Source: Bacilli bacterium (lineage in GTDB: Bacteria; Bacillota_I; Bacilli_A; RFN20; CAG-826). Taken from it: a stretch of 64,000 nt of DNA. The stretch is taken from the NCBI GenBank assembly GCA_034176765.1, contig JAXFTN010000131.1:942-64941 (forward strand). The letters run 5' to 3'. The translations under genes were made by a program, and so were the position numbers. Below are positions 1 through 64,000 of this stretch, one piece after another. Below the pieces are notes generated by a model. It was not told the origin of the DNA and ran no database searches. It saw only the letters and a program-made list of their open reading frames with translations. Each line of letters opens with the position of its first letter. Within the stretch, counting starts at the first letter, position 1.

Positions 1-298
1 ATTCTAGAGAATAAAAAACATATTGAGAAGTCGTTATATAATTAATAATATATGGTTTTATAGATTTACAAGCTAGACAATTCGAACCATAAAAGATTAA
101 AACAAAATCATCTTTATCACTTATTTTCTTTGATAAATTATCAAGTGTTAATGAAACAGTATAATCTTTATAATCTTGTTTATTTTCATCATATATAATA
201 TTCTCATCTTTTATTACATTAACAGTAATATCATTTTTTGGACTGCAACTTGTTAATAGTAAAGATGTAATTATTATAGGTAAATAAAACTTGTTCAT
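1..298 (-). CDS. Thioredoxin-like lipoprotein, partial (runs off the window start)
   Basis: Reverse-strand ATG at 298 is preceded by GGAGGAC. Translation MNKFYLPIIITSLLLTSCS gives an L-L-T-S-C lipobox. There is no stop codon through position 1. A thioredoxin-type motif is present: FVLIFYGSNCLACKSIKPY, with C-L-A-C. Confidence 0.45.
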   Translation of the reverse strand, partial: MNKFYLPIIITSLLLTSCSPKNDITVNVIKDENIIYDENKQDYKDYTVSLTLDNLSKKISDKDDFVLIFYGSNCLACKSIKPYIINYITTSQYVFYSLE

Positions 299-413
299 AT
301 TGTCCTCCGTTAATTAATATTAAATAATTTTTTATTATCTTTCAATAAATAAATAGTAATCAATGCAGATATTAATTTTTGTGATATAATGATAACGCAA
401 AGGAGGTGCATTT

Positions 414-947
414 ATGAATATTTGGCATGATATTTCAAAAGAAAGAGTAAATCCTGAAGATTTTGTTGTTTGCATTGAGATTTCTAAAGGTAGTAAAAAC
501 AAATACGAGTTAGACAAAGAGACAGGTTCTTTAATTTTAGATCGTATTTTATATACCTCAACTCACTATCCACATAATTATGGCTTTATTCCAAAAACTT
601 ATGCCGAAGATAATGACCCGTTAGATGTTCTAGTAATTTGTTCGGAATCAATTGTTCCTTTAGCGTTAGTAAAGTGTTATCCAATTGGTGTCGTACATAT
701 GATTGATAATGGTGCAGTTGACGATAAAATTATTGCTATTTGTCAACATGATCCAATCTATAATAGTTATAAAGATATTTCGGAATTACCTGTACATATA
801 TTTGATGAAATTGAACATTTCTTTAATGTTTATAAAACACTTGAGGGTAAGAATACTCAAGTAATGTCCTGTTTAGGAAAAGAAGAAGCAATAAAAATTA
901 TTAAAAAATCAATTGATTCATATCAAGAAAAATTTGAAAAGAAATAG
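414..947 (+). CDS. ppa: Inorganic pyrophosphatase (family I)
   Basis: RBS AAAGGAGG lies 7 nt upstream. Hallmark family-I PPase motifs are present: EISKGSKNKYELDKETG and DPLDVLV. Length is 177 aa. Confidence 0.9.
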   Translation: MNIWHDISKERVNPEDFVVCIEISKGSKNKYELDKETGSLILDRILYTSTHYPHNYGFIPKTYAEDNDPLDVLVICSESIVPLALVKCYPIGVVHMIDNGAVDDKIIAICQHDPIYNSYKDISELPVHIFDEIEHFFNVYKTLEGKNTQVMSCLGKEEAIKIIKKSIDSYQEKFEKK

Positions 948-957
948 GAGAAACTAA

Positions 958-1593
958 ATGAAATTATTTATTGATACAGCTAACATTGAAGATATTCGCC
1001 AAGCTAGCCAATGGGGAGTAATATCTGGAGTAACTACTAATCCTTCCTTAATTGCTAAAGAAGGACGTAAATTAGAAGATGTAATAAAAGAAATCACAAC
1101 TTTAGTTGATGGCCCAATTAGTGCAGAAGTAGATGAGTCTACAAGTGAAGTAATGGTTGCCCAAGCTAAAGAATTAGTTAAAATTCATAAAAACATTGTT
1201 ATTAAATTGCCTATGACACCAGCTGGTATTAAGGCATGTAGGGAATTAACAAGTCTAGGAATTAAAACTAATGTAACTTTAGTTTTCTCTGTTCCTCAAG
1301 CTCTTATGGCATGTGAAGCAGGTGCTACATATATTTCACCATTTATGGGTCGAGTAGATGACTTTGGAGAAAGTGGAGCAGACTTAATAGAAAGAATTAT
1401 GGTTATGATTAATAATTATGGTTATGAAAGTCAAGTAATTGCAGCATCTATTCGTAATTTAGCTCATGTTGAACAAGCTTCTTTAGCAGGAGCAGATATT
1501 GCTACAATTCCTTTTGCTGTTTTAAAGAAAATGTTTTGCCACCCATTAACAGATGCTGGACTTGATATTTTTGCTAAAGCAAAAAAGCAATAA
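958..1593 (+). CDS. Transaldolase-family protein (short Tal / fructose-6-phosphate aldolase type)
   Basis: N-terminus [12 protein letters not shown]...[13 protein letters not shown] is typical of ~215-aa transaldolase/FSA enzymes. RBS AGGAGAAA is present. Confidence 0.85.
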
Positions 1594-1712
1594 TTCCATT
1601 TTATTTTTATTAAATTAAGAATAATTTTCATTAAATAATAAATTATATTAATTTTTTATTTGATTTGCTTAGTATTAATGATAAAATAATACTAACAAGG
1701 AGGAGAGATATA

Positions 1713-1919
1713 ATGAAAGATTTTGGTTTACCATGGATTGTCCACTGGATTTTAGGATGGTTTGCTGGTATCTGGTTCGGAATTGTTCGTATCGTTAGAG
1801 GACACGTACTTGGTGGTATTTTATATATCATTACAGCTGGATTCTTCGGCATTGGTTGGCTTATTGACCTAATCACTGTTTTATTAGGAAAACATCATAA
1901 ACCAGTTTTTATGTATTAA
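1713..1919 (+). CDS. TM2-domain small membrane protein
   Basis: RBS AAGGAGGAG precedes MKDF. There are two hydrophobic helices, with GWFAGIWFGIVRI...GWLIDLI (TM2-like). A rho-independent terminator follows. Confidence 0.55.
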   Translation: MKDFGLPWIVHWILGWFAGIWFGIVRIVRGHVLGGILYIITAGFFGIGWLIDLITVLLGKHHKPVFMY

Positions 1920-1924
1920 TCCTT

Positions 1925-1952
1925 AAAGAGACTTTAATTAGTCTCTTTTTTT
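1925..1952 (+). terminator. Rho-independent terminator
   Basis: Hairpin AAGAGACT-ttaatt-AGTCTCTT followed by a T7 run. Confidence 0.6.
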
Positions 1953-1984
1953 ATTTGTTTCATATATTTTATAAGGGGTATTAT

Positions 1985-2404
1985 ATGTCTAGAATTCCTT
2001 ATAATAGTAAAGAAATTGAATTGCTTGCTCGAATAATGAGAGCTGAAGCTATCGGAGAAGGAGTATTTGGTATGAAACTTGTTGGTAATGTCGTCGTAAA
2101 TCGAGTTGTAGCAACTTGCAAACCTTTTAAAAATAAAAATACAATCAATGAAGTAATATTTCAAAAAAATGCTTTTGAAGGAACAACTTCTCCTTTGTTT
2201 AATGGTCGACCAAACGAACAACTTAAAAAAATAGCTAAAGACTGTATAACTTTCTGGAGAGCAGAACCAGCTTATAGTGCTTTATATTTTTACGCACCAG
2301 GAAAAAATAATAAATGTAAAAGCTATTTCTGGGGAAATTATACTGGAAAATTTAAAAACCATTGTTTCTACGAAGCAGAAAACAATGGTGATTGTAACTT
2401 ATAG
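1985..2404 (+). CDS. Cell-wall hydrolase, SleB-type (Hydrolase_2) domain protein
   Basis: ELLARIMRAEAIGEGVFGMKLVGNVVVNRV matches the conserved SleB C-terminal catalytic-domain signature. Confidence 0.6.
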   Translation: MSRIPYNSKEIELLARIMRAEAIGEGVFGMKLVGNVVVNRVVATCKPFKNKNTINEVIFQKNAFEGTTSPLFNGRPNEQLKKIAKDCITFWRAEPAYSALYFYAPGKNNKCKSYFWGNYTGKFKNHCFYEAENNGDCNL

Positions 2405-2407
2405 ATA

Positions 2408-3238
2408 TTATTTAAATTCAAATCCGTTAAGCAAACGTTCTTTTTTAGTTTCAGCTATTTCTAAGTAAATGTCTTTACCTATTTTTCGATACATCATCAT
2501 AGCCCAATAGAACCATAAGTAATCTAAAAGAATAAAATAGTCTTTAATTTTATTTAGTAAATATGGTTTATAATAGCCATAAAAATATGTTTTTAAAAAT
2601 AATTCAACTGTTTTTAAATCAGTTATGTCATTTTCACTGAAAAAAGATGCTAAATCAAAGAATGGATCATTTAAGCTAGCAAATTCATAATCAATTATTC
2701 TTAACTCATTTTCGATGAATAGAATATTTCCTGGAACTAAATCATTATGACATAGACAAGTTGTTGAATAATCTAAATAAGTATGAGCTTTTTTTATAAG
2801 TTCTTTTTCTAATTGTTTATCTAAGTGTGCTCTTGAAAATAATTTGTAATATCTTAATCTTTTAAAATAGTCAAATTTTTGAGTAACTTTAGTCTCAATA
2901 TGATGCAAGTCCCTAATAGCTTCAGCTATTTTTTCAATTTGTTTATATGTATATTTCTTAGGATTAAATTGTTTTGCAAGTGGTTCATATATGGTAATTT
3001 TATTTCCTTTTTTATCATGATTTGTACAGTAAATATCAAGATGTAATTTTTTAATATCTTTCATTGCTTGAAATTCTGTTTTAGGATTGTAAAAATTTTT
3101 TCCAATATTATTTTTAATACGAAGGACATAACGATCATTAACTAGATAATTTTCATTCGAAAGACCTTTATCTATAGGAGTAATAGAATATAATTTCTCA
3201 TTAGATAATTTTTCAAAAATTTTTTTAAAATTAGCCAT
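2408..3238 (-). CDS. Phosphotransferase-family protein (APH / choline-ethanolamine kinase-like)
   Basis: Brenner and catalytic motifs are present: HNDLVPGNILF and IDYEFASLNDPFFDLA. RBS GGAGGAATAA is present. Confidence 0.6.
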   Translation of the reverse strand: MANFKKIFEKLSNEKLYSITPIDKGLSNENYLVNDRYVLRIKNNIGKNFYNPKTEFQAMKDIKKLHLDIYCTNHDKKGNKITIYEPLAKQFNPKKYTYKQIEKIAEAIRDLHHIETKVTQKFDYFKRLRYYKLFSRAHLDKQLEKELIKKAHTYLDYSTTCLCHNDLVPGNILFIENELRIIDYEFASLNDPFFDLASFFSENDITDLKTVELFLKTYFYGYYKPYLLNKIKDYFILLDYLWFYWAMMMYRKIGKDIYLEIAETKKERLLNGFEFK

Positions 3239-3313
3239 TCTTATTCCTCCTTCTTAATTTTTATTATATACTAATTGAGGAAAAGGAGAAAACTATTTTT
3301 CAAACTATTTATT

Positions 3314-3850
3314 ATGATTAATGTTATTTTATATCATCCAGAAATTCCTCAAAATACAGGAAATATAATGAGAACTTGTGTAGCAATGAATGCACGTTTA
3401 CATATTATTGGTCCATTACCTTTTTCAATCGATGATAAATCTTTAAAAAGAGCAGGTATGGATTATATAGATTCTTTAGAATTATTTTATTATCACAATT
3501 ATGAAGAATTTTATGAAAAATTCAGTGATAAAGAAATCTATTATATAACTAGGTATGCAAAAAAAACTTATAGTGATGTTCAATATAAAGATTATGTAAA
3601 TGATGATGTTTATGTTATGTTTGGGAGAGAATCAACAGGTATAGATCATGATATTTTGCGTGATCATTTGGATAGATGTTTAAGAATACCTATGGTTCCA
3701 AATGCTCGAAGTATGAATTTATCAAATTGTGTTGCAATAGTTGTAAGTGAAATTTGTCGTCAACATGATTTTATAAATCTTGCAAAACATGAAGTTATAA
3801 AAGGAGAAGACTTTCTAATTGAAGAAAAAAAATCAATCGCTAACGATTGA
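3314..3850 (+). CDS. trmL: tRNA (cytidine/uridine-2'-O)-methyltransferase, SpoU/TrmL family
   Basis: MINVILYHPEIPQNTGNIMRTCVAMNARLHIIGPLPF is the classic TrmL N-terminus. Start is taken at the internal ATG; the ORF track begins at a TTG 39 nt upstream. Confidence 0.8.
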   Translation: MINVILYHPEIPQNTGNIMRTCVAMNARLHIIGPLPFSIDDKSLKRAGMDYIDSLELFYYHNYEEFYEKFSDKEIYYITRYAKKTYSDVQYKDYVNDDVYVMFGRESTGIDHDILRDHLDRCLRIPMVPNARSMNLSNCVAIVVSEICRQHDFINLAKHEVIKGEDFLIEEKKSIAND

Positions 3851-4817
3851 TTTTTTCTATTAAGTTTAATTTATTAACAAGTATTACAAGAGATATAGAA
3901 ATAATACTATTAATACAAGCTTGTAAAGTATTCATTGGAAGACCAGATAATAATCCACTTAATTCAAAGAAAATTCCATCTGGTATTGTGTATAAAATAG
4001 GATTACATAAGGCACCAACAAATATTAATAAATATTTAAAGAATGGCTGTTTGAGTTTTTTAAATCCATAACCAGCAATTAAGGCTTCTAAAGCTTTAAT
4101 AACAATAGTAAATGGGACATACATTCCATATCCAGAAAATAAGTCAGCTAAACCCGCACCAATTGCACCAACTATAGCTCCTGAAACAGGGTCAATAATA
4201 CAAGCTGCTAGTAAAATAATTGCATCAGATAAATTTAAATAACCAGCACCATTAGAAATTGGTATTTGTAAGAAGAATGTAATAACAAATGTAATAGCTG
4301 CAAATAAAGCAACAAGACACATTTTTGTGATAAGTTGGTGAGTATTTAATTTTTTACTTTTTACACTATCAACATGTTCAACTTCTTTTAATAACGCATC
4401 AATATCGTTTTCTGTAAACACTTGAATTTTATTTTCTTTTAATAATTTAGCTGTTACACCATCGCCATCTATTATTGTGTTAGTAAATGTACCATCGTAA
4501 ATTTTGTTTGAGCCACAGCTTGGACTATTTGATTTTAATAAAGCTTTTGTAATATTTTGTTCTTTACAAATAGAAAGAGCAATTTCAGCACCTTTTTTAA
4601 AATAAGAAGTATTATCTTCATTTTCTTTATTGATTACTTTGTTGTTTTTAATTTCACTTGGAACACGTGGAGTTGGTAAACCTCCATCAACTTCAGGACA
4701 TACTGGTACGAGTTCATAGTATTGTTTTAATTTATTTAATTTTTCTAATTTGTTGCTTTTTCCGTCATAGCGACAATTGTTGCCTAATAGGCAACTACTA
4801 ATAAGTAGTTTTTCCAT
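3840..4817 (-). CDS. Fusion protein: N-terminal DUF523 (TudS-like [4Fe-4S] thiouracil desulfidase fold) plus a C-terminal polytopic membrane domain resembling an ECF-transporter S component
   Basis: The N-terminal ~150 aa carry the three DUF523 Cys motifs: SSCLLGNNCRYDG, VPVCPEVDGG and NSPSCGS. The C-terminal ~170 aa are strongly hydrophobic with 5-6 helices; the motif GAIVGAIGAGLADLFSGYG...FTIVIKALEALIAGYG resembles S components. Confidence 0.55.
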   Translation of the reverse strand: MEKLLISSCLLGNNCRYDGKSNKLEKLNKLKQYYELVPVCPEVDGGLPTPRVPSEIKNNKVINKENEDNTSYFKKGAEIALSICKEQNITKALLKSNSPSCGSNKIYDGTFTNTIIDGDGVTAKLLKENKIQVFTENDIDALLKEVEHVDSVKSKKLNTHQLITKMCLVALFAAITFVITFFLQIPISNGAGYLNLSDAIILLAACIIDPVSGAIVGAIGAGLADLFSGYGMYVPFTIVIKALEALIAGYGFKKLKQPFFKYLLIFVGALCNPILYTIPDGIFFELSGLLSGLPMNTLQACINSIISISLVILVNKLNLIEKINR

Positions 4818-4967
4818 TTTTAATCACCGATAATGATTATAGCATACATTTATTAAAGCTCAATAATGATTTTTATGCTTATTTTCAAAATAGTATTTGC
4901 TTTATATATTTATTGAGTGTAAAATATCTATAATTTAAGAAAGTATTTATTTGGAGAATTTAGGTTT

Positions 4968-5561
4968 ATGCAAAAGGGACTTTTGATTATTATTAGTGGA
5001 CCAAGTGGTGTTGGTAAAGGAACTGTTAGACGTCGTATTATGGAAGATGATAGTCTAAATCTTTCTTATTCCGTTTCAATGACTACTAGAGCTCCAAGAA
5101 ATAAAGAGGTCGATGGTGTTGACTATTTCTTTGTATCTAACGAAGAATTTGATCGTAATTTACAAAACGATAATTTTCTTGAGTGGGCTAATTTTGTAGG
5201 TAATCGTTATGGAACACCTAAAGATTATGTCGAAAAGCTTCGTGAAGAAGGAAAGAATGTTATTTTAGAAATTGAAATAGAAGGTGCTCAACAAGTATTA
5301 TCAAAATGTCAAGGTAATGATGTCATTTCAATTTTTTTAATGCCTCCTTCAATAGAACAACTTGAAGCACGTATTCGTGGTAGAAAAAGTGAATCTGAAG
5401 AAATTATTCAAGAACGTCTAGCAAAAGCAAGAAGAGAAATGTCTTCTCCAGCATTAAAATATCAATATCATTACATTGTATATAACGATAGAGTTGAAAG
5501 AGCTTCTGATGAGATTAAAAATATTATTAAAAGTAAACTTAATGCTAAGATAACAAAGTAA
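4968..5561 (+). CDS. gmk: Guanylate kinase
   Basis: P-loop IISGPSGVGKGTV is present and the ORF matches Gmk over its full length. RBS GGAGAA is present. Confidence 0.92.
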   Translation: MQKGLLIIISGPSGVGKGTVRRRIMEDDSLNLSYSVSMTTRAPRNKEVDGVDYFFVSNEEFDRNLQNDNFLEWANFVGNRYGTPKDYVEKLREEGKNVILEIEIEGAQQVLSKCQGNDVISIFLMPPSIEQLEARIRGRKSESEEIIQERLAKARREMSSPALKYQYHYIVYNDRVERASDEIKNIIKSKLNAKITK

Positions 5562-5571
5562 GGAGATAAAT

Positions 5572-6093
5572 ATGATTACTATATCAATACTAGGATTAGA
5601 TCAATTTGTTGTTGGTGATTACTCTCGTGAGATTACAAAAAAAATCGCTGATGCTTATGAAATTAACGAAGATGAAATTTTATTTTATGCTCCACAAGCT
5701 TTTATCTTCCATAAAGGATTTGATCAATCAGCTTACAATGTAGTTGTTAAAGTTGAAGCTGAAAGAAAATATGAAGTTTTTGAAAAAATTGTCTTTACTA
5801 TAATTTCAAAAACTTTATCTAAATATGTTATTCATATGAATATTCAATTTGTATATTTTGATGAAGAACATTGTTATTCATATAAAAATGAAGAATATCC
5901 ATTATATATGAGCGATTCAAATGTTGTTTATGATGGTGGTTATGAAGAAGAATCTGATGAAGATGTTGAAGTTTATGATGGAAACATTTTTGAAAATCTA
6001 GATGAATTAATCGAAGAAAAACAACGTGAACATGATGAACAAAATAATTGTGATTGTGATCATCACAATTGTGATTGTGGCCACAAGCATTAA
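5572..6093 (+). CDS. Hypothetical protein with an acidic linker and a Cys/His-rich C-terminal tail
   Basis: RBS AAGGAGA is present. A ~110-aa globular N-terminal part is followed by an E/D-rich low-complexity segment and the terminal CDCDHHNCDCGHKH. Confidence 0.4.
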   Translation: MITISILGLDQFVVGDYSREITKKIADAYEINEDEILFYAPQAFIFHKGFDQSAYNVVVKVEAERKYEVFEKIVFTIISKTLSKYVIHMNIQFVYFDEEHCYSYKNEEYPLYMSDSNVVYDGGYEEESDEDVEVYDGNIFENLDELIEEKQREHDEQNNCDCDHHNCDCGHKH

Positions 6094-6211
6094 CAATTTC
6101 ACCTCAAGTATTTATAAATTATTTAACTTGAGGTTTTTTATTTTAAAAAATAAATTGTTATATTGCTTATAATATTTTGACTTGTTAAAATATTAAAAGG
6201 GAGTGATTAGA

Positions 6212-7486
6212 ATGGTAAATATTATTAAAAGTAGCTTTGACATTACTTATAAAGTTTTAAAGAAAGATATTTCTCTTCATGAATGTATGCAGGAATATTT
6301 TGATTTACATGCTATGGCTCCTGAACATCGTAAAAGCGTTGTAAAAATATGTATTCATTTTTTCCGCAATAACTTAGCTTTGCAAGAATTATTAGAAGAT
6401 GCTTTTCCTAAACTAAGAACTAATGATTTCTTTATTTTAGGTGTGTCTTTAACTGATTATTTATTTGTTAATTCATTATGCAAAGAAGAAAATATTTGCA
6501 CCACTATTGAATTATTGAGAAGTAATAAATCAAATGTCTCTGAAGATATGGTTGAAAGATTATTTGATAGCATTCATCAATATAAAGATTTGATTCCTCA
6601 AAATATAAAAAATGGTACTAAAAAGTATCTTTCTTTGAGATATAATTTACCACTTTGGGTTGTCAATTTATGGACAAAACATTATGGTAGTAATGTAGCA
6701 GAAAAATTGATGCAACATGTTCGTAAATATGCATATAAAAATTTTAGAATTAATAGATTAAAAACAAATTATCAAAAAGTTATGAATAGTTCTAAAGATT
6801 TTGTTGGTGGACGTTCTTTAACACTCACAACAGTCGTATATAAATCTTTTAAAGATTGGAAAAATCTATCTTTATATGAAAATGGTGAAATTATTCCAAT
6901 TAGTGAGGGGATGAATCATTTAGTTAATAAGTTACATCTAAGAGCAAATGATGAAGTTTTAATTATTGACTATATGAAAACGAATGCTGCTTTAGCTATG
7001 GCAGAATCTTCAAATGACAAAGCTCATATTACTTTATATTGTGAAAATGAAGATGACAAATATACATTTAATTATAGAATTAAATCATATGGTTTTACTC
7101 ATGTTGAAGCAGGCGATGGTCCATTATCTAGACTATTTACTTATATTTCAAATTCTAAAGATTTAGTCTTTTTATGTCCTAAATCAACTAATTTTAATAA
7201 TATAAACAATAACCCTGATTTCTTTATACATTGTAAACAAGAATATCTAGATACAATTATTCAAGATGAAAGAGATATGTTAGAAGAAGGGGCTAAATAT
7301 GTAAATGACAATGGTTTATTAGTTTATGCTATTGAAACTGCTAATAATAAAGAAGGCTCATTATTAATAAGCGAGTTTTTAGATTTACATAATGATTTTA
7401 AATTAGTTGAACAACGACAAACATTGCAATTTGATAGAAGAGATACATCTTTCTATTTTGCGATTTTACGAAAGATAGGTAAATAA
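6212..7486 (+). CDS. RsmB/Sun-family protein with degenerate catalytic motifs (likely non-catalytic 16S rRNA m5C methyltransferase homolog)
   Basis: It sits in the conserved sun-rlmN-rsgA-rpe position. PLWVVNLWTKHYGSNVAEKLMQH...FRINRLKT matches the RsmB/Fmu core. The SAM motif (DxCAAPGGK) is replaced by IDYMKTNAALA. The motif-VI TC nucleophile is absent (NGLLVYAIETANN). Confidence 0.6.
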   Translation: MVNIIKSSFDITYKVLKKDISLHECMQEYFDLHAMAPEHRKSVVKICIHFFRNNLALQELLEDAFPKLRTNDFFILGVSLTDYLFVNSLCKEENICTTIELLRSNKSNVSEDMVERLFDSIHQYKDLIPQNIKNGTKKYLSLRYNLPLWVVNLWTKHYGSNVAEKLMQHVRKYAYKNFRINRLKTNYQKVMNSSKDFVGGRSLTLTTVVYKSFKDWKNLSLYENGEIIPISEGMNHLVNKLHLRANDEVLIIDYMKTNAALAMAESSNDKAHITLYCENEDDKYTFNYRIKSYGFTHVEAGDGPLSRLFTYISNSKDLVFLCPKSTNFNNINNNPDFFIHCKQEYLDTIIQDERDMLEEGAKYVNDNGLLVYAIETANNKEGSLLISEFLDLHNDFKLVEQRQTLQFDRRDTSFYFAILRKIGK

Positions 7487-7487
7487 A

Positions 7488-8525
7488 ATGATCAATTTAT
7501 ATGGTTTAGAAATTAAAAAATTAGAAAGTTTAATGCTTGCAGAAGGTCAAACAAAGTATAGGGCAACGCAACTTTATACTTGGTTATATGAAAAAAAAGC
7601 AAAGTCATTTGATGAAATGACTGACATTTCTCTTCGCTTTCGTGAAGTATTAAAAGAAAAATATTGTTTCGAAATACCTTCCATTTTTGTTAAGCAACAA
7701 AGTAAAGATGGTACTATTAAATGTTTATTAGAACTTAAAGATGGTTCTAAAATTGAGACTGTTTTAATGCGTTATAATTATGGAAATGTAATTTGTGTTA
7801 CTTCTCAAGTAGGATGTAACATGGGATGCAGTTTTTGTGCAAGTGGATTGTTAAAAAAGCAACGTGACTTATTACCTGAAGAAATGGTTGGTCAAGTTCT
7901 AGTAATGAATAATTTATTACAAGAAGAAGGAAATAATCAAAGAGTTACTCATGTTGTTGTTATGGGAACTGGCGAGCCTTTTGATAATTATGATAATGTA
8001 ATTGATTTTGTAAGGATTATAAACCACCAAAAAGCATTAGCAATAGGTGCTAGACATATTACTGTTTCAACATGTGGAATTCCTGATAAAATCATTAAAT
8101 ATGCAAATGAGGGTTTACAAATTAACCTAGCTATTTCTTTGCATGCACCTAATAATGAAATTCGTTCAAAGATTATGAAAATTAATAAAGCATATCCTTT
8201 AGAAGTTTTAATTCCTGCCGTAGCAGAATATAACAGAATTGCTGATAGAAGAGTTACATATGAATACATTTTATTAAAAGGAATAAATGATTCAATGGAA
8301 AATGCTGATGAACTAGCAAGACTAATTAAACCTACTTTTGCTTATGTTAATTTAATTCCATATAATGAAGTTGATGAACATGGTTATCGTCGTTCAGATA
8401 ATGTTAAAGCTTTTTTAGATAGATTAATTAAGAACAATGTTACTGCTACTATACGCAAAGAATTTGGTTCAGATATCGATGCAGCATGTGGGCAATTAAG
8501 AGCAAAACAAGAAGGTAAATTATAA
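7488..8525 (+). CDS. rlmN: 23S rRNA (adenine2503-C2)-methyltransferase, radical SAM
   Basis: Radical-SAM motif GCNMGCSFCASG is present and the ORF matches RlmN over its full length. Confidence 0.92.
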   Translation: MINLYGLEIKKLESLMLAEGQTKYRATQLYTWLYEKKAKSFDEMTDISLRFREVLKEKYCFEIPSIFVKQQSKDGTIKCLLELKDGSKIETVLMRYNYGNVICVTSQVGCNMGCSFCASGLLKKQRDLLPEEMVGQVLVMNNLLQEEGNNQRVTHVVVMGTGEPFDNYDNVIDFVRIINHQKALAIGARHITVSTCGIPDKIIKYANEGLQINLAISLHAPNNEIRSKIMKINKAYPLEVLIPAVAEYNRIADRRVTYEYILLKGINDSMENADELARLIKPTFAYVNLIPYNEVDEHGYRRSDNVKAFLDRLIKNNVTATIRKEFGSDIDAACGQLRAKQEGKL

Positions 8526-8528
8526 ACT

Positions 8529-9386
8529 ATGAAAGGAATAATTGTTTCTTCTATTTGTGGAACATATAAAGTTTTAATAAAAGGACAGGAGTATAATGTA
8601 ACAGCTCGTGGACTTTTTAAGCATCACAAAAGAAAACTAATTGTTGGTGATTATGTTGAAATTGATGAAAAAGAAAATATGATTACTAATTATTATGAAC
8701 AAACAAATTCATTCATTAGACCTAGTATTGCTAATGTTGATCAAGCAGCTGTTGTTATGTCTGCTATCGAACCTGAGTTTTCATTATTTTTAGTTGATAA
8801 ATTTTTAACTTATATAAATTTTAATAATGTTAATGGAATTGTTATTATTACAAAAGTTGATAAATTAAATAATAGAGATGAAATTGAAAAATATAAACGT
8901 ATTATTGAGTCATACGGTGTTAAGGTTATATATTTTTCTAAGGTTACTAAAGAAGGTGCATCAAGTCTTATTGAAGTATTTTCAAATAAAACAACGGTTT
9001 TAATGGGTCAGTCAGGAGTAGGAAAATCATCGCTCCTAAATGCTTTAATACCAGAATATAATCGTTTAATAGGTGAATATTCTAGCGCATTAGGTAGAGG
9101 TAAACATCAAACTAAAGAAGTAGTTTTATTACCTTTTTATAATGGATTTATTGCTGACACACCTGGATTTTCTAGTTTAGATATTGAACTAACACCCAAA
9201 CAAATCGCTATGAGTTTTCCAGTGATTAAAGAATATTATGGTACATGTTTTTTCGCTGACTGCTTGCATATCAGTGAAAAAGGTTGTAAAGTGAAAGAAA
9301 GAATAGATAATGGTTTTTCTTCATTATCTTATGAGAATTATTTAGTTCTTATTAAGGAAGCTAAGGAAAGGAAGGCTAAATATTAA
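8529..9386 (+). CDS. rsgA: Ribosome small-subunit-dependent GTPase A
   Basis: Circularly permuted GTPase with GQSGVGKSSLLNAL. C-terminal zinc finger CFFADCLHISEKGC is present. Confidence 0.88.
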   Translation: MKGIIVSSICGTYKVLIKGQEYNVTARGLFKHHKRKLIVGDYVEIDEKENMITNYYEQTNSFIRPSIANVDQAAVVMSAIEPEFSLFLVDKFLTYINFNNVNGIVIITKVDKLNNRDEIEKYKRIIESYGVKVIYFSKVTKEGASSLIEVFSNKTTVLMGQSGVGKSSLLNALIPEYNRLIGEYSSALGRGKHQTKEVVLLPFYNGFIADTPGFSSLDIELTPKQIAMSFPVIKEYYGTCFFADCLHISEKGCKVKERIDNGFSSLSYENYLVLIKEAKERKAKY

Positions 9387-9388
9387 TT

Positions 9389-10060
9389 ATGAAAGAAATT
9401 ATAGTTGCACCATCGCTTTTAGCATGTAAAAGAGAAGAAGCACCACATCAAGTTGCATTAATGCAACAATATGGAGCAAAATGGCTTCATTTTGATGTAA
9501 TGGATGGAATTTTTGTTCCAAATACTTCTTTTGCTTCCGATTATATTTATGAAATTAAAAAGTTTCATCATTTATTATTAGATGTTCATTTAATGGTCGA
9601 TAATCCACTTGATTATATTGACGAATATAAAGAAGCAGGAGCTAGTTATTTAACTTTTCATTATGAAAGTTTTTATGATGATGGCCAAAGATATGAAATG
9701 ATTAAAAGAATAAAAAAAGCAGGAATGAAAGCTGGTATGTCTATTAAACCAAATACTCCTGCAAGTGTATTATTTGATTTTTTGGAAGATTTAGATCTTG
9801 TTTTAATAATGTCAGTTGAACCTGGAAAAGGTGGTCAATCTTTTATAGAAACAAGTACTAAAAAGATTTTAAAAATAGCTAAGGAAAGAGAGCATATTAA
9901 TAATAAAAATCTTTTAATATCTGTTGATGGAGGAATTAATAATATTACTGGTGAATATTGTAAAGAAGCAGGAGCCGATGTTTTAGTAGCTGGCTCATAT
10001 TTATTCCATCAAGATAATATTGGAGAACGCATTAATAGATTGAAAGGTCGTATTAAATAA
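9389..10060 (+). CDS. rpe: Ribulose-phosphate 3-epimerase
   Basis: LHFDVMDGIFVPN and SVDGGIN motifs are present. Length is 223 aa. Confidence 0.9.
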   Translation: MKEIIVAPSLLACKREEAPHQVALMQQYGAKWLHFDVMDGIFVPNTSFASDYIYEIKKFHHLLLDVHLMVDNPLDYIDEYKEAGASYLTFHYESFYDDGQRYEMIKRIKKAGMKAGMSIKPNTPASVLFDFLEDLDLVLIMSVEPGKGGQSFIETSTKKILKIAKEREHINNKNLLISVDGGINNITGEYCKEAGADVLVAGSYLFHQDNIGERINRLKGRIK

Positions 10061-10695
10061 TGAATTTTACTTTTATTATTTGGGGGAGTGCAGTTTTATT
10101 AAGCTTCATCCTTTTGATAATTTTTGGATGCTTTTTATATAGGTTAGCTACTAAAAAGAAATATTCAATACTTTCTTTTTTTCCATTTGAAATTTTTCAA
10201 TATAAAAATGGTAATCTAAATATTATTCTACAAATTCTTTGTATTATATTCTGTGCTACTTATGGAATTTTTAATATTAACGTTTTTACTACATATTTTG
10301 GCACTTTCTTTAAAATAGAAATAGTATTTGTTTCTTTTATTACGATATTAACAATATGTATTTTTTACCTTCGAATTGGTAGTGATAAAGTTCATATTAT
10401 TGCATCTACATTCTTCTTAGTATTTTCAGCTATGAATTCGTTTTATTTATCCTATATTTTGTTTATAACAAATTATATTCTTGTATATAAAGCATTAAAT
10501 TACATAATCTTTGGTATAGCAATCATTAAGTTAGGTTTGATATTAAATCCGAAGATGAAAACATGTTTCAAACTCTATAAAGATGAAGATGGTGATTTAT
10601 ATAGACCAAAAGTGTTTTATTTAGCTTTTAGCGAATGGGCTATATTAATACTAAATATTGTTGAAGTTATTTTAATTGCTACAGGACTTAAGTAA
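10060..10695 (+). CDS. Hypothetical polytopic membrane protein
   Basis: ATG overlaps the rpe stop. About 6 predicted helices. No recognisable motif. Confidence 0.4.
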   Translation: MNFTFIIWGSAVLLSFILLIIFGCFLYRLATKKKYSILSFFPFEIFQYKNGNLNIILQILCIIFCATYGIFNINVFTTYFGTFFKIEIVFVSFITILTICIFYLRIGSDKVHIIASTFFLVFSAMNSFYLSYILFITNYILVYKALNYIIFGIAIIKLGLILNPKMKTCFKLYKDEDGDLYRPKVFYLAFSEWAILILNIVEVILIATGLK

Positions 10696-10701
10696 TAAAA
10701 A

Positions 10702-10736
10702 AATCATCTCATTACGAGATGATTTTTTAGTCTTCT
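10702..10736. terminator. Bidirectional rho-independent terminator (serves the + membrane-protein gene and the - strand rpmB)
   Basis: Hairpin ATCATCTC-attacg-AGATGAT flanked by A-run/T-run. Confidence 0.6.
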
Positions 10737-10921
10737 TTTGACATTTTATTAAGGGTTCTGTAGGCACGTGCAGACATACGAACTGTTTTAACTTGTCCGT
10801 CAACCATTACCTTATATGGTTGAAGATTAACGTTCCATTTACGACGTGTAGCTCTTAATGAGTGGGAACGATTGTTTCCGCTTAATGGGCCTTTACCTGT
10901 AACTGGGCAAACTCTTGACAT
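10727..10921 (-). CDS. rpmB: 50S ribosomal protein L28
   Basis: MSRVCPVTGKGPLSGNNRSHSLRATRRKWNVNLQ is the canonical L28 sequence. Confidence 0.92.
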   Translation of the reverse strand: MSRVCPVTGKGPLSGNNRSHSLRATRRKWNVNLQPYKVMVDGQVKTVRMSARAYRTLNKMSKED

Positions 10922-11062
10922 AATTCTTAACCTCCCTTAATTTTAACGATTCTTCATTGTGTAAATTTACTTACACACGCTTTATGATAATAACATTTAG
11001 CAGTTTTTTTTGCAATAAATATTTATATTTTTTTAATTTTTTTAGAAAAAAACATCGTTTTA

Positions 11063-11530
11063 TCACTTTATAAAACCGTTTTTTATCATTTCTTCTTTAG
11101 AGATAGTATTCTTACAATATTTTATTAAACAATCAAATAAAACATTTTTTCGATCTTTTGTAAGATAGATTGTTTGTCCTGTAGTTAAGAAAACAGCGAT
11201 ATAATTCTTCTTTTTATCATTAGCTGAATTTTCATCAATATATAAAATATCTTTGTACAATAGATTTACAACTCCATTTGGTTTTCTTACTTTTAAGCAA
11301 TCTGATGTAAACTCTATAGATGTTTTCTTAAGTGATACTCCATAGAAAAAAATAGCTGGTATATTTAAGACTAGATAGAAAACAATATGATATATAATTG
11401 AAGTTTTATCCATGCCATTTAATTTTGGTTGTATAAATGCCAAAAAATAGATTATATCAACTCCAATTAATGAAAATGTAAGTATAAGTGTGTTTCTTAA
11501 ATGATTAGGTTTTAAGACCATTTTGTTCAC
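11063..11530 (-). CDS. Hypothetical membrane protein (two N-terminal helices plus a soluble YdbS/PH-like domain)
   Basis: Hydrophobicity pattern only. No catalytic motifs. Confidence 0.35.
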   Translation of the reverse strand: MNKMVLKPNHLRNTLILTFSLIGVDIIYFLAFIQPKLNGMDKTSIIYHIVFYLVLNIPAIFFYGVSLKKTSIEFTSDCLKVRKPNGVVNLLYKDILYIDENSANDKKKNYIAVFLTTGQTIYLTKDRKNVLFDCLIKYCKNTISKEEMIKNGFIK

Positions 11531-11629
11531 CTCTTTTTTATTTTAGCATATTTGGAAAATAATAAAAAAATATTAATAAATATATATTCTTATGATATAA
11601 TTAAAAAATGACTTAAGGAGGAAAAAATT

Positions 11630-13057
11630 TTGAAATTATTTGATTATATTCCACAAAACTTTTTCTCTATTCTCTCTAGTAAAAATAAAGATATTTATGC
11701 TATTGCTTTAATAGTGCTTCATAAATCTCTTCAAACTGAGGAAATGTCAATTAAAAAAGAAGATTACATTAGAGTTTTAAAAGAAAAAGCTAATGATATC
11801 ATAAATAATTTGGATGTTGATAGTGAAGAAGAAGTAGATGATGATACCAAAGAATCTTTAGTAAATATATCTTCTAAAGTTGCTTTTATTGTTAGAAGAC
11901 TTGAAGAAACTGGATGGATCGAAACAGAATTAAGAACTGATACTTTTGATGAATACATAATTTTACCTACTTATTCAATTCAAATGTTAAATGTATTATA
12001 CAATTTTGTTTCTGATCAAGAAACTGCATATAATTCTCTTGTTCACTCAACATATATTGACTTGAAATTTGAAGATGATGAACCTGATGAATTTATGTAT
12101 GCTACATTAGTAAGAGTTTACGAGAATACAAAAAATTTAAAAGTTGAACTTATTACATTAGGGCATCAAATTAGGATGTATCAAAATCGTCTAAGTAAAT
12201 TCTTTACAACAAACGATATTTTACATGACCATTTTGATGAATATAAAGTTCGTATTTCAGATAAATTATATCACCCATTAAAAACTTTTGATTCTGTTAC
12301 TAAATTCAAAAGACCAATAATTAATATTTTACAAAAGTGGTTGCGTAGCGAAGAAATTCGTAGCCGTATTGTTATGCAAGCAGTTGCATATGGTCGAAGC
12401 AAATCTAAAGAAGAAGTTGAAGCTGATATTATTGAAAAGATAAATTATATTTGTGATATGTATGAACAAATTAATTTAATGGTATCTGATATTGATGCAA
12501 AGCATTCAGAATATACAAAATCATCAGCAACAAAAATTATTTATCTAAATAATTCAGATAAATCAATTAAAGGTCATTTAGAGACGATCTTTAAAGCTTA
12601 TGCAAAAGCAAATAATGACGGAAAAGGTCTTGCTAATATTTTATCTAATATGCAACAAAGCATAAACGTAACAAATCAAGGTTTCATTGATCCTGATTCA
12701 TTAACTTTACCTCTTGTTAGAAATAGTCGCGTAGATTATGAACCTATGAAAATTATAAATACTTCAGAAGAAGCTGGAGATTATATGATGGATATTTTCT
12801 TAAGGGAAGCTCAATCTTCTTACACTGATGAGATGATTTATGAATTTATGCAACGTGCTTTCCAAGGTGAAGAAGAAGTGTTAATTAGTGATATCCCACT
12901 TCCAAGTTTTGATGCCTTTGTATTATTAATTCTTGGCACACTTAAAAAAGACGATGAAAAATGTTTCTATGAAGTTATCCAAGAAGAAGGTAAACTTCAT
13001 TCACAAGGTTATGTCCTACCAAATATAAAATTTAAGAGAAAGGAAGTATTAAATTAA
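11630..13057 (+). CDS. jetA: JetA-like protein (DUF3375; MksF/kleisin-like subunit of a Wadjet/MksBEF-type SMC complex)
   Basis: TTG start 8 nt after AAGGAGG. A TGaTATAAT extended -10 is upstream. It is the first gene of a three-gene operon ending in an SMC-like ATPase. Size of 475 aa and acidic helical composition are typical of JetA. Confidence 0.6.
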   Translation: MKLFDYIPQNFFSILSSKNKDIYAIALIVLHKSLQTEEMSIKKEDYIRVLKEKANDIINNLDVDSEEEVDDDTKESLVNISSKVAFIVRRLEETGWIETELRTDTFDEYIILPTYSIQMLNVLYNFVSDQETAYNSLVHSTYIDLKFEDDEPDEFMYATLVRVYENTKNLKVELITLGHQIRMYQNRLSKFFTTNDILHDHFDEYKVRISDKLYHPLKTFDSVTKFKRPIINILQKWLRSEEIRSRIVMQAVAYGRSKSKEEVEADIIEKINYICDMYEQINLMVSDIDAKHSEYTKSSATKIIYLNNSDKSIKGHLETIFKAYAKANNDGKGLANILSNMQQSINVTNQGFIDPDSLTLPLVRNSRVDYEPMKIINTSEEAGDYMMDIFLREAQSSYTDEMIYEFMQRAFQGEEEVLISDIPLPSFDAFVLLILGTLKKDDEKCFYEVIQEEGKLHSQGYVLPNIKFKRKEVLN

Positions 13058-13058
13058 T

Positions 13059-13691
13059 ATGTTTGAAGAAGAAATTGTAAAACTTTCAAATCAAGAACAA
13101 AAACAATTTGCTCAAGTTGTAAACAATTTATTATCCCAATCATATATAGTTCGTGAATATTACGATAGCCGTGAAAAAATGATCAAAATGAGTAATGACT
13201 ATCGTTTCATTGAAAGATATTATGAAGTATTTGAAGAATATCTTAAATATTCAGGTTGGACATTGGATAAAGATACGGCAACTGGTGTTATCGCTATTCG
13301 TAATGATTTTGATCAAAATCGTTTAAAAGTTGATAGAGAAACTTCTTTGGTTTTATTTACATTAAGATTTATTTATGAAAATGAAAATTCAAAAAACAAT
13401 GCAGCTAATCTAGGTGTTGGAAAAAATGTTTACTTAACAACACCTGAATTAATGAAATTTATGGTTGAGTATGGAATAACAATGCAAGGCAAAAAATTAA
13501 CAGGTCGTGGTTTAGGCCGTTGTTTACGTTTTGCTAACCAACACAATATTATTTCTAAAGTTAGTGGTACATTTGATGAAGGTAATGTCACTTTCTATAT
13601 TTTACCTTCAATTGCATTTGCTGTTGATAGTCAAAAGATAGCTGCAATGAGTGATGCTTTAGAAAAGTTAAGAGCAATGGAGGGCGAGTAA
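13059..13691 (+). CDS. jetB: JetB-like protein (DUF4194; MksE-like)
   Basis: Length is 210 aa. It is coupled by 1-2 nt spacing to jetA and jetC. Position and size match JetB/MksE. Confidence 0.6.
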   Translation: MFEEEIVKLSNQEQKQFAQVVNNLLSQSYIVREYYDSREKMIKMSNDYRFIERYYEVFEEYLKYSGWTLDKDTATGVIAIRNDFDQNRLKVDRETSLVLFTLRFIYENENSKNNAANLGVGKNVYLTTPELMKFMVEYGITMQGKKLTGRGLGRCLRFANQHNIISKVSGTFDEGNVTFYILPSIAFAVDSQKIAAMSDALEKLRAMEGE

Positions 13692-13692
13692 T

Positions 13693-16600
13693 ATGAAATC
13701 ATTAAAGAAAATGAAATTAATTAACTGGCACTATTTCTGGAATCAAACTATTGAATTCCAACCACTTGTTTTCTTAACAGGTTTAAATGGTTCTGGTAAA
13801 TCTACACTTATTGATGCTATGCAAGTTTTATTACTTGGTGATACATCAGGAAGGTTCTTCAATAAAGCTGCAACAGAAAAATCATCACGTACACTTAAAG
13901 GATATTTAAAATGTGAATTAGGTGATGCTGAAGATGGTGGCTTTAGATATTTAAGAAACGGTCGTTTTACTTCATATATTGCTATGGAGTTTTATGATGA
14001 TGTTAATAAATCATCATTTACATTTGGTATTGTTTTCGATGTTTTTCCAGATGGTGGAGTTGATCATCGCTTTTTCTGTTTAGATGATAAAATACCTGAA
14101 AATGAATTTATCGTTGATGATACACCACTTGATTTTAAACAATTAAGTGCATATTTTGCTGAAAATTATCCAAGTAAATTTAAATTCTTGGATTCAAATA
14201 AACAATATCAAGAATTATTAAAGAGACGTTTTGGTGGGTTAAAAGAAAAATATTTCTCTTTATTTAAGAAGGCTGTTTCTTTTACTCCTATTACTGACAT
14301 TGAGACTTTTATTACTGAATATATATGTGATTCACAAGCAAACATTAACATTAGTTCTATGCAAGAAAATATTCTTCAATATAAAAAACTACAAAATGAA
14401 GCTAATGTAATGGCTAATCGTATTCAAAGATTAACTGAAATTTCTAATGCGTATATTCAACATCAACAACAAAAAGAATCAGAAACATTATTTTCTTATA
14501 TTGTTGAAAAAGCCGATTATGAAAATGATTTAGCACGTATTAAAACATATAAAGTTGCTATTGAAGATGCTCAAAAAAGACTTCGTGATATTGAAAGTGA
14601 TTTAGTATATAATGATGACCAAATCAAAATATTAACAAGAAAAAAAGAACAATTAATATCGGATAAACTAAATAACGATACCTATAAATTAACTGACGAT
14701 TTATGGGAAGAAAAGAAAAAGTATGAAGAATCTTTAGCACGTATTGAAAAAGATAAAAATGTTACAATTGAAAACTTAAATAAGTATGCTACTTCATATC
14801 TTGAAACAGCTCAATTAATTTCATCAACATTATCAACTTTTGATTTAACTTTAATCGAAAAAGAACATCTTGATGATATTAATAAATTAATAGAATTATC
14901 TAGTGAAGTTATTGAAAAATGTTTAGAATTCAAGAATGTATATCTTGTTAATATTGAATCTTTAACTTCATTTGCACTAAATGAGTGGAGACAATTATTA
15001 GAAAGCTTTAAACAAACTATTTCTGGTTTTAATTTTAATTTATCCAAAATCGTTGCAGCTACTGAACAAAAAGCAGCTGTATTAAGACAACAAGAAGTTG
15101 ATATGCGTAATGGTGGTAAATCATATGAACGTGGATTAGTTTATTTACGTAATGAATTAATGTCTGAATTATCTAGAAGATATAATAAGAAAATTGATGT
15201 TTATATTTATGCTGATTTAGTTGACATTAATGATGAAAAATGGGGTAAAGCTATTGAAGGCTTCTTATACAATCAAAAATTCAATTTATTTGTTGATCCA
15301 CTTTATTATGCTGAAGCTCATGATATTTTAAAGAACTTGATGCGTTCATGTAATTATTATCATACAAGTTTAGTCGACCAACAAAAAGTTATCGAAAGAA
15401 ATTTTATCTGTGAATCAGGCTCTTTAGCAGAAGAAATTATTACTGATCATCAAGGAGCTAGAGCATATACTAATTTCTTATTAGGACGATTAATTAAATG
15501 TGATACTGTTAAACAAGCACGTAACTCTGGAAATGGTATTACAATGGACTGTGATTTATATAGAAACTTTACATTGTCTGTAATTCAACCACAACTTTAT
15601 CAAACTGCATATATTGGTAGAAGAGTTGGCGAAGAACAAATTTTAGCTAAACATAAAGCAGTTGAAGACTGCCGTAAATTATGTGATTCTTATCGTAGTT
15701 TGCACGATATCATTTCTGAAGCTAATGAACTTGAAGTTATTAATACATATGAAGTTAATAATTCGATGGCATTGATTGAAAATGCTTCAAATATTAAAGC
15801 TATTAAAGAAAACTTGAAGTTTATTGAAGACGAATTAAATAAACATGATTTAACTCAAATTCAATCATATGAACAACGTATTAGCGATATTACAGAAGAT
15901 CTTGAACAATTAGCAAAAGAAAAAGAAGATTTGTTAATTGAAAAAGGTAATTTGATTTCTCAAATAAAGAATTATCAAGAAGAGAAATTACCAAAAGAAC
16001 AATGTGCAGCTAATGAACGTTTAGAACGTTTAGAAAATATGTATGATGGTTTCTTTATTGATGAAATCGGTAATGTTGAATATCAAAAATTAGTCGATCA
16101 AGGTAAGACTACTATTGAAATTGTTACTGAAACTAAAGTCAACTTATCTAAAGCTCAATATTTAGCTAATTCTTCTAAATCAGCTGTCATTAGATTACGT
16201 AAAGATTATATTAAAGATTATCGTCTTTCATATGATGTTGATTCTGATGACAATGATGTTTACGATAATGAGCTAAATGAAATGAGAGATATTAAGTTAC
16301 CTCAATATCAATTAGCAATTGATGACGCATATAATAAAGCAACAAAACAATTTAAAGATGACTTTATTAATAAGTTAAGAACAGCAATTGAAACTGTTGA
16401 ATCACAAATTGATGAATTGAATGTTGCTTTAGCATCTTCTACATTTGGTAATGATTCTTATCGCTTCTTAGTAAGACCTTCAGTTGAATATCGTAAATAT
16501 TACGATATGATTAAAGATGATTTATTACTACAAGTTGGTGAAGATGATTCTGCTTTTGTCGAAAAATATAAAGATGTCATGGATGATTTATTTAGACAAA

Positions 16601-17073
16601 TAGTTGATGTAGGTGGACATGATGAAAGACAAAGTGCAATTATTGCAAATGTTGAAAAATTCACCGATTATCGTTCTTATCTTGATTTTGATATTGTTGT
16701 TACTAATAAAGATGGTATCGAACAACACTTATCAAAAACAATTAAGAAAAAATCTGGTGGTGAAACACAAACTCCTTTCTATATTGCTGTTCTAGCATCT
16801 TTTGCTCAATTATATAGAGTAAATGAGCCTGGAGAATTAGGTAATTCATTTAGACTAATTATCTTTGATGAAGCATTCTCTAAAATGGATAGAGGACGTA
16901 TTAAAGAATCAATTAGATTGTTATCAAAATTCGGATTACAAGTTATATTATCAGCCCCATCTGATAAGGTTGGAGATATCTCTGAGCTTGTAGATGAAAC
17001 TCTAGTTGTATTACACGATAAGTCTTCTTCAAGTGTCCGTTTATATGCTGAAGAAAAGAAATTATTAAACTAA
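13693..17073 (+). CDS. jetC: JetC-like SMC-family ATPase (MksB-like)
   Basis: N-terminal LINWHYFWNQTIEF...LTGLNGSGKSTLIDA (Walker A). There is a long central coiled-coil region. C-terminal ABC signature SGGETQ and Walker B LIIFDEAFSKMD are present. Length is 1126 aa. Confidence 0.78.
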   Translation: MKSLKKMKLINWHYFWNQTIEFQPLVFLTGLNGSGKSTLIDAMQVLLLGDTSGRFFNKAATEKSSRTLKGYLKCELGDAEDGGFRYLRNGRFTSYIAMEFYDDVNKSSFTFGIVFDVFPDGGVDHRFFCLDDKIPENEFIVDDTPLDFKQLSAYFAENYPSKFKFLDSNKQYQELLKRRFGGLKEKYFSLFKKAVSFTPITDIETFITEYICDSQANINISSMQENILQYKKLQNEANVMANRIQRLTEISNAYIQHQQQKESETLFSYIVEKADYENDLARIKTYKVAIEDAQKRLRDIESDLVYNDDQIKILTRKKEQLISDKLNNDTYKLTDDLWEEKKKYEESLARIEKDKNVTIENLNKYATSYLETAQLISSTLSTFDLTLIEKEHLDDINKLIELSSEVIEKCLEFKNVYLVNIESLTSFALNEWRQLLESFKQTISGFNFNLSKIVAATEQKAAVLRQQEVDMRNGGKSYERGLVYLRNELMSELSRRYNKKIDVYIYADLVDINDEKWGKAIEGFLYNQKFNLFVDPLYYAEAHDILKNLMRSCNYYHTSLVDQQKVIERNFICESGSLAEEIITDHQGARAYTNFLLGRLIKCDTVKQARNSGNGITMDCDLYRNFTLSVIQPQLYQTAYIGRRVGEEQILAKHKAVEDCRKLCDSYRSLHDIISEANELEVINTYEVNNSMALIENASNIKAIKENLKFIEDELNKHDLTQIQSYEQRISDITEDLEQLAKEKEDLLIEKGNLISQIKNYQEEKLPKEQCAANERLERLENMYDGFFIDEIGNVEYQKLVDQGKTTIEIVTETKVNLSKAQYLANSSKSAVIRLRKDYIKDYRLSYDVDSDDNDVYDNELNEMRDIKLPQYQLAIDDAYNKATKQFKDDFINKLRTAIETVESQIDELNVALASSTFGNDSYRFLVRPSVEYRKYYDMIKDDLLLQVGEDDSAFVEKYKDVMDDLFRQIVDVGGHDERQSAIIANVEKFTDYRSYLDFDIVVTNKDGIEQHLSKTIKKKSGGETQTPFYIAVLASFAQLYRVNEPGELGNSFRLIIFDEAFSKMDRGRIKESIRLLSKFGLQVILSAPSDKVGDISELVDETLVVLHDKSSSSVRLYAEEKKLLN

Positions 17074-17085
17074 ATCAAGAAAATA

Positions 17086-17112
17086 ATGTTCGGAGCAATC
17101 CGAACATTTTTT
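17086..17112 (+). terminator. Rho-independent terminator after jetC
   Basis: Hairpin TGTTCGGAGCAATCCGAACA followed by a T7 run. Confidence 0.7.
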
Positions 17113-17213
17113 TGCATTATTTTTTTCGAATTTTTCGATGAATTATTTACTTTATGTACAAAATTTGAGAAAATAAGATGAACGAAGTAACTCACAATAA
17201 TAGGAGGATAAAA

Positions 17214-18329
17214 ATGAAAAATGAGATTGTTGCTATGCTTTTAGCTGGTGGAAAAGGAACTCGACTTGAATCATTAACAAAAAAGGTTGCTAAACCAGCT
17301 GTTAGCTATGGTGGTAAATATAGAATTATTGATTTTCCACTTTCAAATTGTGCAAATTCAGGCATTAATATAGTTGGTGTTTTAACTCAATATGAATCAG
17401 TTGATTTAAATAATTATTTGGGTGATGGTAAGAAATGGGGACTTGATGGTGTTCGTTCATTAATTTCACTTTTACCTGCTCGTCAGACTGAAACTGGAAT
17501 GAACTGGTATGCTGGTACAGCTGATGCTATATATCAAAATTTAGATTTTTTAGATAGTCAGGATCCTGAATATGTCTTGATTTTATCAGGCGATCATATC
17601 TATAAAATGAATTATGAAAAAATGCTTCAATATCATAAAAAGATGAATGCTGATGCTACTATTGCTGTTTTAAATGTTGACATAGAAGAAGCAAGTAGAT
17701 TTGGTATTATGAATGTTAATGATGACATGTCTATTTATGAATTCGAAGAAAAACCAAAACACCCTAAATCAACACTTGCATCAATGGGCATCTATATTTT
17801 CACATATTCTACTTTAAGAAAAGCTCTTGTAAAAGATGCTTCAAATGAAGCTTCATCTCATGATTTTGGAAAAGATATTATCCCTTATTTATTAAGTAAA
17901 AAGAAAAAGTTAATGGCTTATAAGTTTGAAGGATATTGGCGCGATGTTGGAACTATTCAATCTTTATGGCAAGCTAATATGGATCTATTAGGTAGTACTC
18001 AAGATGTAGGTATTTATAGTGATACAATGAAGATTTATTCAGAAGATACAAACTCAGTTCCACAATTTGTTGGTAAGATGGCTGATATTAAAGATTCATT
18101 GATTAATCAAGGAGCTATCGTTCTTGGAAAGGTATACCATAGTGTTGTTTTTAATGAAACAATTATTGGCAAAAAGTCTATGGTTGTTGATTCTGTAATT
18201 ATGCCTGGAGCAAAAATAGGTGAAAATTGTTGTATTAATAAAGCAATTATTCCAAATGACTGTGTAATTCCTGATAATACGGATGTTAATGTTAAATCTA
18301 ACACTGTCATTTTATATAAGGGTAAATAG
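17214..18329 (+). CDS. glgC: Glucose-1-phosphate adenylyltransferase
   Basis: RBS AGGAGGA is present. N-terminus [14 protein letters not shown]...[15 protein letters not shown]-terminal left-handed beta-helix region. Confidence 0.9.
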
Positions 18330-18340
18330 GGGGTATATGT

Positions 18341-19453
18341 ATGAGACGTGTAATCGGATTTTGTAATTTACATAATTCACCTTCACTTGGTGAACTAACA
18401 AAAAATCGTACTCTTGCTTCTACTTCATTTTTAGGAAGATTTGCTTTTATTGACTTCACACTTTCTAACTTTTCAAATTCTGGAGTCGATGAAATTGGTA
18501 TTTTATGTCAAGATCATGTACGTTCATTGACTAAACATTTAGGATTCCAAAATTCTTGGAATATCAATACAAAGATTGGTTCCAATATTGTTATGTATAA
18601 TGAAGAAAAATTTAATAATCCTCGTTATAATAATGACTTGAATAATATTAGAACAAATGACTGGTTTTTAATTAAATCAAATGCAGAGTTTGTAGTAATT
18701 GCTCCTGTACATTTCTTATGTACTATTGACTATAGTAAGGTTATTGATGAACATATTAAATCGGGAGCAGATGTTACTGTAGTTTATAAACGTATTGATT
18801 ATGCTAAAGAAGCAGCTATTGGTGTTAAAGCTCTTGAAGTTGATGACGATAAAAAAGTAATAAATATCTATGAAAATCGTGGCGCAAATAATGTTGCTAA
18901 TATATCACTCGAAAGTTATGTAATGACTAAAGATTATTTAAGAAAGATTCTTAAAGAATCATTGGAAATTTCATCTGTTTTTAGTTTGACTGATTATTTA
19001 TCGCATTGCATTAATTCTATTAATTTGAAAGGCTATGAATATACAGGATTTGTTAGATGTGTTGATAGTCTTGAAAAATATCTTGATGTATCGCTTGAAA
19101 TGTTTTCTTATGATAAGCGTAAAGAATTATTTAAAGAAGGATGGCCAATATATACTGTAACTCACGATACACCTCCAACTAGATATGGTAGCAATGCAAA
19201 AGTTAGTAATTCTATTGTTGCTAACGGTGCTATTATTGATGGAACAGTTGAAAATTCTATTATTTCACGTTCAGTAGTTGTCTCATCTGGTGCAAAGGTT
19301 ACTAACTCTATCATTTTAACTGAAACATATATTTCTAATGATACAGTTTTAGATTATTGTATTGTTGATAAATATTCACGTATATTATGTGTTAAGGAAT
19401 TAAAGGGTAAGAAAAATAACCCTATATATGTCAAGCAAGGAGATATTATTTAG
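18341..19453 (+). CDS. glgD: Glycogen biosynthesis protein GlgD (regulatory GlgC paralog)
   Basis: GlgC-like fold lacking the catalytic GGxGxRL loop. Immediately downstream of glgC, as in Firmicutes glgCDA operons. Confidence 0.8.
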   Translation: MRRVIGFCNLHNSPSLGELTKNRTLASTSFLGRFAFIDFTLSNFSNSGVDEIGILCQDHVRSLTKHLGFQNSWNINTKIGSNIVMYNEEKFNNPRYNNDLNNIRTNDWFLIKSNAEFVVIAPVHFLCTIDYSKVIDEHIKSGADVTVVYKRIDYAKEAAIGVKALEVDDDKKVINIYENRGANNVANISLESYVMTKDYLRKILKESLEISSVFSLTDYLSHCINSINLKGYEYTGFVRCVDSLEKYLDVSLEMFSYDKRKELFKEGWPIYTVTHDTPPTRYGSNAKVSNSIVANGAIIDGTVENSIISRSVVVSSGAKVTNSIILTETYISNDTVLDYCIVDKYSRILCVKELKGKKNNPIYVKQGDII

Positions 19454-19456
19454 TTT

Positions 19457-20893
19457 ATGAATATAGTTATGTCATGTAGTGAAGCTACTCCTCTAGCTAA
19501 AACCGGAGGACTAGCTGATGTAGTTCATGCTTTATCAGCTGAACTAGTAAAATTAAATCATAAGGTATATATTATAATGCCTTATTATCAATCGATTAGA
19601 AATAAATCTGAAGCTAATATAAGACCAATTGCAAAATACAAAGTTGATTTAGCTTGGAGAAAACAAGAATGTGAAGTTTACGAAACAATAATTAATGGAA
19701 TTACTTATATTCTTATTGGCAATGTTCAATATTTTAATAGACAAAATCTATATGGTTATGATGATGATAATGAAAGATTTGCTTTTTTAAGTTTGGCAAC
19801 AAGAAAAGTTATTGAAGAATTAGATTTAAAACCTGATATTATTCATTGTCATGATTGGCATGTTGGTATGTTACCTGTTTTAATAAAGGAACAAAATGCT
19901 AATGATATAAGATTTAAAAACGTTAGATTTGTTTTAACAATTCATAACCCAGCATTTAAGGGAATGTTTGATCCTTATTTCTTGGGTGATTATTATGGAT
20001 TAAGTGATGAATTATATTCAACAGGTAAGGTTCGTTATAATGGAGCTGTGTCTTCGTTAAAAGCTGCTATTATGTATTGCGATAAAATTACTACTGTTAG
20101 TCCAACTCATGCTGAGGAACTTTTATCTCCAGACTCAGGACATGATTTAAATACCGTTTTGGAATTAAGACGTTTAGATTTTTGTGGTATCCTAAATGGT
20201 ATCGATTATAGTGAATTTGATCCAGAAAAAGATGATAAAATATATCGCAATTTTAAAGAAAGAACATTAACTATAGGTAAAAGATTTAATAAATCAAAAC
20301 TTTTAGAAGAAATGCACTTAGATCAAAATTCAAAGCCATTGTATGGCATGGTATCTCGTCTTACTTGGCAAAAAGGATCCGAACTTGTTGTTGCTGCTGC
20401 TGAAAAAATTCTTCAATCAGGTTGTTCACTTATTATTTTAGGAAGTGGTGAATATAATTTTGAGCAAGAACTTGAAAGATTAAGAGCCAAATATCCTAAT
20501 CAGATGGGTATTTACATTGGTTATAATGATGTGCTTGCTCATAAGATCTATGCTGCTTGTGATATATTCTTAATGCCATCTTTATTTGAACCATGTGGCA
20601 TTAGCCAGATGATTGCTTTACGATATGGTGCTATTCCTCTAGTACGTATGACAGGTGGTTTAAACGATACAGTTATTCCATATGTTCAAGATAATAGAAA
20701 TATTGCTACAGGTTTTGGATTTTATGCTTATGAAAAGGAAGCAATCTGTAATACAGTAAGTTGGGCTAATTATTGTTTTGAAAATGAAGCATTATTTAAA
20801 AAATTACGTAAAAATGCAATTCAATGTAATAACGATTGGTCAAAATCTGCTAATGAATATTTAAATATTTATAAAGAAGCAATGAATAAATAA
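19457..20893 (+). CDS. glgA: Glycogen synthase (ADP-glucose type)
   Basis: N-terminal SEATPLAKTGGLADVV is the GlgA KTGGL motif. Length is 478 aa. Confidence 0.9.
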   Translation: MNIVMSCSEATPLAKTGGLADVVHALSAELVKLNHKVYIIMPYYQSIRNKSEANIRPIAKYKVDLAWRKQECEVYETIINGITYILIGNVQYFNRQNLYGYDDDNERFAFLSLATRKVIEELDLKPDIIHCHDWHVGMLPVLIKEQNANDIRFKNVRFVLTIHNPAFKGMFDPYFLGDYYGLSDELYSTGKVRYNGAVSSLKAAIMYCDKITTVSPTHAEELLSPDSGHDLNTVLELRRLDFCGILNGIDYSEFDPEKDDKIYRNFKERTLTIGKRFNKSKLLEEMHLDQNSKPLYGMVSRLTWQKGSELVVAAAEKILQSGCSLIILGSGEYNFEQELERLRAKYPNQMGIYIGYNDVLAHKIYAACDIFLMPSLFEPCGISQMIALRYGAIPLVRMTGGLNDTVIPYVQDNRNIATGFGFYAYEKEAICNTVSWANYCFENEALFKKLRKNAIQCNNDWSKSANEYLNIYKEAMNK

Positions 20894-20934
20894 TAATTAA
20901 TTTGATTCTTTCATATCATTTTAAGAGGATTGAT

Positions 20935-21936
20935 ATGAAAGAATATAAAATTGCTATTATTGGTGGCCATGGGCTAGTTGCTATTACTCTTTTAAAATTA
21001 TTATGTAACTCCTTTTATAAAGATAGTGATATTACACTTTTTGGTACAAAAAATAGTGAAGTTACTATTGGTGAAAGGAGTTTTAATATTGTTAGAATTG
21101 ATGAAGACTCTATTGAACATTATGATGTAGTATTTATGTGTTGTAGTAATGAAATAAGTGAAAAATACACCCCAATATTTATAAAACATGGAACTAAAGT
21201 TATTGATAATTCAAGTTTGTATAGACTAGAAAAGGATGTACCATTAGCAATTTGTGAAGTAAATCCATACGATTTATTAATGAATTCAAATGTTTTTTGT
21301 AATCCTAATTGTGTTGTTATAATGCTTGCTTTAGCTTTAAAGCCTCTTTATGATGCTTATAAAATTGAAAAAATAATTACATCTACATATCAATCCGTTT
21401 CTGGAGCTGGAAAAGAAGCATTAAACCAATTGGCTAAAGAAAATATTGGTCTTGATTGTGATAAGGTTTTACCAAATTCTAAGTCAATTAAGAAGAATAT
21501 ATACAATAACATAATACCTGTTGTGGATGAAATAGATTTTGAAACTAGTTATTCAAAAGAAGAGATTAAAATAATAAAAGAGATTAAAAAGATTTTTCAT
21601 GATGATACAATTGATATCATTGCAACTTGTGTTAGAATACCAACACGTATCGGTCATGGAGCTTCGGTATATGTAACATTTAAAAATAAAGTAGATATAA
21701 AATATGTTGAAAAATTATTTATGGAAAATGCATATATTAAATATTTTAAAGACTTGGATTATCCGACTTTTGATGATGTGAAAAATACAACAAAAATTGG
21801 AATTGGTAGATTAAGAAAAGATCCTAATTGTGATTATTCGCTAGCCTTTTTTGTAACTAGTGACAATTTAATAAGAGGTGCTGCGTACAATTCTTTATCA
21901 ATATTTTACAAATTAATAGAGTTTAAAATTATATGA
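20935..21936 (+). CDS. asd: Aspartate-semialdehyde dehydrogenase
   Basis: N-terminal Rossmann motif IAIIGGHGLV. Active-site CNPNCVVI and the QSVSGAGKEA motif are present. RBS AAGAGGA is present. Confidence 0.8.
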   Translation: MKEYKIAIIGGHGLVAITLLKLLCNSFYKDSDITLFGTKNSEVTIGERSFNIVRIDEDSIEHYDVVFMCCSNEISEKYTPIFIKHGTKVIDNSSLYRLEKDVPLAICEVNPYDLLMNSNVFCNPNCVVIMLALALKPLYDAYKIEKIITSTYQSVSGAGKEALNQLAKENIGLDCDKVLPNSKSIKKNIYNNIIPVVDEIDFETSYSKEEIKIIKEIKKIFHDDTIDIIATCVRIPTRIGHGASVYVTFKNKVDIKYVEKLFMENAYIKYFKDLDYPTFDDVKNTTKIGIGRLRKDPNCDYSLAFFVTSDNLIRGAAYNSLSIFYKLIEFKII

Positions 21937-22628
21937 TAATTACAAAACTTTCAATAAATAATAATGTGTTTTTATATGTCGAATCTAAATATAAAAATAA
22001 AATTAATCCCAAACTAATTTGCTCAAATTATTTAGATACATCAAGTGATGGAATTTTCTTCTATAAAAAAGATAAGAAAAATACTATTCAAGTTGAACTA
22101 TTTAATAAAGATGGTTCAAAAGCAAGTTTTTGTGGAAATGGGTTAATTGGCTTATCTTATTTATTATTAGATAATAGTCAGCAATCTAATGTTGTTTTCA
22201 ATCATATAAAATATTTAATTTATAAAGAAAAAAATCAGAATTTTTTAAAAATCCCTAACTTAATTTATTTTAAAGAAATCGATTATAAACTTTATTTAAT
22301 AAATGTTGGTAATACACACTTATTGAGAATAGTCGATAAGTTTTCATCTAACTATTTTAAAAATGATATTAATAATTATCCAAATTGTAATATTTCTCAA
22401 ATTATTATCAAAGATAAATTTAAAATCAAAACTTACGAAAGAGGAGTGGGATATACATCATGCTGTGGTAGTGCGGCAATAAGTTTTTATTATTTATTAA
22501 AATATTTAAATTTTAATATGACTAAATATGACATTATATCTCGTGGAGGTAAAACTACAATTCTTATGAAGGAGGATATGATGTTCTTAACTGGTCGAGT
22601 TAAAAAAATTAATAATTATGAGAGTTAA
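21933..22628 (+). CDS. dapF: Diaminopimelate epimerase (short variant)
   Basis: Both catalytic-Cys motifs are present: NKDGSKASFCGNGLIGL and GYTSCCGSAAISF. It is shorter than typical DapF (231 aa). Confidence 0.6.
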   Translation: MIITKLSINNNVFLYVESKYKNKINPKLICSNYLDTSSDGIFFYKKDKKNTIQVELFNKDGSKASFCGNGLIGLSYLLLDNSQQSNVVFNHIKYLIYKEKNQNFLKIPNLIYFKEIDYKLYLINVGNTHLLRIVDKFSSNYFKNDINNYPNCNISQIIIKDKFKIKTYERGVGYTSCCGSAAISFYYLLKYLNFNMTKYDIISRGGKTTILMKEDMMFLTGRVKKINNYES

Positions 22629-23778
22629 AAAGAAAAATGATATAACCAAAAACAGATTTCAAGAGATTCATGATTTAAAAGCGCAATATAAAGGTAAATT
22701 ACCTTTAATTGATATGGGTATTGGCGAAGATAAAACAATGCCTGATAATAAAATAATTAATACACTAATAGAAAGTCTTAAATTTACTTCGACTCATAAA
22801 TATGCTGATAATGGATTAGATTTATTAAAAAGCGAAGGTGTTAGATATCTAAAAGAACATTTCTACATAAATAAAAATGTATCTAATATCGCAATAACAA
22901 TGGGAACTAAACAAGCATTATCAATACTTGTGTTTTTATTGTGCAAACACAAAGACACAATAATTACAACAAAACCAGGATATGTTGTATTTGCAAATGT
23001 CAGTCGATTATTAGATGTGAATGTTTACGAGTTGCCTTTAAAAAAAGAAAATAATTTTTTACCAGATTTAGAGAGTATACCAAAATCAATATTAAAGAAA
23101 ACAAAAGTTTTTCAAATTAATTATCCTAATAATCCTACAGGTGCTGTTGCAACAAAAGAATTTTATTGTAGGCTTATTGAATTAGCAAAACAATATGGAT
23201 TTTATATTATTAATGATGCAGCATATTTAGATTTATCTTTTAAAAAACCATTATCTATTTTCTCAATTGAAACAGATTATTATAAGATTATTGAATTATA
23301 TACATTATCAAAGTCACATAATATGACAGGTTATAGAATTGGTTTATTAGTAAGTAATGAAATAATTGCAAGGAAATATGAAAGATTTAAAGATAATTTT
23401 GATTCTGGTCAATTCTTAGGTATTCAATATGCAGCTATCGAGGCTCTTAGTAATTATTCTATTTCTAGAGACTTAAGGATTAAGTATCACAATAGAGCTA
23501 AAAGGATTTATGCCATATTTAAAAAATATGGTTTTGAATTAAATGAACCAGAAGGAACATTTTTCCTTTATGTTAAAGCAATTAATGGATTTTCTTCATT
23601 TGAAATGGCATCAATGCTTTTAAATGATTATGGTATAGTCTCAATACCATACAATGATGCTTCTTCTTATCTTCGTTTTTCATTAACATATGAAACAGAA
23701 AATGAAGAAGGATTTTATGAAGAATTTGAAAAAAGAATTTCTTTATTTGCACAAAAAAAGTTAAGAGGTGTCTCTTAA
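22618..23778 (+). CDS. Class I/II PLP-dependent aminotransferase (candidate LL-diaminopimelate aminotransferase)
   Basis: NYPNNPTGAV and the SKSHNMTGYRIG PLP-lysine motif are present. Clustered with asd and dapF. Confidence 0.65.
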   Translation: MRVKKKNDITKNRFQEIHDLKAQYKGKLPLIDMGIGEDKTMPDNKIINTLIESLKFTSTHKYADNGLDLLKSEGVRYLKEHFYINKNVSNIAITMGTKQALSILVFLLCKHKDTIITTKPGYVVFANVSRLLDVNVYELPLKKENNFLPDLESIPKSILKKTKVFQINYPNNPTGAVATKEFYCRLIELAKQYGFYIINDAAYLDLSFKKPLSIFSIETDYYKIIELYTLSKSHNMTGYRIGLLVSNEIIARKYERFKDNFDSGQFLGIQYAAIEALSNYSISRDLRIKYHNRAKRIYAIFKKYGFELNEPEGTFFLYVKAINGFSSFEMASMLLNDYGIVSIPYNDASSYLRFSLTYETENEEGFYEEFEKRISLFAQKKLRGVS

Positions 23779-23798
23779 CTTTTAAAGTACTAATTTAC

Positions 23799-24269
23799 TT
23801 AGATTATATAAGCACGAGCAATGATAACTCTTTCTAATGGTCTATCATTTGCACCTGTTCTTGTAGACGCAATTTTATCAACGACTTCAATTCCATCTAC
23901 AACATGACCAAAAGCTGCGTATGATCCATCTAGATATGGAGCATCTTTATGCATTATGAAAAATTGTGAACCTGCTGAATTTGGATCACTAGCTCTTGCC
24001 ATAGATAAAGTTCCACGTGTATGTTTAATAGGGTTATCAACACCATTAGCTTTAAATTCACCTTTAATAGTATAACCAGGGCCACCAGTACCAGTACCGT
24101 TTGGGCATCCGCCTTGAATCATAAATCCTTTGATAACTCTATGGAATGTTAAACCATCATAAAATCCTTTTTTTACTAAATCTTCAAAATTTTTAGATGA
24201 AATAGGTGCATTATCATAATCTAATTCTAGAGTAATATCTCCATAACCTGGAATTTCTAACTTAATCAT
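23799..24269 (-). CDS. ppiB: Peptidyl-prolyl cis-trans isomerase, cyclophilin type
   Basis: FHRVIKGFMIQGGCP and GTGGPGY motifs are present. Confidence 0.9.
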   Translation of the reverse strand: MIKLEIPGYGDITLELDYDNAPISSKNFEDLVKKGFYDGLTFHRVIKGFMIQGGCPNGTGTGGPGYTIKGEFKANGVDNPIKHTRGTLSMARASDPNSAGSQFFIMHKDAPYLDGSYAAFGHVVDGIEVVDKIASTRTGANDRPLERVIIARAYII

Positions 24270-24322
24270 TATTCTTCCTCCTACTTATAATTATAGAAAG
24301 AATAAGAAATAAAGAAAAGTAA

Positions 24323-24547
24323 TTATTTTTTTAAATAATAATAATTACCTTCACGAGAATATATAATTTCAGCAGGTATGTAATGATTTGCATAAAATGC
24401 TCTAAGTTCGCTAATGTAACGATGAAATGTTTGTTTAGTAATGCCACATTCGGAACAGAAGTACTCAAGTACGACTTTTTCTCCTTCAAAGAATAAATCG
24501 TATAAATAAAGCAATGTCTGCGATTTATTCGACTTCATTTTCTTCAC
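24323..24547 (-). CDS. Small hypothetical protein (possible HTH)
   Basis: 74 aa. ITKQTFHRYISEL is helix-turn-helix-like. RBS GAGGTGAAGA is present. Confidence 0.3.
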   Translation of the reverse strand: MKKMKSNKSQTLLYLYDLFFEGEKVVLEYFCSECGITKQTFHRYISELRAFYANHYIPAEIIYSREGNYYYLKK

Positions 24548-24689
24548 CTCTTTTCTATCATAGAACTTAACATTATCAAAATTTGATAGTGTGATATTTT
24601 TTTTGTAACAATTAGTAAATAAATTAAAGTTTCTATTTGTTATTGACTTTATATTTTGATTTTGATTTAATAATTTTGATAAAAGTAGT

Positions 24690-24875
24690 AGTAATTACTT
24701 ATTAAGATTGTAGAGAGTTAGTGGTTGGTGAAAACTAATATTTTAAAGTAATGAACTCGACTTTGTGTAAAGTATCCGTTAATCTGCGTTAAAGATATTA
24801 ATGAGTGCACGAATCGTGAATTAAGGTGGTACCGCGCTTAAAGGCGTCCTTATGTTTTAAGGGCTTTTTTTATTT
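24690..24875 (+). promoter_or_regulatory. T-box leader (Leu-specific) controlling leuS
   Basis: Stem-I elements (AGAGAG, GTGGTTGGTG) are present. A CUC specifier sits in GAACTCGA. Conserved T-box sequence AATTAAGGTGGTACCGCG is at 24819-24837. It is followed by terminator GCGCTTAAAGGCGTCC...GGGCTTTTTTT. Confidence 0.7.
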
Positions 24876-24890
24876 TAAGGAGGAATATAT

Positions 24891-27284
24891 ATGGCCTACG
24901 ATTATTATAAAATTGAGAGAAAATGGCAAAAATATTGGGAAGATAACAATGTTTATTATTGTGATGTTTATGATTTCTCTAAAAAACCTTTTTATTCATT
25001 AGATATGTTTCCTTATCCATCGGGTGCTGGTTTACATGTTGGTCATCCTGAAGGCTATACTGCTAGTGATATTGTTTGCCGTAAAAAAAGAATGGAAGGA
25101 TATAATGTATTGCATCCAATGGGTTGGGATGCTTTTGGTCTTCCAGCAGAGCAATATGCATTAAAAACAGGTAACCATCCAGGAGAATTTACAAAACAAA
25201 ATATTGCAACTTTTAAAAAGCAAATTAAGATGTTAGGTTTTTCAATAGACTGGTCTAAAGAAATTTCTACAGCAGATCCTGAGTACTACAAATGGACACA
25301 ATGGATTTTTAAAAAGATGGTTGAAGATGGCTTAGCAAAACACGTTGATATGCCAGTCAACTGGTGTGAAGAATTAGGAACTGTTTTAGCAAATGATGAG
25401 ATTATTGACGGAAAATCTGAAAGAGGAGGTTATCCTGTTGTAAGAAAGAATATGAAACAATGGGTTATTGAAATACCTCGATACGCTGATAGATTGCTTG
25501 AAGGACTAGATAACATAGAATGGCCAGAATCTACTAAAGAAATTCAACGTAACTGGATTGGAAAATCTGTCGGCGCTAATATTACTTTTAAAGTAGCTGG
25601 AACAGATTACTCTTTTGAGGTATTTACAACTCGATGTGATACTTTGTTCGGTGCTACTTATGCTGTTTTAGCTCCTGAACATTCACTTGTTGATTCTATT
25701 ACAACAAAAGAACAACTTGATGAAGTTAAGCGTTATAAAGAACTATGTGCTAGAAAATCAGATTTAGAAAGAACTGAATTAAATAAAGATAAAACAGGCG
25801 TATTTACAGGTGCATATGCTATAAACCCAGTAAATGGAAAACAGATTCCTATATGGATTGGTGATTATGTTTTAGCAAATTATGGAACAGGCGCTGTTAT
25901 GGCTTGCCCTGCTCACGATCAAAGGGATTATGAATTTGCAAAAAAATATGGCTTGAATATTATACCTGTTTTAGAAGGTGGAGATATTACTAAAGAAGCT
26001 TTTGAAGGTGATGGACCTCATATTAATTCTTCTTTTATGGATGGATTAAATATTGACCAAGCTAAAAATAAAATGTTTGAATTCTTGGAAAACAATAATT
26101 GTGGTTCAAGAAAATCAAATTATAAATTACGTAACTGGATTTTTGCTCGTCAACGTTATTGGGGTGAACCAATCCCAGTAGTTCATTATGAAGATCATGA
26201 TGAATTATTAAGCGATGATGAACTTCCACTTGTTTTACCTGAGCTTGACCAATATAAGCCAAAAATTAATGGACAAGCACCTCTTGAAAACGCAACTGAA
26301 TGGGTAAATTATAAAGGTGGCAAAAGAGAAACCACAACTATGCCAGGTAGTGCAGCTTCATCATGGTATTTTATTAGATATTTAGATCCTCATAATGATA
26401 AAGAAATTGCTGATAAAAAATTAATGGAACATTGGTTACCTGTTAATTTATATATTGGTGGAGCAGAACATGCTGTCGGACATTTACTATATTCTCGTTT
26501 CTATACAAAATATTTACATGATAAAGGAATAGTACCTGTTGATGAACCTTTCAAAAGATTATTCCATCAAGGTATGATTCTTGGTGAAAACGGTGAAAAG
26601 ATGTCTAAATCAAAAGGAAATGTCGTAAATCCTGATGAGATTTGTAATCAATATGGTGCAGATGCATTGAGGCTATATGAAATGTTTATGGGACCACTTG
26701 AAGCATCTTTACCTTGGTCGACAGGTGGCTTAGAGGGAGCAAAACGCTTTTTAGATCGAGTTTATCGTATATTTAGTGATGAACAATTCTTAAAGAAGTT
26801 CACAAATAACAATGATGGTGCTTTAGATTATGCTTATAACGCTTGTGTTAAGAAAGTTAGTGAAGATTTTGAAGCCCTTGGATTTAATACTGCTATTTCT
26901 GCAATGATGATTTTTATTAATGAAGTTTATAAAGCTAACACACTTTATGTTCCTTACTTGGAAGGCTTTGTAAAAATGTTATTCTGTGTATGTCCTCATA
27001 TTGGTGAAGAACTTTGGGAAATGTTAGGCCATAAAGACATTATTGATTTTGAACCATGGCCAACATATGATGAGTCTAAACTTGTTAAAAATTCTGTTGA
27101 GATTGGTGTTCAAGTTAATGGCAAATTAAGAGGAACAATTGAAATAAATATTAATGACTCAGAAGATAAAGTTAAAGAAATAGCTTTGTCTAATGAAAAT
27201 GTTAAGAAATTTATTGATGGACACGATATTAAAAAAATAATTGTTGTAAAGAATAAAATTGTAAATATTGTTATTGCTATGTAA
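24891..27284 (+). CDS. leuS: Leucyl-tRNA synthetase
   Basis: HVGHPEGY (HIGH) and KMSKSKGN (KMSKS) motifs are present. Length is 797 aa. Confidence 0.95.
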
Positions 27285-27295
27285 AAATAAAAATT

Positions 27296-27322
27296 AGTGC
27301 ATTGTAAAATGCACTTTTTTCT
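27296..27322 (+). terminator. Rho-independent terminator after leuS
   Basis: Hairpin AGTGCATTGTAAAATGCACT followed by a T6 run. Confidence 0.7.
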
Positions 27323-27563
27323 ACAAAAAAAGATAATTATTTATGTTTATATGTAATAGGGATTATTTATGATAAATGTATGTTTGTTTAATGAAGATAA
27401 CATCGATGAATTACAAGACAAAATTAATTATTTTTTAAAGTATCTAGAAGAAATAAATCTTATTGATATTAAATATCAAACAAATTTTTATATTGGACAA
27501 AATAACCAATATGTCTATTCTTATAGCGCTTTAATTATTTATCGCGTTATGGTAAAATAACAA

Positions 27564-28061
27564 ATGGTGAAAATTATGAAAAAATTTTGTTTGTTATTAA
27601 GTTCATTGTTACTTATATCTTGTGGAGAAAAGTCCCAATATGATTATGAATTATTTCAAAACGTTACTAATTATATGGTTAGTCCGAGTTTTGTTTATCA
27701 AGATTATAATAATGAATTATTTGATATTAAAGGGACATATAAAGAAGAAAATAATAAATTCTTGATTACGTTAGAGCTTTATAATCCTTTAAATGATTAT
27801 GAAAATATTAGATTAGTGGCAATGTCATATGAGATGAATGATATAAATTCTAATGAATATGCATGTATGGGTTTTAAAAATGAAAATCCCATTAATTTTA
27901 CATTAGAAAATAATGGTTTTAAAGGAAATAGAGATAAACTATCTTTATATTGGTATAGTAGTGAAGATGAATTAAGTTATGTAAAAATTTATTTTTCATA
28001 TTTAAAAGATGATACAAGACATGGTTATTATATTAGAGAGTCATTAAATAAAGAAATTTAG
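27564..28061 (+). CDS. Hypothetical lipoprotein
   Basis: Signal peptide with lipobox LLISCG. No catalytic motifs. Confidence 0.5.
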   Translation: MVKIMKKFCLLLSSLLLISCGEKSQYDYELFQNVTNYMVSPSFVYQDYNNELFDIKGTYKEENNKFLITLELYNPLNDYENIRLVAMSYEMNDINSNEYACMGFKNENPINFTLENNGFKGNRDKLSLYWYSSEDELSYVKIYFSYLKDDTRHGYYIRESLNKEI

Positions 28062-28076
28062 TAGGAGTATATTATT

Positions 28077-30230
28077 ATGGAAATTTCAAAAATTATTGCT
28101 GAAGAATTATCTATTAAAGAAGAACAAGTAAATGCTGTTATTACTTTAATAGATGAAGGAAATACAATTCCTTTTATTGCACGTTATCGTAAAGAAGTAC
28201 ATGGATCTTTAGATGATGAAACATTAAGAAAACTTGATACACGTTTACAATATTTAAGAAATATGGAAGAACGTATGCAAACTATTCTTAAATCAATAGA
28301 AGAGCAAGGTTTATTAACTGATGATATAAAAACTAGTGTTTTAAATGCTAAAACAATGACTGAATTAGAAGATATCTATCGTCCTTTTAAACCTAAAAAG
28401 AAAACAAAAGCAGGTATTGCAAAAGAAAAAGGATTGCAACCTTTAGCTGATTATATTTTGGCTCAAAAAGAAGATAAACCTTTAATGGAATACGCTGCTA
28501 CTTTTATTTCTGAAGAGAAGAAAGTTGCTTCTGCCCAAGAAGCAATTGAAGGTGCTTTAGATATTATTTCTGATGCTATTTCAGATGAAGTTAAGTATCG
28601 TAATTTTGCGCGTAAAATTTTTAAACAATTTGGTAAGGTCGTTACAAAAGAAAATATCCGAGATGAAAAAGGTATTTTTGATATGTATAAAGATTATAGT
28701 GAAGGACTTGCTAATATTGCTAACCATCGTATTTTAGCAATTAATCGAGGAGAAAAATTAAAAGCATTAAAAGTAACTTATGAGTTACCTGATGATGAAA
28801 TTATTAATTATATAAAGAAACATGTTATTAAATTGAATTCACCTTTTGAATCTTTATTATGTGATGCTATTGATGATAGTTATAAGCGTTTAATTCTTCC
28901 TTCAGTTGAAACAGAGATTTGCAATGAATTAACTGAAAGAGCAGAAGATGCTTCAATCTTAGTTTTCAAGGCTAATTTGCATCAACTTTTACTAGTTGCA
29001 CCTATTAAAAATAAAGTGGTTTTAGGATTTGACCCTGGTTATGCACATGGTTGTAAAATTGCTGTTGTTGATGCATATGGTAAAGTTTTAGATACAAATG
29101 TAGTTTATCCAACTCCACCTCGTAATCAAATTGATCGAGCTAAAGAAATAGTTTCTACATTAATTAAAAAACATAATGTTAATTTAATAGCTATAGGAAA
29201 TGGTACCGCAAGTAGAGAATCTCAATCATTTATTGCTTCTTTAATTGAAGAATTACCTGAACCATATAAAAGTGAATGTAAATTTACTGTAGTTTCAGAA
29301 GCTGGTGCATCTGTTTATAGTGCTACAAAATTAGCTGCAAAAGAATTCCCAGATTACGATGTCAATCTAAGAAGTGCTGTTTCTATTGCACGTCGTATTC
29401 AAGATCCACTTGCTGAACTTGTAAAAATACCACCAGAAGCAATTGGAGTAGGGCAATATCAACATGATATGAATCAAAAGAAATTAAATACTGTTTTGGG
29501 TGGTGTTGTTGAAGACTGTGTTAATATGGTTGGTGTTGATGTCAACTCAGCATCTCCATCTTTACTAGAATATGTTTCTGGAATTAGTTCAACTATTGCT
29601 GAAAATATTGTTAAATATAGAGAAGAGAAAGGCCCTTTTAAAACTCGTTCAGATTTATTAAATGTTAATAAATTAGGACCAAAAGCATATGAACAATGTG
29701 CAGGTTTCTTAAGAATTACTAATGGTGATGCTTTAGAAAACACAGGCGTTCATCCAGAAAGTTATGATGCTACTATTAAACTTTTAAAAGAACTTGGTTT
29801 AACTACTAAAGATTTAAATACAGAAAAATGTGTATCATTATTAAATGGTATTGAAAACACAAGTGAACTTGCTAAGAAATTAGGTATCGGTGAACCAACA
29901 TTAGTTGATATTATAGAAGAACTTAAAAAACCAGGTCGTGACCCACGTGATGAAGCTCAATCTGCTTCATTAAGACAAGATGTTTTAGAAATAAAAGATC
30001 TAAAAGAGGGCATGATACTAGAAGGTACTGTAAGAAATATTATGGACTTTGGAGTATTTGTTGATATAGGTGTTCATCATGATGGATTTATACATATATC
30101 TAAATTATCTAATAAGTTTGTAAAACATCCACTTGATATTGTAAAACTTAATGATATTGTAAAAGTTAAAGTAATCGGTGTTGATGTTGAAAAGGAACGT
30201 ATTTCTTTATCATTAAAAGATGTTGAATAA
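28077..30230 (+). CDS. tex: Transcription accessory protein Tex (YqgF/HhH/S1 domains)
   Basis: N-terminus IAEELSIKEEQVNAVITLIDEGNTIPFIARYRKE. C-terminal S1 domain GTVRNIMDFGVFVDIG. Confidence 0.9.
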   Translation: MEISKIIAEELSIKEEQVNAVITLIDEGNTIPFIARYRKEVHGSLDDETLRKLDTRLQYLRNMEERMQTILKSIEEQGLLTDDIKTSVLNAKTMTELEDIYRPFKPKKKTKAGIAKEKGLQPLADYILAQKEDKPLMEYAATFISEEKKVASAQEAIEGALDIISDAISDEVKYRNFARKIFKQFGKVVTKENIRDEKGIFDMYKDYSEGLANIANHRILAINRGEKLKALKVTYELPDDEIINYIKKHVIKLNSPFESLLCDAIDDSYKRLILPSVETEICNELTERAEDASILVFKANLHQLLLVAPIKNKVVLGFDPGYAHGCKIAVVDAYGKVLDTNVVYPTPPRNQIDRAKEIVSTLIKKHNVNLIAIGNGTASRESQSFIASLIEELPEPYKSECKFTVVSEAGASVYSATKLAAKEFPDYDVNLRSAVSIARRIQDPLAELVKIPPEAIGVGQYQHDMNQKKLNTVLGGVVEDCVNMVGVDVNSASPSLLEYVSGISSTIAENIVKYREEKGPFKTRSDLLNVNKLGPKAYEQCAGFLRITNGDALENTGVHPESYDATIKLLKELGLTTKDLNTEKCVSLLNGIENTSELAKKLGIGEPTLVDIIEELKKPGRDPRDEAQSASLRQDVLEIKDLKEGMILEGTVRNIMDFGVFVDIGVHHDGFIHISKLSNKFVKHPLDIVKLNDIVKVKVIGVDVEKERISLSLKDVE

Positions 30231-30269
30231 TTAAGATTTATATTATGTAAAGAAAGAAGGTGAGCGTAG

Positions 30270-31178
30270 ATGAAGAAAAAGTTATCATTGCTTGGATTAG
30301 CAACTTTTGTTTTATTCTCACAAACAGGTTGTTCACTTAAAGATGAGATTGAAATGAAGGAGAAAATTTACGCAATTGAAGGTGATTCTAATTATGGTAT
30401 CATCACTAAATATACTTATACTTGTAATACATATCGTTACGACTTTGAGATTTCTTTAGAAAAGCAACTAAAACAAAAAGGTGTACCTTTAAATGAGATG
30501 GTTGAAAGAAATATTTCTTATAAATATGGACTAAATAGAAGGATGTTTTATACATGTCAATATTCAGAATCTAGTTATGTTGTTGGTTATTATGACTTAA
30601 TTCCAGACGGCGATATTGTTTTTCATTATGTTAATGAACCTGCTTATGATCTTTATGTATACCAAGTAAATTCTAATTACGCTATTTATATTGCATATCA
30701 AGGTGTAATTAATGAAAGCACAGAATTCTATATTTTAAATAGAACCACTGGTGAATTTTATATGGATAATGATTATGAAAAGTATATTGATGAAAATAAT
30801 CAAAATAAAGATGTAGGTAGCTATTTTAAATATACTGAAAATGGTATTAATTACAATTTATTAACTAATAAAGATGGAGCACACATTACTTCTGAAACTG
30901 GAGATTTTAAATTATCTATTGATTATAACTATATTTTAGATAGAAGTGAAAAATTACAAGAAATAGATAGTATTGTAGGTAAAAAGAAGAAAAAAATCTT
31001 GTATAACTTTTATGCATACAACGATGAACTCTATATTTATATTCAATCAAAAAGTAGTATGTTTGGAAGAGGATGGTTATGTCCTGTATATTTTAAATAT
31101 AATATTGAGCATGATGAGTTCTCATATATTGGTGCATCAGATTTTTATGTATTTTCTTTTATTGAAAAATATGCCTAG
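30270..31178 (+). CDS. Hypothetical lipoprotein
   Basis: Signal peptide with lipobox FSQTGCS. Tyr/Asn-rich mature part. Confidence 0.5.
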   Translation: MKKKLSLLGLATFVLFSQTGCSLKDEIEMKEKIYAIEGDSNYGIITKYTYTCNTYRYDFEISLEKQLKQKGVPLNEMVERNISYKYGLNRRMFYTCQYSESSYVVGYYDLIPDGDIVFHYVNEPAYDLYVYQVNSNYAIYIAYQGVINESTEFYILNRTTGEFYMDNDYEKYIDENNQNKDVGSYFKYTENGINYNLLTNKDGAHITSETGDFKLSIDYNYILDRSEKLQEIDSIVGKKKKKILYNFYAYNDELYIYIQSKSSMFGRGWLCPVYFKYNIEHDEFSYIGASDFYVFSFIEKYA

Positions 31179-31186
31179 TAAATAAA

Positions 31187-31216
31187 ATGTTACATATTAT
31201 TTGTAACATTTTTTTA
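31187..31216 (+). terminator. Rho-independent terminator
   Basis: Hairpin ATGTTACATATTATTTGTAACAT followed by a T7 run. Confidence 0.6.
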
Positions 31217-31317
31217 TTATCTTAAAAATTGAATATTACATTTGTATTTATTTTTAAAAAGGCATACAATAATGTCGCACGATAGTTATATTAGATAACG
31301 TCGTAGCAGGAGGTTTT

Positions 31318-32085
31318 ATGGTTATTACTATTGATATGGGAAATACCAATATCTTTCTTGGTGTTTACGAAGATGGAACTCTTGTCCATACTTTTAGAAC
31401 TCTAACTGATCGTAGTAAGAGTTATGATGAATATCTCCAATTATTTAGGGATTTCATTAAATCGAAAGAACTTAATAACCACTTTGAGGGAGCAATACTT
31501 TGTTCAGTTGTCCCTTCATTAACGGTGGTAGTTTCTAAGGCTATAAGAGATGCTTTTATAACGGAAGTAAAAATTGTTGGCCCTGGAATGAAAACAGGAT
31601 TACAAGTTAAAACGAATAATCCTTGTGAAGTTGGAACGGATTTAATTTCTGTTTCTGTTGGAGCATTAGCTAAATATGGTAAACCATGTTTAATTGCTGA
31701 TTTAGGTACAGCTTCTAAAATTTTACTTGTTGATAAAGAAGGATGTTTTAGTGGTGTAGTTGTCATGCCAGGAATTATGATTTCGGCAAAAGCTTTAGCA
31801 AATAATGCAGCTCAACTTAGTGAAACATCATTAGAAGTTCCACCAACTGTATTAGGTCGTAATACTGTTGATGCAATGAATTCTGGATCAATTTATGGAA
31901 CAGTTGCACAAATAAAAGGTTTGTGTGAAATGATAGAAAAAGAAATCGGATATAATTGTCAAAAGATTTTAACAGGTGGATATGCCCCACTTATTAAAAC
32001 TTTTTTAGGTGACTTCCAATATGATAGAAACCTTATTTTAGATGGTTTATATAAATTATATGAGAAAAACAGAAAGGAAAAATAA
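31318..32085 (+). CDS. coaX: Type III pantothenate kinase
   Basis: ITIDMGNTNI at the N-terminus and the GTD...GTA ASKHA-fold motifs are present. Length is 255 aa. Confidence 0.85.
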   Translation: MVITIDMGNTNIFLGVYEDGTLVHTFRTLTDRSKSYDEYLQLFRDFIKSKELNNHFEGAILCSVVPSLTVVVSKAIRDAFITEVKIVGPGMKTGLQVKTNNPCEVGTDLISVSVGALAKYGKPCLIADLGTASKILLVDKEGCFSGVVVMPGIMISAKALANNAAQLSETSLEVPPTVLGRNTVDAMNSGSIYGTVAQIKGLCEMIEKEIGYNCQKILTGGYAPLIKTFLGDFQYDRNLILDGLYKLYEKNRKEK

Positions 32086-32116
32086 TTTATTTTAAATAAA
32101 TTTAAATAATAATAAT

Positions 32117-32761
32117 ATGAAAAATAATAGAAGAATTAGACAAATTACAGGAATAGCTTTGCTATCTGCATTAGCTATTGCTTTACAATTCTTATCAAAT
32201 TTTATTGCATCAATTGGTATTGCTAGTATTACGTTAGCATTAATACCAATTGTTGTTGCGGCTTGTGTGTATGGACCTTATGCTGGCTTATTAATAGGTG
32301 TTCTAGTTGGGGCATCTGTTTTGCCTGGAGCAGTATTTTTCTTAAGTTTTAGTCCAGTAGTTACAGTTTTTGTTTGTTTACTTAAGACGGGTTTAGCTGG
32401 ATTGTTAGCAGGATTTATTTTCAAATGGCTATGCAATAAAAATACATTATTAGCAGTTATTATAGCTTCTATTTCTGTTCCGCTTGTTAATACTGGTTTA
32501 TACTTAATAGCAGTTTATGTTTTCTATATTCCAGCTTTTGAAGCAGTACTCGAAGAAGGTACTAATGTATACACATATGTACTTGTTGCGACATTGTCAA
32601 TTAATTTCTTATTAGAATTCTTATTAAACTCATGCCTATCACCAGTTATTCATCGTTTAATTTTATTATTAAATAAGAAATATGATATTGGGATGATTAA
32701 CTATAATAAAAAAGATAATGAAGTAGAAGATAATAATAATGATAATAAATCTATAGACTAA
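32117..32761 (+). CDS. ECF-transporter S-component-like membrane protein (substrate unknown; adjacent to coaX)
   Basis: About 6 helices and ~200 aa. Gly/Ala-rich helix packing typical of S components. Followed by a terminator. Confidence 0.4.
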   Translation: MKNNRRIRQITGIALLSALAIALQFLSNFIASIGIASITLALIPIVVAACVYGPYAGLLIGVLVGASVLPGAVFFLSFSPVVTVFVCLLKTGLAGLLAGFIFKWLCNKNTLLAVIIASISVPLVNTGLYLIAVYVFYIPAFEAVLEEGTNVYTYVLVATLSINFLLEFLLNSCLSPVIHRLILLLNKKYDIGMINYNKKDNEVEDNNNDNKSID

Positions 32762-32865
32762 ATATGAGTGCTCATATATGAATATAATTCATATATGATG
32801 CACTTATTCTTTTTTAATATAAAAAATAGTGATATAATAATATGTTGATTAAAGGAGGAATTTTT

Positions 32866-34221
32866 ATGGATTACAATCAAATTGTAAGAGAATATTATGA
32901 TGAGGCTATTTCAAAATTGAAAGAATGGATTCAAATAGATTCTGTTTACGATCAACAAACAGTAACTGTAGAACATCCTTTTGGTGAAGGAGTGCATCAA
33001 GCACTTGAATTTATTGCATCATTAGCTGAAAAAAAAGGCTTTGAAGTTGATAGATGTGATGGCTATTGTACTGAAATTGCTTATGGAACAGGTCCTAAAT
33101 TAATTGGTATATTTGCTCATGCTGATGTTGTTCCTGTATCTGGAGAATGGAAGCACGCACCTTTTGGTGGTGAAATTGTCGACGATACAATGTTTGGAAG
33201 AGGAACTAGTGATGATAAAGGACCTGCAATGGCTGCTTTTTATGCATTATGTGCTTTAAAAGATGCTGGATTAATTAGAGGATACCGTGTTACTTTAGTA
33301 ATTGGTGGTAATGAAGAAAGTGGGTCAGCATGTTTAGAACATTATTATAATGTAATGTTAAAAAAGTACCCAGATTATGGATTTACTCCAGATGGTGAGT
33401 TCCCTTTAATTTATGGAGAAAAAGGCATTGTTAATTATAAAGTTACTGGTGTTAGTGATTTATATCCTATTTTAAGGCTCCATGGTGGGGTTGTTGCTAA
33501 TTCAGTAATAGATAAAGCTGAAGCAATTCTTGTTAGAGATGATAGTATTGAAGAAGATTTAGCAAAAACAAATTATGATTATGTGGTAGAACATGATGAT
33601 AATAATACATTTGTTAAATTTTTTGGTAAAGCAGCTCACGGTTCTACTCCTCAATTAGGAGTCAATGCAGGGCTTCAATTATTAGATTTTTTAGGTCAAA
33701 AATATGATTTTGAAGAATTAAAGCAACTTGCATATGCTTATAAAGATCCTAGTGGTAAAAATATGGATGAAAAATATTCATCAAAGGAACTTCATGAGAC
33801 AACATATAATGTTGGGTTAATCAATTATGATAATATGAAATTTGAAATGGTGGTTAATTTCAGATATCCTGAAAATGTTCAAGTACATCCATTAATTACA
33901 AGAATTGACAGTAAGACACCATTTAAATCTGAAATAATAGGTGAACCTTCTGCACCTTTATTATTTGATCCTGAATGCAAGATGGTAAAAGCACTAGAAG
34001 AAGTATATATCAAAGAAACAGGTGACACTGTTAATAAGAAAATGACAATTGGTGGAGGAACTTATGCAAAAGAAACAAAGAATACTATTGCATTTGGTTC
34101 TGCTTTCCCTGGAGTAGATTGTCGTATTCACAATAGTGACGAATTTATTTTATTAGAACATTTTAGAAAGAGTATGGCTATTTACGCACATGCGATAATG
34201 GCACTTGGTATTGAAATATGA
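32866..34221 (+). CDS. pepV: M20-family dipeptidase (PepV-like)
   Basis: RBS AAAGGAGGAA is present. HADVVPVSGEW, TSDDKGP and GGNEESGS metal-site motifs are present. Confidence 0.8.
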   Translation: MDYNQIVREYYDEAISKLKEWIQIDSVYDQQTVTVEHPFGEGVHQALEFIASLAEKKGFEVDRCDGYCTEIAYGTGPKLIGIFAHADVVPVSGEWKHAPFGGEIVDDTMFGRGTSDDKGPAMAAFYALCALKDAGLIRGYRVTLVIGGNEESGSACLEHYYNVMLKKYPDYGFTPDGEFPLIYGEKGIVNYKVTGVSDLYPILRLHGGVVANSVIDKAEAILVRDDSIEEDLAKTNYDYVVEHDDNNTFVKFFGKAAHGSTPQLGVNAGLQLLDFLGQKYDFEELKQLAYAYKDPSGKNMDEKYSSKELHETTYNVGLINYDNMKFEMVVNFRYPENVQVHPLITRIDSKTPFKSEIIGEPSAPLLFDPECKMVKALEEVYIKETGDTVNKKMTIGGGTYAKETKNTIAFGSAFPGVDCRIHNSDEFILLEHFRKSMAIYAHAIMALGIEI

Positions 34222-34865
34222 GAATGAAGCATAAACCCTGGGCTGAACCTTTTTTAGAAAGCCATAAAGAATTTGTAATAACTCTAGATAATTTTAATGA
34301 TAAAGAAGTTATTGAATTCTTAAATAACGAGAATATATATATGGAAATAGGAACTGGAAAAGGTGGGTTCTTATTAGGAATGGCTAAAAAGAATCCTGAT
34401 AAATTTTATTTAGGTGTTGAAATTAATGAAACAGCTGCGGGATTTTGTGCTAAAAAAATTTATGAAAATGAACTTAAAAATGTAAAGCTCATTAATATTG
34501 ATGTTAAATATTTATTTGATCATTTACCTCAAAATCATTTTGATGGTATTTATTTAAATTTTTCTGATCCATGGCCAAAAAGAAGACACGAAAAAAGAAG
34601 ACTTACACACCCTTCTTATTTAAATGGATATCATAAAATTTTAAAGGATAAAGGTTTAATTATTCAAAAAACAGACAATAAAGAATTATTCGATTATTCT
34701 TTAGAAAAGTTTGATGAAAATGGATGGAATATTACATCTGTTGATTATAATTACAAGTTATTAGATGATGATGTCTCGACTGAATATGAAATTAAATTTA
34801 GAGAAAAGGGCACTTTAATTAATAGAGCTATTATTGAAAAAGGAGATGACCATAATGGGAATTAG
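34218..34865 (+). CDS. trmB: tRNA (guanine46-N7)-methyltransferase
   Basis: YMEIGTGKGGF SAM motif and DPWPK motif are present. ATGA overlap with pepV. Confidence 0.85.
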   Translation: MRMKHKPWAEPFLESHKEFVITLDNFNDKEVIEFLNNENIYMEIGTGKGGFLLGMAKKNPDKFYLGVEINETAAGFCAKKIYENELKNVKLINIDVKYLFDHLPQNHFDGIYLNFSDPWPKRRHEKRRLTHPSYLNGYHKILKDKGLIIQKTDNKELFDYSLEKFDENGWNITSVDYNYKLLDDDVSTEYEIKFREKGTLINRAIIEKGDDHNGN

Positions 34866-35937
34866 TAATCATTCATTAGAATTATTAAAAACATTAACAC
34901 AATTAAACGGTATTTCAGGACATGAAAGTGAAGTACGTAATTATTTAAAAGAAACATATACATCTTTAGGTTATGAAACAATTAAAGATAATCTTGGTTC
35001 AATATTTGCAATTAAGAAATGTGGTAAGGCAAATGCAAAAAAAGTATTAGTTGTTTCTCATATGGATGAAGTTGGATTCATGGTTACAGGAATCACATCT
35101 AATGGTATGATTAAAGCTACTGCTGTTGGTGGTTTAAATGATCAAACATTATTGTCATCTAGAGTTTTATTAAAAGGTGAAAAAGGTTATCTTTATGGAA
35201 CTATTGGAAGTGTACCACCTCATCTAATGTCATCAGCTGATAGAGAAAAACCTACCCCACTATCTTCAATGTTATTTGACTTTGGCTTTACTTCTAAAGA
35301 AGACGCTTTAGAAGCTGGTGCTTATATTGGAGCAATGATGGTTTTAGAAGGTAAATTCGAAGTTTTAAATAATGGTAAAAGATTATTAGCAAAAGCTTTT
35401 GATGATCGTCTTGGTTTAGCTGTAGGAATTGAACTTTTAGAACAATTAAAAGAACAAGAATTAGATTATGATTTATATATTGGTGGATCTGTTCAAGAAG
35501 AAGTTGGATGTCGTGGTGCATTAACATCTTCTACATTAGTAAAACCAGATTTGACAATTGTTATTGATTGTTCTCCTTCAAGAGATTCTTCAGGAAATAA
35601 AGAAGAATTAGGTCAACTAGGAGAAGGTGTTTTATTAAGAGTAATAGATGGAAGCATGATTGCTTTCCCTAAATTAATAAAGTATCAAAAAGAGCAAGCA
35701 GCAGAATGTGGAGTAAAGGTTCAATATTTTACTTCTCCTGGTGGAACTGATGCTGGTGCTATTCATAAAAATTATGATGGTATATTAACATTTACTCAAT
35801 GTCTTTGTGCTAGATCTATTCATACTTGCTCTACCATTTTGGATAGTGATGATTATGTCTCTTGTTTAAATTTAACTTTACATATGCTTAAAACATTAAC
35901 AAGTGCAAAGATTATAAGCTTACAAGAGGAAGATTAA
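34855..35937 (+). CDS. M42-family aminopeptidase (glutamyl aminopeptidase / cellulase-like)
   Basis: VVSHMDEVGFMVTGI and the DDRLG...EEVGCRGA metal motifs are present. RBS AAAGGAG precedes the ATG at 34855. Confidence 0.8.
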   Translation: MGISNHSLELLKTLTQLNGISGHESEVRNYLKETYTSLGYETIKDNLGSIFAIKKCGKANAKKVLVVSHMDEVGFMVTGITSNGMIKATAVGGLNDQTLLSSRVLLKGEKGYLYGTIGSVPPHLMSSADREKPTPLSSMLFDFGFTSKEDALEAGAYIGAMMVLEGKFEVLNNGKRLLAKAFDDRLGLAVGIELLEQLKEQELDYDLYIGGSVQEEVGCRGALTSSTLVKPDLTIVIDCSPSRDSSGNKEELGQLGEGVLLRVIDGSMIAFPKLIKYQKEQAAECGVKVQYFTSPGGTDAGAIHKNYDGILTFTQCLCARSIHTCSTILDSDDYVSCLNLTLHMLKTLTSAKIISLQEED

Positions 35938-35938
35938 T

Positions 35939-36550
35939 ATGAATAAGTATTCGATGTTTTATAATTACCATATTATTGGTGATATCTTGATGATTGTATT
36001 TAATCATAAAGAAAAACCTACTCATTATACTAAAAAAGATGATGTTGTCGGTATTTATCATAATGAAGAATTAATAGGTATTAATATTTTTGATTTTTCA
36101 AATATTTGTAAAATTAAATCAGAAGGTTTAATTATTTTGCCACCTAAAGAATTAATTGATGCTATTAACTCAAAATTATTAAATGCTGGTTTTGAAAAAT
36201 TAGAATATATTAATGAATCAGGTTTTAAAATTGGTAAAGTATTAACATGTGAAGAACATCCTGATAGTGATCATTTACATGTTTTAACAGTTGATATCGG
36301 AAATGAAATTTTAGATATTGTATGTGGTGCACCTAACGTTGAAGAAGGACAAAAGGTAGTAGTTGCTACTCCATATACAACAATGTTTGATGGAAGTGAA
36401 ATAATTCCTTCTGAATTAAGGGGAATAAAAAGTAATGGTATGTTATGTTCTCCTAGAGAACTACATTTAGAAAACGCTCCTGCAAAAAGAGGAATTCTTG
36501 TTTTAGAAGATGACGCTGAAGTTGGAAGTGATTTCTTTTTAAGAGGATAA
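35939..36550 (+). CDS. ytpR: YtpR-type tRNA-binding protein (C-terminal Trbp111/CsaA-like tRNA-binding domain)
   Basis: GKVLTCEEHPDSDHLHVLTVDIGNEILDIVCGAPN is the tRNA_bind OB-fold signature. Confidence 0.7.
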   Translation: MNKYSMFYNYHIIGDILMIVFNHKEKPTHYTKKDDVVGIYHNEELIGINIFDFSNICKIKSEGLIILPPKELIDAINSKLLNAGFEKLEYINESGFKIGKVLTCEEHPDSDHLHVLTVDIGNEILDIVCGAPNVEEGQKVVVATPYTTMFDGSEIIPSELRGIKSNGMLCSPRELHLENAPAKRGILVLEDDAEVGSDFFLRG

Positions 36551-36554
36551 AATT

Positions 36555-37652
36555 ATGGTAAATGAAGTTGAATTAAAAAAAGAAGGTAAAATATCTCGTT
36601 TAACAAATAAAACTTTTAATTTTCCAAAAGAACTAAAAGAAGGCTTTTATTCTGCTAATTATTTTTTAAAGACTAGAGAAATAGTAAAAAAACATCTTGC
36701 GAATAATAAAGTGACGATGCAATTTTTCCAAAGAGCTGATGATGTAATGGTTTGTGGACTTGATGAAGTAATTGCTATGCTTCATACTTGTGCAGAAAAT
36801 CCTCAAGATTTAGAAATATTTGCTTTAAATGATGGAGACCTTATTTCTAATGGTGAACCAGTTTTAAAAATTACTGGTAGATACGAAGATTTTGGATTTC
36901 TTGAATCAGCAATTGATGGAATTTTGGCTCGTCGCAGTAGTGTTGCAACAAATACTATGCGTGTTATGAGAGTCACAAATGGTAAACGTGTTTTAAATAT
37001 GGGAGATCGTCAAGATGATTTTAGAACTCAAATTGGTGATGGTTATGCTTCATATGTTGCTGGTTTAAGTGTTGTTTCTACTGATGCTCAAGCTTATTGG
37101 TATGGTGGAAAAGGTGGAGGAACAATGCCTCACGCTTTAATTCAAATGTGTGATGGAGATATATGTAAAGCAGCTGATATTTATTTAGACACATTCCCTG
37201 ATAGAAAAGTAACAGCTTTAATTGATTATCATAACAATGTTGTTTATGATTCCGTTATGCTAGCTAAACATATGAAGGGTATGTTACAAGCTGTTCGTGT
37301 TGATACATCAAAATCATTAATTGATCATTATTTTGATGATAAAGACACAAGTGGCTTTGATCCTCATGGAGTATGTAAAGAATTGATTTTTGCACTTCGT
37401 GAAGAATTAGATAAAGCTGGCTTTAAAGATGTTCAAATTATTGTTTCATCTGGCTTTACTTGGGAGAAAATTAAAGAGTGGGAAGATTTAAATGTTCCTG
37501 TTGATGTTTATGGAGTAGGAAGTTCTTTACTTCCTGTAACTGTAGGATTTACTGGAGACCTTGTTAATTTAAACGGCAAACCTCAAGCTAAAGAAGGTCG
37601 CGAAGAGATTCCTTCTAATAGATTAAAGAAAGTTAATTTTCCTATTTATTAA
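36555..37652 (+). CDS. Nicotinate/quinolinate phosphoribosyltransferase-superfamily protein (short NAPRTase-like)
   Basis: Family-level resemblance only. No decisive motif recognised. Confidence 0.45.
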   Translation: MVNEVELKKEGKISRLTNKTFNFPKELKEGFYSANYFLKTREIVKKHLANNKVTMQFFQRADDVMVCGLDEVIAMLHTCAENPQDLEIFALNDGDLISNGEPVLKITGRYEDFGFLESAIDGILARRSSVATNTMRVMRVTNGKRVLNMGDRQDDFRTQIGDGYASYVAGLSVVSTDAQAYWYGGKGGGTMPHALIQMCDGDICKAADIYLDTFPDRKVTALIDYHNNVVYDSVMLAKHMKGMLQAVRVDTSKSLIDHYFDDKDTSGFDPHGVCKELIFALREELDKAGFKDVQIIVSSGFTWEKIKEWEDLNVPVDVYGVGSSLLPVTVGFTGDLVNLNGKPQAKEGREEIPSNRLKKVNFPIY

Positions 37653-37738
37653 TAAAACAAGCTTTGGCTTGTTTTTTTACTATTTGCAAAAATATTATAT
37701 TATTGTTAAAATTTAATTAAGGAATCTGGAGGTATATC

Positions 37739-38236
37739 ATGAAAGTATATTTAGAGAATAAATTTATATCTATTGGTGGTGATTCCAAAGTTTGTGATGA
37801 ACAAGGAAATCAATTATTTTTTGTTGATGGGAAAGCTTTATCTTTTACAAGTAAAAAATTAATTAAAGAAATGCCTTCCAAAAAAGTATTATACATAGTA
37901 AAAAACCGTCCTTTCTTCAATATTTTTTCTTATAAAACTCATGTATATAATGATAAACATGAAAAAATATTTACTTTAAAGATTAGTAAAATCACTTTTA
38001 AATATAAAGTTTTGAATTCTAAGCATAATATTGTTTTTGATAAAAAATTATTAAAAACTAGTGCTCCTGTTTTAATTGATAATGTAGAAGTTGGAAAAAT
38101 CAATTTGGAATTATTTTCAACTCTTTTTACAGATTGTTTTTCAATTGAAACAGAAGATCCTTCATTACTTCCACTATTAATAGCAATTGTTGTCGCATTT
38201 GATAACATTAGAGATAATCAGGCAAGAGATATATGA
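37739..38236 (+). CDS. LURP-one-related / YxjI-like (tubby C-terminal-like fold) hypothetical protein
   Basis: Size of 165 aa. N-terminus MKVY...FISIGGDSKVCDEQGNQLFFVDGKALSF is typical of the family. Confidence 0.4.
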   Translation: MKVYLENKFISIGGDSKVCDEQGNQLFFVDGKALSFTSKKLIKEMPSKKVLYIVKNRPFFNIFSYKTHVYNDKHEKIFTLKISKITFKYKVLNSKHNIVFDKKLLKTSAPVLIDNVEVGKINLELFSTLFTDCFSIETEDPSLLPLLIAIVVAFDNIRDNQARDI

Positions 38237-39036
38237 GAATTCAACCTATTTTAAACGTTTTAGTTACTGGTGCTGGTAATGGCATTGGTAAATCAGTTTG
38301 TGAATATTATTATAGTAAAGGCATAAATGTAATTGGTATAGATATTATCTTTAATGAAAAAGCACCATACCCTACATTTGTTGCAGATATTACTAACAAA
38401 GAAAGTTTACAAATTGTCAGTGACTATTTAAATAAAAATAAAATTATTTTAGATGCAATTGTAAATATTGCAGGTGTTTTTACTATCGGTTCTTTTATTG
38501 AACATGATTTTGATAAAATTAAAAAAGTAATGGATGTTAATGTTTTAGGAACGATGCTTGTTAATCAGATTATGTATAAACATCTTTCTAAAAAAGGAAG
38601 AATCATTGTTACAAGTAGTGAAGTAGCTCCTCTTGATCCAATGCCTTTTAATGGTATCTATAATGTTTCTAAGACTGCAATTGATAGTTATAGTCAATCA
38701 TTACGTCAAGAATTAAATTTATTAGGTCAAAAAGTAATAACTATTCGACCTGGAGCTGTAAAGACTAATTTAAGTGAAGGGTCATTAACTAAAACTTTGG
38801 AATTAACAAAAAATACTGTTCTTTACAAAGAACAGTCTAATAATTTTTATAAATTAGTTAAGAATTTTATGGGTACTCCAATTGCTCCTATAAAAATGGC
38901 TAAAACTTATTACAAGGCCTTAGTTAGTAAACATCCAAGATATATTTATAATAAGCATCGTAATCCAGGTTTAGTCTTATTAAGTATTTTACCAAAGAAA
39001 TGGCAATGTGCGATTGTTAAAGCATTAGTAAAATAA
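38233..39036 (+). CDS. SDR-family oxidoreductase
   Basis: VLVTGAGNGIGKS (TGxxxGxG) motif and the NISKTA catalytic Y/K region are present. Confidence 0.8.
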   Translation: MRIQPILNVLVTGAGNGIGKSVCEYYYSKGINVIGIDIIFNEKAPYPTFVADITNKESLQIVSDYLNKNKIILDAIVNIAGVFTIGSFIEHDFDKIKKVMDVNVLGTMLVNQIMYKHLSKKGRIIVTSSEVAPLDPMPFNGIYNVSKTAIDSYSQSLRQELNLLGQKVITIRPGAVKTNLSEGSLTKTLELTKNTVLYKEQSNNFYKLVKNFMGTPIAPIKMAKTYYKALVSKHPRYIYNKHRNPGLVLLSILPKKWQCAIVKALVK

Positions 39037-39041
39037 TAATT

Positions 39042-39866
39042 TTATTCTTTAGTCATTTGATTACTTGAATCAATTTTCTTTTTTGATGCAATCTTTCTTC
39101 TAATAATTTCAATTACTAAGAATATTGCATAAGGTATGAAACACATAATAAAGAAACTTATTAGAAAAACAATATAGTAAACTGGAAATGGAACATATGG
39201 CTTAACTAATGTATCAATAATAGGAAAAGTTGCTGGAGTTAATGGATGAAGATAAAAGAAGTTAACAACTGTATCACTATTAACGCTATGAGCAATAAAA
39301 TTACATGTAACAGCTATTAAAGAGAAAACTATAAATATTATAAATGAAAATGGATAATACTTTAGGTTTTCTTTTTTTCCTGCTTCAAATGATACAAAAG
39401 TAAGAGAATTTATTCCTACAAGAAGCACATGGAAAATCGCACTATAAAATGATAGAAAAACATAATCTGGTTTTAACATAGCTGTAGGATTGACAAAATA
39501 GGCAATAGAAGCTGTTAAACCAACAAATGAAAGATAACTAATAAAAGTCTTTTTAATTTTTTCATTTTTAATAAAATAAATTGGAATTAATAAATACATA
39601 GGAGTTGAGCAAAGTTGAAAAGGAATTAAAGTTAAATCTGCAACTCCAACGGCAAAAGAAAAGATAACTTTAACAACTTCTAGACCAATTAAATAAAAAC
39701 CAAATATAGTTAATAATAATTTCTTTTTCTTTTCATATTTTTCGTCTTGATAACGATATCCAAAAAATGTACTAACGGCAAAAGTAATGACAGCAATTAT
39801 TATCATTATAATATGCAATGTACCAAATTTTTCTGGTTTATTTGTCCACATAAATATCACTTCCAC
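39042..39866 (-). CDS. Hypothetical polytopic membrane protein (YwaF-like)
   Basis: 7-8 helices. No catalytic motifs. Confidence 0.4.
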   Translation of the reverse strand: MEVIFMWTNKPEKFGTLHIIMIIIAVITFAVSTFFGYRYQDEKYEKKKKLLLTIFGFYLIGLEVVKVIFSFAVGVADLTLIPFQLCSTPMYLLIPIYFIKNEKIKKTFISYLSFVGLTASIAYFVNPTAMLKPDYVFLSFYSAIFHVLLVGINSLTFVSFEAGKKENLKYYPFSFIIFIVFSLIAVTCNFIAHSVNSDTVVNFFYLHPLTPATFPIIDTLVKPYVPFPVYYIVFLISFFIMCFIPYAIFLVIEIIRRKIASKKKIDSSNQMTKE

Positions 39867-39969
39867 TTCCTAAATTTTAATGATTAAATTACATATATTT
39901 GTTAATTAAATTATGAAGAAATATTTTGTTTTAGTCAAATATTTTCTTAGCTTAATGTATTTTTGCATA

Positions 39970-40008
39970 TAAAAAAACATTGTTACAAATGAATGCAACA
40001 ATGTTTTT
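39970..40008. terminator. Bidirectional rho-independent terminator at the 3' end of the mrp operon
   Basis: Hairpin AACATTGTTGCATTCATTTGTAACAATGTT (minus-strand sense) followed by a T7 run. Confidence 0.65.
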
Positions 40009-40018
40009 AGAGTGAAAA

Positions 40019-42061
40019 TTATATTAATATAACAACAAAAGTTAGAGCTAAAACTAGAACGAATCCGAAACAAACCATTCCTAGAGCAAATGAGAATGTT
40101 GATGTTTCATCGTGGAAATAGTCATTAACAGTTAATGCTATACCATAATATTTTTCAGCATATTTATGTGGATTCTTTTTATTTGGTTTTATCTTATCAA
40201 TTAACATACCTATCTTATAACTTAATGGATATTTATTATAGTGATAAGTATGAGATCTTAATATTGTTTTTCTTAATAAATAAATTGATCCATCTATAAT
40301 TATAGAGAAAGATTTTAATATTAATAAACAAATTGTCATTACTATTCTAATAATAAAGATATAACCTTTTTCTAAATCCAAGAATGAAGGCCATAAATTT
40401 AGATATTCCTTGTTTTTAATTAATAATAAACGAACAATTACACCATAAATAAATGCACCGATTAATAGAGAAATTAATGCACCTTTAATGCTTTCCCATG
40501 AAAAGAAATGAATCGTGTGTTCGAGTGGTTCAACATTAAAGAATTCCATTGCTGCTCCAGATAAAGGAACATTGATTATATTTGGAACTACACCAAGAAT
40601 TGGAATAATAAGTGAAGAAATAATGAGAACAACTGTTGTAAGTGGGGAACAATAATTTTTCATGTTGTCAAATTGTAGTTGTTTTTCATCATCACTATTT
40701 TTTTCAATAAACAAGTTAACAAATAGTTTAGTCATATAAGCTATTGTTAATCCACCTGAGATTAAGAAAATCCATTCTACAATTTTAAAATAAACAAGTT
40801 GTCCACCAGTTAATTCATTAATATGAATATATTCAACGATGGATTCATGAATCATTGTTTTAGATACATATCCATTAAGACCTGGTATACCCATAATTCC
40901 TAAGGCACCAATTAAAAATACAATCATAAATAATGGTTTCTTACGACCAAAACCTTTGATATCATTAAGGTTTAATGTATGTAAGTTCATCGCTACTAAA
41001 CCAGCACTCATAAATAAAACTAATTTAATTGATGAGTGATTGATCATATGTAATAATGCACCTTGACCAGCAAGAGCACCTTCCTCTCCTAAAAGTGTCA
41101 TCATAGCAATACCTACTAATATAAAGCCTATTTGAGACATTGAAGAGCAAGCAAGTGTTCTTTTTAAATCAATTGAGAATAAAGCGAGTATTGCACCAAA
41201 GAACATTGTTATTACTGCAAAAACTAATAATGTTTGTCCCCAAGATGCATTAGCAAAGAAGATGTTTGATGTAATAACAATAATTCCATAAACACCAGTT
41301 TTTGTAAGAATACCTGAAAGTAATGCACTTGCAGGAGCAGGAGCTACTGGGTGAGCTTTAGGTAACCAAATATGAAGTGGATACATACCAGCCTTTGCTC
41401 CAAAACCTAATAACATCAAAATACCAGATGTAAAAATAAATGGTGTTACTCCGTTTAAAGTAATGTAATCTTTAATTCCTTCAAATGAATATGTTCCGGT
41501 TTTAAAATATAGCATAAACATACCCATTAATAAAATCATACCTGAAACGACTGCGACAGCTAGATAAGTACCACCAGCTTTCATTGTTTCTTCTTTTTCA
41601 TCATGAACAACTAAAGGATAAGATGCGAATGACATTAACTCAAAGAAAATAAATGTTGTAAATAAGTCATTGGAAAAGAAGACTCCAACAACACCAGATA
41701 AAGTTAATAAATAGAAGAAATAGTAACGATCTTTATTTATGTAATGACGCATATAGTCTTTTGAAAATGTAATCGTTGCAAGCCATAAAAAGATAGATAC
41801 AGTTGCATAAATAATTCTAAATGCATCAGCTTTAAAAGATAAAGACATTCCACAAAGCGAAGGAATAAGTAATTCTTTATTTCCATTTATAACAAATAAT
41901 ATAATCAAAATAATCATTGATATCATTTCAATTAAATTAATACTTATTGCGAAAATTTCTCTAAGTTTAGGGAATCTTTTTGAAATAAAGAATGAAATCG
42001 TTCCAAATACCATAGGGAAGAATATTAAGAATAAGATTAAAAAGATCATATTATAGAACAC
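40019..42061 (-). CDS. Mrp antiporter subunit A-like (NuoL/ND5-family large subunit with C-terminal extension)
   Basis: WLPKAHPVAPAPASALLSGIL antiporter-subunit signature. 680 aa, ~20 helices. Last gene of the cluster. Confidence 0.8.
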   Translation of the reverse strand: MFYNMIFLILFLIFFPMVFGTISFFISKRFPKLREIFAISINLIEMISMIILIILFVINGNKELLIPSLCGMSLSFKADAFRIIYATVSIFLWLATITFSKDYMRHYINKDRYYFFYLLTLSGVVGVFFSNDLFTTFIFFELMSFASYPLVVHDEKEETMKAGGTYLAVAVVSGMILLMGMFMLYFKTGTYSFEGIKDYITLNGVTPFIFTSGILMLLGFGAKAGMYPLHIWLPKAHPVAPAPASALLSGILTKTGVYGIIVITSNIFFANASWGQTLLVFAVITMFFGAILALFSIDLKRTLACSSMSQIGFILVGIAMMTLLGEEGALAGQGALLHMINHSSIKLVLFMSAGLVAMNLHTLNLNDIKGFGRKKPLFMIVFLIGALGIMGIPGLNGYVSKTMIHESIVEYIHINELTGGQLVYFKIVEWIFLISGGLTIAYMTKLFVNLFIEKNSDDEKQLQFDNMKNYCSPLTTVVLIISSLIIPILGVVPNIINVPLSGAAMEFFNVEPLEHTIHFFSWESIKGALISLLIGAFIYGVIVRLLLIKNKEYLNLWPSFLDLEKGYIFIIRIVMTICLLILKSFSIIIDGSIYLLRKTILRSHTYHYNKYPLSYKIGMLIDKIKPNKKNPHKYAEKYYGIALTVNDYFHDETSTFSFALGMVCFGFVLVLALTFVVILI

Positions 42062-43517
42062 CTCCTAAAAGTATAGAAGATATTAGTTCGACAAATGGTT
42101 GAGAGATAATACCTAAGATAATCGATAAGGCACTAAAAACAATAAATGTTGATAGATATAATTTATTAGGTTCTTGAGATTTATCATAAATTTCTTGATT
42201 TATTTCATTTGGTTTATACATAAATGCTCTAAAAGGAATATTTAATGTATATACAGCAGTAAGTAGTGCTGACACTAAAATACAACCTATACCTATATAA
42301 CTAAAAGCATTACCTAATTCAATACTTGCCATACCGATATACCATTTAGAAATAAAACCAGCAAATAGTGGGACTCCGATTAATGATAATGATGCAATTG
42401 TAAAGTTAATGAATGTAATTGGCATCTTTTTTCCAAGCCCATTAAGTTCATATACATAATGAGCATGAGAATTTTTAATGATAGCACCACAAGTAAAGAA
42501 TAAACAAATTTTAGCAAATGAATGGAATAACATATGTAATACAGCTGCTAATAATCCAGTCTTATTCATAAACGAAACTGCTAATAAAATATAAGATAAG
42601 TTTGATATAGTTGAGTAAGCAAGTCTTCTTTTGAAATGTTGCTCCTTTAATGCCATCATCGAACCATATAGAATTGTAATAGATGACATTATTATAGTAA
42701 CTACTTGTACCCATGAATTAGACATCAAATTATAATTGAAATTATAAAAAGTTGATCTCATAATTGCAAAGACACCAGCTTTAACAACTGCAACTGCATG
42801 GAGTAATGCAGTAGTAGGAGTAGGAGCAGCACCAGCCATTGGTAACCAGAAGCATAAAGGGAAGACAGCTGATTTTACACCAAATCCTAAGAAAGTTAAT
42901 AGATAAGCAACTAAGGATATAGTACTATTAGATTCAATCAAACCTCCAAAAGTAAACTCACATGATCCACTTAAATGTAAAAGAATAATCAATCCAACAA
43001 GAGCAATAGATGAACCTGTTAATGAAAAATATAAATAATAGCGTCCAGCCTTTCTAGCTTCAGGAGTATAAGTATGTACAATAAGTGGTAATGTAACGAT
43101 TGTTAATAATTCATAAAAGATAAATAAAGTAAATAAATTGCTTGCAAATGAAATACCAAGAACAACACCAAAAGTCATAACATAATAAGCATTATATTTT
43201 TCTTTTCGTTCTTCATCCTTCATATAAGCATAAGAATATAAAAGTGAAAATGGCCATAAAAGCGAAACCATACCAGCAAATATTTTACCTAAACCATCAA
43301 GCTTTATTCCTAGGTTTATTTTTTCAGATAAAATAATAATTTTTGAAGTTTCAGTATTAATAGTAAATAAGAATACAAAAGTAATTAGTGAAGTTAATAT
43401 AACGCTAACTAAAGAAATAATTTTATATATTTTTTCATTAGTAATATTAACTATTCGTAATATAATGCCGGTAATAATCGGTAATAATATAGGAATTAAT
43501 AAAAATAAGCTACTCAT
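42051..43517 (-). CDS. Mrp antiporter subunit D-like (NuoM/N family), paralog 3
   Basis: WLPMAGAAPTPTTALLHA signature. Start taken at the internal ATG preceded by AGAGG; the ORF track extends to 43580. Confidence 0.72.
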   Translation of the reverse strand: MSSLFLLIPILLPIITGIILRIVNITNEKIYKIISLVSVILTSLITFVFLFTINTETSKIIILSEKINLGIKLDGLGKIFAGMVSLLWPFSLLYSYAYMKDEERKEKYNAYYVMTFGVVLGISFASNLFTLFIFYELLTIVTLPLIVHTYTPEARKAGRYYLYFSLTGSSIALVGLIILLHLSGSCEFTFGGLIESNSTISLVAYLLTFLGFGVKSAVFPLCFWLPMAGAAPTPTTALLHAVAVVKAGVFAIMRSTFYNFNYNLMSNSWVQVVTIIMSSITILYGSMMALKEQHFKRRLAYSTISNLSYILLAVSFMNKTGLLAAVLHMLFHSFAKICLFFTCGAIIKNSHAHYVYELNGLGKKMPITFINFTIASLSLIGVPLFAGFISKWYIGMASIELGNAFSYIGIGCILVSALLTAVYTLNIPFRAFMYKPNEINQEIYDKSQEPNKLYLSTFIVFSALSIILGIISQPFVELISSILLGGVL

Positions 43518-43527
43518 AATAATACCT

Positions 43528-45003
43528 CTAGAATAAGAATCCTTGAACTGCAGAAATAATGTAATTTGAAAAAATACCAATTAATACTGCAGAAACAGTT
43601 AAAATAATCAAGACAGTAGACATCAATTTATTTTCTTTTACTTTTGAAAATTCTTGATTTTTATCTCCTGGGAAGAATGCTTTTATTGTAATAGGTAATA
43701 AGTAAAGGGCTGTAAAAACAGCTGAAGTTAATAAAACAATACAAGCGATAATACCAACTGCTGTTGATCCACTATTTAAAGCACCCATAGCTAGATACCA
43801 TTTTGAAGTGAATGGACCAGTAGGTGGAATACCAATTAATCCTAGTGAACATATTGTATAGCACCACATTGTGATTGGCATTTGTTTTCCAACACCTGTT
43901 AATTCATCAACATTATGTTTTTGTAAATTGTGGATCATAATACCAGCTACTAAGAATAAGCAAACTTTAATACAAGCATGAGAAGCAATGTGTATAAAAG
44001 AACCTGCTAGTGATTGTTCGTTTAATAAACTGATACCTAATAAAATATAAGATAATTGAGAAACAGAAGAGTAAGCTAAACGTTTCTTAAAATTATTTTG
44101 TAATAAAGCAAGACCAGAGCCTAATAAAATTGTGATTAAAATTAATGTAATCCAAGTATATTGCAACCATGTTCCTTTTATAAAGTCTGTACCTACTATA
44201 AAAAATAAAATACGAACGATAAATAAGACACCAGCTTTAGTAATGATACCAGAAAGAACGGCTGATGCAGGAGCTGGAGCAACAGGGTGAGCTGTTGGTA
44301 GCCATTCTTGTAATGGGAACATACCTGCTTTTGTACCAAAACCAATAAATGCAAGTAGTAATGAAACTAAAATCAATGTTTTGTGTGCGTTAGCTTCAGT
44401 TAAATCTAGTGATCCACCTAAAACAAATTCGCAACCATTTGTTGTATAAGCATATAAAACAAAGACAGCAAATAATCCTAAAAAGGCACCACCTATTGAA
44501 TAAATTAAATATTTAATAGCAGCTCTAATTGATTCTTTAGTTTTATCATAAAGAACTAGTGGCATTGAAAGAAGTGTTAGCATTTCAAATCCAAGATAAA
44601 GGGTTATTAAGTTACCTGAATAACATAATAATAAAAGTGTTGCTTCAGACATTAAGTAGAAAGAGAAGAATTTATTTGAGTTCTCATCGTGTTCAAAATA
44701 TCTAAAAGCATATAAGCTAACTAATAAGAATATAACTGAAATGATGATAGCAAAGAAATTTGAAACCCCATCATTTTTAAATAAAATCAACAAATTATCA
44801 GTTAATTTAAAAAGTTCTACTCTTTGTCCACTAAAAATAGTTAAAAGAATGACGCTTATTACTATTAAACTTGATAGTGAAGAAATCAAAATGTTAATTA
44901 ATTTTTTATTTTGTGTTTTTAAAAAGTGAACTACTATTCCTAATATTAATGGAACAAGTATAGAAATAAACATAAAAATAAACATATCTTCCCTCCTATG
45001 CAA
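43528..45003 (-). CDS. Mrp antiporter subunit D-like, paralog 2
   Basis: WLPTAHPVAPAPASAVLSGI signature. Length is 491 aa. Confidence 0.75.
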   Translation of the reverse strand: MHRREDMFIFMFISILVPLILGIVVHFLKTQNKKLINILISSLSSLIVISVILLTIFSGQRVELFKLTDNLLILFKNDGVSNFFAIIISVIFLLVSLYAFRYFEHDENSNKFFSFYLMSEATLLLLCYSGNLITLYLGFEMLTLLSMPLVLYDKTKESIRAAIKYLIYSIGGAFLGLFAVFVLYAYTTNGCEFVLGGSLDLTEANAHKTLILVSLLLAFIGFGTKAGMFPLQEWLPTAHPVAPAPASAVLSGIITKAGVLFIVRILFFIVGTDFIKGTWLQYTWITLILITILLGSGLALLQNNFKKRLAYSSVSQLSYILLGISLLNEQSLAGSFIHIASHACIKVCLFLVAGIMIHNLQKHNVDELTGVGKQMPITMWCYTICSLGLIGIPPTGPFTSKWYLAMGALNSGSTAVGIIACIVLLTSAVFTALYLLPITIKAFFPGDKNQEFSKVKENKLMSTVLIILTVSAVLIGIFSNYIISAVQGFLF

Positions 45004-46489
45004 ACATATCTAAACCTTTTTGTATTACTACAATAATATAAGGTAGAGAGCCAATAACTATATTAATTAATGAAAAACCAATAACACTCAATTTAAAAGC
45101 AAATGAGCTTTTTTCTTTAATGGTTTCATTAGTAGCAACTTCAAGAGGAGAGTAAATAGTAATAATTGTTCTTAAGAAATAAATTGTATTTAATAATGTA
45201 GAGATAACTAATGATGCAAGAGCAAGTGATACTTGTAAAGTTGATATTGTTGCGTCTAGAGCACCCATAATTAATAAACATTTAGTAGCAAATCCAGCAA
45301 AGAATGGGAAACCGACCATAGATAGAGAACCTATCGTATATCCAATTCCTGCGATAATATCTTTCTTTCCAGACCCCTTTAAAGATCTAAATCTTGCATC
45401 CCCATTCGATACGCTAATTAATCTATTACTAGAAACAAATAATAAAGGTTTAGTACATGCATGACATAAAATTTGTATTATTGCACCAACAATACCTGCA
45501 GGTCCTAAGCCAATACCCATATAGATATAACCAATTTGAGCTGCTGATGAAAAAGAAATCATACGATTTATTTTTCCTTGTCTTATAGCTGAAAGAGAAC
45601 CAAATATCATACCTAGAGCACCAACGATTAAATAAACACCAGTAAGTTTTAAAGAGTTAATAGTATCCCAACCGAATGTACGATAAATCATTTTAATTAG
45701 TAAAATAATGTAACCTTTTGAAATAACACCAGATACGATTGATGCAGAAGTTGTTGTAGATTCACCATATGCATCTGGCATCCAAAAGTAAAATGGGAAC
45801 ATACCACTTTTAATGCCTAATCCAACTGAAATTAATAAACATGAACAAATAATTGCTGGAGTATTTTTGTTATTAGTTACTAAAGTTGTTAATGCTTCTT
45901 TAATGTAACTCATAGATAAATAACCAGTTAAGTCATATAAGAAAATAATACCAAGTAAGAATAGACCAGAGCCGATCAAATTAAATATCATATATCTTAT
46001 TGCAGCTACTGTAGTATTGCCTTTTTCTTTAATCATAATTAGGCCAATACTTGCGAGTGTAGATATTTCTAAGAAGACATAGCCTGTAAAGACGTCGTTA
46101 GTATAAATTAATGCAATTAAAGCAACTAGTACTAAGTTTAATAAAACATACATAAAGTGTTCTTTATTTTCACTTATATCTTCTTTAATATCTTTTTGTC
46201 CTCCGAGTAATGATAATAAAATAATAAGAGGAAAAAATATTGCAAATATTGATTCTAGAACACCAAATCTAATTTCATTACAAAATGGAGCAGGGAAATG
46301 ACCCATTGGATATTCTATGCTTCCTTCTTTTAGGGTTAGCATTAGAACACATATTCCAAATGCAACAGAAATACTATCAACAATAATTGTAATAATTCGT
46401 GATGCTTTTCCTTTTAATATTGCACATAAAACTACAGCAACAAAAGCTAAAATGATTGTAAACAAGGGGAAATTTTTAAAGAATTCCAT
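44996..46489 (-). CDS. Mrp antiporter subunit D-like, paralog 1
   Basis: WMPDAYGESTTTSASIVSGV is a degenerate version of the same signature. Length is 497 aa. Confidence 0.72.
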   Translation of the reverse strand: MEFFKNFPLFTIILAFVAVVLCAILKGKASRIITIIVDSISVAFGICVLMLTLKEGSIEYPMGHFPAPFCNEIRFGVLESIFAIFFPLIILLSLLGGQKDIKEDISENKEHFMYVLLNLVLVALIALIYTNDVFTGYVFLEISTLASIGLIMIKEKGNTTVAAIRYMIFNLIGSGLFLLGIIFLYDLTGYLSMSYIKEALTTLVTNNKNTPAIICSCLLISVGLGIKSGMFPFYFWMPDAYGESTTTSASIVSGVISKGYIILLIKMIYRTFGWDTINSLKLTGVYLIVGALGMIFGSLSAIRQGKINRMISFSSAAQIGYIYMGIGLGPAGIVGAIIQILCHACTKPLLFVSSNRLISVSNGDARFRSLKGSGKKDIIAGIGYTIGSLSMVGFPFFAGFATKCLLIMGALDATISTLQVSLALASLVISTLLNTIYFLRTIITIYSPLEVATNETIKEKSSFAFKLSVIGFSLINIVIGSLPYIIVVIQKGLDMFA

Positions 46490-46491
46490 AT

Positions 46492-46872
46492 CTAGTCCTC
46501 CTTGTGTTTGTGTATTGCATGATACACTTCATCTAAATTAAGAGTGTGATATTTTGAATATAACCTTACTGTTAGTGCTAAAGATATAGCTGTAACAGAA
46601 ACAGAAACAACAATACCTGTTAAGACTAGACCAGCAGGAATAGGATTTACATAAGATGAAGGATCGGTACTACCATTATTTAAGATTGGTGGGACACGAT
46701 CACCTTGAATATATCCCATAGATGCAAGAAATAAGTATGTTCCTGTATCCATAATATTTAACCCAATAATTTTCTTTAATAAGTTACGATGGAATAAGAG
46801 TAGAGCAAACCCAATGCCAAATAATAAGATGGCAACTACTTCTACTAAATGATCAAGTAAAGCTTGTAGCAT
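46492..46872 (-). CDS. Mrp antiporter subunit C-like (NuoK-like)
   Basis: LLFGIGFALLLFHRNLLKKIIGLNIMDTGTYLFL motif. ATGA overlap with the upstream gene. Confidence 0.7.
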   Translation of the reverse strand: MLQALLDHLVEVVAILLFGIGFALLLFHRNLLKKIIGLNIMDTGTYLFLASMGYIQGDRVPPILNNGSTDPSSYVNPIPAGLVLTGIVVSVSVTAISLALTVRLYSKYHTLNLDEVYHAIHKHKED

Positions 46873-46873
46873 A

Positions 46874-47767
46874 TTAGATTTCTCCTTTCTTAAATAATGA
46901 ATAGAATCCAAACATTGTGCATGTAACAACTAATCCGACACAAACATTTAAAATAAAGATTATGCCTCCACTTAAGATAGCACCAGGTTCGCCTAATGGA
47001 ATTACTGAATGCATACCATTAGCACCTGTAAAGAATGAATATGTTTTACATCCACAATATGTTAATAAAGATAGTGAAGTAATAACTTTGAAAGATTTTT
47101 GCTTGAAGAATCTTTCCGAATTATTAAAGCCAAATGCAATTGAATAAAGAATTAATCCTGCACCCATGATAGCTCCGCCGGAGAAACCTCCTCCAGGAGA
47201 AATGGATCCATTTAATACTACATATGCACCGAATAATAAAATAATAGGAACAAGGATAGAACAAGTAATTTGTAAAATTGGATCTTGTACAATTTTAAAT
47301 TTTTCTTTTAATGTTGCATTGTCTTTAAAACCTTGTAATAAAATCATTACACAAGTAACAGCAGTAAAAAGAACAAAAGATTCACCAAGAGTATCAAATG
47401 CACGATAATCTAAAATCATACCTGTTACAAAGTTGGTTGCGCCTGTATCACCAATACCATCCTTAATATATTTATCAATTATTTCATTTAGAGTAGGATT
47501 ATTTAATTCATCTCCAAAGACTGGTAAGAATGTAACACAATATAATAAGGAACAAATAAATAATAATGATGCAACAATTGCTATAAAATAATAAATTCCA
47601 GATTCAAATTTATGAGATTTCTTTTTAATTGCAGCAGTTGCTTGTTTGTTAGGTTTTTTAGCTTTTATAGTATCATCATAATTAACAACTAAATCTTCAT
47701 CGTTTTCAATATTTGAAAGCAAATCTTGACTTTCACCTAAAAAGTTTTTATTTTTCATGAGATTCAC
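46874..47767 (-). CDS. Mrp antiporter subunit B-domain protein with hydrophilic N-terminal extension
   Basis: GMILDYRAFDTLGESFVLFTAV is the MnhB signature. Confidence 0.65.
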   Translation of the reverse strand: MNLMKNKNFLGESQDLLSNIENDEDLVVNYDDTIKAKKPNKQATAAIKKKSHKFESGIYYFIAIVASLLFICSLLYCVTFLPVFGDELNNPTLNEIIDKYIKDGIGDTGATNFVTGMILDYRAFDTLGESFVLFTAVTCVMILLQGFKDNATLKEKFKIVQDPILQITCSILVPIILLFGAYVVLNGSISPGGGFSGGAIMGAGLILYSIAFGFNNSERFFKQKSFKVITSLSLLTYCGCKTYSFFTGANGMHSVIPLGEPGAILSGGIIFILNVCVGLVVTCTMFGFYSLFKKGEI

Positions 47768-48080
47768 CTTCTTTTATTTCTACTTGAGATGATTCTTCAA
47801 GTACACTATTTTCATTGTGTTTATCATCGACTTTATTTAAGTTAGAATCAATTTGTTTAATCTTCTTTAAAGTTAAGAAAAATAAAACACTTGTTACACC
47901 TGCACCAACAGCAGCTTCCGTAATTGCTAAATCAGGTGCTTGTAATAAAACCCAAATAACAGACATGACTACTGAATATGAACTAAAGATTATAATAGAT
48001 GTTAATAAATTCTTACTTAATCCAGCAGCAATAGCACAGACAACTAAAAAAACTAATAAAATAATTTCAAATATTTCCAT
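47748..48080 (-). CDS. Small MnhB-N-terminal-like (DUF4040-type) membrane protein
   Basis: Three helices. Occupies the MbhD/E position of Mbh-type clusters. Confidence 0.5.
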   Translation of the reverse strand: MEIFEIILLVFLVVCAIAAGLSKNLLTSIIIFSSYSVVMSVIWVLLQAPDLAITEAAVGAGVTSVLFFLTLKKIKQIDSNLNKVDDKHNENSVLEESSQVEIKEGESHEK

Positions 48081-48442
48081 TAGTTGTCACCTTCTTCCTT
48101 ATCTTCTACTTTTTCACTAGAATCAACTTGCGTTTGATTAACTTCTTTTTTTACTTGATCGTCAGTTAAGACTTCAAGTTTAGAAATAAAGTGACTTGCT
48201 ACAGGACTTGTTAGCCATAAAAAGATAACAATAAAGAATAATTTTATAGATGTTGCATTAAATCCATTAGCAATAGCAATTCCTAAGATAATACAAAATA
48301 AACCCATCGTATCTAATAAAGCTGCTGAGTGCATTTTGTTTAAAACGAATTTAAATTTATAAATTCCAATAACTCCTATAATAAATAGGAAAAGGCCTAA
48401 AAGAATAAAGAAAGCAGAAAAACCAAAAGTTACCCAAGTCAT
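48080..48442 (-). CDS. Mrp antiporter subunit G-like
   Basis: VLNKMHSAALLDTMG matches the MnhG RxHAA region. Length is 120 aa. Confidence 0.7.
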   Translation of the reverse strand: MTWVTFGFSAFFILLGLFLFIIGVIGIYKFKFVLNKMHSAALLDTMGLFCIILGIAIANGFNATSIKLFFIVIFLWLTSPVASHFISKLEVLTDDQVKKEVNQTQVDSSEKVEDKEEGDN

Positions 48443-48795
48443 TATTTTTCATCCTCCTTTTCTTCTTTTTTATTATCTTCTTCAATTGTAGGAATAATAT
48501 TAGTTGCTTTATGTTCTTCGATATAGCGATTAATAAAGACATTACTTAAAACGACAACTGATAAGAAAGATATTAAAACATAAATAATACATACATCACT
48601 TAAGTATGATTGCTTTAAAAATACTGAAAGAATAGCAATAATTGAAGTAACAAAAGTACCAGTCATATTGATAGTAACAATACGATCAGTTACACGAGGG
48701 CCTATAATAGTTTTAATAAGAATAAATAATAGACCAATACCTAAAAGGCATAATGTTCCAATAATTAGATATTCAAAAGCTAGTTCTGGTGTCAT
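48442..48795 (-). CDS. Mrp antiporter subunit F-like
   Basis: Three helices, 117 aa, positioned between the E and G subunits. Confidence 0.6.
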   Translation of the reverse strand: MTPELAFEYLIIGTLCLLGIGLLFILIKTIIGPRVTDRIVTINMTGTFVTSIIAILSVFLKQSYLSDVCIIYVLISFLSVVVLSNVFINRYIEEHKATNIIPTIEEDNKKEEKEDEK

Positions 48796-49289
48796 TATTT
48801 TTTGCCCTCCATTCTTCTTAATAGTTTAACTAATGTACTATTTTCAATTCCTTCAAAGTATTCTTTTCTTAAACAATGAACAATAAAAACACCACCATTT
48901 TTCTTTGTTTTATCACAAGAAATAGTGATAGTTCCTGGAGTAAGAGTAATAGAATTTGCTAGTAATGAAATTAGTAATTCGTTTTCTAAATCAATGTGTA
49001 TTTTGATAATCTGTGGTTCAGGAGTTTGTTTTCTTTTTAATATTAAAGAGACAACTTTTAAATTTGAAACTATAACATTAATAAATAAAACAATTCCATA
49101 AGCAATAAATAAATGAATGTGCTTTATAAAAAAAATATCTGTTTTAAAGCTCCATTTTGTAAATTTAATCATAAACCAATATATTAATGCACTTAATAAA
49201 AGGCCAATGATAACAATTTGTAGAAATTTTGTATCAAATGCAAAATGAGCATTCAATAATAACCATATTAAAAAAATGATTATAAACAT
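48795..49289 (-). CDS. Mrp antiporter subunit E-like
   Basis: LANSITLTPGTITI is the MnhE signature. RBS AAGGTGGAG precedes the ATG at 49289. First gene of the minus-strand operon. Confidence 0.7.
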   Translation of the reverse strand: MFIIIFLIWLLLNAHFAFDTKFLQIVIIGLLLSALIYWFMIKFTKWSFKTDIFFIKHIHLFIAYGIVLFINVIVSNLKVVSLILKRKQTPEPQIIKIHIDLENELLISLLANSITLTPGTITISCDKTKKNGGVFIVHCLRKEYFEGIENSTLVKLLRRMEGKK

Positions 49290-49469
49290 TTCTCCACCTT
49301 CTTTCACCTTTAAAACTATACCACTATAAGATTTTTAAATCAATTATTACATAGTAATAATATAGTATTTATCATAAATATTTTTTTATTAATGAAATAT
49401 GTTTTTCTTAACAATAAAGTACAAAAAAAATAAAATTTGTTTTTTTTTATCAAAACTAGTCGTTATTAG

Positions 49470-49478
49470 TGCTATAAT
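49470..49478 (+). promoter_or_regulatory. Candidate extended -10 (TGcTATAAT) for the rnf operon
   Basis: TGCTATAAT lies 25 nt upstream of the rnfC RBS AAAGGAGAG. Confidence 0.4.
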
Positions 49479-49503
49479 ACTTTTGTTAAAGGAGAGATTT
49501 TAA

Positions 49504-50811
49504 ATGAGTTTATTTAGTTCTAGCATAGGTAGACATTTAAACGGCCATAAAGAATTATCAAAACATGCCGAAATAATTGATCTTCGTGCGAAAGCTGGAC
49601 AAAAAGTTTATTTCCCTACTATTTGTTCAAATAATACTCCACTTAATGTTTTAGTTAAACCTGGAGATAAAGTTAAAGCTGGACAAAAAATAGCAGAAAG
49701 AACTGATTTTTATGTTCCAATTTATGCATCTGTATCTGGCACTGTTTTAGATGAAGAAGTCCTATTTAGTACAAATGTCAATAAACCTATCAAACACATC
49801 GTTATTGAAAGCGATGGTACTCACAAACAAAATAGGAAACTAAAAACTGTTACTTTAGAAAGTACTCAAGAAGAAATTTTCAAGGCTATTAAAGAAGCAG
49901 GTTTAGTTGGTCTAGGGGGTGCTGGGTTCCCTACTTATGTAAAATATAATAACCCACAAAATATCCACACATTACTTGTTAACGGAGTAGAATGTGAACC
50001 ATTCTTAACAACTGACTATGTTCAAATGTCAAGAGAAGTTGAATATTTAATGAGTGGTTGTGAATTATTAATGAAAGCAAGTGGAGCTGAAAAAGCTATC
50101 ATTGCTATTAAAGTTCATAAAGAAGATGTTAAAAATGCGGTTAATAGTAAATTAGCAGAACATCCTAATATTAAATTAGTTGAAGTTCCTGATAAATACC
50201 CAATGGGTTGGGAAAGAACTTTAATTAGACAAATATTTAAGAAGACTTATAACAAATTACCTTCTGAAGTTGGTATTGTTATAAATAACGGTCAAACAGT
50301 TATAGAACTTGCAAAAGTATTATTAGAAGGTCATCCTATGACTGAAAGAATGGTAACTGTTTCAGGTGACGCAATTAAAGAACCACATAATGTTTTAATT
50401 AATATTGGTACTCAAGCTAAAGAATTAATTGAAGCATGTGGTGGTATCACAGAAGAAGACTGTAATTTAATTCCTGGTGGTCCAATGTGTTCAAAGGCTG
50501 TTAATAATGATGTATTCCCATTAAATATGCAAATGGGTGCACTTACTATATTAAAAGTAAGAACATTTGTCGAAGAACCATGCTTAAGATGTGGTGCTTG
50601 TACAGGTCATTGTCCAGCAGGTCTTCAACCAGTTGAAATTAGAAGTGCTTTAAAAGCAAAAGATTACGATAGATTATTAAAACTTGATGTCTTATCTTGT
50701 GTCGAATGTGGTATGTGTTCATATACATGTCCTTCTCGTATTGAACTTACAGATGCTGTTAAGAACGCAAAACCAGTTGTCAAATTCAAGATGGCACAAG
50801 CAAAGAAATAA
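49504..50811 (+). CDS. rnfC: Rnf complex subunit C (NADH-binding, 2x[4Fe-4S])
   Basis: GLGGAGFPT NADH-binding loop. Ferredoxin motifs CLRCGACTGHCP and CVECGMCSYTCP are present. Confidence 0.9.
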   Translation: MSLFSSSIGRHLNGHKELSKHAEIIDLRAKAGQKVYFPTICSNNTPLNVLVKPGDKVKAGQKIAERTDFYVPIYASVSGTVLDEEVLFSTNVNKPIKHIVIESDGTHKQNRKLKTVTLESTQEEIFKAIKEAGLVGLGGAGFPTYVKYNNPQNIHTLLVNGVECEPFLTTDYVQMSREVEYLMSGCELLMKASGAEKAIIAIKVHKEDVKNAVNSKLAEHPNIKLVEVPDKYPMGWERTLIRQIFKKTYNKLPSEVGIVINNGQTVIELAKVLLEGHPMTERMVTVSGDAIKEPHNVLINIGTQAKELIEACGGITEEDCNLIPGGPMCSKAVNNDVFPLNMQMGALTILKVRTFVEEPCLRCGACTGHCPAGLQPVEIRSALKAKDYDRLLKLDVLSCVECGMCSYTCPSRIELTDAVKNAKPVVKFKMAQAKK

Positions 50812-50823
50812 GGAGGTAAGAAA

Positions 50824-52434
50824 ATGGCTTTTAAGACAAATTCAGCTCCTTATCAAAGAGCTAAAAAATCAACTCTACAAATTATGATAGAGTTAGCAAT
50901 TGCACTTGCAATTGTTTGGATTGCTGCGATTGTTACAACATTTATTAAATTAGGTTCTCCATATGGTGTTAAATCTATTTTGTTAATGGTTGTATCATTA
51001 GCTACTACAGCAGTTTGTGATGTTTTAACAACATTATTTAGAAATTTTAGAGTTCTAAAAGGTAAAGAACTTGGAAAAAAGATACTTTATGATTTAGTTC
51101 ATAATTATTCTTGGATTACTGCAATGATTCTTACTTTAATTTGCCCTGTCTGGACAAGTTATTATGCAATCATTTGTGGTTCAATCTTTGCTACTTTAGT
51201 TGTTAAAAATTTATTTGGTGGTTTTGGATCAAACATTTTCAACCCAGCTGCTTTTGGTAGAATTTTTATTCAACTATGTTTCTCATTAGCAGTTCCTGCA
51301 GGAATTACTAATGGTGTTGTTTCTGGAGCTACATTAACAGGTGTTGTTAATTCAAGTCAACAATGGCTTGGTGCTTTAGAAATCGATGGCTTTGGAATTA
51401 AAGAAATCTTATTAGGTACTTATTTTGGTACAATGGGTGAAACATTTACTATTCTTCTTTTAGTTTTAGGTGTTGTCCTTGCTATTAGAGGAGATATTAA
51501 CTGGAGAGCTCCTGTATTCTATGTAGGTACTGTCGCTGTTACTTCAATAATAATTGCATTAGTATTAGGATTTGAAAATCCTTTATTATATGTTGTATAT
51601 CATCTAGGTTTAGGTGGATTAATGTTTGGTGCTGTATTTATGATTACAGACCCTGTCACAACTCCTACTGCACCTGTTGGTAATTGCTTTGTTGGAGTAT
51701 TTGCAGCATTAATGACTGTTTTATTAAGAATTGCTACAAATGGTCCTGAAGGTGTTGTTTACTCAATTGCACTTGTTAACTTAATTACTCCAGCTATTGA
51801 TAGAATCTGTGTTGGTAAAACATCTGCTCATAAAGGAGTTAAATATGGTGTAACATTTGGTACTCTAGCAGCTTCTATCTTATTGTGTGTAGGTTGTTCA
51901 TGGGCTTTAAACGGTGGTCGTGAAGTCAATGAAATTAATGGAATTTCACGTAAAGAATATGATGAATTAAAATCATATGTAAATTTTGAATTCATGGATG
52001 AAAAAGGTTATGAATTCATGAAATATGAAAAAACAATTGGCTCATATAGTAGTCTAACTTCTGTTGGCAATTGTTCATCTGCATATAGTATCATTGATGA
52101 AAATAATAATGTAGTTGCTGCTGTTTACTGTGTTCAAGTTAGTGGTATTTCAATTGATAATGGATATAATGTTTCTGAGAAAACTGGTGTTGCTTACGTT
52201 GCTATTTCAACAACAACTGATCAAATTATTGATATGTCACTAGTTAAAGTTCCATATGTTGGAGCATATTTAGATAAAGTTAATGGTGGAGTTAATGATT
52301 TTGATTATGCAAATAATAATATTTTAGATAAAGAACCAAATCAGATTATTACAGGTGCTACTTATTCAGCAATAGGTATTAAAAATCTTGCACAAGCTGC
52401 CGTTGATGTTTATCAAGGCGAATATAAAGCATAG
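50824..52434 (+). CDS. rnfD: Rnf complex subunit D fused to a C-terminal FMN-binding (RnfG/NqrC-like) domain
   Basis: NqrB/RnfD core with FMITDPVTTPTAPVG. A ~170-aa extension contains the flavinylation-type motif IITGATYSAIG. Confidence 0.8.
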   Translation: MAFKTNSAPYQRAKKSTLQIMIELAIALAIVWIAAIVTTFIKLGSPYGVKSILLMVVSLATTAVCDVLTTLFRNFRVLKGKELGKKILYDLVHNYSWITAMILTLICPVWTSYYAIICGSIFATLVVKNLFGGFGSNIFNPAAFGRIFIQLCFSLAVPAGITNGVVSGATLTGVVNSSQQWLGALEIDGFGIKEILLGTYFGTMGETFTILLLVLGVVLAIRGDINWRAPVFYVGTVAVTSIIIALVLGFENPLLYVVYHLGLGGLMFGAVFMITDPVTTPTAPVGNCFVGVFAALMTVLLRIATNGPEGVVYSIALVNLITPAIDRICVGKTSAHKGVKYGVTFGTLAASILLCVGCSWALNGGREVNEINGISRKEYDELKSYVNFEFMDEKGYEFMKYEKTIGSYSSLTSVGNCSSAYSIIDENNNVVAAVYCVQVSGISIDNGYNVSEKTGVAYVAISTTTDQIIDMSLVKVPYVGAYLDKVNGGVNDFDYANNNILDKEPNQIITGATYSAIGIKNLAQAAVDVYQGEYKA

Positions 52435-52446
52435 GAGGTAAGTACG

Positions 52447-53007
52447 ATGAATAAATTAGTTAAATTGCCATTATTCCTAGGCGCAGTCGGATGTATTTGT
52501 GGTGGCGTTCTTGCTGCTGTAAATTTTGTTACAGAACCAGTTATTGCTGCTAATGAAGAAAAGAAAGCAAATGCTGCTTTCTATGAACATTTTTCTAATT
52601 TTAGTAAGAAAAATGTTGTAACAGTAAAAGATGAGCTTGCTTCTGCAGGTATTACTCAAAAATTTTATTGTTTTGATGAATCATTAACATTTATTGGTAC
52701 TGTATATGAATGTTCAGTCGTTGGATATGCTGGTAAAAGTACACCAATCAAATTTACAGTTTCATTTGCTAATGGAGCTCCTAATCACTATGTTGAATTA
52801 AGTAACGGCGAATCTGCTGAAGGCAAAAAATTTATGGATTGGCTTAAAGAAGATGTCAATGGAAATCGTTTATCAAATCTAGAAGAAGGTAAAACAGTTT
52901 CAGGTTCATCTATTTCATATAAAGCAGTTGATGGTGCAGTAAAGGCATGTTCAGCTGACTACCTTGCGGAACTTGAACATGTTCCAACTTTTATAGAAAA
53001 TGAATAG
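52447..53007 (+). CDS. rnfG: Rnf complex subunit G (FMN-binding)
   Basis: N-terminal membrane anchor. FMN_bind-like motif KTVSGSSISYKAVDGAV near the C-terminus. Confidence 0.75.
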   Translation: MNKLVKLPLFLGAVGCICGGVLAAVNFVTEPVIAANEEKKANAAFYEHFSNFSKKNVVTVKDELASAGITQKFYCFDESLTFIGTVYECSVVGYAGKSTPIKFTVSFANGAPNHYVELSNGESAEGKKFMDWLKEDVNGNRLSNLEEGKTVSGSSISYKAVDGAVKACSADYLAELEHVPTFIENE

Positions 53008-53021
53008 GAGGGTAAATAGTT

Positions 53022-53681
53022 ATGAAAAAATTACAAACATTTTTAAATGGTTTATTATTTGAAAATCCTACTCTTGTTATTTTCTTAGGTATGTGCCCTG
53101 CTTTAGGAACAACAAATACTGTTGAAAATGCTACATATATGTCATTATGTGTATTATTTGTTTTACTTCTTTCAAATATTATTATTTCATTGATTAGAAA
53201 AATCGTTCCAAATGAAGTAAGAATTCCTGTTTACATTATTATCATTGCAACTCTTGTTACAATTGTTGATATGTTATTCCATGCATATTTACCAGATAAA
53301 GTTTATTCTTCATTAGGTTCATTTATATCATTGATTGTTGTTAACTGTATTATTTTAGGAAGAGCAGAATCATTTGCTTCTAAAAATAAAATCGGTGATT
53401 CAATTATCGATGCATTAGGTTACAGTGCTGGTTTTGCTGGAGCTATTATTATTGTAGCTTTCTTCAGAGAATTATTAGGCACAGGATGTTTATCATGGGG
53501 TAGCAGTTCTGTTGATCTATTCTCTGATTATAAAATTTCTTTATTTGCATCTAATGCTGGGGCATTTATTGCATTGGGTATCGTAGTAGGTATTTATTCA
53601 GCAATTATGAGTGCTATAAAAAATCATAAGGCAAAAAAAGCTGCATTAGCTAAAGAAGCTAATGTTGAAGCTACAAAGTAA
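53022..53681 (+). CDS. rnfE: Rnf complex subunit E
   Basis: ENPTLVIFLGMCPALGTTNTVENA matches the RnfE/NqrD signature. Confidence 0.9.
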   Translation: MKKLQTFLNGLLFENPTLVIFLGMCPALGTTNTVENATYMSLCVLFVLLLSNIIISLIRKIVPNEVRIPVYIIIIATLVTIVDMLFHAYLPDKVYSSLGSFISLIVVNCIILGRAESFASKNKIGDSIIDALGYSAGFAGAIIIVAFFRELLGTGCLSWGSSSVDLFSDYKISLFASNAGAFIALGIVVGIYSAIMSAIKNHKAKKAALAKEANVEATK

Positions 53682-53696
53682 GGAGGAATAAAAGAA

Positions 53697-54275
53697 ATGG
53701 ATTTATTTGCTATCGCATTTGCTGCTTTACTTGGCAGTAATATTATTCTTTCAAGATTTTTAGGTATTTGTCCTTTCTTAGGAGTTTCTAAAAAAACTTC
53801 TAGTGCTGTTGGCATGGGTTTAGCATTAATTGCTGTTGTTACTTTATCAGCTTTATTATGTTTTGCACTTGATAAACTACTTGTTTTATTAGGAATGGCA
53901 TCTTATCTAGAATTAGTTGTTTTCATTCTTGTAATTGCTTCATTCGTTCAATTATTAGAATTTTTCTTAAAGAGATTTGTTCCAAGTTTATATAAATCAC
54001 TAGGTGTTTATCTTCCTTTAATTACAACAAACTGTGTTGTTTTACAAGTATGTTTAGATCTTGTTTCAAGAGAATATAACTTATTACAAACTTTAGTTTA
54101 CGCAGTTAGTGTATCAGCAGGTTATATGCTAATCATTGTTCTTTTCTCTTTAATTAGAACTCGTTTAGATAATCAACCTAATATGCCTAAAGCATTTAAA
54201 GGAAATGCAATTGCCTTAATTACAGCTGGATTAATGGCTATGGCTTTCATTGCATTTAGTGGTTTTAGCTTCTAA
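53697..54275 (+). CDS. rnfA: Rnf complex subunit A
   Basis: ILSRFLGICPFLGVSKK matches the RnfA/NqrE signature. Confidence 0.9.
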   Translation: MDLFAIAFAALLGSNIILSRFLGICPFLGVSKKTSSAVGMGLALIAVVTLSALLCFALDKLLVLLGMASYLELVVFILVIASFVQLLEFFLKRFVPSLYKSLGVYLPLITTNCVVLQVCLDLVSREYNLLQTLVYAVSVSAGYMLIIVLFSLIRTRLDNQPNMPKAFKGNAIALITAGLMAMAFIAFSGFSF

Positions 54276-54493
54276 TGATATTCACTCAAGAAACTGGTAA
54301 TATATGGGTTCAAATAGGTATTTTACTTGTATGTATTGCATTATTTGTAGGTACTTATTTATTGAATAGACATACAAAAAAGCCAGATGGATGTGAAAAT
54401 GTTAGTGAGCATTGTACAGGTTGTACAATCTCTTCCTGTTCTCATCATCCAAATAATTCTAAAGAAGAAAAAGGAGAAGAAAAAAATGATTAA
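54275..54493 (+). CDS. Small single-pass membrane protein with Cys-rich tail (CxnCxxCxxxxCxHH)
   Basis: Translationally coupled between rnfA (ATG overlaps its stop) and rnfB (8-nt overlap). One helix, then CENVSEHCTGCTISSCSHH. Confidence 0.4.
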   Translation: MIFTQETGNIWVQIGILLVCIALFVGTYLLNRHTKKPDGCENVSEHCTGCTISSCSHHPNNSKEEKGEEKND

Positions 54494-54800
54494 AATTTTA
54501 TTAGCTATGGCTGTTTCTTTAGGAATAGCAGCTATATTAGGTTTTGGACTTGCACTTGCTGATAAATTCCTTAAAGTTGAAGAAGATCCACGTATTGAAA
54601 AAGTTACTTCAATGCTACCTGGTGCAAACTGTGGTGGTTGTGGCTTCCCTGGATGTTCTGGTTATGCATGTGCATTAGTTGAAAAGAAAGTTGATTCTTT
54701 AGCAGCTTGTAAAGTATCAAAACCAGAAGCAAAAGAACAAATTAAAGCTTATTTAAAAGAGACACCAGGACCTGATGGAACTACTCTTGATTTAAAATAA
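54486..54800 (+). CDS. rnfB: Truncated RnfB: N-terminal membrane anchor and Cys-cluster module only, no polyferredoxin domains
   Basis: RBS AAAGGAGAAG is present. LPGANCGGCGFPGCSGYACAL matches the RnfB N-terminal Fe-S module. The ORF stops after 104 aa with no CxxCxxCxxxCP ferredoxin motifs. An immediate terminator follows. Confidence 0.65.
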   Translation: MIKILLAMAVSLGIAAILGFGLALADKFLKVEEDPRIEKVTSMLPGANCGGCGFPGCSGYACALVEKKVDSLAACKVSKPEAKEQIKAYLKETPGPDGTTLDLK

Positions 54801-54803
54801 ATT

Positions 54804-54828
54804 AAATGGCCGAAAGGCCATTTTTTTA
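54804..54828 (+). terminator. Rho-independent terminator after rnfB
   Basis: Hairpin AAATGGCCGAAAGGCCATTT followed by a T-run. Confidence 0.75.
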
Positions 54829-54938
54829 TTGAGTTTATGGTTAAAAACAATAATAATATTTCGATAAAAATATATTGATTTAAATATATGTATTTGTTAA
54901 AATATATGTGTCTTAAAAATGGAGGTAGACAGAAAATT

Positions 54939-55901
54939 ATGAAAAAATCAAAATTATTATTAATTCCTGCTGTTCTTGCTCTTGGATCATTAGCATCATG
55001 TGGCGGAACAAAAGAAGTTTCTCTTGGATTAGGCTATGTAGCTTCATTTGCTGATTCACATGGAAAAATGCAATTAGAAGTTAGTGTAGCTTCAGTTGGT
55101 TTTGATAAAGATGGTAAAGTTCTTGATGCAAGATTTGACACAATTCAAGTCACACATGCTGCTGCTAAAAACGCTGATGGATCAATTACTTTCAGCACAC
55201 CATCTGCAACAAACGATAATGGCGTTAAATCTAAACTAGAATTAGGTAAAGATTACAACATGAAACCTGTTAGTGCTTTAGGTCTTGAAGTCGATACTCA
55301 AATTGAAACTTTTGCTGATTTCTGTGTTGGTAAAACAGTAGAAGAAATTAAAGCAGCTGAATCTGTTGAAGGTGTTTCAATTGTTGTTTCAAGTTATGTT
55401 AGCGCATTAGAAAAAGCATATGCTTCAAAAAGAGAAGCTGTTTCTTACAAAGGCGAATTAAAAGCTGGCGTTGGTATGGCTGGTACACTTAATGCAAAGA
55501 AAAATGAAACTTCAATTACAGTTAATGCTTCATTAGTAGCTGATTCTAAAGTTGTTGCATCTTATACAGACTGTGTTGTTCACCAATTCAGCGGTGCTGT
55601 TGAAGGTGACAAAGTGGTTGTTTCATCTAAAGCAGACCAAAAATATGTTGTAAATGGAAAAATCACATCTAAATATGATTTACACGAAGCTTATGGTATG
55701 GGCCAAACTGGTGAAAAAGTTATCTTAGAATGGGACGTTCAAGCAGAAAACTTTGATGCTGCAGTTATTGGTAAAACAGCAGATGAAATTAAAGCATTAA
55801 AAGATATCGAAGGTTGTACAATGGTAATTACAGATATGATTGGTGCTACTGTTGAAGCTGTTACATACTCAGGTATGGAACACGTTGGTCCACAAGCTTA
55901 A
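54939..55901 (+). CDS. Surface lipoprotein with two internal repeats; candidate flavinylated (FMN-binding-like) ApbE substrate
   Basis: RBS GGAGG is present. Lipobox LASCGG. The two halves are related (VEEIKAAESVEGVSIVVSS versus ADEIKALKDIEGCTMVITDMIGATVEAV). The second half carries a D-x-x-x-G-A-T motif. Confidence 0.45.
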   Translation: MKKSKLLLIPAVLALGSLASCGGTKEVSLGLGYVASFADSHGKMQLEVSVASVGFDKDGKVLDARFDTIQVTHAAAKNADGSITFSTPSATNDNGVKSKLELGKDYNMKPVSALGLEVDTQIETFADFCVGKTVEEIKAAESVEGVSIVVSSYVSALEKAYASKREAVSYKGELKAGVGMAGTLNAKKNETSITVNASLVADSKVVASYTDCVVHQFSGAVEGDKVVVSSKADQKYVVNGKITSKYDLHEAYGMGQTGEKVILEWDVQAENFDAAVIGKTADEIKALKDIEGCTMVITDMIGATVEAVTYSGMEHVGPQA

Positions 55902-55919
55902 TAATTTAAATTAGCTTTT

Positions 55920-55949
55920 AAAGTTGCTACATATGTAGCAACTTTTTTT
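55920..55949 (+). terminator. Rho-independent terminator
   Basis: Hairpin AAGTTGCTACATATGTAGCAACTT followed by a T6 run. Confidence 0.7.
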
Positions 55950-55995
55950 GTTTATTTTAAATAATGAATAGGGTAATATATAGATGGGTGAAATT

Positions 55996-57174
55996 ATGAA
56001 AAAGGCGTCAGTTTATTTATTACTAATTTGTTTATTATCATCATGCAGTTTGAAATATAATTATGAAGTTAATCCATATGATGTTATGGGTGTTATTGAT
56101 GATAATGGTGAATATATACCAGCTTTGAATTCATTTGTAAAATTGCAGATGTATAATGAAAATGAATTAAAAGAAGTAAGATCTTCTTTTTCGAGTACAA
56201 TTCAAAAAGTACATATTATTTCAGATAGTTATCATTCTTATTTTGGAAATAATAATGTAAAAACAATTAATGAAAACTATGGTAAAGAAGCTATAAATGT
56301 TGACCCTTTACTTATTGATTTAGTTAATAAAGGTATTGAATTAACAAAATTAACAAAAGGCATTTTTAATATTACTATGGGACAGACTATTTCTTTATGG
56401 AGTGATGCTTTTAATAATATCGATAATTCGTTAACAGCTGATGATCCTAATCATGAAGAAATAGAAAAAAGTTTAACTTCTATTATAAATTATGAAGAGA
56501 TTGATAATTATATTAAAATAGACCAAGAAAATTCAACTATTAAAATAGAAACTAAAGAAGATGCCTTAATGCCTGTTTTATTAAATTTTGGAGGCATTTC
56601 AAAAGGATTTGCTTTAGATCAAGTAAATGATTTGTTTTTAAATAATCAACCAGGAATAATTTCGGCTGGTTCTTCTTCAATATCATTAAAAGGTACGTTT
56701 CCTTTAAGTAATCGGAAATATTATTTAATTAATATTCGAGAACCTTCTTTTTATAAGTCTTCTCAACAAGAAGTGTTTTTACAAATAGCTCTAGAAAAAT
56801 ACAATAACATTTCAAATTCGGGTGATTATGAAAAGTTTTTCTTTACCAAAGATACAAATACTTTAAGATCTCATATTATAAATGCTTCGACTGGATTTAG
56901 TGATAATTATCATCGTTCTGCGATTGTGTTTAGTGAAACATATTCATATGTATTAGACGTTTTATCAACAACACTTATGAACCTTGAAACTATAGACGAA
57001 ATTGAAGAAATGGTAAAAAGATTTGAAGATTTTTATAAGACTTCAATTGCATATTGTATTATTGATGATTTTGAAAATGGATTTAAATTATCTGTTAATG
57101 AAAAGTTTAATGAATGTATTGTTGAAAATAAAATATCCTCGATAATCAAGGATATTCAAGTAATTAAGAATTAA
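55996..57174 (+). CDS. apbE: FAD:protein FMN transferase (ApbE family), lipoprotein, copy 1
   Basis: Lipobox LLSSCS. ApbE motifs are present: FGGISKGFALDQV, ISAGSSS, SHIINASTG and LDVLSTT. Confidence 0.7.
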   Translation: MKKASVYLLLICLLSSCSLKYNYEVNPYDVMGVIDDNGEYIPALNSFVKLQMYNENELKEVRSSFSSTIQKVHIISDSYHSYFGNNNVKTINENYGKEAINVDPLLIDLVNKGIELTKLTKGIFNITMGQTISLWSDAFNNIDNSLTADDPNHEEIEKSLTSIINYEEIDNYIKIDQENSTIKIETKEDALMPVLLNFGGISKGFALDQVNDLFLNNQPGIISAGSSSISLKGTFPLSNRKYYLINIREPSFYKSSQQEVFLQIALEKYNNISNSGDYEKFFFTKDTNTLRSHIINASTGFSDNYHRSAIVFSETYSYVLDVLSTTLMNLETIDEIEEMVKRFEDFYKTSIAYCIIDDFENGFKLSVNEKFNECIVENKISSIIKDIQVIKN

Positions 57175-57703
57175 ATAAGTGTTCAATGTGATGGTCAACT
57201 TTTAATAAAACAAGAGAAGTTAATAAAGCAGTAAGTAGACCTGTTATAATTCCTGAAATCATTAAAATAGGATAATACATAACTAGACCAAAAGTATTAT
57301 ATATAATTGATACAGCAATCATTTGACCAACACCATGGAAAACAGCACTTACACATGAAAGTCCATAAATTGAAAATTTCTTTAGGTAATATAATATAAC
57401 AACGATTAATGTTGATAAAAACCACCCACTAAGACTTAAAATGAAAGCTACAGAAAATAGACCTGTTCTTAAAAGACCAACAATTAAAACTCTTAAGAAG
57501 CCAATAGAAATATATTCTTTTGGTGAATAATAATATAATATAACTAATCCAATTGTATTTGCTAATCCTAGTTTTACGCCAGGAATAGCTATTGGAAGAG
57601 GTATCATTGATTCAACTAGATTTAAGATAATTCCTAATGCTAGGAATAAACTTAATCTAGTTATTTTTTTGATTGTTTTACTAGATTTAGAAGTGTTTTC
57701 CAT
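57164..57703 (-). CDS. Gx-transporter-family membrane protein (heptaprenyl-diphosphate-synthase-component-I-like)
   Basis: IPLPIAIPGVKLGLANTIGLV matches the family's PGxKLGLAN signature. About 5-6 helices. Its start overlaps the upstream NusG-II gene's stop. Confidence 0.55.
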   Translation of the reverse strand: MENTSKSSKTIKKITRLSLFLALGIILNLVESMIPLPIAIPGVKLGLANTIGLVILYYYSPKEYISIGFLRVLIVGLLRTGLFSVAFILSLSGWFLSTLIVVILYYLKKFSIYGLSCVSAVFHGVGQMIAVSIIYNTFGLVMYYPILMISGIITGLLTALLTSLVLLKVDHHIEHLFNS

Positions 57704-58148
57704 AATTTATTACACCTCCATATCCAAGTGTTTCATTACCTTCGCTATCATCTGTTGAATTGATTACTACACGTACATCGTTTGGAATACATACAATTGG
57801 TAAATTAGCGATATTAACCCATCCTTGTTTTTCACATGTTAAGTTAGGACAAGTAACATCGTGAACACGTATTCCTTTATCTTTATTAATATCAATATAA
57901 AAATCTCCAAGTAAATCAGGATATTTTTCTTTAGTTAAAACAATTGTATAAGTTTCATCAAGGTTATCAATATCAGTTCGATATTCTTTTAATTCTTCAC
58001 TTTTATAATAAATACAAACATATCTATTGCCAGAAAAGGCGCTATTATAAATAAAAATACCCACCATTAAAGAAATTGATGCTAGTGCACTAACAGCAAT
58101 TATGATAATATCAATAATTTTGAACTTTAATGAAAAATTTCTATTCAT
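57687..58148 (-). CDS. NusG-domain-II-containing small membrane-anchored protein
   Basis: N-terminal helix plus a ~110-aa beta-rich domain. Conserved partner of Gx-transporter/ApbE genes. ATG overlaps the upstream apbE stop. Confidence 0.45.
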   Translation of the reverse strand: MNRNFSLKFKIIDIIIIAVSALASISLMVGIFIYNSAFSGNRYVCIYYKSEELKEYRTDIDNLDETYTIVLTKEKYPDLLGDFYIDINKDKGIRVHDVTCPNLTCEKQGWVNIANLPIVCIPNDVRVVINSTDDSEGNETLGYGGVINYGKHF

Positions 58149-59454
58149 AATACACCTTACAATTTGAAGCTTTAATTTCTACATCTTTTTTTAAAGAACT
58201 ATCAATATAAATGTTTAGCTTATTATCTTTGTCTGTATCCATAATAATTAGGGAAAGATCTTTATCAGGATATTTAGCTAATAAATTATTTCTGTATGTG
58301 AAACATTGTTCTAGAGGCAAATTAACAAACATTGTTGAAAGAGCATCAAGTTGAGCATTAGAAAATGTCTTAGAAATAATAGTTACACTTGAATGTTCTT
58401 GACTACAATCACCAGTATAAGGATTAATAATGTGATGACGATATAATTTATTATTATCATCAGTATTAATATAATATGAATTATGATTATAATTACCAGA
58501 TGTTGAAATACCGTAATCATAATTTACACTTAAAGAAAAAGCTATATCTCTAATAATAGAGTTTCCTGTGCGAGGATCAGCAAAATTAAATAATTGATAT
58601 CCTTTTTCAAAAAAAGTAGGCGCAGTTAAAGAAGCTAATGAACTAGAACCAGCATTAATAACTCCATCAGTATAATTTAATGATAAGAATTTTTCTTTAA
58701 TGTAATCAACTGCTAACCCTTTTGCAATACCACCTGTAGTTATAACGGGACGATATTTAGAAGTGACTTTATTTCTTTCTAGTATGGAACCATTATATTC
58801 TTTATTATCAATAGCATTAAATGTAATTTCTTTTTTTTCATCATTAAAAGTAAACAATTCTTTAACTTCATCCATAGTTGGTGTAGCATTTGCGTATTTT
58901 AACATTTCAAGATTTTGTTCTTGACTATAGTAAGGGTCATAAAGATGAACATCATTACCTTCATCTAAGACATTGTAAAAAATGTCATCCCAAAAAGAAT
59001 TTAATTTACCAACAAAGAAATTAAAATAACCATTAGTTTCCAGTGTCATATCATATCCAACTTTTAGTAAAGAATATACTTTATCATCACATTTAATTGG
59101 AACATTACTACCATATGAATCGTTAATTACTTTAATCGAGGTAATAATGTTGCCATCTTCATCTTTATAGTTATAGTGTCTATCAAATAATTTATGTAAA
59201 GAATTGATTTGATCTAAAAAGATACTTTTAACTTTTTCATCAAAATTATCTTCATAAGTTTTCTTTTCGTTTTTAAAGTATTTAAAAGTCATTACCGTAT
59301 TAAATGGGACTACAGGTATATTAGTAGATGTTAAAACTGAAGCTGTACTATTAGATACAACTAACCATTCTCCTTTATTAATGACTTTATCTGCGCATGA
59401 AATTAGCGAAGAGGAGCAAAGTAAAATTGATAAATATTTGAATTTGTTTTTCAT
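58141..59454 (-). CDS. apbE: FAD:protein FMN transferase (ApbE family), lipoprotein, copy 2
   Basis: Lipobox LISCAD. ApbE motifs are present: TGGIAKGLAVDYI, INAGSSS, HHIINPYTGD and LDALSTMF. Confidence 0.72.
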   Translation of the reverse strand: MKNKFKYLSILLCSSSLISCADKVINKGEWLVVSNSTASVLTSTNIPVVPFNTVMTFKYFKNEKKTYEDNFDEKVKSIFLDQINSLHKLFDRHYNYKDEDGNIITSIKVINDSYGSNVPIKCDDKVYSLLKVGYDMTLETNGYFNFFVGKLNSFWDDIFYNVLDEGNDVHLYDPYYSQEQNLEMLKYANATPTMDEVKELFTFNDEKKEITFNAIDNKEYNGSILERNKVTSKYRPVITTGGIAKGLAVDYIKEKFLSLNYTDGVINAGSSSLASLTAPTFFEKGYQLFNFADPRTGNSIIRDIAFSLSVNYDYGISTSGNYNHNSYYINTDDNNKLYRHHIINPYTGDCSQEHSSVTIISKTFSNAQLDALSTMFVNLPLEQCFTYRNNLLAKYPDKDLSLIIMDTDKDNKLNIYIDSSLKKDVEIKASNCKVYYE

Positions 59455-59498
59455 ATTGTCCCTCCTTACTATTTTATATTTTATATAAAATATAAAAA

Positions 59499-59536
59499 AA
59501 TAGCAATTTAATTATATATTAAATAAATTGCTATTC
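59499..59536 (-). terminator. Rho-independent terminator for the LacI-family gene
   Basis: Inverted repeat AATAGCAATTT...AAATTGCTATT followed, on the minus strand, by a T7 run. Confidence 0.55.
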
Positions 59537-59553
59537 TTTCTTAAAACTTTATG

Positions 59554-60549
59554 TTACTTTTCCGATCTCTCAATAACAGAATTTCTTTCTACTATTTGTC
59601 CTCTTAAAGTTACTCTTTGTGGAGATTTATTAATGAAAAGTGAAGATAATAACTCAAATGCTGTTTTTCCCATTTTTGCAAAATCTTGTCTAACTGTAGT
59701 TAAAGAAGGTTTAATGTGTTCTGCAATATCTAAATCATCAAAACCAGTAATTGAAATATCTTCAGGAACTCTAATACCTTTGCTTGTAAAACCTTCAATT
59801 AATCCAATAGCCATTAAATCTGAACTACAAACAACAGCAGTTATTCCTTTATTTAAAAAGAAATCACTTAAATTTTCAGCAGATGTTTTTGTATAGTCAC
59901 CATTAATTACAAAGTCTGGATTATATTCAATATTATTATTTGATAGACCAATTATATAGCCTGCTAATCTTTCATTAGAAACAAATGAATGTTTTTCACC
60001 ATTTAAGAAGCCAATGTTACGATGGCCTTTTGAAACCAAATAAGAAACGATTTTACTAATAGAATTTAAGTTATCAATACCAACAGTTGATACATTATCT
60101 GCTGTATAGTTGTTATCATATAAAACAACAGGATGGTTGATATTATCTAGTTGATCGAATAATTTAGAATGATAATTAATTCCAACAATAAAAGTACCAT
60201 CAAACTTATTGTCTTCTAAATAAGATGAAAGATTAAATGATTCATCTTTATTTGATAAAGCTTCTATAACTACTTCACAGTTATTTGCAGTAGCTTCTGT
60301 TGAAAATGATGTTGCTAAAGGATAAAAAATATTTCCTTGAGCATTAAGATTCATATTATCGAATAAAATACAAATACGACGACGATGTTTACTAACTTTA
60401 CGTTCTTCTTTTGTTTGATATCCACATTCTTTTACATAATTTAATACTAATTGCCTTGTTGTTTCAGATACATCAAAAGCACCAGTGATAGCTTTTGATA
60501 CTGTACTAATTGATAGATTCAAGGCTTCCGCAATGTCTTTAATTCTCAT
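59554..60549 (-). CDS. LacI-family transcriptional regulator
   Basis: N-terminal HTH MRIKDIAEALNLSISTVSKAI plus a periplasmic-binding-protein-like sugar-binding core. RBS GAGGGAG precedes the ATG at 60549. Confidence 0.85.
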   Translation of the reverse strand: MRIKDIAEALNLSISTVSKAITGAFDVSETTRQLVLNYVKECGYQTKEERKVSKHRRRICILFDNMNLNAQGNIFYPLATSFSTEATANNCEVVIEALSNKDESFNLSSYLEDNKFDGTFIVGINYHSKLFDQLDNINHPVVLYDNNYTADNVSTVGIDNLNSISKIVSYLVSKGHRNIGFLNGEKHSFVSNERLAGYIIGLSNNNIEYNPDFVINGDYTKTSAENLSDFFLNKGITAVVCSSDLMAIGLIEGFTSKGIRVPEDISITGFDDLDIAEHIKPSLTTVRQDFAKMGKTAFELLSSLFINKSPQRVTLRGQIVERNSVIERSEK

Positions 60550-60713
60550 AATAATACTCCCTCTTTCCAATTATATTTTAATATTTTCGAATATTTTTTC
60601 AAGTATTTTCGATAAATATACTAAAAAAGTTCGAATTTTTGCGATAATTGATATATAAATTGACTTTATTGGCAAATATTTATACTATATATATGAAAAT
60701 AAAAATAAATTTT

Positions 60714-60725
60714 ACCGAAAATTTT
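60714..60725. promoter_or_regulatory. Candidate operator: perfect 12-bp palindrome CGAAAATTTTCG between the LacI-family gene and malQ
   Basis: Perfect dyad located 7 nt upstream of the malQ RBS region. Central CG is typical of LacI-family half-sites. Confidence 0.3.
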
Positions 60726-60741
60726 CGAGAAAGGGATTATT

Positions 60742-62250
60742 ATGTTTAATAAAAATCGTGAAGCAGGTATTCTTTTACACATCACTTCTTTACCATCTAA
60801 ATATGGAGTAGGTACAGTTGGTAAGAAGGCTTATTCATTTATTAGATGGATGAAAAAAGCAGGACTTAAAATCTGGCAAATTTTACCATTAGGTCCTACA
60901 AGTTACGGAGACTCTCCATATCAATCTGTATCAGCTATGGCAGTCAATTATTATTTAATTGATTTAGATATGTTAAAAGATGAGGGCTTACTTGAAGAAA
61001 AAGATTATAAGAATGTTGATTTTGGTAATGATCCAAAAAGAGTAAATTATGAAAAATTATTCAATAATCGTATTACAGTTTTAAAGAAAGCATTTTCTCG
61101 CTTTAACAAAAAGAATAAAGAATTTGTTGAGTTTTGTAAAAATGAAGATTATTTAGACTTTGGTGTCTTTATGACTATTAAAGCTATGAATAATTATAAT
61201 GCTTGGACAGAATGGCCTGAAGAATATAGAAACTATTCTCAAGAAGTTGTAGAAAAAGTTTTAAATAAATATGGTAATGAAGTTAAATTTTGGCAATTTA
61301 CTCAATTTAAATTCTTACAACAATGGAAAGCATTAAAATCTTTTGCTAATAGTAATGGAATTGAAATTATGGGTGATATTCCTCTATATATTGGTGGAGA
61401 TAGTGTCGAATTATGGAAATATCCTGAATTATTTATTACAGATGAAAATCATCGTCCAACTTTAGTTGCTGGCTGTCCACCTGATTGTTTTACAGAATTT
61501 GGACAATTATGGGGAAATCCTGTTTATGACTGGGATTATAGCAAAAAAACAAATTATGCTTGGTGGAATAAACGTATTTATAATACCTTCAATTTAGTTG
61601 ATATTTTACGTATTGATCACTTTAGAGGCCTAGATAGATGGTATGCTATTGAAAATGGTAGACCAGATGCAAAAATTGGTGAATGGAAAGATGGCCCTAA
61701 ATTTGATTTATTCAAAGATAAAACAGATTTATGTATCGTCGCTGAAGATTTAGGATTTATCGATGAAGGTGTAAGAATTCTAATGAGACAAACTGGTTAT
61801 CCTGGTATGAAAATTCTAGAATTTGCATTTGATGGTCATGACGATAATGAACATAAACCTACAAATACTACACCTAACTATGTTGTTTATACAGGTACTC
61901 ATGACAATATGCCTTTAAGACAATATATTGATGATTTAAATGGTCATGAAAGATGGGTCTTTGTTGAAGATTTAAAAAATCAATGTAATAGAATCAATGT
62001 TCCTTATACTGAAGAAGAATTATCTACTAGTGTTGGATTAACTAATAAAGCTGTCGAGTTAGCATTTGCTTCTGTTGCTAATACTGCTATTATTCCAATG
62101 CAAGATTTCTTAGCTTTAGGTGGAGAATCTCGTATGAATTTACCAAGTACTGTATCTACTGCTAACTGGTCATATAGATTAAATCGTGGTGATACTTCTA
62201 TTGAATTAGCTAAGCGAATTAAGAGTTTAGTTAAAACTTATAATAGATAA
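60742..62250 (+). CDS. malQ: 4-alpha-glucanotransferase (amylomaltase)
   Basis: N-terminus REAGILLHITSLPSKYGVGT and LGPTSYGDSPYQS motifs are present. Length is 502 aa. Confidence 0.9.
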   Translation: MFNKNREAGILLHITSLPSKYGVGTVGKKAYSFIRWMKKAGLKIWQILPLGPTSYGDSPYQSVSAMAVNYYLIDLDMLKDEGLLEEKDYKNVDFGNDPKRVNYEKLFNNRITVLKKAFSRFNKKNKEFVEFCKNEDYLDFGVFMTIKAMNNYNAWTEWPEEYRNYSQEVVEKVLNKYGNEVKFWQFTQFKFLQQWKALKSFANSNGIEIMGDIPLYIGGDSVELWKYPELFITDENHRPTLVAGCPPDCFTEFGQLWGNPVYDWDYSKKTNYAWWNKRIYNTFNLVDILRIDHFRGLDRWYAIENGRPDAKIGEWKDGPKFDLFKDKTDLCIVAEDLGFIDEGVRILMRQTGYPGMKILEFAFDGHDDNEHKPTNTTPNYVVYTGTHDNMPLRQYIDDLNGHERWVFVEDLKNQCNRINVPYTEEELSTSVGLTNKAVELAFASVANTAIIPMQDFLALGGESRMNLPSTVSTANWSYRLNRGDTSIELAKRIKSLVKTYNR

Positions 62251-62262
62251 TTAATTAAAATT

Positions 62263-62290
62263 AAGGCACTTCACAAGTGCCTTATTTTAT
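62263..62290 (+). terminator. Rho-independent terminator after malQ
   Basis: Hairpin AAGGCACTTCACAAGTGCCTT followed by a T-rich tail. Confidence 0.7.
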
Positions 62291-62340
62291 ATTGAGTATA
62301 TATATGATAAAATAACAATTGTTGAAAAGAGGATTCTTAA

Positions 62341-64000
62341 ATGAGTGAAAGTTTGAAAAGTCTTAAAAATTATAAGAAGCAACTTATTTTAGGTCCTATA
62401 TTCAAGTTAACTGAAGCTGTTTTTGAACTTATTGTACCTTTATTCATGGCTTATATTATTGACTATGGTATCTCACTAGATAGTAATAATAATGTTATTG
62501 GTGGAGATATGGGTGTAATTCTTAAGACAGGATCAATGATAGTTGCACTTGGAATATTAGGATTACTATGTTCAATCATTTGTCAATATTTTGCATCAAG
62601 AGCTGGTCAAGGATTTGGCACTGAATTACGTAATAAAATGTTAAAACATATTTTTAAATTGCCAATGAGTGAACAAGATAAATTAGGCAGTGCTAAGTTA
62701 GAAAATATTATGATTAATGATATTAATCAGTTACAAACAGCTGTTAATATGTTTATTCGTCTTGTTGTTAGAGCTCCGTTTTTAGTAGTTGGTGGTATCG
62801 TTTGTGCTTTTTTAATTAATGTTAAAGTAGCACTTATTTTTGTGGCTTCTCTTCCATTTTTTATATTAGTTTTAGTATTTGTTTTAAAAGCAAGTAGCAA
62901 AAGACATGTAAAAATACAAGCTTCATTAGATGTTATAAATAAATCTGTTAACGAAGGAGTTACAGGACAAAGAGTAGTAAGAGTTTTTAATGCTCAAGAC
63001 ATGATGATAAATGATTATAAAAAAACAAATGATCAATTATATAAAGATAATAATAATGTAAGTAAAATCACATCTTTATTAAGTCCTTTAACCTTTATAA
63101 TTGTTAATGTTGCTACAGTCTTTATTGTTTATTTTGCTGCTAAATTTGTTGATTTTGGAGAATTAACTCAAGGTGATGTTTTTACTCTAGTTAATTATAT
63201 GAATCAAATTCTATTAGCTTTAATTGTTGTTTCTAATCTAGTGGTTATTTTTACAAAAGCTTTTGCTTCATTAAAAAGAACTGATTCTTTGTTTGCTTTA
63301 AAAGAGGAAGAAAGTAAAGATTATGTTGAACTTGGTTTTGATAAAACAAAACCACTATTATCATTAAATAAAGTTTCTTTTAAATTTGATAATTCTTTAA
63401 ACTATATTTTACAAAATATTACATTTGAGTTAAATAAAGGTGAATCTTTAGGAATTATAGGTGGGACTGGTAGTGGTAAGTCTACTTTATGTAATTTAAT
63501 ATCTGGTTTTTTTGATCCATCAAAAGGTAAAATTAGTTTATATGGTAAAGATATTACTACTTTAAAAAAAGAGGATATTAATAATTTAGTTTCAATGGCT
63601 TCTCAAAAAGCATATTTATTTACAGGTACTGTAAAAGATAATTTCTTAATGGCAAAAAATGATGCAACTGATAAAGAAATTATTGATTGTTTAAAACTTG
63701 CTAAAGCATATTCGTTTGTAAATAAATATGAAGATGGTCTTGATCATTATTTAGAAGAAAGTGGTCGTAATCTATCGGGAGGACAAAAGCAAAGATTATC
63801 TTTAGCTCGTACTTTATTAAAAAATAGTGATTTAATTATTTTAGATGATGTTACAAGTGCTCTAGATGCTATTACAACTAAACAAGTTCTATTAAATCTT
63901 GAAAAGTTAAATGATAAAGCTAAGATTATCGTTTCTCAAAAAATCAGTGCCATAAAAAATTGTGATAAGATTTTAGTTATTGAAAATGGTAAAAATTGTG
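62341..64000 (+). CDS. ABC transporter permease/ATP-binding fusion (exporter type), 3'-truncated by the window end
   Basis: Six N-terminal helices. NBD with Walker A GGTGSGKST, signature LSGGQKQR and Walker B IILDDVTSALD. No stop before position 64000. Confidence 0.85.
   Translation, partial: MSESLKSLKNYKKQLILGPIFKLTEAVFELIVPLFMAYIIDYGISLDSNNNVIGGDMGVILKTGSMIVALGILGLLCSIICQYFASRAGQGFGTELRNKMLKHIFKLPMSEQDKLGSAKLENIMINDINQLQTAVNMFIRLVVRAPFLVVGGIVCAFLINVKVALIFVASLPFFILVLVFVLKASSKRHVKIQASLDVINKSVNEGVTGQRVVRVFNAQDMMINDYKKTNDQLYKDNNNVSKITSLLSPLTFIIVNVATVFIVYFAAKFVDFGELTQGDVFTLVNYMNQILLALIVVSNLVVIFTKAFASLKRTDSLFALKEEESKDYVELGFDKTKPLLSLNKVSFKFDNSLNYILQNITFELNKGESLGIIGGTGSGKSTLCNLISGFFDPSKGKISLYGKDITTLKKEDINNLVSMASQKAYLFTGTVKDNFLMAKNDATDKEIIDCLKLAKAYSFVNKYEDGLDHYLEESGRNLSGGQKQRLSLARTLLKNSDLIILDDVTSALDAITTKQVLLNLEKLNDKAKIIVSQKISAIKNCDKILVIENGKNC

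Follow-up and report, generated by a model that had tools for sequence, protein, structure and literature searches.

A complete Rnf locus with a minimal RnfB and a predicted additional flavin domain on RnfD in a Bacilli bacterium

The Rnf complexes of Clostridia, as represented by the solved structures from Clostridium tetanomorphum (7ZC6) and Acetobacterium woodii (9ERI), are encoded in the gene order rnfCDGEAB. In these complexes, the transmembrane (TM) helix and flexible small [4Fe-4S] domain of RnfB act as a shuttle handing electrons to RnfA/E, whose Cys pairs, two Cys each, ligate an intramembrane [2Fe-2S] cluster, and the C-terminal RnfB domain with its 2-7 [4Fe-4S] clusters is described as the ferredoxin acceptor (PMC12174285). 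In multi-flavinylated RNF operons, extracytosolic FMN domains of the ApbE type are multiplied by reiteration within RnfG, and Meheust 2021 (eLife, PMC8238504) proposed the extra domains as a second electron path to extracytosolic acceptors. The Nqr/Rnf-like two-subunit systems combine an RnfD/NqrB-type membrane domain with an extracytosolic FMN domain, and two studies (Meheust 2021, PMC8238504; Huang 2024, PMC11334425) proposed outward, unidirectional electron flow for them. Listeria-type FLEET, in turn, consists of Ndh2, DmkA/B, EetA, EetB, PplA and FmnB; in an earlier genome comparison, cad/pplA-apbE pairs were reported to be confined to genomes devoid of rnf (PMC7074142).

Here we analyzed a 64-kb stretch of Bacilli DNA (hereafter, the window), in which rnfC, rnfD, rnfG, rnfE, rnfA, a gene for a 72-aa membrane peptide with four Cys residues, and a gene for a 104-aa RnfB form a single contiguous operon on the + strand (49504-54800). 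The canonical Clostridial gene order is thus shared: all six genes C, D, G, E, A and B are present, each either overlapping its neighbor or following it at a short distance, and the operon is closed directly 3' of rnfB by an intrinsic-terminator-like hairpin followed by a T-run (54804-54823, + strand). Downstream of this terminator lie genes for a lipoprotein with two repeats, for two ApbE flavin transferases that are themselves lipoproteins, and for proteins of the NusG_II and PF07456 families. On the other side, a Mrp-type Na+/H+ antiporter operon (40019-49307, - strand; PF01899, PF04039 and PF00361) is transcribed divergently from rnf, and this adjacency was conserved in the loci L001-L004, L006 and L010. 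All ORFs were recovered at the positions given in the preliminary description of this DNA, and the analysis concurred with it in that the five genes rnfC to rnfA are intact and a terminator immediately follows rnfB.

RnfC (49504-50811, + strand; 435 aa), the NADH/FMN module, matched TIGR01945 (E = 2e-103) together with PF13375, SLBB, Fer4 and, through its NADH/FMN-binding domain, PF01512 (E = 6e-38). It carries two CxxCxxCxxxCP [4Fe-4S] motifs, CLRCGACTGHCP at 50581-50616 and CVECGMCSYTCP at 50698-50733, and its gene was the sole ORF of the window to encode a CxxCxxCxxxC motif. RnfE (53022-53681, + strand; 219 aa; PF02508, E = 2e-56) and RnfA (53697-54275, + strand; 192 aa; PF02508, E = 4e-51; TIGR01943, E = 2e-62) both keep the two [2Fe-2S]-ligand Cys residues when aligned with 7zc6_E (GMCPALG and VVNCIILG) and 7zc6_A (GICPFLG and TTNCVVL), respectively. 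Full-length alignments to the solved chains were obtained for RnfC, the RnfD core, RnfE and RnfA, which possess the same cofactor ligands, and the TM helix and first [4Fe-4S] domain of RnfB are likewise conserved. All cofactor-binding elements of the standard U-shaped electron path are present, namely the NADH/FMN/FeS module of RnfC, the SGAT site of RnfD, the FMN domain of RnfG, the Cys pairs of RnfA/E and the small [4Fe-4S] shuttle domain of RnfB; RnfB lacks just its C-terminal polyferredoxin "antenna", and does so clade-wide.

The minimal rnfB gene (54486-54800, + strand) starts at the ATG at 54486, although the ORF listing extended it to 137 aa from an upstream in-frame ATG. Its product consists of a TM helix and a PF04060 [4Fe-4S] domain (E = 4e-9; ligands CGGCGFPGC ... 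C76) and aligns to residues 1-78 of the solved RnfB chains 9eri_B, 8ahx_B and 7zc6_B, whereas the entire C-terminal domain of the canonical protein is lacking. As the preliminary description had stated, no ferredoxin-type CxxCxxCxxxC motif was found in it; PF04060 was its only profile match, and all NCBIfam models of full-length RnfB scored below their cut-offs. The ambiguity of the start codon is the sole hint of a pseudogene, arisen by frameshift or truncation, or of an error in the assembly, and this explanation has a negligible probability: the gene ends in a clean TAA followed by the terminator, with no remnant of a ferredoxin motif downstream, and the same architecture was observed in many MAGs and taxa, namely in 58 of the 66 related rnf loci in which an rnfB was detected (full-length in the other 8). 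Moreover, at least 100 independent homologous RnfB clusters measure 93-113 aa, a length kept down to approximately 45% identity, and all four [4Fe-4S] Cys residues were retained in 58/58 short RnfBs. The short RnfB is therefore genuine, the frameshift considered in the preliminary description being ruled out, and characterizes the entire Erysipelotrichales / Acholeplasmatales / Anaeroplasmataceae / Izemoplasmatales-like clade.

The 72-aa single-pass peptide (54275-54493, + strand), likewise present as first described and an addition relative to the canonical Rnf, is encoded between rnfA and rnfB, its start overlapping the rnfA stop and its stop the rnfB start. The Cys residues of its tail are arranged as C-x7-C-x2-C-x4-C (54392-54439), and the tail is predicted from the positive-inside rule to be cytoplasmic. 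While the peptide gave no match in Pfam, NCBIfam or PDB, 53 of the 58 loci with a short RnfB, counting the window, have a homologue between the rnfA and rnfB genes, and the 8 loci with a full-length RnfB have none there; 51 of these 53 family members possess exactly four Cys residues. We thus regard it as a candidate extra Rnf subunit.

RnfD (50824-52434, + strand; 536 aa; PF03116 on residues 5-331, E = 3e-61) differs from its solved counterparts in its C-terminal part. The core (residues 1-342; 50824-51849) covers residues 8-302 of the 310-residue chain 7zc6_D in the alignment and contains the canonical membrane-subunit flavinylation motif VVSGATLTG at 51316-51342. The solved RnfD chains stop where the next segment, VTFGTLAASILLCVGCSWAL (51850-51909, + strand), starts; this segment, which reads as an extra TM helix and is kept in the orthologues, is predicted to bring the domain that follows it to the outer face. 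This fused domain (51910-52434, + strand) alone matched Pfam FMN_bind at only E = 0.03, but 10 of its 13 orthologues gave FMN_bind matches (best, 1.8e-7), and in hhalign its family matched the RnfG alignment (probability, 97%; E = 1e-10), the flavinylation motifs of the two coming to lie opposite each other. Judged from these profile comparisons, the additional FMN-binding domain first noted on RnfD is a true RnfG-like FMN domain behind an added membrane helix. Its predicted ApbE flavinylation site, ITGATYS (52348-52368), within QIITGAT, departs from the D-x-x-[S/T]-G-A-[S/T] motif in the Asp alone, and an Asp-to-Ala change at this position is reported to have a minor effect (PMC12052999). This domain is rare, amounting to 11 representative clusters among 1.84 billion.

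The separate RnfG (52447-53007, + strand; 186 aa) has an N-terminal TM anchor and a divergent FMN_bind domain, whose profile matches were weak and under the curated cut-offs (FMN_bind, E = 0.007; TIGR01947, E = 6e-7). It aligns with the single-copy RnfG of relatives, in which the motif is SGAT, whereas its own motif VSGSSIS (52897-52917) has Ser in the Ala position and a predicted Ser acceptor. Thus VVSGAT in RnfD contains the expected SGAT, VSGSS in RnfG departs from the expected [S/T]GA[S/T], and both subunits are candidates for covalent flavinylation. The locus thus has two RnfG-like domains and in this resembles the multi-flavinylated RNF of PMC8238504, except that they lie on two polypeptides, the second domain being fused to RnfD instead of being reiterated within RnfG, and that a two-domain lipoprotein with its own ApbE is encoded separately.

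The flavinylation genes on the - strand encode ApbE2 (58141-59454; 437 aa; lipobox LISC; motifs GGIAKG and HHIINPYTG; PF02424, E = 4e-25), the EetA homologue with a NusG_II domain (57687-58148; PF07009, E = 4e-16), which is the membrane-anchored partner of EetB, and the EetB homologue of the PF07456 "Gx transporter" family (57164-57703; E = 1e-36), predicted to be an ECF-type S component exporting FAD for ApbE. The study that equated PF07456 with eetB (PMC9973259) uses EetA as the label of PF07009 in its Data Set S1. In relatives, the apbE-eetA-eetB cassette is located directly 3' of rnfB on the same strand (L002-L007, L009 and L013). The two lipobox-bearing ApbEs and both partner proteins recognized in the preliminary description were all borne out by the profiles. 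EetA/EetB is a published FAD-export module whose adjacency to Rnf and ApbE has already been reported in hundreds of genomes (Rivera-Lugo 2023, PMC9973259). EetA, EetB and ApbE/FmnB are shared with Listeria-type FLEET, as is a two-domain surface lipoprotein beside ApbE. In contrast to FLEET, Rnf is the sole membrane redox module nearby, no gene for Ndh2 or DmkA/DmkB being found in the 39-62 kb interval or in a scan of 30 further window ORFs.

The lipoprotein (54939-55901, + strand) has the lipobox LASC and, in agreement with the preliminary description, two repeats, which we found to be domains of approximately 150 aa homologous to each other (E = 2e-9). It is followed by its own terminator (55920-55945) and by apbE1 (55984-57174, + strand; 396 aa; lipobox LSSC; motifs GGISKG and SHIINASTG; PF02424, E = 2e-35). 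In an AF2 model each repeat comprised three long strands plus helices, a predicted fold that resembles FMN_bind, and its family has one invariant Thr/Ser per repeat; the candidate flavinylation sites are S147 (EGVS, 55368-55385) and T294 (EGCT, 55809-55826). Unlike PplA of FLEET, the lipoprotein falls outside Pfam FMN_bind and has [AES]G[VC][TS] in place of the motif [ST]GA[ST]; SVEGVS and DIEGCT deviate from D-x-x-[S/T]-G-A-[S/T] at positions -3 and -1, and an Ala-to-Val change halved the flavinylation of a model ApbE substrate (PMC12052999). By description alone, it may be likened to the FMN-bind2 proteins (Huang et al. 2024; NTW96865.1, Erysipelotrichaceae bacterium), which come from the same broad taxon, lack an InterPro/Pfam assignment and pair two domains of approximately 150-160 aa with extended beta-sheets in a pseudo-symmetric unit, similar to the AF2 repeat. 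An ApbE adjoined the lipoprotein homologue in 8/8 distant loci, the pair being a conserved unit, and in the Clostridial loci L082 and L083 the family occupies the PplA slot X of Ndh2-DmkB-DmkA-EetA-EetB-X-ApbE. Its candidacy for flavinylation thus stands on fold, invariant Thr/Ser and ApbE adjacency, even though the canonical motif is absent, and a role as a PplA-like ApbE client is credible.

From the loss of the polyferredoxin domain, the preliminary description had suggested that ferredoxin:NAD coupling may be lost and that electrons may leave one way from NADH through RnfC, RnfD and RnfG or the extra FMN domain to the lipoprotein, as an Rnf-based FLEET. The described ferredoxin acceptor is indeed absent, and no split ferredoxin-domain partner was encoded within +/-10 kb of any of the 58 short-RnfB loci; the extra outer FMN domain and the PplA-like lipoprotein exist, and unidirectional flow is proposed for the related two-subunit systems in PMC8238504 and PMC11334425. 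Such an exporter, however, would need none of RnfA, RnfE, RnfB and the 4-Cys peptide, all of which are kept here with ligands conserved across deep divergence, whereas the two-subunit systems did shed RnfA/E/B/C; they also bear a cytosolic NqrF-like NAD-binding domain on an RnfD homologue without a flavinylation site, while SGAT is retained in the window. Furthermore, the short RnfB occurs equally in relatives with one ordinary RnfG and no lipoprotein and is accompanied by 1, 2, 3, 4 or 8-10 outer FMN domains, indicating that the RnfB truncation and the outer elaboration are independent and giving no evidence for an abandoned cytoplasmic branch; conversely, the lipoprotein-ApbE cassette also abuts a Clostridial Rnf with a full-length 261-aa RnfB. 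Given the retained RnfB shuttle domain with its four Cys residues and the conserved RnfA/E Cys pairs, the cytoplasmic branch looks functional, as read from these alignments, and the PFOR and FeFe hydrogenases reported in relatives with this Rnf type (PMC11122141; PMC8397711) imply that a ferredoxin pool exists there. We therefore do not follow the step from the short RnfB to one-way export, which is distinctly improbable.

Somewhat less doubtful, yet still unlikely, is that the locus encodes an ordinary housekeeping Rnf, with the fused FMN domain a redundant RnfG duplicate and the lipoprotein-ApbE1 pair an independent ApbE-client module with some other function that came to lie beside rnf because flavinylation genes cluster. 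The pair indeed stands alone, away from Rnf or FLEET genes, in genomes L081, L084 and L086, and eetB, eetA and apbE beside rnf are commonplace. In addition, the lipoprotein gene and apbE1, each preceded by a terminator, are transcribed separately, and they lie where the gene order has been rearranged in comparison with close relatives, among which the position of the lipoprotein differs; adjacency alone is therefore weak evidence for electron exchange between the lipoprotein and Rnf. Against this explanation, the lipoprotein lies beside rnf in three separate lineages, i.e., the window clade, an Izemoplasmatales-like group (directly 3' of rnfB in four Izemoplasmatales/Mycoplasmatota-type loci) and a Clostridial MAG, it adjoins rnf in 6/6 RnfD-fusion relatives whose contig extends far enough, and within the window clade it accompanies the RnfD fusion in each locus of sufficient length. 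The clade has also repeatedly expanded the outer Rnf flavin domains, with as many as 8-10 in a single RnfG, and this expansion speaks for some use of the outer node.

On balance, we lean toward an Rnf that is complete, works as an ion pump and belongs to a minimal-RnfB type particular to this lineage, with an extra external port. Such a complex would still link NAD(H) with a cytoplasmic carrier of low potential (ferredoxin or flavodoxin), which would dock directly on the RnfB shuttle domain, perhaps helped by the 4-Cys peptide, and would pump Na+ or H+, which fits the adjoining Mrp antiporter. The apbE2-eetA-eetB cassette would mature RnfD and RnfG, and ApbE1 would flavinylate the two-flavin lipoprotein. 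The second covalent flavin of RnfD and the lipoprotein might then form a side port between the outer-face flavin node and extracytosolic partners, comparable to the PplA branch of Listeria-type EET but independent of quinones. No ferredoxin, flavodoxin or ferredoxin-dependent enzyme was seen in the 64-kb window, and the genes nearby include none for a terminal reductase. The EetA/EetB module, the RnfD FMN domain and the ApbE-flanked FMN_bind-like lipoprotein make an outward flavin branch plausible, an idea put forward earlier for multi-flavinylated Rnf in Meheust 2021. Of the suggested Rnf-based counterpart of the Ndh2/PplA route, the outward branch thus survives as plausible, and the conversion to a one-way NADH exporter is not supported.

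The Rnf-linked flavinylation toolkit (PMC9973259) and the idea of a second extracytosolic exit (PMC8238504) had already been published. For the clade-wide minimal RnfB with its 4-Cys partner peptide, we found no published description; the RnfB passages of Meheust 2021 (PMC8238504) contain no discussion of a short RnfB. The membrane redox pump encoded here is a complete Rnf, and the type to which it belongs, devoid of the ferredoxin-docking part of RnfB, has attracted little notice although it is common in Erysipelotrichales- and Mollicutes-like gut bacteria.

The gene list that the preliminary description had given for this locus was upheld by ORF calling and profile searches. On the plus strand, rnfC (49504-50811), rnfD (50824-52434, encoding 536 aa), rnfG (52447-53007), rnfE (53022-53681), and rnfA (53697-54275) were followed by an ORF of 72 aa (54275-54493) and by rnfB (54486-54800), whose product comprises 104 aa when started at the ATG overlapping the stop codon of the 72-aa ORF, and 137 aa when started at an in-frame ATG further upstream. 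A terminator-like hairpin (54804-54823) lies 3' of rnfB; then come a lipoprotein gene (54939-55901, plus strand) with its own terminator (55920-55945), apbE1 (55984-57174, plus strand), and, on the minus strand, apbE2 (59454-58141) and the genes of a NusG_II protein (58148-57687) and a PF07456 protein (57703-57164), corresponding to eetA and eetB. Divergent from rnfC, the minus strand carries a 9-kb Mrp-type cation/proton antiporter operon (40019-49307) with several PF00361 subunits, including four large ORFs at 40019-46489; the Pfam assignment was confirmed in both ORFs tested. The window has a G+C content of approximately 28%; among public sequences, its nearest relative is a MAG from an uncultured 'Bacilli bacterium' (locus L001; RnfD identity 85%). 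The Mrp-rnf adjacency was kept in the closest relatives (L001-L004, L006, and L010). In close relatives L002-L007, L009, and L013, apbE2-eetA-eetB lies directly 3' of rnfB on the same strand; the window and L001 have it in inverted orientation, separated from rnfB by the lipoprotein-apbE1 pair.

Elsewhere in the window, a Wadjet-like set of defence genes (11630-17073, plus strand) encodes JetA (PF18982, E 3e-94), a JetB-like DUF4194 protein, and a JetC-like SMC/SbcC-type ATPase of 1126 aa; no JetD-like gene follows it, glgC being next. The glycogen genes (17178-20893 and 60742-62250, both plus strand) encode two GlgC/GlgD-like nucleotidyl transferases, a GlgA-like starch synthase, and the 4-alpha-glucanotransferase MalQ, accompanied by a LacI-type regulator (59554-60570, minus strand), and are consistent with a saccharolytic fermenter. 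A SleB-type cell-wall hydrolase (PF07486; 1955-2404, plus strand) suggests that the organism is walled, although both its G+C content and its Rnf type are Mollicutes-like.

Profile matches of the window RnfB were confined to PF04060 and, in RnfB models, to the N-terminal 80-90 residues. It aligned to residues 1-78 of the solved RnfB chains of A. woodii, A. vinelandii, and C. tetanomorphum (E 4e-13 to 2e-10), a region that spans the TM helix plus first [4Fe-4S] domain and retains C49, C52, C57, and C76. According to a recent review, RnfB has three parts: the TM helix is joined by a small, flexible domain whose single cluster passes electrons to RnfA/E, and ferredoxin is accepted by a C-terminal domain carrying two to seven clusters (PMC12174285); the window protein thus lacks exactly the third part. 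A search of 5.8 billion proteins returned 182 homologues, the best 120 of which were nearly all 93-113 aa long, with identities from 96% down to approximately 45%. Moreover, among 80 genomic loci retrieved with RnfD, 66 RnfBs were detectable (window included), and 58 of these were devoid of any CxxCxxCxxxC motif, 56 of the 58 having a length of 93-112 aa. These short forms came from Erysipelotrichaceae, Erysipelothrix, Bulleidia, Anaeroplasma, Acholeplasmatales, Acholeplasmataceae, Izemoplasmatales, and unclassified Bacilli MAGs. RnfBs from spirochaetes, present in eight loci, measured 268-275 aa and had three such motifs. All 58 short RnfBs kept the CxxCxxxxC motif and a fourth Cys. Such conservation of length and cluster ligands across a clade ruled out a frameshift or pseudogene, and the short rnfB proved to be a genuine gene. 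A split polyferredoxin partner encoded near rnf was likewise rejected, since no second ferredoxin-motif ORF was present anywhere in the window, nor within 10 kb on either side in any of the 58 loci, the window included.

The 72-aa peptide consists of one TM helix, basic residues, and a C-x7-C-x2-C-x4-C tail, which the positive-inside rule would place in the cytoplasm, where the RnfB cluster also lies. Its start overlaps the stop codon of rnfA and its stop overlaps the start of rnfB, the genes being translationally coupled. In iterative searches, 53 of the 58 short-RnfB loci proved to have a homologue in the rnfA-rnfB interval, as against none of the eight whose RnfB is full-length. The family members are 54-87 aa long, and 51 of the 53 contain exactly four Cys residues; sequence searches of Pfam, NCBIfam, and PDB retrieved no relative. 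Conceivably, the four Cys residues form a metal or Fe-S site assisting electron input. The peptide was missing from Izemoplasmatales/Mycoplasmatota-type loci although RnfB is short there, and it is therefore not obligatory for a short RnfB.

The full set of Rnf cofactor sites, those for covalent FMN being predicted, was present except the RnfB antenna. RnfC contained the NADH/FMN domain and two cluster motifs, RnfD carried VVSGAT, and RnfA and RnfE aligned over their full lengths with the solved chains, both Cys residues of each being conserved. The solved RnfD chains stop at a position aligning to approximately residue 330 of the window RnfD, which continues with one hydrophobic segment (residues 343-362) and approximately 175 further residues ending in ITGATYS. 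Taken alone, this C-terminal domain matched Pfam FMN_bind weakly (E 0.03); 10 of 13 orthologues matched it, the best at 1.8e-7, and hhalign aligned the family with RnfG (probability 97%, E 1e-10), placing TGAT over the RnfG acceptor motif. As judged from these alignments, the RnfD C-terminus amounts to an additional RnfG attached to RnfD, and is predicted to lie outside. The subfamily is rare, an exhaustive search having yielded 11 representative clusters among 1.84 billion and a word-indexed search a single fragment. In other relatives, the RnfG itself was enlarged, either to 305-621 aa with 2-4 domains or to 1125-1555 aa with 8-10 FMN_bind-like domains. The giant forms occurred in Anaeroplasmataceae/Acholeplasmatales loci (L030, L031, L036, L048, and L049, for example at L049:11174-15445), whose operons still encode the short RnfB and the 4-Cys peptide. 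Clusters with 'multi-flavinylated RnfG' are described by Meheust et al. (2021), who propose for them a second path to extracytosolic acceptors (PMC8238504).

A cassette for FAD export and flavinylation stands beside rnf. PF07456 is the family defining eetB, whose product is an FAD-binding ECF S-component exporting FAD to ApbE/FmnB in Listeria, and PF07009 (NusG_II) is labelled EetA in a data set of the study that used this definition; there, eetB adjoins eetA in 3,328 genomes and apbE in 2,169, and is most often found together with Rnf and EET systems, 572 Clostridia genomes with Rnf being among these cases (PMC9973259). The parts of the toolkit that the preliminary description had linked to Rnf were confirmed by profile searches, and the Rnf-ApbE-EetA/B association is that of a known companion already published, as is the concept of a multi-flavin Rnf with an outward branch. 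An Rfam scan detected neither an FMN riboswitch nor any other RNA element near the rnf locus; its sole match in the window was a T-box leader (RF00230, 107 bits; 24667-24854, plus strand) upstream of leuS (24891-27284), and no tRNA genes were found. A 2-thiouracil desulfurase domain (PF04463) and an ECF-type riboflavin transporter S component (PF07155) are fused in one minus-strand ORF (3840-4817), which may have a bearing on how the flavinylation system is supplied with flavin.

The lipoprotein, an FMN_bind-like protein associated with ApbE, has an LASC lipobox and two homologous halves (E 2e-9), and matched no Pfam or NCBIfam family. RnfG and NqrC chains were among its lower-ranked fold matches, and its family profile matched 2kzx by sequence (E 0.0012), with G-V-S over the G-A-T of the 2kzx SGAT; hhalign of the family against RnfG was not significant (probability 3%). 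In 71 homologues, the position aligned with G-A-T invariably held Thr or Ser in each of the two repeats, the surrounding motif being [AS][GS][VC][TS][IM]; the window repeats carry EGVS and EGCT. In a model substrate, the Asp-to-Ala substitution was tolerated, and Gly-to-Ala or Ala-to-Val lowered flavinylation (PMC12052999); the dedicated ApbE1 may compensate for the deviant motif of these candidate sites. The strongest evidence on the lipoprotein is its genomic context. Eight distant homologues were sampled (26-38% identity to the window protein), and in all of them apbE follows or adjoins the lipoprotein gene. Two Clostridia loci (L082:1173-8124 and L083:790-8298) encode, in this order, an Ndh2-like Pyr_redox_2 protein, polyprenyl synthase, UbiA, NusG_II, and PF07456 proteins, the lipoprotein, and ApbE, the same composition as the Listeria locus for flavin-based extracellular electron transfer (FLEET) with the Pfam-less family in the place of PplA.

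The family was also found with Rnf. In a Clostridial MAG (L087:9001-17629), the lipoprotein-ApbE pair is convergent with rnfCDGEAB-eetA-eetB encoding a full-length RnfB (261 aa) and an RnfG of 421 aa, and the lipoprotein/Rnf association therefore exists independently of RnfB truncation. The lipoprotein gene lies directly 3' of the short rnfB in four Izemoplasmatales/Mycoplasmatota-type loci, and in the window clade it accompanied the RnfD fusion in every contig that was long enough (L001-L004, L007, and L013). In one earlier analysis, cad/pplA-apbE pairs are stated to occur only where rnf is missing (PMC7074142). Going by description, the lipoprotein family is probably equivalent to the paired 'FMN-bind2' domains that Huang et al. 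(2024) described, which are approximately 160 aa long, were found by BLAST, have no InterPro identifier, and include an Erysipelotrichaceae example, NTW96865.1 (PMC11334425).

From the missing ferredoxin-docking domain and the additional flavin sites, it had been proposed that this Rnf abandoned ferredoxin coupling for one-way export of NADH electrons. This proposal was not supported and is unlikely, because the truncation and the outer flavin elaborations occur independently of each other in both directions, because RnfA, RnfE, the short RnfB, and the peptide, none of which a one-way exporter would need, are under evident constraint, and because the published unidirectional Nqr/Rnf-like systems have lost those subunits (PMC11334425). 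We infer instead that the complex would still operate along the U-shaped route that connects NAD(H) with a low-potential carrier in the cytoplasm. This carrier would dock on the RnfB shuttle domain, either without an intermediary or through the 4-Cys peptide, and electron flow along the route would move Na+ or H+. Close relatives show synteny of the Mrp operon with rnf, and PFOR and FeFe hydrogenases are reported alongside Rnf in genome papers on cultured relatives (PMC11122141, PMC8397711). The outer-face flavin node, formed by RnfG and the RnfD-fused domain, might also exchange electrons with the lipoprotein, which would relay them onward to extracytosolic partners.

A reading joining these features, which we consider possible but doubtful, is that the short RnfB and the 4-Cys peptide constitute an undescribed electron-input module replacing the polyferredoxin antenna across Erysipelotrichales/Acholeplasmatales/Anaeroplasmataceae-like Bacilli, with a different cytoplasmic partner or docking mode, and that in this sub-lineage the module is additionally hard-wired, through the RnfD-fused flavin and a two-flavin lipoprotein with a non-canonical motif ([AES]G[VC][TS]), into quinone-independent extracellular electron transfer. 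Genome papers on these relatives name the operons simply rnfCDGEAB (PMC11122141). Literature searches found no description of a short RnfB in Tenericutes, Mollicutes, or Erysipelotrichaceae, of the clade-wide minimal RnfB architecture, of its 4-Cys partner peptide, or of an RnfD-RnfG fusion, nor any link of the Pfam-less PplA-like lipoprotein family to Rnf.

In many anaerobes, Rnf serves as the central redox-driven ion pump. Current structural models place ferredoxin docking on the C-terminal polyferredoxin domain of RnfB, and a whole clade, including common gut Erysipelotrichales-like and Mollicutes-like bacteria and the cultured Anaeroplasma, Erysipelothrix, Bulleidia, and Acholeplasmataceae, lives without that domain. 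The short RnfB and its usual 4-Cys micro-protein would offer a natural minimal system for probing what Rnf electron input needs. The appearance of the lipoprotein family now with Ndh2/DMK genes, now with Rnf, lends support to the idea that PplA-like flavoproteins may be portable outlets fed by different membrane redox modules, which would bear on electron disposal by quinone-poor gut fermenters. If the joint reading were true, Rnf would be a machine with three ports, one for NADH, one for a low-potential carrier, and one to the outside.

Follow-up and report, generated by a model that had tools for sequence, protein, structure and literature searches.

The gene at positions 50824–52434 (forward strand) of a 64,000-nucleotide stretch of Bacilli DNA, here called the window, encodes an RnfD protein that continues well beyond the point at which characterized RnfD proteins end. 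This raises the questions of what the additional C-terminal part is, on which side of the membrane it lies, and whether it carries a further covalent flavin. A first-pass annotation of the locus had described a 536-aa product reaching about 200 aa beyond canonical RnfD, and had proposed that the soluble extension adds a second covalent flavin on the outer face of RnfD.

RnfD Core and Length of the Extension

The reading frame is open and its product is 536 aa long; the motifs TDPVTTPTAPVG and NQIITGATYSAIG are both found in it. The RnfD core (aa 1–331; 50824–51816, forward strand) has 10 transmembrane (TM) helices and is defined by Pfam and Foldseek. PF03116 (NQR2_RnfD_RnfE) spans aa 5–331 with 207.8 bits (E = 3.2e-61; gathering score 27.7), and the best Foldseek matches of the full-length model are 7zc6_D, 9eri_D, and 8ahx_D (E = 1e-10 to 3e-11, target TM-score 0.70), the ten-helix RnfD fold being matched in 7zc6_D with E = 2.6e-11 and a target TM-score of 0.70. 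This search picked up the core only, not the extension. The solved RnfD chains matched are 304, 318, and 349 aa long, and the fusion protein is therefore about 190–230 aa longer than characterized RnfD proteins, which bears out the length first reported; the extension itself comprises 205 aa. The NCBIfam rnfD model (TIGR01946) gives 137.6 bits, under its curated cutoff of 207, and the NCBI name for close homologues from metagenome-assembled genomes is "subunit D"; judged by the TIGR01946 score, this RnfD is a divergent subfamily.

Homologues were gathered with a full-length protein search and an exhaustive HMMER search; a word-index search with the extension alone as query returned one fragment, and a single-protein scan of the genome collection returned one locus. 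Among 25 homologues, the core has a mean pairwise identity of 73%. Their alignment locates the canonical RnfD flavinylation site at S167-G168-A169-T170 (51322–51333, forward strand), in which G168 and T170 are invariant and which matches the covalent-FMN threonine that solved RnfD carries in its five-helix linker (PMC9588780).

Eleventh Transmembrane Helix and Predicted Topology

The N- and C-termini of solved RnfD, which has 10 TM helices, both lie in the cytoplasm (PMC9588780; PMC12174285), and the solved chains stop there about 10 residues past TM10, whereas the window RnfD continues. Its extension consists of an additional TM helix 11 (aa 337–363; 51832–51912, forward strand), followed by an ectodomain (aa 364–536). 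The helix is indicated by hydropathy, with a peak at aa 343–361, and by the AlphaFold model, in which a helix covers residues 337–363; it is kept in all 25 homologues. It is preceded by a short basic cytoplasmic loop, KTSAH (aa 332–336; 51817–51831, forward strand), which runs into K337 and K340. Among the homologues K340 is invariant and K332 nearly so, in line with the positive-inside rule, and the juxtamembrane segment N363-G364-G365-x-E367...N372-G373 on the other side of the helix is invariant.

Since the RnfD termini are cytoplasmic after 10 helices, the addition of one helix would place the fused domain outside. The six helices that separate the ectodomain from the extracellular core site T170 are an even number, as such a placement requires. 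From the 10 + 1 helix count, the basic loop before TM11, and a stand-alone lipoprotein homologue of the domain (P0122, described below), we infer that the ectodomain is extracytoplasmic and accessible to ApbE. The topology proposed in the first-pass annotation is thus supported, and its description of the extension as soluble holds for the ectodomain; the extra helix in front of it had gone unmentioned.

Identity of the Ectodomain

The ectodomain (aa 364–536; 51913–52431, forward strand) resembles the extracytoplasmic domain of RnfG and NqrC, and its sequence is strongly diverged, with a mean identity of just 39% among the 25 homologues. Against Pfam FMN_bind (PF04205), the window copy scores 15.3–15.8 bits (E = 0.02–0.03), below the gathering threshold of 22, so that a profile search of this copy by itself falls short of the FMN_bind assignment; the assignment gains ground in its relatives, 17 of the 25 family members matching PF04205 at E ≤ 1 (lowest E = 8.7e-7). 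One homologue (P0012) carries a precomputed PF04205 annotation. An hhalign comparison of the extension with the RnfG of the same clade is colinear with the motifs aligned (E = 0.005). A profile search against PDB sequences gave weak colinear NqrC matches (best E = 0.3), and in a Foldseek search of the ectodomain against the PDB the top matches are NqrC, at E values (at least 0.15) that are not significant; a phmmer search of the PDB with the ectodomain of the best-scoring homologue found nothing relevant. In the model, a central antiparallel sheet lies between an N-terminal helix and a long C-terminal helix, as in the FMN_bind fold. Together these results point to an FMN-binding ectodomain of the RnfG/NqrC type, an identity that we regard as very probable. 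Automatic annotation hides this domain, which Pfam misses in most members of the family.

Predicted Second Flavinylation Site

The extension contains the flavin-attachment motif previously noted in it, T510-G511-A512-T513 (52351–52362, forward strand), with FMN predicted on T513. This residue (model residue 154) opens the C-terminal helix (model residues 154–174), as in RnfG, in which the FMN-binding threonine follows a loop ahead of the C-terminal helix (PMC9588780). The T513 column holds Thr or Ser in 25 of 25 sequences in both alignments, and G511, A512, S515, and G518 belong to the small set of ectodomain positions that hardly vary. Some variation is seen around the site: position −2 is Asn for Gly in two homologues, and position −1 is Val for Ala in several (NAT, GVT, GVS). 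The Asp at position −6 of the ApbE motif D-x-x-[ST]-G-A-[ST] is missing, the residue being Q507. The weight of this absence is softened because neither the RnfD core site nor the RnfG site of this organism has the Asp and because its substitution by Ala is reported to have minor effects (PMC12052999). A scan for the pattern [ST]GA[ST]x[ST] in every six-frame open segment of the window that reaches 150 aa or more (19,635 aa in total) gave two matches, both in the extended RnfD: SGATLT in the core (aa 167–172) and the extension site. This argues that the extension motif is more than a chance occurrence. On this sequence evidence T513 is likely to be flavinylated, and the fused domain probably adds a third covalent flavin to the Rnf complex. 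The second covalent flavin first proposed for the outer face of RnfD therefore stands as a prediction, with the revision that its carrier is a whole RnfG/NqrC-type ectodomain with a TM helix, not a bare FMN_bind domain of about 80 aa.

Rnf Cluster and Its Conservation

All six Rnf subunits are encoded in the canonical rnfCDGEAB order. Upstream lies rnfC (49504–50811, forward strand; TIGR01945, 346 bits, cutoff 246). A separate rnfG still follows the fused gene, as initially reported, at 52447–53007 (forward strand); it encodes 186 aa with a single flavin site, S152-G153-S154-S155, matches TIGR01947 over its N-terminal half (E = 6.4e-7) and FMN_bind with 17.4 bits (E = 0.007), and its motif in four orthologues reads [STA]GS[ST][IV][ST]. 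Next come rnfE (53022–53681) and rnfA (53697–54275), both on the forward strand, which match PF02508 with E = 2e-56 and 3.5e-51 and best fit the NCBIfam models RsxE/rnfE and rnfA. The short rnfB (54486–54800, forward strand; PF04060 FeS domain, E = 3.7e-9) encodes about 104 aa from M34, with a TM helix and one FeS domain and no ferredoxin repeats; its orthologues have 100–104 aa, and T. maritima likewise has an RnfB made up of the FdI domain alone (PMC9588780). NCBIfam gave no matches for the small Cys-rich ORF, EetB, or the NusG_II protein. A second Rnf/Nqr cluster suspected from gene sizes at 6203–10695 was rejected, the genes there being RlmN, RsgA, Rpe, and similar.

Six loci were examined, all from uncultured low-GC gut Bacilli, with RnfD identities of 51–85%. 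The order rnfC, extended rnfD, rnfG, rnfE, rnfA, small ORF, rnfB is kept in all six, each with its separate rnfG, as are two apbE genes and the NusG_II, eetB, and lipoprotein genes.

Flavinylation and Lipoprotein Genes

Two lipoprotein ApbE flavin transferases are encoded downstream. The first (55984–57174, forward strand; PF02424, E = 1.6e-35) has a signal peptide and a lipobox ending in LLSSC, and the second (58141–59454, reverse strand; PF02424, E = 3.9e-25) has a lipobox ending in SLISC. The gene at 57164–57703 (reverse strand; PF07456, E = 9.5e-37) encodes a homologue of EetB, an ECF-S-like FAD exporter, which by analogy with the function of Listeria EetB would supply FAD to extracytoplasmic ApbE; EetB homologues are known to colocalize with rnf (PMC9973259).

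A further gene (54939–55901, forward strand) encodes a lipoprotein (lipobox LASC) composed of two repeats, its halves being an internal duplication (E = 4e-10). This gene, present in all six rnf loci, adjoins apbE in unrelated Firmicutes and elsewhere takes the place of PplA in an EET-like locus; the putative flavin motif of its product is non-canonical (S-V-T/G-C-T), and the protein is a candidate extracytoplasmic redox partner. For a 337-aa lipoprotein considered as a homologue of the extension domain, homology was not demonstrable by hhalign (E = 0.22 and 0.11), and it is therefore not counted as a third FMN_bind protein. In one of the six loci (L004), a gene between rnfB and apbE of the rnf cluster encodes the stand-alone lipoprotein P0122, which consists of two tandem copies of the extension domain, each with AGAT. 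No terminal reductase or acceptor was identifiable in the cluster.

Possible Roles of the Fused Domain

The explanation that best accounts for these observations, and that we hold with fairly good confidence, is an RnfD with an eleventh helix and an FMN-binding ectodomain outside, formed by in-frame fusion of an rnfG paralogue onto rnfD while the ordinary rnfG was kept downstream. From the cytoplasmic C-terminus of the RnfD core, the chain would cross the membrane again through TM11 and end in a complete RnfG/NqrC-type ectodomain on the outer membrane face. There, T513 would be flavinylated by either lipoprotein ApbE of the cluster with FAD exported via the EetB homologue, giving three covalent FMNs outside, on RnfD-T170, RnfD-T513, and RnfG-S155. 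TM X of RnfD lines the FMN pocket (PMC9588780), and only about 7 residues connect TM10 to TM11; the new flavodomain would therefore be tethered beside FMN-RnfD, where electrons may pass between it and FMN-RnfD and/or FMN-RnfG. As to function, we favor, tentatively and by analogy with the proposal for multi-flavinylated RnfG, a side port through which the Rnf flavin chain may reach soluble acceptors or flavoprotein lipoproteins outside the cytoplasm. P0122 in one of the rnf clusters and the two-repeat lipoprotein at the PplA position elsewhere speak for this role.

The fused domain could instead serve as an internal relay, docked on RnfD as a fixed way-station, with the free RnfG remaining close to RnfA/E. 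Electrons would then pass from 2Fe-2S(AE) to FMN-RnfG, FMN-T513, and FMN-T170, staying inside the complex and using two flavins in series over a gap of about 35 Å that is otherwise bridged by one swinging RnfG; the gap and a large movement of RnfG/NqrC have been described (PMC12174285). Consistent with such a path, the TM helix of solved RnfG is far from RnfD, bundled with the RnfA, RnfE, and RnfB helices, so that, with the new domain held at RnfD TM10, the two flavodomains would have different anchor points; in addition, the invariant N363–G373 segment suggests fixed docking on RnfD, not a free tether, and a separate RnfG is kept in every locus. However, canonical Rnf runs without a second domain, and a relay leaves unexplained both P0122, the lipoprotein of the L004 cluster with two copies of this domain, and the conserved apbE-associated lipoprotein; on balance we consider it rather unlikely.

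A flavin-free ectodomain, that is, an RnfG-derived fold that has lost FMN and serves only to stabilize or shield RnfD on its outer side in a structural or regulatory role, would agree with the sub-threshold FMN_bind score of the window copy, the missing consensus Asp, and the homologues that deviate from GA. It is nonetheless quite improbable, given that Thr or Ser is kept at the site in every homologue despite the low identity of the domain, that the glycines, alanine, and serine around it are nearly invariant, that genes for two ApbE proteins and an FAD exporter lie in the cluster, and that the canonical sites of the same organism are equally atypical. Finally, a frameshift, assembly error, or mis-called stop that joined rnfD to an rnfG-like gene has a negligible probability: a lost stop is conceivable between canonical rnfD and rnfG neighbors, but no positive evidence for it was seen, the junction of basic loop and TM11 is conserved, and the best 120 database matches, from many independent samples in ENA, Logan, and NCBI assemblies, all have the uninterrupted ORF of 533–555 aa (99–100% coverage, 50–97% identity).

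Comparison with Known Systems

With canonical Rnf (RnfCDGEAB; C. tetanomorphum 7ZC6, A. woodii 9ERI, A. vinelandii 8AHX), the window complex shares the six subunits and their order, the RnfD fold with its flavinylation Thr, and a separate RnfG with a flavinylatable residue, whereas its RnfD has an eleventh TM helix and a second RnfG-like flavodomain; its RnfB has the minimal FdI-only form, like that of T. maritima. Whereas RnfG and NqrC (PF04205) are subunits of their own, the window domain is part of RnfD, its anchor helix is joined to RnfD TM10 instead of bundling with RnfA/E/B, and its sequence is too divergent for phmmer and under the Pfam threshold.

Multi-flavinylated RnfG encoded in Rnf clusters has been proposed as a second extracytosolic electron outlet (Meheust et al., 2021; PMC8238504). 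The idea of extra ApbE-flavinylated FMN_bind domains added to Rnf is shared; in that case they are tandem repeats within RnfG, whereas the window RnfG is single-domain and it is RnfD that bears the additional one. In literature searches that included the supplement of this study, a RnfD–RnfG or RnfD–FMN_bind fusion was not found described, although domain-architecture tables may already list PF03116 + PF04205. The two-subunit NQR/RNF-like systems also have a C-terminal fusion to an RnfD/NqrB core and an FMN_bind partner. However, what is fused in them is a cytosolic NqrF-type NAD-binding domain (PF00175), and their core has lost its flavinylation Thr, whereas the domain fused here is FMN_bind-like and extracytoplasmic, RnfD retains T170, and all the other Rnf subunits are encoded alongside; PF00175 did not match the extension at E ≤ 10.

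In Listeria-type EET, the PplA/Cad lipoproteins are extracytoplasmic NqrC-like flavodomains that are flavinylated by a lipoprotein ApbE (FmnB) with FAD via EetB. The window has two ApbE proteins, the PF07456 protein, and a lipoprotein with a putative, non-canonical flavin motif, and P0122 is a two-domain lipoprotein that consists of the RnfD-extension domain. The window genes between 43.5 and 62.2 kb include no Ndh2, DmkA, or DmkB, and the electron source would be Rnf, in contrast to the quinone used in Listeria-type EET. The cad–apbE pairing has been reported solely in genomes without rnf (PMC7074142).

Significance

Rnf and Nqr are thought to cross the outer-face gap of about 35 Å by swinging one flavodomain (RnfG/NqrC). 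A second RnfG-like flavodomain tethered to RnfD is thus a natural test case for flavodomain movement and its coupling to the ion pump, as it would either shorten the gap, as a relay, or tap the chain, as an outlet. Carried further, the latter suggests an "open" Rnf in uncultured gut Bacilli poor in quinones and cytochromes, in which the RnfD flavodomain would pass electrons to ApbE-flavinylated lipoproteins (of the P0122 type and/or the two-repeat type) in a quinone-free, flavin-based, Rnf-driven extracellular electron transfer; we regard this extended scheme as speculative and rather unlikely. If the domain is an outlet, gut Bacilli that are abundant, uncultured, and without classical respiratory chains would have a direct link between ferredoxin-driven ion pumping and extracellular redox chemistry.

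Structure of the Fused RnfD Protein

The ORF at 50824–52434 (+) is intact and encodes a 536-aa protein (RnfD-ext), as described in the first-pass annotation. PF03116 (NQR2_RnfD_RnfE) matches residues 5–331 at 207.8 bits (Pfam), and the NCBIfam rnfD model matches the same span at 137.6, under its curated cutoff of 207, which marks the protein as a divergent RnfD. The full-length AlphaFold model (pLDDT 73) has its top structural matches among solved RnfDs, with chain lengths of 304, 318, and 349 aa, so RnfD-ext exceeds characterized RnfDs by about 200 aa, in agreement with the earlier estimate. Both sequence strings cited in that annotation are present in the protein, the second motif being T510-G511-A512-T513. 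The pattern [ST]GA[ST]x[ST] occurs only twice in the window (19,635 aa in open segments of ≥150 aa, six frames), both times within RnfD-ext, at residues 167–172 of the canonical core and at the extension site; chance occurrence of the extension-site motif is unlikely.

The core is followed by a short basic loop (Lys332, His336, Lys337, and the invariant Lys340), a hydrophobic helix, TM11 (residues 337–363 by hydropathy; H337–363 in AlphaFold), and a soluble ectodomain of 173 aa. Mean pairwise identity among 25 homologues declines toward the C-terminus, from 73% in the core to 51% in TM11 and 39% in the ectodomain. The (near-)invariant positions of the extension cluster in a juxtamembrane segment (N363-G364-G365-x-E367...N372-G373) and in the motif region (Gly511, Ala512, Ser515, Gly518), and position 513 is Thr (19–21 sequences) or Ser (4–6) in 25 of 25 sequences in both alignments.

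At the profile level, the proposal that this extension is an FMN-binding domain finds a consistent signal across the family, and the window copy scores below threshold. PF04205 (FMN_bind) scores 15.3–15.8 bits on the window ectodomain (E 0.02–0.03; gathering score, 22), over the C-terminal half of the profile including the flavinylation motif. FMN_bind is matched by 17 of 25 family members at E ≤ 1 (best 8.7e-7) and any other family by at most one, and one homologue has a precomputed PF04205+PF03116 annotation. Against PDB sequences, the family profile gives only colinear NqrC matches at E 0.3; phmmer with a homologue's ectodomain gives no relevant match; and an hhalign comparison with the RnfG of the same clade runs colinearly across 109 columns, placing TGATYS on SGSSIS (E 0.005, low probability). 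Sequence evidence alone would thus identify the ectodomain weakly.

The AlphaFold model of residues 360–536, built on the 25-sequence alignment (pLDDT 91.9, pTM 0.87), consists of helices at the N-terminus, five strands, and a long helix at the C-terminus, the same description as that given for RnfG in the Clostridium tetanomorphum structure (PMC9588780). RnfG, NqrC, or FMN_bind structures make up nine of its top ten structural matches, which include RnfG (7zc6_G, score 11.0 over 143 aligned residues; 8ahx_G, 8.7), NqrC (8.3, 7.8, and 7.4), the putative T. maritima RnfG 3dcz (6.9), isolated FMN_bind domains (6.7 and 5.8), and 3o6u (5.3); 3LWX, 3DCZ, and 3O6U are PF04205 members (PMC4348036). 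Foldseek places NqrC first, at a non-significant E-value. Thr513 (model residue 154) is the first residue of the C-terminal helix H154–174, and the FMN-bearing Thr of RnfG sits at the same place (PMC9588780). The modeled structure settles the identity of the ectodomain as RnfG-type: the extension comprises a complete RnfG-type ectodomain on a TM anchor, more than a minimal FMN_bind module. The complex is an Rnf, and by modeled structure the added domain belongs to the RnfG/NqrC FMN_bind superfamily.

In solved Rnf complexes RnfD has ten TM helices (PMC9588780; PMC12174285), and about 20 residues at the N-terminus and 10 at the C-terminus lie in the cytoplasm (PMC9588780). Because one helix is added to these ten after a cytoplasmic C-terminus, the ectodomain is predicted, under good constraint, to be extracytoplasmic, as the first-pass annotation supposed. 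Thr170 of the core flavinylation site (S167-G168-A169-T170), on the extracellular side, is separated from the ectodomain by six helices, an even number, and the basic residues preceding TM11 agree with the positive-inside rule.

The rnf Operon and Flavinylation Genes

The operon, in which gaps are 12–15 nt or genes overlap, starts with rnfC (49504, +). Divergent from rnfC is a complete Mrp/Mnh-type multisubunit cation:proton antiporter operon (43528–49307, −, possibly to 40019) with MnhE, F, G, MbhD, MnhB, a NuoK-like, and at least two NuoL/M-like subunits. L001, the closest relative, likewise has this operon beside rnf, and L002–L004 and L008 do not. Elsewhere in the window, a Wadjet-type defence locus (11630–17073, +, probably to 18329) encodes JetA (PF18982, E 2.5e-94), a JetB-like DUF4194 protein, and a 1126-aa JetC/SMC-like ATPase, with a 383-aa ORF next.

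A separate rnfG (52447–53007, +; predicted site S152-G-S-S155, [STA]GS[ST] in orthologues) does follow the fused gene, as previously noted. Its product is itself atypical, with FMN_bind at 17.4 bits (below threshold), the NCBIfam rnfG model matching the N-terminal half only, and SGSS rather than SGAT as the motif. Then come rnfE, rnfA (both +), and the gene for a 72-aa membrane protein (54275–54493, +) that has a Cys-rich tail (CENVSEHCTGCTISSCSHH), matches no family, and in every relative (57–75 aa) is conserved between rnfA and rnfB. The short rnfB (ORF 54387–54800, +) probably starts at Met34 (nt 54486) instead of the start of the listed 137-aa ORF; the resulting protein of about 104 aa (100–104 aa in relatives) has an N-terminal TM helix and, as its only domain, one FeS domain without ferredoxin repeats, a minimal kind reported for T. 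maritima (PMC9588780).

Downstream lie genes for a two-repeat lipoprotein (54939–55901, +) and a first ApbE (55984–57174, +), and on the opposite strand an eetB homologue (PF07456; 57164–57703, −), a NusG_II-domain gene (57687–58148, −), and a second apbE (58141–59454, −). The eetB homologue and NusG_II gene are thus flanked by paralogous apbE genes, both with lipoprotein signals, as in relatives' clusters. Listeria EetB is an ECF-S-like FAD exporter feeding extracytoplasmic ApbE, and its homologues colocalize with rnf (PMC9973259). Five other loci (L001–L004, L008; one from a pig-gut metagenome) have the same gene set, always including a separate rnfG, at 51–85% RnfD identity.

The consensus Asp at −6 (D-x-x-[ST]-G-A-[ST]) is absent from all three predicted flavinylation sites of the organism, and its absence at Thr513 is therefore not discriminating. 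A D-to-A change in the ApbE motif is reported to have minor effects only (PMC12052999). The motifs suggest cognate ApbEs with relaxed or shifted recognition; one possibility is that the two differ in substrate motif, GAT/GST versus the lipoprotein's G-C-T/S-V-T.

Lipoproteins Linked to the Cluster

The L004 cluster, which encodes a fused RnfD of 548 aa, also encodes between rnfB and apbE (L004:8001–9119) the 372-aa protein P0122, in which a lipoprotein signal peptide (...LILSC) precedes a tandem pair of RnfD-extension domains, with AGAT[IM]S at the end of each. By homology, P0122 independently supports an extracytoplasmic ectodomain.

The window's two-repeat lipoprotein (ORF called from 54888; about 320 aa, lipobox LASC) has no Pfam or NCBIfam match, and its repeats are homologous to each other (E 4e-10). 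Orthologues are at L001:11063–12064, L002:14434–15432(−), L003:15662–16654(−), and L004:12790–13869(−), and further copies at L005:8001–9032 and L006:8001–9011, among more than 130 homologues in Bacilli and Clostridia, all "hypothetical." In Alkalicella caledoniensis the gene is directly upstream of apbE with no rnf nearby, and in another locus it stands in the place of PplA within an EET-like cluster (Pyr_redox_2, polyprenyl synthase, UbiA, NusG_II, PF07456, two-repeat lipoprotein, ApbE). The motif [DE]-L-x-[SA]-[SG]-[VC]-T-[IMV] closes each repeat, and in repeat 2 its Thr is invariant (Thr311 counted from 54888); weak alignments place this Thr on the SGAT Thr of the FMN_bind protein 2KZX (E 0.1) and on Thr513 (E 0.11). 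The homologue P0233 has a genuine FMN_bind domain fused in front. These lipoproteins may be ApbE substrates of an unrecognized class whose motif is non-canonical.

Possible Roles of the Ectodomain

Thr513 would carry covalent FMN. Because about 7 residues separate TM10 from TM11, and TM X of solved RnfD helps form the FMN-RnfD pocket in the outer leaflet (PMC9588780), the ectodomain would emerge close to FMN-RnfD. Whereas the anchor helix of canonical RnfG bundles with RnfA, RnfE, and RnfB (PMC9588780), the fused ectodomain has another anchor point.

The favored, still tentative, reading is a side port through which electrons would move between the flavin chain of Rnf and flavoproteins or acceptors outside the cytoplasm, a role earlier proposed for multi-flavinylated RnfG (PMC8238504); P0122 and the lipoprotein linked to apbE speak for it. 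An internal relay shortening the roughly 35 Å RnfG swing (PMC12174285) is the less likely role, for which the invariant juxtamembrane segment and an anchor distinct from that of RnfG speak. A flavin-free structural role is improbable; Thr/Ser at the flavin position is conserved, and flavinylation machinery is encoded alongside. An artefactual fusion is practically out of the question, as the best 120 database matches are all full-length homologues (533–555 aa, 50–97% identity) drawn from numerous assemblies in ENA, Logan, and NCBI, those named reading "MAG: Bacilli/Bacillales bacterium ... subunit D." RnfD, TM11, and the RnfG-like fold are genuinely joined in frame, and this arrangement is conserved.

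Known elaborations differ: tandem FMN_bind repeats within RnfG and RnfD/NqrB joined to an NqrF-type NAD domain in the cytosol (PMC8238504), and PplA/Cad two-domain lipoproteins (PMC7074142). No description of RnfD with an extracytoplasmic RnfG-like domain plus a separate RnfG was found in the open-access literature searched; automatic architecture tables may already list PF03116+PF04205. With only 10 representatives among 1.84 billion cluster representatives (exhaustive HMMER search), the ectodomain family appears limited to a single lineage among uncultured Bacilli of low GC content (28% in the window). The fusion is a real feature of these Rnf complexes, and the L004 cluster is predicted to provide up to five extracytoplasmic flavinylation sites.

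Follow-up and report, generated by a model that had tools for sequence, protein, structure and literature searches.

The Rnf complex is a central energy-conserving pump of anaerobes, whose mechanism is being derived from cryo-EM structures in which the small domain of RnfB is poorly resolved, and on the assumption that ferredoxin is accepted by the polyferredoxin domain of RnfB. In canonical complexes, electrons are passed from the small RnfB domain to the intramembrane [2Fe-2S] cluster of RnfA/E. All structurally characterised RnfBs accept ferredoxin through a C-terminal domain that holds 2-7 [4Fe-4S] clusters (PMC12174285). NqrF, the electron-input subunit of the NQR complex, feeds an intramembrane cluster through a small Fe-S domain (PMC12174285), and cluster insertion into NqrD/E requires NqrM, which is encoded in the nqr operon beside apbE (PMC12174285; PMC6209661). 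In the literature searched, we found neither a description of a short RnfB or of a small cysteine-rich Rnf partner nor a mention of an NqrM equivalent for the Rnf complex.

The window, as we call the whole 64-kb stretch of DNA that was analysed, contains an rnf operon (Table 1) that ends in two short open reading frames, ORF1 and ORF2. A preliminary description had characterised each of them as one N-terminal helix followed by a cysteine cluster, and this was borne out, as both cysteine strings were found exactly and both helices were reproduced by structural modelling. The rnfC, D, G, E and A genes all match their respective families and the four cysteines of RnfA/E are present; judged by these matches, the remainder of the Rnf complex looks intact. 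Profile matches assign an NADH/FMN module and two 4Fe-4S motifs to RnfC, and RnfD carries a C-terminal extension of about 200 aa terminating in an FMN_bind-type 'ITGATYS' motif, with a full PF04205 match in the RnfD homologue of a related locus (L103, 619 aa). The slot of the rnfG-like gene between rnfD and rnfE is kept in all related loci, and apbE lies immediately 3' of the short rnfB in four of them (L017, L018, L100, L104). The locus as a whole is rich in extracytoplasmic flavin parts, comprising the FMN_bind-type C-terminus of RnfD, an extra lipoprotein and two apbE genes.

Table 1 Features of the rnf operon and its surroundings, with positions in the window.
Feature	Position	Strand	Evidence and remarks
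rnfC (435 aa)	49504..50811	+	TIGR01945 rnfC E 2.3e-103, above cutoff; PF01512, PF13375, Fer4 families
rnfD (536 aa)	50824..52434	+	PF03116 E 3.2e-61, residues 5-331; PF04205 weak, residues 497-527
rnfG-like subunit (186 aa)	52447..53007	+	TIGR01947 rnfG E 6.4e-7, below cutoff; FMN_bind weak, E 0.007
rnfE (219 aa)	53022..53681	+	PF02508 E 2.2e-56; NF009070 above cutoff; GMCP and VNC cysteine motifs
rnfA (192 aa)	53697..54275	+	PF02508 E 3.5e-51; TIGR01943 E 2.2e-62; GICP and TNC cysteine motifs
ORF1 (72 aa)	54275..54493	+	Predicted single-pass membrane protein, KKPDGCE-x6-CxxCxxxxC; unnamed Rnf-associated family
ORF2, minimal rnfB (104 aa)	54486..54800	+	TM helix, PF04060 [4Fe-4S] domain and tail
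Shine-Dalgarno AAGGAG for rnfB	54471..54476	+	Inside Lys/Glu-rich 3' tail of ORF1
Intrinsic terminator AAATGGCC-GAAA-GGCCATTT and T-run	54804..54830 (hairpin 54804-54823)	+	Terminator scan
Sigma-70-like promoter candidate TTAACA-17-TAAAAT, 5' of rnfC	49408..49436	+	Consensus scan, 10/12 matches
apbE (flavin transferase), Rnf cluster accessory gene	55984..57174	+	PF02424 E 1.6e-35

The operon terminator occurs only after rnfB, and ORF1 is flanked on both sides by stop/start overlaps. The stop codon of rnfA (TAA, 54273-54275) overlaps the ORF1 start codon (ATG, 54275) by 1 nt (TAATG), and the ORF1 stop codon (TAA, 54491-54493) together with the ORF2 start codon (ATG, 54486) gives an 8-nt overlap (ATGATTAA). 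The latter ATG lies 9 nt downstream of AAGGAG, and ORF2 terminates with TAA at 54798-54800. From the overlapping stop and start codons we infer that ORF1 and ORF2 are probably translationally coupled. The promoter candidate before rnfC is weak evidence, since this AT-rich region shows no enrichment of promoter-like sites.

Profile matches and a structural model indicate that ORF2 is a genuine RnfB cut down to the transmembrane helix and the small PF04060 [4Fe-4S] domain. It matches PF04060 ('FeS') with E 2.2e-9 and 37.3 bits (cutoff 23), RnfB profile models cover it at positions ~4-90 only, its score against TIGR01944 (56.4) stays under the cutoff of 68.7, and it aligns to residues 4-88 of the solved RnfB chains 7zc6_B, 9eri_B and 8ahx_B (E 8e-21 to 7e-15). 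Residues 3-25 are hydrophobic, and the AlphaFold model (mean pLDDT 90.6) predicts a helix at residues 2-28 with pLDDT >90 and a fold matching 9eri_B and the N-terminal domain of the CFeSP large subunit. An alignment of 24 short homologues revealed that the cluster ligands C49, C52, C57 and C75 are invariant, and the family alignment displays a conserved C-terminal tail, YLKxTPGPDG. The preliminary reading of the second ORF as the N-terminal transmembrane and Fe-S module of RnfB is thereby upheld. An alternative start at 54387 (137 aa) was rejected, because the longer frame runs into ORF1, MI(K/E)IL is the start both in homologues and in gene calls, and it is the ATG at 54486 that a Shine-Dalgarno sequence precedes.

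Comparison with canonical RnfB from C. tetanomorphum (7ZC6_B), A. woodii (9ERI_B) and A. vinelandii (8AHX_B) revealed the same C-x2-C-x4-C-x17-C pattern, the same succession of N-terminal transmembrane helix and PF04060 domain, and the same position as last gene of the rnf operon. In contrast, ORF2 comprises 104 aa against 174-333 aa in the canonical chains and carries the YLKxTPGPDG tail in place of the C-terminal ferredoxin-like domain. The N-terminal anchor, the four-cysteine PF04060 domain and the rnfCDGEA(B) operon context are thus all found, while the search of ORF2 for a C-terminal ferredoxin-like domain gave no Fer4 match and no CxxCxxCxxxC motif. Its absence is unusual, as had been remarked in the preliminary description, given the 2-7-cluster C-terminal domain of every structurally characterised RnfB (PMC12174285). 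The PF04060 fold and cysteine pattern recur in the N-terminal domain of the CFeSP large subunit (4DJD_C, 2YCL_A; E 2.3e-4), from which the ORF2 model deviates by an rmsd of 1.1-1.4 Å over ~50 residues; that domain, however, is part of a soluble protein, in which it is joined to a corrinoid-binding TIM barrel, with neither a membrane anchor nor an Rnf context. NqrF follows the same logic as ORF2, a transmembrane helix with a small flexible Fe-S domain, but is unrelated in sequence and possesses an FAD/NADH input domain that ORF2 lacks.

The short lengths of both ORFs, the A7 run included in their 8-nt overlap and the ORF2 frame, which has no stop in the 33 codons before its ATG, are features one might expect if a frameshift, premature stop or misassembly had split an rnfB of 200-300 aa and left ORF1 as a spurious reading frame. 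We consider such an artefact or decay exceedingly improbable. In the index of the assembly collection, the 72-aa protein occurs unchanged in 446 blocks and the 104-aa protein in 422, from many different samples, and the gene order was identical in 16/16 loci fetched for them. The two-gene layout recurs at 43-72% RnfB identity, where the overlap and the A-run are not conserved, and both genes are under purifying selection. Moreover, the DNA 3' of ORF2 comprises only 87 nt including the terminator hairpin, and no CxxCxxCxxxC motif was found in any downstream frame. An assembly error or pseudogene was therefore rejected on the recurrence in more than 400 blocks, the likeness of related loci and the dN/dS values. 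A programmed frameshift or fusion over the A7 run was likewise discarded, since L017, L100, L103 and L104 have neither the overlap nor the A-run and since a fusion of ORF1 with RnfB is topologically inconsistent with N-terminal anchors in both proteins. Independent assemblies agree on the short pair, and the orthologous loci contain the same pair and no RnfB of 200-300 aa; instead of a decayed or odd single locus, we are thus dealing with a conserved lineage-wide architecture.

Short RnfBs of ~100-108 aa with PF04060 alone constitute a large family that reaches down to ~45% identity and, in a crude NJ tree, form roughly one clade. A contig scan with the short-RnfB profile returned mostly full-length RnfBs among the 80 matches listed, which served as the negative set; six of these 80 loci carry a short RnfB (L020-L023, L025, L094), L094 being a separate Bacteroidales case. 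The 102 fetched loci were scanned by HMM, and two later look-ups brought the set to 104; ORF1-family genes were seen only in short-RnfB loci among the matches listed, and none was found within ±8 kb of ~70 full-length RnfBs (263-697 aa) among those matches. In all 11 distinct loci (the window group, L017, L018, L020, L022, L023, L025, L100/101, L102, L103 and L104), the gene lies between rnfA and rnfB. Two short-RnfB loci without ORF1, L019 and L021, nest inside the short clade, from which it follows that at least one sub-lineage can do without ORF1. As L019 keeps a GPNG tail, the correlation between the PGPDG tail of RnfB and the presence of ORF1 is not clean. The pair of short RnfB and ORF1 is a conserved variant across a lineage of uncultured gut bacteria, and common descent, instead of a functional need for each other, may account for part of the association of the two.

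ORF1 belongs to a large and unnamed family (376 clusters at E<=1e-3, lengths 51-110 aa) with the common pattern of a transmembrane helix followed by LNKxTPxPxGCE and CxxCxxxxC. Family alignments revealed C47, C50 and C55 as invariant; the first cysteine, C40, is absent in ~9/39 distant members, which leaves three invariant cysteines only. With dN/dS values of 0.19-0.31 versus relatives, ORF1 is under purifying selection. Its AlphaFold model features a helix at residues 3-33 (core pLDDT 93-95) followed by a cysteine region modelled as coil (pLDDT 55-69). As a single-pass protein of 60-80 aa, ORF1 would carry CxxCxxxxC, in most cases with a fourth cysteine ahead of it, ~10 residues away from the membrane on the cytoplasmic side. 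The positive-inside rule, applied to the basic NRHTKKP stretch that follows the helix, puts both cysteine sites in the cytoplasm. Searches of the window protein against Pfam and NCBIfam returned nothing significant, and a PDB sequence search gave transmembrane-helix noise only. A Shine-Dalgarno sequence before ORF1 is absent in 10/10 loci, which hints at sub-stoichiometric expression. In the same ten loci, rnfA is always preceded by AGGAG(G)/GGAGG, and rnfB by AGGAG(G) at the same place in eight and by a 4-nt GGAG in a ninth (L022), with no Shine-Dalgarno sequence before the assumed rnfB start in L023.

Where ORF1 comes from was addressed by profile-profile comparison. Alignment of the ORF1 family with short RnfB by hhalign gave a probability of 83-85% over 53-54 collinear columns spanning the transmembrane helix and CxxCxxxxC, with a score of 32-33 that was reached by 0/150 block-shuffled controls. 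Judged by this alignment, the most likely origin of ORF1 is a tandem duplication that copied only the 5' portion of rnfB. Nevertheless, the likeness rests on a hydrophobic helix and a three-cysteine motif and could be convergent. Of the two peptides aligned with RnfB N-termini, ORF2 is a clear and ORF1 a moderate match, and the earlier notion of a duplicated, stripped-down RnfB anchor is retained to that moderate degree.

The resemblance of ORF1 to FeoB-associated peptides (PF12669), which the preliminary description had also put forward, proved weak. The window protein stays below threshold (12.8 bits, cutoff 27; E 0.15), while E<=1 is reached by 17/39 members of the ORF1 family, the best value being 8.8e-6, and cluster P0142 of the family carries a precomputed PF12669 match. 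Like ORF1, the PF12669 peptides are small, single-pass proteins with a cytoplasmic cysteine-rich motif, and they occur mostly in Firmicutes and Bacteroidetes. The motif spacing differs, Cx3-9Cx2Cx4C in the ORF1 family versus Cx3-5Cx2-3Cx6-8C in PF12669 peptides, and so does the neighbourhood, which for ORF1 is rnfA-X-rnfB in 11/11 distinct loci and includes feoB in none, none being called in the gene tables of those loci that have tables. ORF1 also places part of the superfamily of PF12669-like peptides, which is poorly understood, in a functional setting for the first time.

A further candidate relative is NqrM (DUF539, PF04400), which shares with ORF1 a length of ~70 aa, a single N-terminal transmembrane helix with cytoplasmic cysteines, and an origin in an operon of the RNF/NQR superfamily near apbE. 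The likeness is one of architecture only: in both, a glycine-flanked cysteine 7-9 residues past the helix (GSCGG in NqrM, xGCE in ORF1) is followed by a three-cysteine cluster within 65-86 aa. The cluster is spaced CxxCxxxxC in ORF1 and CxCxxxC or CxxC...C in NqrM; ORF1 is placed among the structural genes instead of following the last of them, and its host complex is Rnf instead of NQR. PF04400/NqrM profiles returned no match at E<=10 for 7 ORF1 members or at E<=1 for 39 members. Against 8 genuine NqrM sequences, recovered from mislabelled chromosomes and megaplasmids in a plasmid collection, hhalign gave a probability of 21.5% and a score of 21.3, which lies below the shuffle-control maximum of 25.2, and homology was rejected as not significant; the comparison of short RnfB with the NqrM profile was negative as well.

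Irrespective of descent, ORF1 might serve as an NqrM-like maturation factor of low abundance that stays outside the mature complex, a role we regard as rather unlikely, if worth serious consideration as the chief competing explanation. Its cysteines would then bind iron or an Fe-S cluster transiently and deliver it to the [2Fe-2S] cluster of RnfA/E or to the RnfB cluster, which we likewise judge doubtful. The parallel architecture, the operon location of nqrM and the role of NqrM in cluster insertion speak for such a function, and the missing Shine-Dalgarno sequence, the dispensability in the L019/L021 sub-lineage, the weak tie to iron-transport-associated PF12669 and the presence of just three invariant cysteines fit it too. 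However, the family lacks a PF04400 match, its similarity to NqrM does not rise above shuffle controls and falls below that to RnfB, and the gene lies between two structural genes and not with apbE. Furthermore, canonical Rnf assembles this cluster with no such factor, which would leave the exclusive link of ORF1 to short RnfB unexplained. If ORF1 did act as an NqrM analogue, this would suggest that RNF/NQR pumps without a polyferredoxin RnfB generally need a small cysteine-rich membrane chaperone.

We instead propose that ORF1 and ORF2, as real and co-transcribed genes, would encode the part of a lineage-specific Rnf complex where electrons enter on the cytoplasmic side. The minimal RnfB would consist of an anchor and a flexibly tethered [4Fe-4S] domain without the polyferredoxin 'antenna', and soluble ferredoxin or flavodoxin would dock directly on this exposed small domain. 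ORF1 could be a small extra subunit that, next to RnfB and RnfA/E, binds an iron or Fe-S centre and makes up, in structural or electronic terms, for the loss of the C-terminal domain. Such a two-part electron-input module, with ORF1 as a metal-binding accessory subunit derived from the RnfB anchor, has in our estimation close to an even chance of being correct, and within this framework we lean, tentatively, towards ORF1 as a permanent metal-binding subunit, for which the balance is similarly near even. As a counterpoint to an extra centre in ORF1, we know of no cluster that canonical Rnf would need between the small RnfB domain and RnfA/E.

In its strongest form, the proposal makes ORF1 a seventh Rnf subunit, born from partial rnfB duplication, that joins the minimal RnfB in a two-anchor, two-centre Fe-S input module; this is possible, and we hold it with some doubt, the alternative being that ORF1 is an independently evolved NqrM analogue. 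If true, this would be the first natural Rnf working without any ferredoxin-like domain, the polyferredoxin domain would be dispensable, and the donor, be it ferredoxin, flavodoxin or something else, would dock directly on the mobile small domain. ORF1 would accordingly be a subunit not seen before or, failing that, the first candidate for a factor that assembles the intramembrane cluster of Rnf. A natural and widespread RnfB composed of the small domain only provides a minimal system for asking how electrons reach the cluster of RnfA/E and if the complex can dispense with the large domain.

The RnfB/ORF1 end may also not serve as ferredoxin input at all, the complex mainly shuttling electrons between NADH (via RnfC) and extracytoplasmic flavoproteins, which we consider improbable. 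ORF1 and short RnfB would then fulfil a regulatory, sensing or purely structural function, for example by binding zinc, and this too has little probability in our view. Multi-flavinylated Rnf clusters have been proposed to supply extracytosolic acceptors (PMC8238504), a proposal that favours this interpretation, as do the unusually many extracytoplasmic flavin parts at the locus and the window itself, in which neither a ferredoxin gene nor, outside RnfC, a CxxCxxCxxxCP motif was found. Yet a ferredoxin gene could sit elsewhere in the genome, and the strict conservation of the four [4Fe-4S] ligands of short RnfB and of the four RnfA/E cysteines argues for an active electron path. Fusions of RnfD with FMN_bind are moreover confined to part of the short-RnfB clade, RnfD measuring 372-401 aa in L100, L102 and L104.

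The short-RnfB variant bears on energy-metabolism models of the MAGs that carry it, which belong to abundant uncultured low-GC gut Bacilli/Clostridia.

In the window (28% G+C), the plus strand encodes a complete rnf cluster, with rnfC, rnfD, the rnfG-like gene, rnfE and rnfA all matching Pfam and NCBIfam families, and the Rnf core looks intact, including the four RnfA/E cysteines. The preliminary description had placed two small ORFs, each with a Cys cluster, where a single RnfB would be expected. Coordinates read in the sequence confirmed two such ORFs after rnfA: ORF1, the gene for a small Cys-rich membrane protein, and ORF2, the gene for a short RnfB, and the Cys strings reported for both proved exact.

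Positions of the rnf genes, the two small ORFs and neighbouring features in the window
Feature	Position	Strand	Remarks
Antiporter cluster	40019-49307	-	Mrp/Mnh-type cation/proton antiporter, multi-gene; diverges from rnfC
rnfC	49504-50811	+	Pfam/NCBIfam match
rnfD	50824-52434	+	Pfam/NCBIfam match
rnfG-like gene	52447-53007	+	Pfam/NCBIfam match, weak
rnfE	53022-53681	+	Pfam/NCBIfam match
rnfA	53697-54275	+	Pfam/NCBIfam match
ORF1	54275-54493	+	72 aa; 1-nt overlap with the rnfA stop codon (TAATG)
ORF2	54486-54800	+	104 aa; overlaps the last 8 nt of ORF1 (ATGATTAA); start codon 9 nt 3' of AAGGAG
GC-rich hairpin with T-run	54804-54830	+	directly 3' of ORF2
Lipoprotein gene	54888-55901		337 aa; between rnfB and apbE; no family match
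apbE	within 55984-59454	+	followed by convergent trio
Hpre_diP_synt_I	57164-57703	-	part of convergent trio
NusG_II	57687-58148	-	part of convergent trio
Second apbE	58141-59454	-	part of convergent trio

ORF2 matched PF04060 ('FeS') above threshold (E 2.2e-9), while RnfB models were matched over their own first ~90 positions only, with scores below the full-length cutoffs. A profile of 24 short homologues aligned with residues 4-88 of the RnfB chains from three solved Rnf complexes (7ZC6_B, 9ERI_B, 8AHX_B; E 8e-21 to 7e-15) and also with the N-terminal [4Fe-4S] domain of the corrinoid Fe-S protein, and the confident AlphaFold model of ORF2 (pLDDT 90.6) retrieved the same structures, in line with the proposed match to the RnfB N-terminal Fe-S module. 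C49, C52, C57 and C75 are invariant among these homologues; the cluster site is complete, and a conserved short tail (YLKxTPGPDG) follows the PF04060 domain in short RnfBs. A motif search bore out the reported absence of ferredoxin-type domains: none was found in ORF2, downstream of it or elsewhere in the window, RnfC being the sole exception. All structurally characterised RnfBs combine a TM helix with the small, flexible one-cluster domain retained in ORF2 and a ferredoxin-accepting C-terminal domain of 2-7 [4Fe-4S] clusters (PMC12174285, 2025 review). As this last domain is absent here, we concluded that ORF2 is an RnfB without one defining part.

In the index of the assembly collection, 422 blocks list a protein identical to the 104-aa RnfB and 446 one identical to the 72-aa ORF1 product, and gene order was identical in 16/16 loci fetched for them (animal-gut metagenomes). 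RnfBs of ~100-108 aa with PF04060 only constitute a large family, with identity falling as low as ~45% and 'MAG: Bacilli bacterium' as the fullest annotation, and the two-gene layout is also kept in diverged loci (RnfB identity 43-72%). Together with dN/dS values of 0.11-0.22 for ORF2 and 0.19-0.31 for ORF1, this recurrence argues so strongly against an artefact that we regard this explanation as extremely improbable.

HMMs of both families were run over all ORFs of 102 loci, with two later look-ups added. ORF1-family genes were confined to short-RnfB loci, always between rnfA and rnfB (11 distinct loci), and none occurred within ±8 kb of a full-length RnfB (263-697 aa) among about 70 loci. 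Two comparison loci, L019 and L021, contain a short RnfB without ORF1. In a crude NJ tree, which is only indicative given its 92 columns and lack of support values, the short RnfBs form approximately one clade with both loci nested inside, which suggests secondary loss of ORF1. L019 shows a gap of about 900 bp without a called gene between rnfG and rnfE (4844-5771). A 138-aa RnfB without ferredoxin motif was also observed in Bacteroidales MAG RUG12549 (L094:8001-8417), with rnfC starting 47 nt later and no ORF1-like gene; since the tree places it with Bacteroidales RnfBs of ~300 aa, it reflects either a truncation of independent origin or a MAG-level deletion.

The window ORF1 protein itself had no significant family match, and a single-sequence search returned 4 clusters only. 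Its resemblance to FeoB-associated peptides stayed below threshold (PF12669, 12.8 bits, cutoff 27; E 0.15), while 17/39 family members matched PF12669 at E<=1 (best 8.8e-6). A profile built from ORFs read in diverged loci gave 228 ORF1-family proteins, and an exhaustive profile search 376 clusters at E<=1e-3, all 51-110 aa. Members share, in this order, a TM helix, (Y)xLNK(R/K)TPxPxGCE, 3-8 residues and CxxCxxxxC; C47, C50 and C55 are invariant across family alignments, while C40 occurs in most members and is missing in about 9/39 distant ones. Structure modelling yielded a confident helix, with the Cys region as coil. Comparison of a 39-member ORF1 alignment with the short-RnfB alignment by hhalign gave a probability of 84.6% (E 6.8e-6) over 54 collinear columns that take in both the TM helix and CxxCxxxxC, compared with 31% for an earlier 7-member alignment. 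The score of 32 exceeded those of 150 column shuffles with the TM block kept N-terminal (15.7 ± 2.8, maximum 25.2). The earlier proposal of a duplicated, stripped-down RnfB anchor is thus moderately supported, and tandem duplication would also account for the gene position, although a TM helix with a three-Cys motif can arise by convergence.

ORF1 was also compared with NqrM, a small membrane Fe-S maturation protein required for the NqrD/E cluster and encoded next to apbE (PMC12174285, PMC6209661). Eight genuine nqrM genes were recovered from a plasmid collection, where several nqr-operon records among H1-H7 (e.g. NZ_AP026896.1, 4.9 Mb; NZ_OL790811.1, 4.1 Mb; CP125156.1, 5.4 Mb) are chromosome-sized and evidently mislabelled chromosomes. 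The layout of these NqrM proteins (TM helix, KxIxGSCGG, ~10 residues, CxCxxxC or CxxC...C) parallels that of ORF1. Membership of ORF1 in the NqrM family was unsupported: the hhalign score (21.3; probability 21.5%) lay inside the shuffle range, and Pfam NqrM matched none of the ORF1-family members scanned (7 at E<=10, 39 at E<=1). NqrM would therefore be an analogue at best.

Across 10 loci, AGGAG(G) or GGAGG lies upstream of rnfA in all and AGGAG(G) upstream of rnfB in 8, with a 4-nt GGAG in L022 and none in L023 (start assumed), while rnfE has at least GGAG in 5/7 loci scored. The upstream match of ORF1 to Shine-Dalgarno never exceeds 4 nt and the gene usually overlaps the rnfA stop codon, which suggests that ORF1 is translated by termination-reinitiation and may be less abundant; the Shine-Dalgarno sequence of rnfB falls inside the Lys/Glu-rich tail of ORF1. 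The missing ORF1 signal, loss of the gene from one sub-lineage, variability of the first Cys and a weak link to PF12669, whose small Cys-rich peptides lie downstream of or fused with feoB (PMC8749426), all favor an NqrM-like transient assembly factor, the main rival reading, which we consider rather unlikely.

We tentatively favor a reading of ORF1 as a small accessory subunit that would derive from RnfB, bind metal or Fe-S and compensate for the lost domain. By the positive-inside rule, the Cys sites of ORF1 and RnfB would both be cytoplasmic; the small RnfB domain would still pass electrons to the RnfA/E [2Fe-2S] cluster, and, with no antenna domain, the donor would have to dock directly on it. 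An electron path leading mainly to extracytoplasmic flavoproteins, in which the ORF1/short-RnfB pair would play a regulatory or structural part, appears improbable. The literature searched contained no description of a ferredoxin-domain-less RnfB or of a small gene for a Cys-rich protein lying between rnfA and rnfB. The locus combines a known complex having a reduced input subunit with an unnamed conserved small-protein family, offering Rnf/NQR specialists a natural minimal Rnf system and, in ORF1, what may be a seventh subunit or the first assembly factor specific to Rnf.

Among the flavin-related parts, the 536-aa RnfD has a ~200-aa C-terminal extension (3' ~600 nt of rnfD) whose end, 'ITGATYSA', is a flavinylation motif of the FMN_bind type, with a weak PF04205 match (residues 497-527), and looks like an RnfD-FMN_bind fusion; a 619-aa homologue (L103:4357-6216) shows a full FMN_bind match. 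The putative fusion is restricted to part of the short-RnfB clade, RnfD having 372-401 aa in L100, L102 and L104. The RnfG-like subunit carries 'VSGSSISY' in place of the SGAT of canonical RnfG/NqrC, with weak FMN_bind (E 0.007) and below-cutoff rnfG (E 6.4e-7) scores. The lipoprotein, with two internal repeats (…GKT(V/A)EEIKA…(V/I)EG…), is the variable spot of the locus, with 319-320 aa in most same-species assemblies and a 141-aa call in L003/L011 (L003:6856-7281). In L017, L018, L100 and L104, the apbE-NusG_II-Hpre_diP_synt_I set comes immediately after short rnfB in the same orientation, which makes it a conserved, uncharacterised companion module. The antiporter cluster, with MNHE, MrpF and MnhG domains in same-species assemblies, keeps its adjacency to rnfC there; this is broken in L017, L018 and L100 and is thus probably not functionally obligatory.

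Follow-up and report, generated by a model that had tools for sequence, protein, structure and literature searches.

The window analysed here, a stretch of 64,000 nucleotides, carries five genes within positions 54939-59454, all at the positions given in the initial annotation. On the plus strand, the gene of an internally duplicated lipoprotein of 320 aa (54939-55901; lipobox LASC, C21) precedes apbE1 (55984-57174; PF02424, E=1.6e-35, 123.3 bits), which more likely begins at the ATG at 55996. On the minus strand, apbE2 (58141-59454; PF02424, E=3.9e-25, 89.3 bits) is the first gene of an operon that continues with an eetA homolog (NusG_II/DUF1312; 57687-58148; PF07009, E=4.3e-16, 59.4 bits) and an eetB homolog, originally described as a Gx transporter (57164-57703; PF07456, E=9.5e-37, 126.7 bits). 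With Pfam cut-offs of 25.6 bits for PF02424, 30 bits for PF07456 and 29.6 bits for PF07009, the Gx and NusG-II assignments survive profile searches. The apbE2 and NusG-II genes overlap by 8 nt, the NusG-II and Gx genes by 17 nt, and the 3' ends of the Gx gene and apbE1 show a convergent overlap of 11 nt, in agreement with the minus-strand operon converging on apbE1 that had been proposed. A 'Bacilli bacterium' MAG (GCA_051872335.1; 74-85% amino-acid identity) is a relative.

The plus-strand arrangement had to be revised. The lipoprotein gene and apbE1 had been described as one unit, but they are separated by a strong terminator-like hairpin on the plus strand (55920-55945; 11-bp stem plus T-run, the stem being followed by TTTTTGTTT). 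A further terminator-like hairpin on this strand lies 3' of rnfB (54804-54823; 8-bp stem, GAAA loop, T-run), and since the two structures bracket the lipoprotein gene, this gene looks monocistronic. Nor is it flanked on both sides by ApbE, NusG-II and Gx genes, as had been stated; its actual neighbours are rnfB and apbE1.

The rnf operon, identified with Pfam and NCBIfam, occupies 49504-54800 on the plus strand and contains rnfC, rnfD, rnfG, rnfE, rnfA, a Cys-rich ORF of 72 aa (54275-54493) and a short rnfB (about 54486-54800) encoding a protein of ~104 aa. Flavinylation-type motifs were found in the products of the long rnfD (50824-52434; SGAT at T170 and TGAT at T513) and of rnfG (52447-53007; SGSS at S155). 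RnfD has an extra TM helix and a C-terminal FMN_bind-like domain, the nature of which is indicated by weak Pfam hits, a clear Pfam hit in the related locus L088 and the conserved SGAT; a search with this domain returned only one fragment, and a phmmer run on the PDB had no hit. The same rnf gene order was observed in the relatives L002, L084, L085 and L086. Four separate lineages (the window with L002, then L084, L085 and L086) keep a lipoprotein gene of this type near rnf; the RnfD fusion is conserved in them, and a short RnfB is seen in all. The ndh2, dmkA and dmkB genes were looked for in the window and none is present. The rnf operon is a probable client and/or partner of the flavinylation module.

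The NusG-II protein is single-pass, with an N-terminal TM segment at residues 4-37, and by its profile match it corresponds to EetA. The lmo2639 protein, taken here to be EetA, carries DUF1312. A Listeria eetA deletion shows no EET phenotype, and the earlier remark that the molecular roles of these two families are not defined still holds for EetA/NusG_II, although it is out of date for EetB (PMC9973259). Listeria EetB binds FAD, is needed for PplA flavinylation and was shown in 2023 to be the ECF-S subunit of an FAD exporter; eetB homologs, defined in that study by a PF07456 match, were colocalised with eetA (3,328 genomes), apbE (2,169 genomes) and Rnf (572 Clostridia) (PMC9973259). The match of the Gx protein covers profile positions 2-145 of 147, and the protein has several hydrophobic segments. 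It is an EetB homolog and, by analogy with Listeria, a putative ECF-S-like FAD export subunit. The flavin export role suggested for it initially is thus well founded; its likening to FmnA is not, as the protein is EetB-like (ECF-S) and not of the FmnA/ECF-T type. No ECF-T (FmnA-like) or ECF-A/A' genes were found in the 64-kb window, and the presence of two other ECF-S genes (3840-4817 and 32117-32761) suggests that a shared ECF module is encoded elsewhere in the genome. A RibU-type flavin importer is also encoded in the window.

ApbE1 and ApbE2 are ~30% identical. Their extracytoplasmic location, as annotated, is supported by lipoboxes in the translated sequences, LSSC in ApbE1 and LISC in ApbE2. 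The motifs GGI[AS]KG, SG[DN]Y, (S/H)HII and D[AV]LST are kept in both. ApbE1 matches TM1553 (1vrm), 7esa and V. cholerae ApbE; ApbE2 can be aligned to 1vrm over GGIAKG, SGNY, HHIIN and DALST. In both proteins, the (S/H)HII His is aligned with V. cholerae His257, the residue mutated in 6nxj. The claim that both copies carry full catalytic motifs is therefore upheld by the alignments with 1vrm, 7esa and 6nxi, with the qualification that Asn replaces the Asp of HI(I/L)D seen in the structures. From the profile matches, lipoboxes and alignments, both proteins are predicted to be lipoprotein FAD:protein FMN transferases. It is very unlikely that one of them acts mainly as a periplasmic-type FAD pyrophosphatase of the Ftp class, salvaging FMN in a flavin-auxotrophic cell. 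[quoted passage not shown]

The lipoprotein was annotated as a repeat protein, and the internal duplication is real: its halves align to each other with a score of 113, versus 35 +/- 5.8 for shuffled sequence. The AF2 model shows two domains with confidence, and the repeats comprise ~147 aa each with long beta-strands. The question raised initially, whether these are FMN_bind repeats, received a divided answer from profile searches. No Pfam match to FMN_bind (PF04205) was obtained for the window lipoprotein at E<=0.1, nor for its homologs P0036, P0038 and P0013, and P0019 reached only E=1.6. A profile of the lipoprotein family, however, matched PDB 2KZX with E=1.4e-8; the 2KZX fragment is a Pfam FMN_bind domain, and the Thr of its DAISGAT is aligned with the conserved Thr of the family. 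We conclude from this profile match that the lipoprotein domains are homologous to FMN_bind and share its fold, and we assign the protein as two-domain, FMN-bind2-type and PplA-like. A Foldseek comparison of the AF2 model with the PDB gave no meaningful match (TM-scores of ~0.1). The Pfam/NCBIfam matches of the lipoprotein to DUF7629 (E=0.029) and to an acetyl-CoA acyltransferase fragment were rejected as sub-threshold noise. Direct homology of the family to RnfG is not claimed, because HHalign against the RnfG alignment of this lineage matched the signal peptide alone.

The predicted FMN attachment sites, both on the plus strand, are S147 (codon 55377-55379) in ESVEGVS and T294 (codon 55818-55820) in KDIEGCT. 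The canonical D-x-x-[ST]-G-A-[ST] motif is absent from the window lipoprotein, which has Glu at -3 and, at site 2, Asp at -5 and not at -6. Across the family the consensus reads [DE]-L-x-[AS]-[GS]-[VC]-[TS], and among 150 family representatives 287 variant sites were counted versus 9 GAT sites. This departure from the motif, the missing Pfam match and the finding of no experimental flavinylation for any family member in the literature consulted, including the FMN-bind2 paper (PMC11334425), might be taken to mean that a degenerate, FMN_bind-like lipoprotein without covalent flavin is encoded here. It might bind flavin or another ligand non-covalently or serve as a scaffold, and its adjacency to apbE would then point to a common redox process of the envelope, not to an enzyme and its substrate. 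In K. pneumoniae fumarate reductase, single motif substitutions do reduce flavinylation, yet ~50% of it persists after an A-to-V or G-to-A change (PMC12052999), which also counts in favour of a flavinylated variant motif. We consider the non-covalent reading unlikely, since position 0 is Thr or Ser at both sites in 73 of 73 family sequences, while -6 is commonly Asp/Glu and -2 commonly Gly/Ser, matching the register of the canonical motif. Moreover, GAT and GVT interchange at the same position, as in P0172 (whose site 1 reads LLAGATM and whose site 2 reads LLAGVTM), and the variant motif occurs in a bona fide client of a related genome, RnfG of L086 (AGVT), and in the Pfam-recognised FMN_bind domain fused to RnfD in L088 (SGCT). 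The gene neighbourhoods described below, with their frequent apbE and the occupation of PplA's slot in EET clusters, also argue against degeneracy. The lipoprotein is very probably a flavinylation client.

The lipoprotein family is large (2,326 representatives), and members with 2, 4 and 6 domains occur in it. A search with a 13-sequence Clostridial subset of the family alignment found 80 related loci, a set that is biased to Clostridia-type members because of this query. The apbE gene lies <1 kb downstream of the lipoprotein gene, on the same strand, in 67 of the 73 informative related loci (92%), and most Clostridial loci have a single accompanying apbE. In other Firmicutes, apbE is found directly 3' of the lipoprotein gene, the position held by apbE1 in the window. 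At approximately 25 of 81 family loci, the lipoprotein gene stands as X in ndh2-dmkB-dmkA-eetA-eetB-X-apbE clusters (ndh2 being identified as Pyr_redox_2, dmkB as a polyprenyl synthase and dmkA as UbiA), which is PplA's slot. The lipoprotein-adjacent ApbEs of other genomes scored 71:0 in favour of ApbE1 by bit score; this was not accepted as a sign of orthology, since the score only reflects the greater divergence of ApbE2, and the best homologs of ApbE1 also occur with eetAB and rnf.

The initial annotation suggested that the two ApbE copies may have different client proteins, and such a division is plausible: apbE1 holds the exact position of the lipoprotein-linked apbE of the 67 loci, whereas close relatives (L084-L086) have orthologs of apbE2 (31-45% identity) behind rnf, directly 3' of rnfB and with eetA and eetB. 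These same relatives, however, carry rnf, eetA/eetB and a lipoprotein homolog with one ApbE, of the apbE2 type, within the +/-9 kb examined, and the nearest ApbE1 homologs (30-37% identity) are found in apbE-eetA-eetB operons or adjoining rnf. The idea that both enzymes are interchangeable generalists for the Rnf subunits and the lipoprotein, the second copy providing only dosage or regulatory flexibility, falls only a little short of an even chance; the single apbE of most Clostridial loci also agrees with it. On the other hand, the low identity of the copies marks them as old paralogs, both retained in the window lineage (L002, L003), and the lipoprotein motifs (EGVS/EGCT versus SGAT/TGAT/SGSS in Rnf) could demand a different specificity.

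Taken as a whole, the locus is likely to encode an extracytosolic flavinylation module attached to the Rnf operon, with a PplA-like two-flavin lipoprotein as client. The analysis shows what the genes are, how the lipoprotein relates to FMN_bind, that its Ser/Thr is conserved and how the genes are arranged across loci; we infer the flavinylation of the variant motif, the pairing of the ApbEs with their clients, and the electron source and acceptor of the lipoprotein. The EetB homolog would be the substrate-binding subunit of an ECF-type exporter bringing FAD to the external side of the membrane, with the EetA homolog as its partner, and the ECF-T and ATPase subunits would necessarily be encoded elsewhere in the genome. 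Both lipid-anchored ApbEs would then put FMN from FAD onto a client Ser/Thr via a phosphoester bond. The predicted clients are RnfD (T170, and T513 in the fused C-terminal domain), RnfG (S155) and the lipoprotein, whose two divergent FMN-bind2-type domains would hold two FMNs, bound at S147 and T294. Once flavinylated, the lipoprotein would be a membrane-tethered two-flavin electron carrier at the cell surface, like Listeria PplA.

A more tentative proposal, which we consider rather unlikely, is that the FMN-bind2 lipoprotein is the outlet of an Rnf-driven, quinone-independent EET chain in this low-GC Bacilli lineage. Electrons may pass from NADH/ferredoxin to Rnf, to the RnfD/RnfG flavins and the RnfD-fused FMN domain (T513), to the lipoprotein flavins and finally to an external acceptor. 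As a corollary, ApbE recognition would have a genuine second motif, [GS][VC][TS], for which ApbE1 may be the dedicated enzyme. The proximity of the lipoprotein gene to rnf in four lineages, the conserved RnfD fusion and the lack of ndh2/dmk genes nearby are compatible with such a chain.

Every part of the module is of a kind described since 2018, and the locus is an instructive variant and not a new system; work published in 2018-2024 already accounts for its transporter and enzyme parts. Should flavinylation of the variant motif be real, surveys of ApbE clients by motif or Pfam would miss a family of 2,326 representative clusters that is common in Clostridia and Bacilli and includes the occupant of PplA's place in many Clostridial electron-export clusters. 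An RnfD-FMN-domain fusion beside a PplA-like lipoprotein would also suggest an outward electron route for quinone-poor, Mollicutes-like gut or digester bacteria.

The Listeria monocytogenes EET locus of Light et al. (2018) reportedly comprises dmkA, dmkB, ndh2, eetA, eetB, pplA, fmnB/apbE and fmnA. The window shares with it the eetA-eetB pair, a lipoprotein ApbE and a two-domain surface lipoprotein of ~310-320 aa beside apbE, but lacks ndh2, dmkA, dmkB and fmnA and has instead an rnf operon and two ApbEs; its lipoprotein, without a Pfam FMN_bind match, has [GS][VC][TS] in place of SGAT, and its likeness to PplA is one of architecture, of adjacency to apbE and, at the approximately 25 family loci with complete clusters, of gene position, not of direct sequence comparison. 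The FMN-bind2 proteins of Huang et al. (2024, mSystems; PMC11334425), exemplified by NTW96865.1 (Erysipelotrichaceae bacterium) and 6xFMN_Bind2 (Hujiaoplasma nucleasis), resemble the lipoprotein in their domains of ~150-160 aa with long beta-strands, in their even domain numbers (2, 4 and 6 in homologs), in the lack of an InterPro/Pfam assignment and in their hosts, Firmicutes and Mollicutes-like bacteria; the assignment to FMN-bind2 follows these described features and not a sequence match to NTW96865.1. That report does not cover the variant motif, nor the statistics of apbE synteny, the occupancy of PplA's slot or the Rnf linkage.

For Clostridia, Rivera-Lugo et al. (2023; PMC9973259) proposed that eetB serves to deliver FAD to the ApbE by which RnfG and RnfD are flavinylated. 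As in these clusters, rnf is colocalised in the window with a PF07456 gene and apbE; unlike them, the window adds a PplA-like lipoprotein and a second ApbE, its RnfD has the extra TM helix and C-terminal FMN_bind-like domain, and its RnfB is short. Finally, the cAD1 pheromone precursor Cad of Enterococcus faecalis is likewise a lipoprotein, of ~309 aa, with two homologous flavin-site domains and an adjacent apbE, although its sites are canonical SGAT (PMC7074142). According to that study, cad-apbE pairs are confined to genomes without rnf. The arrangement described here, in which a Cad/PplA-like lipoprotein-apbE pair stands directly beside rnf, as also seen in L084-L086, contradicts the published generalisation that such pairs and rnf are mutually exclusive (PMC7074142).

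The window has a GC content of ~28%, and its genes were read with the standard bacterial code. The rnf operon (49504-54800, + strand), composed of rnfC, rnfD, rnfG, rnfE, rnfA, and, after a 72-aa ORF, a short rnfB, is closed by a terminator-like hairpin (54804-54823). Downstream of it come the gene for the lipoprotein (320 aa; 54939-55901, +) and, past another, strong hairpin (55920-55945), apbE1 (55984-57174, +). The minus strand carries three successive genes, apbE2 (58141-59454), one of the NusG_II family (57687-58148), and one of the PF07456 family (57164-57703), with overlaps of 8 nt and 17 nt, and the 3' ends of the last of these and of apbE1 share 11 nt. Pfam scores were all far over threshold for the two apbE genes (PF02424), the NusG_II gene (PF07009), and the PF07456 gene, and a lipobox was present in all three secreted proteins (the lipoprotein, ApbE1, and ApbE2). 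The gene set, overlaps, and lipoboxes of the initial annotation were thus confirmed, but not the grouping of the lipoprotein gene with apbE1 as one unit, since the former has a terminator-like hairpin on either side and appears to be monocistronic.

A profile search for FMN_bind repeats, proposed at the same time for the lipoprotein, gave no match in either Pfam or NCBIfam. The two halves of the protein are clearly homologous, with an alignment score of 113 versus 35 ± 5.8 for shuffles. Its 136 word-indexed homologs are all Firmicutes lipoproteins of ~320-380 aa containing no Pfam domain, with the exception of one FMN_bind fusion, and a full HMM search returned 2,326 representative clusters, among which are proteins of ~650 aa (4 domains) and ~990 aa (6 domains). 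Thr or Ser was found at the position aligned with the flavinylated Thr in both repeats of 73 out of 73 sequences, and the family consensus, [DE]-L-x-[AS]-[GS]-[VC]-[TS]-[IMV], matches the register of the canonical flavinylation motif D-x-x-[ST]-G-A-[ST] (PMC12052999). A relationship to FMN_bind and an invariant putative acceptor residue are shown at the sequence level, as are the gene identities and the synteny described below.

The sites of the window lipoprotein read ESVEGVS147 and KDIEGCT294. Some family members carry GAT at the same site, and one of them, P0172, combines AGAT (site 1) with AGVT (site 2). The attachment site of RnfG reads AGVT at locus L086, an RnfD-fused domain that Pfam recognises as FMN_bind has SGCT at the Erysipelotrichaceae locus L088, and A-to-V and G-to-A substitutions of the motif each retained ~50% flavinylation in one assayed client (PMC12052999). 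Taken together, these data suggest that the variant motif is functional.

The genomic context of the family was analyzed at 80 genome loci with family members, out of 458 confirmed, plus Alkalicella, the neighbouring genes being clustered by sequence and then named with Pfam. Of the 73 loci with sufficient flanking DNA, 67 (92%) have an apbE gene downstream in the same orientation at a distance of 1 kb or less, and two others have one within 3.5 kb. An rnfD gene was nearby in only 4 of 83 loci, two of these being the window's close relatives L002 and L003. Because of this adjacency and the rarity of rnfD, the link between the lipoprotein and apbE is very strong and independent of Rnf.

ApbE1 and ApbE2 share ~30% identity, and both retain motifs aligning with those of solved ApbEs, including the His equivalent to V. 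cholerae His257. The Asp of the conserved motif HH(I/L)(I/L)DP is replaced by Asn in both proteins (SHIINAS in ApbE1 and HHIINPY in ApbE2). ApbE2 orthologs form a narrow clade of 425-445 aa proteins from 'Bacilli bacterium' MAGs, and at three of their loci (45%, 37%, and 31% identity) rnfCDGEA-(x)-rnfB is followed by apbE, eetA, and eetB on one strand. No apbE1 was detected within ±9 kb at L084, L085, and L086, and a lipoprotein homolog lies 5.5 kb off in L084, convergent just past eetB in L085, and directly 3' of apbE in L086. In the window's lineage, including L002 and L003, the lipoprotein gene and apbE1 stand between rnfB and the opposite-strand apbE2-eetA-eetB. As to the earlier proposal that the two ApbEs have different clients, the layout fits ApbE2 serving Rnf and ApbE1 serving the lipoprotein but is no proof of it, and the relatives with a single ApbE in the ±9 kb span imply that one enzyme can serve both. 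The nearest homologs of ApbE1 (30-37% identity) also adjoin eetAB or rnf. By bit score, lipoprotein-adjacent ApbEs favoured ApbE1 over ApbE2 by 71:0, a result that is uninformative because ApbE2 is simply more divergent.

RnfD (536 aa; 50824-52434, +) consists of a normal RnfD (SGAT, T170), an extra TM helix (~aa 342-362), and, C-terminal to this helix, a domain of ~170 aa, presumably extracytosolic, which weakly matches Pfam FMN_bind and whose conserved end reads I[IV][ST]GATY (T513). This fusion is kept in L002, L084, L085, and L086, and the domain fused to RnfD in L088 is clearly recognised by Pfam. RnfG (52447-53007, +) carries SGSS (S155) instead of SGAT. Since the RnfG site reads SGSS or SGST among relatives and AGVT in L086 (5700-6290), flavinylation motifs are generally relaxed in the window's lineage. 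RnfB (~104 aa; 54486-54800, +) contains a TM helix and a PF04060 Fe-S domain, without the 2x[4Fe-4S] ferredoxin-like domain. The conserved 72-aa ORF upstream encodes one TM helix and four Cys (C-x6-C-x2-C-x4-C) invariant in four lineages, and the two (54275-54800, +) may represent a minimal RnfB or a split one. By synteny with the L002 Pfam table, 40019-49307 (-) holds an operon for a multi-subunit Mrp/Mnh-type cation:proton antiporter, divergent from rnf as also in L084, an arrangement that suggests coupled ion bioenergetics.

Elsewhere in the window, JetA (PF18982, E=2.5e-94), a 210-aa ORF, and an SMC-like ATPase of 1126 aa (AAA_29 / SbcC Walker B) are encoded at 11630-17073 (+) and make up a condensin set of the Wadjet or MksBEF-like type. 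Downstream of it, where glgC comes next, no JetD-like gene was seen.

NusG_II corresponds to DUF1312, carried by Listeria lmo2639, the eetA gene. In Listeria, clean deletion of eetA left EET (extracellular electron transfer) unaffected. The family PF07456 defines eetB (Rivera-Lugo et al., mBio 2023; PMC9973259), and Listeria EetB is an ECF-S-like protein that binds FAD and is needed for flavinylation of the surface lipoprotein PplA and for EET, FmnA being the matching ECF-T subunit (PMC9973259). In the same study, the genes colocalised with eetB were eetA (3,328 genomes), apbE (2,169 genomes), and those of Rnf (572 Clostridia). Flavin export by the PF07456 ('Gx') protein, proposed with an FmnA-like role, therefore holds in substance, but EetB is the correct counterpart and the idea is already published. 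Two further ECF-S genes were found in the window, one encoding a ThiT-like ECF_trnsprt component (32117-32761, +) and the other, unusually, a PF04463 2-thiouracil desulfurase domain fused to a PF07155 riboflavin S-component (RibU) in a single ORF (3840-4817, -). The RibU fusion points to flavin import in an organism that would also export FAD. As no ECF-T or ATPase gene was found within the 64 kb, these ECF-S genes fit a shared ECF module encoded elsewhere in the genome.

By analogy with the Listeria work, FAD would be exported by EetB with an ECF module encoded elsewhere, and the lipid-anchored ApbEs would move FMN onto the predicted sites of RnfD (T170/T513), RnfG (S155), and the lipoprotein (S147/T294). 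The place of its family in EET clusters suggests that the lipoprotein, with FMN at both sites, would act as a PplA-like surface electron carrier. Since no ndh2 or dmk gene lies within the window, the lipoprotein tracks rnf across four lineages, and RnfD carries the fused C-terminal domain, an Rnf-fed electron outlet via the lipoprotein is possible but speculative. The rnf/apbE/eetAB locus of L088 encodes two further unannotated lipoproteins (4496-5194 and 6095-6904, -) with motifs resembling flavinylation sites, one having VDAAAGATNI twice and the other FTGASVST, and several unrecognised ApbE clients may be clustered there.

Every component is of a described kind, namely ApbE, EetA/EetB, the FMN-bind2 subtype, and the Rnf-eetB-apbE colocalisation. 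The statistics on the variant motif, the 92% adjacency of the family to apbE, the occupancy of the PplA slot, the juxtaposition with rnf, and the retained ApbE pair were not found in the literature examined. Genomes with orphan apbE have been taken to imply unidentified substrates (Meheust et al. 2021), a study in which PF07456 and NusG_II are unmentioned. Compared by description, the lipoprotein family agrees with FMN-bind2, exemplified by a 2-domain Erysipelotrichaceae protein and a 6-domain Hujiaoplasma protein (Huang et al. 2024; PMC11334425), in size, even domain numbers, host range, and lack of an InterPro entry. Pairs of apbE with cad, which encodes the Enterococcus faecalis cAD1 pheromone precursor lipoprotein, were stated to occur only in genomes without rnf (PMC7074142), a statement contradicted by the lipoprotein-apbE pair adjoining rnf here. 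Finally, ~25 loci contain, in this order, an ndh2-like Pyr_redox_2 gene (657 aa), a polyprenyl synthase, a UbiA prenyltransferase, eetA, eetB, the lipoprotein, and apbE, the same layout as the Listeria EET cluster, with the lipoprotein family standing at the position of PplA.
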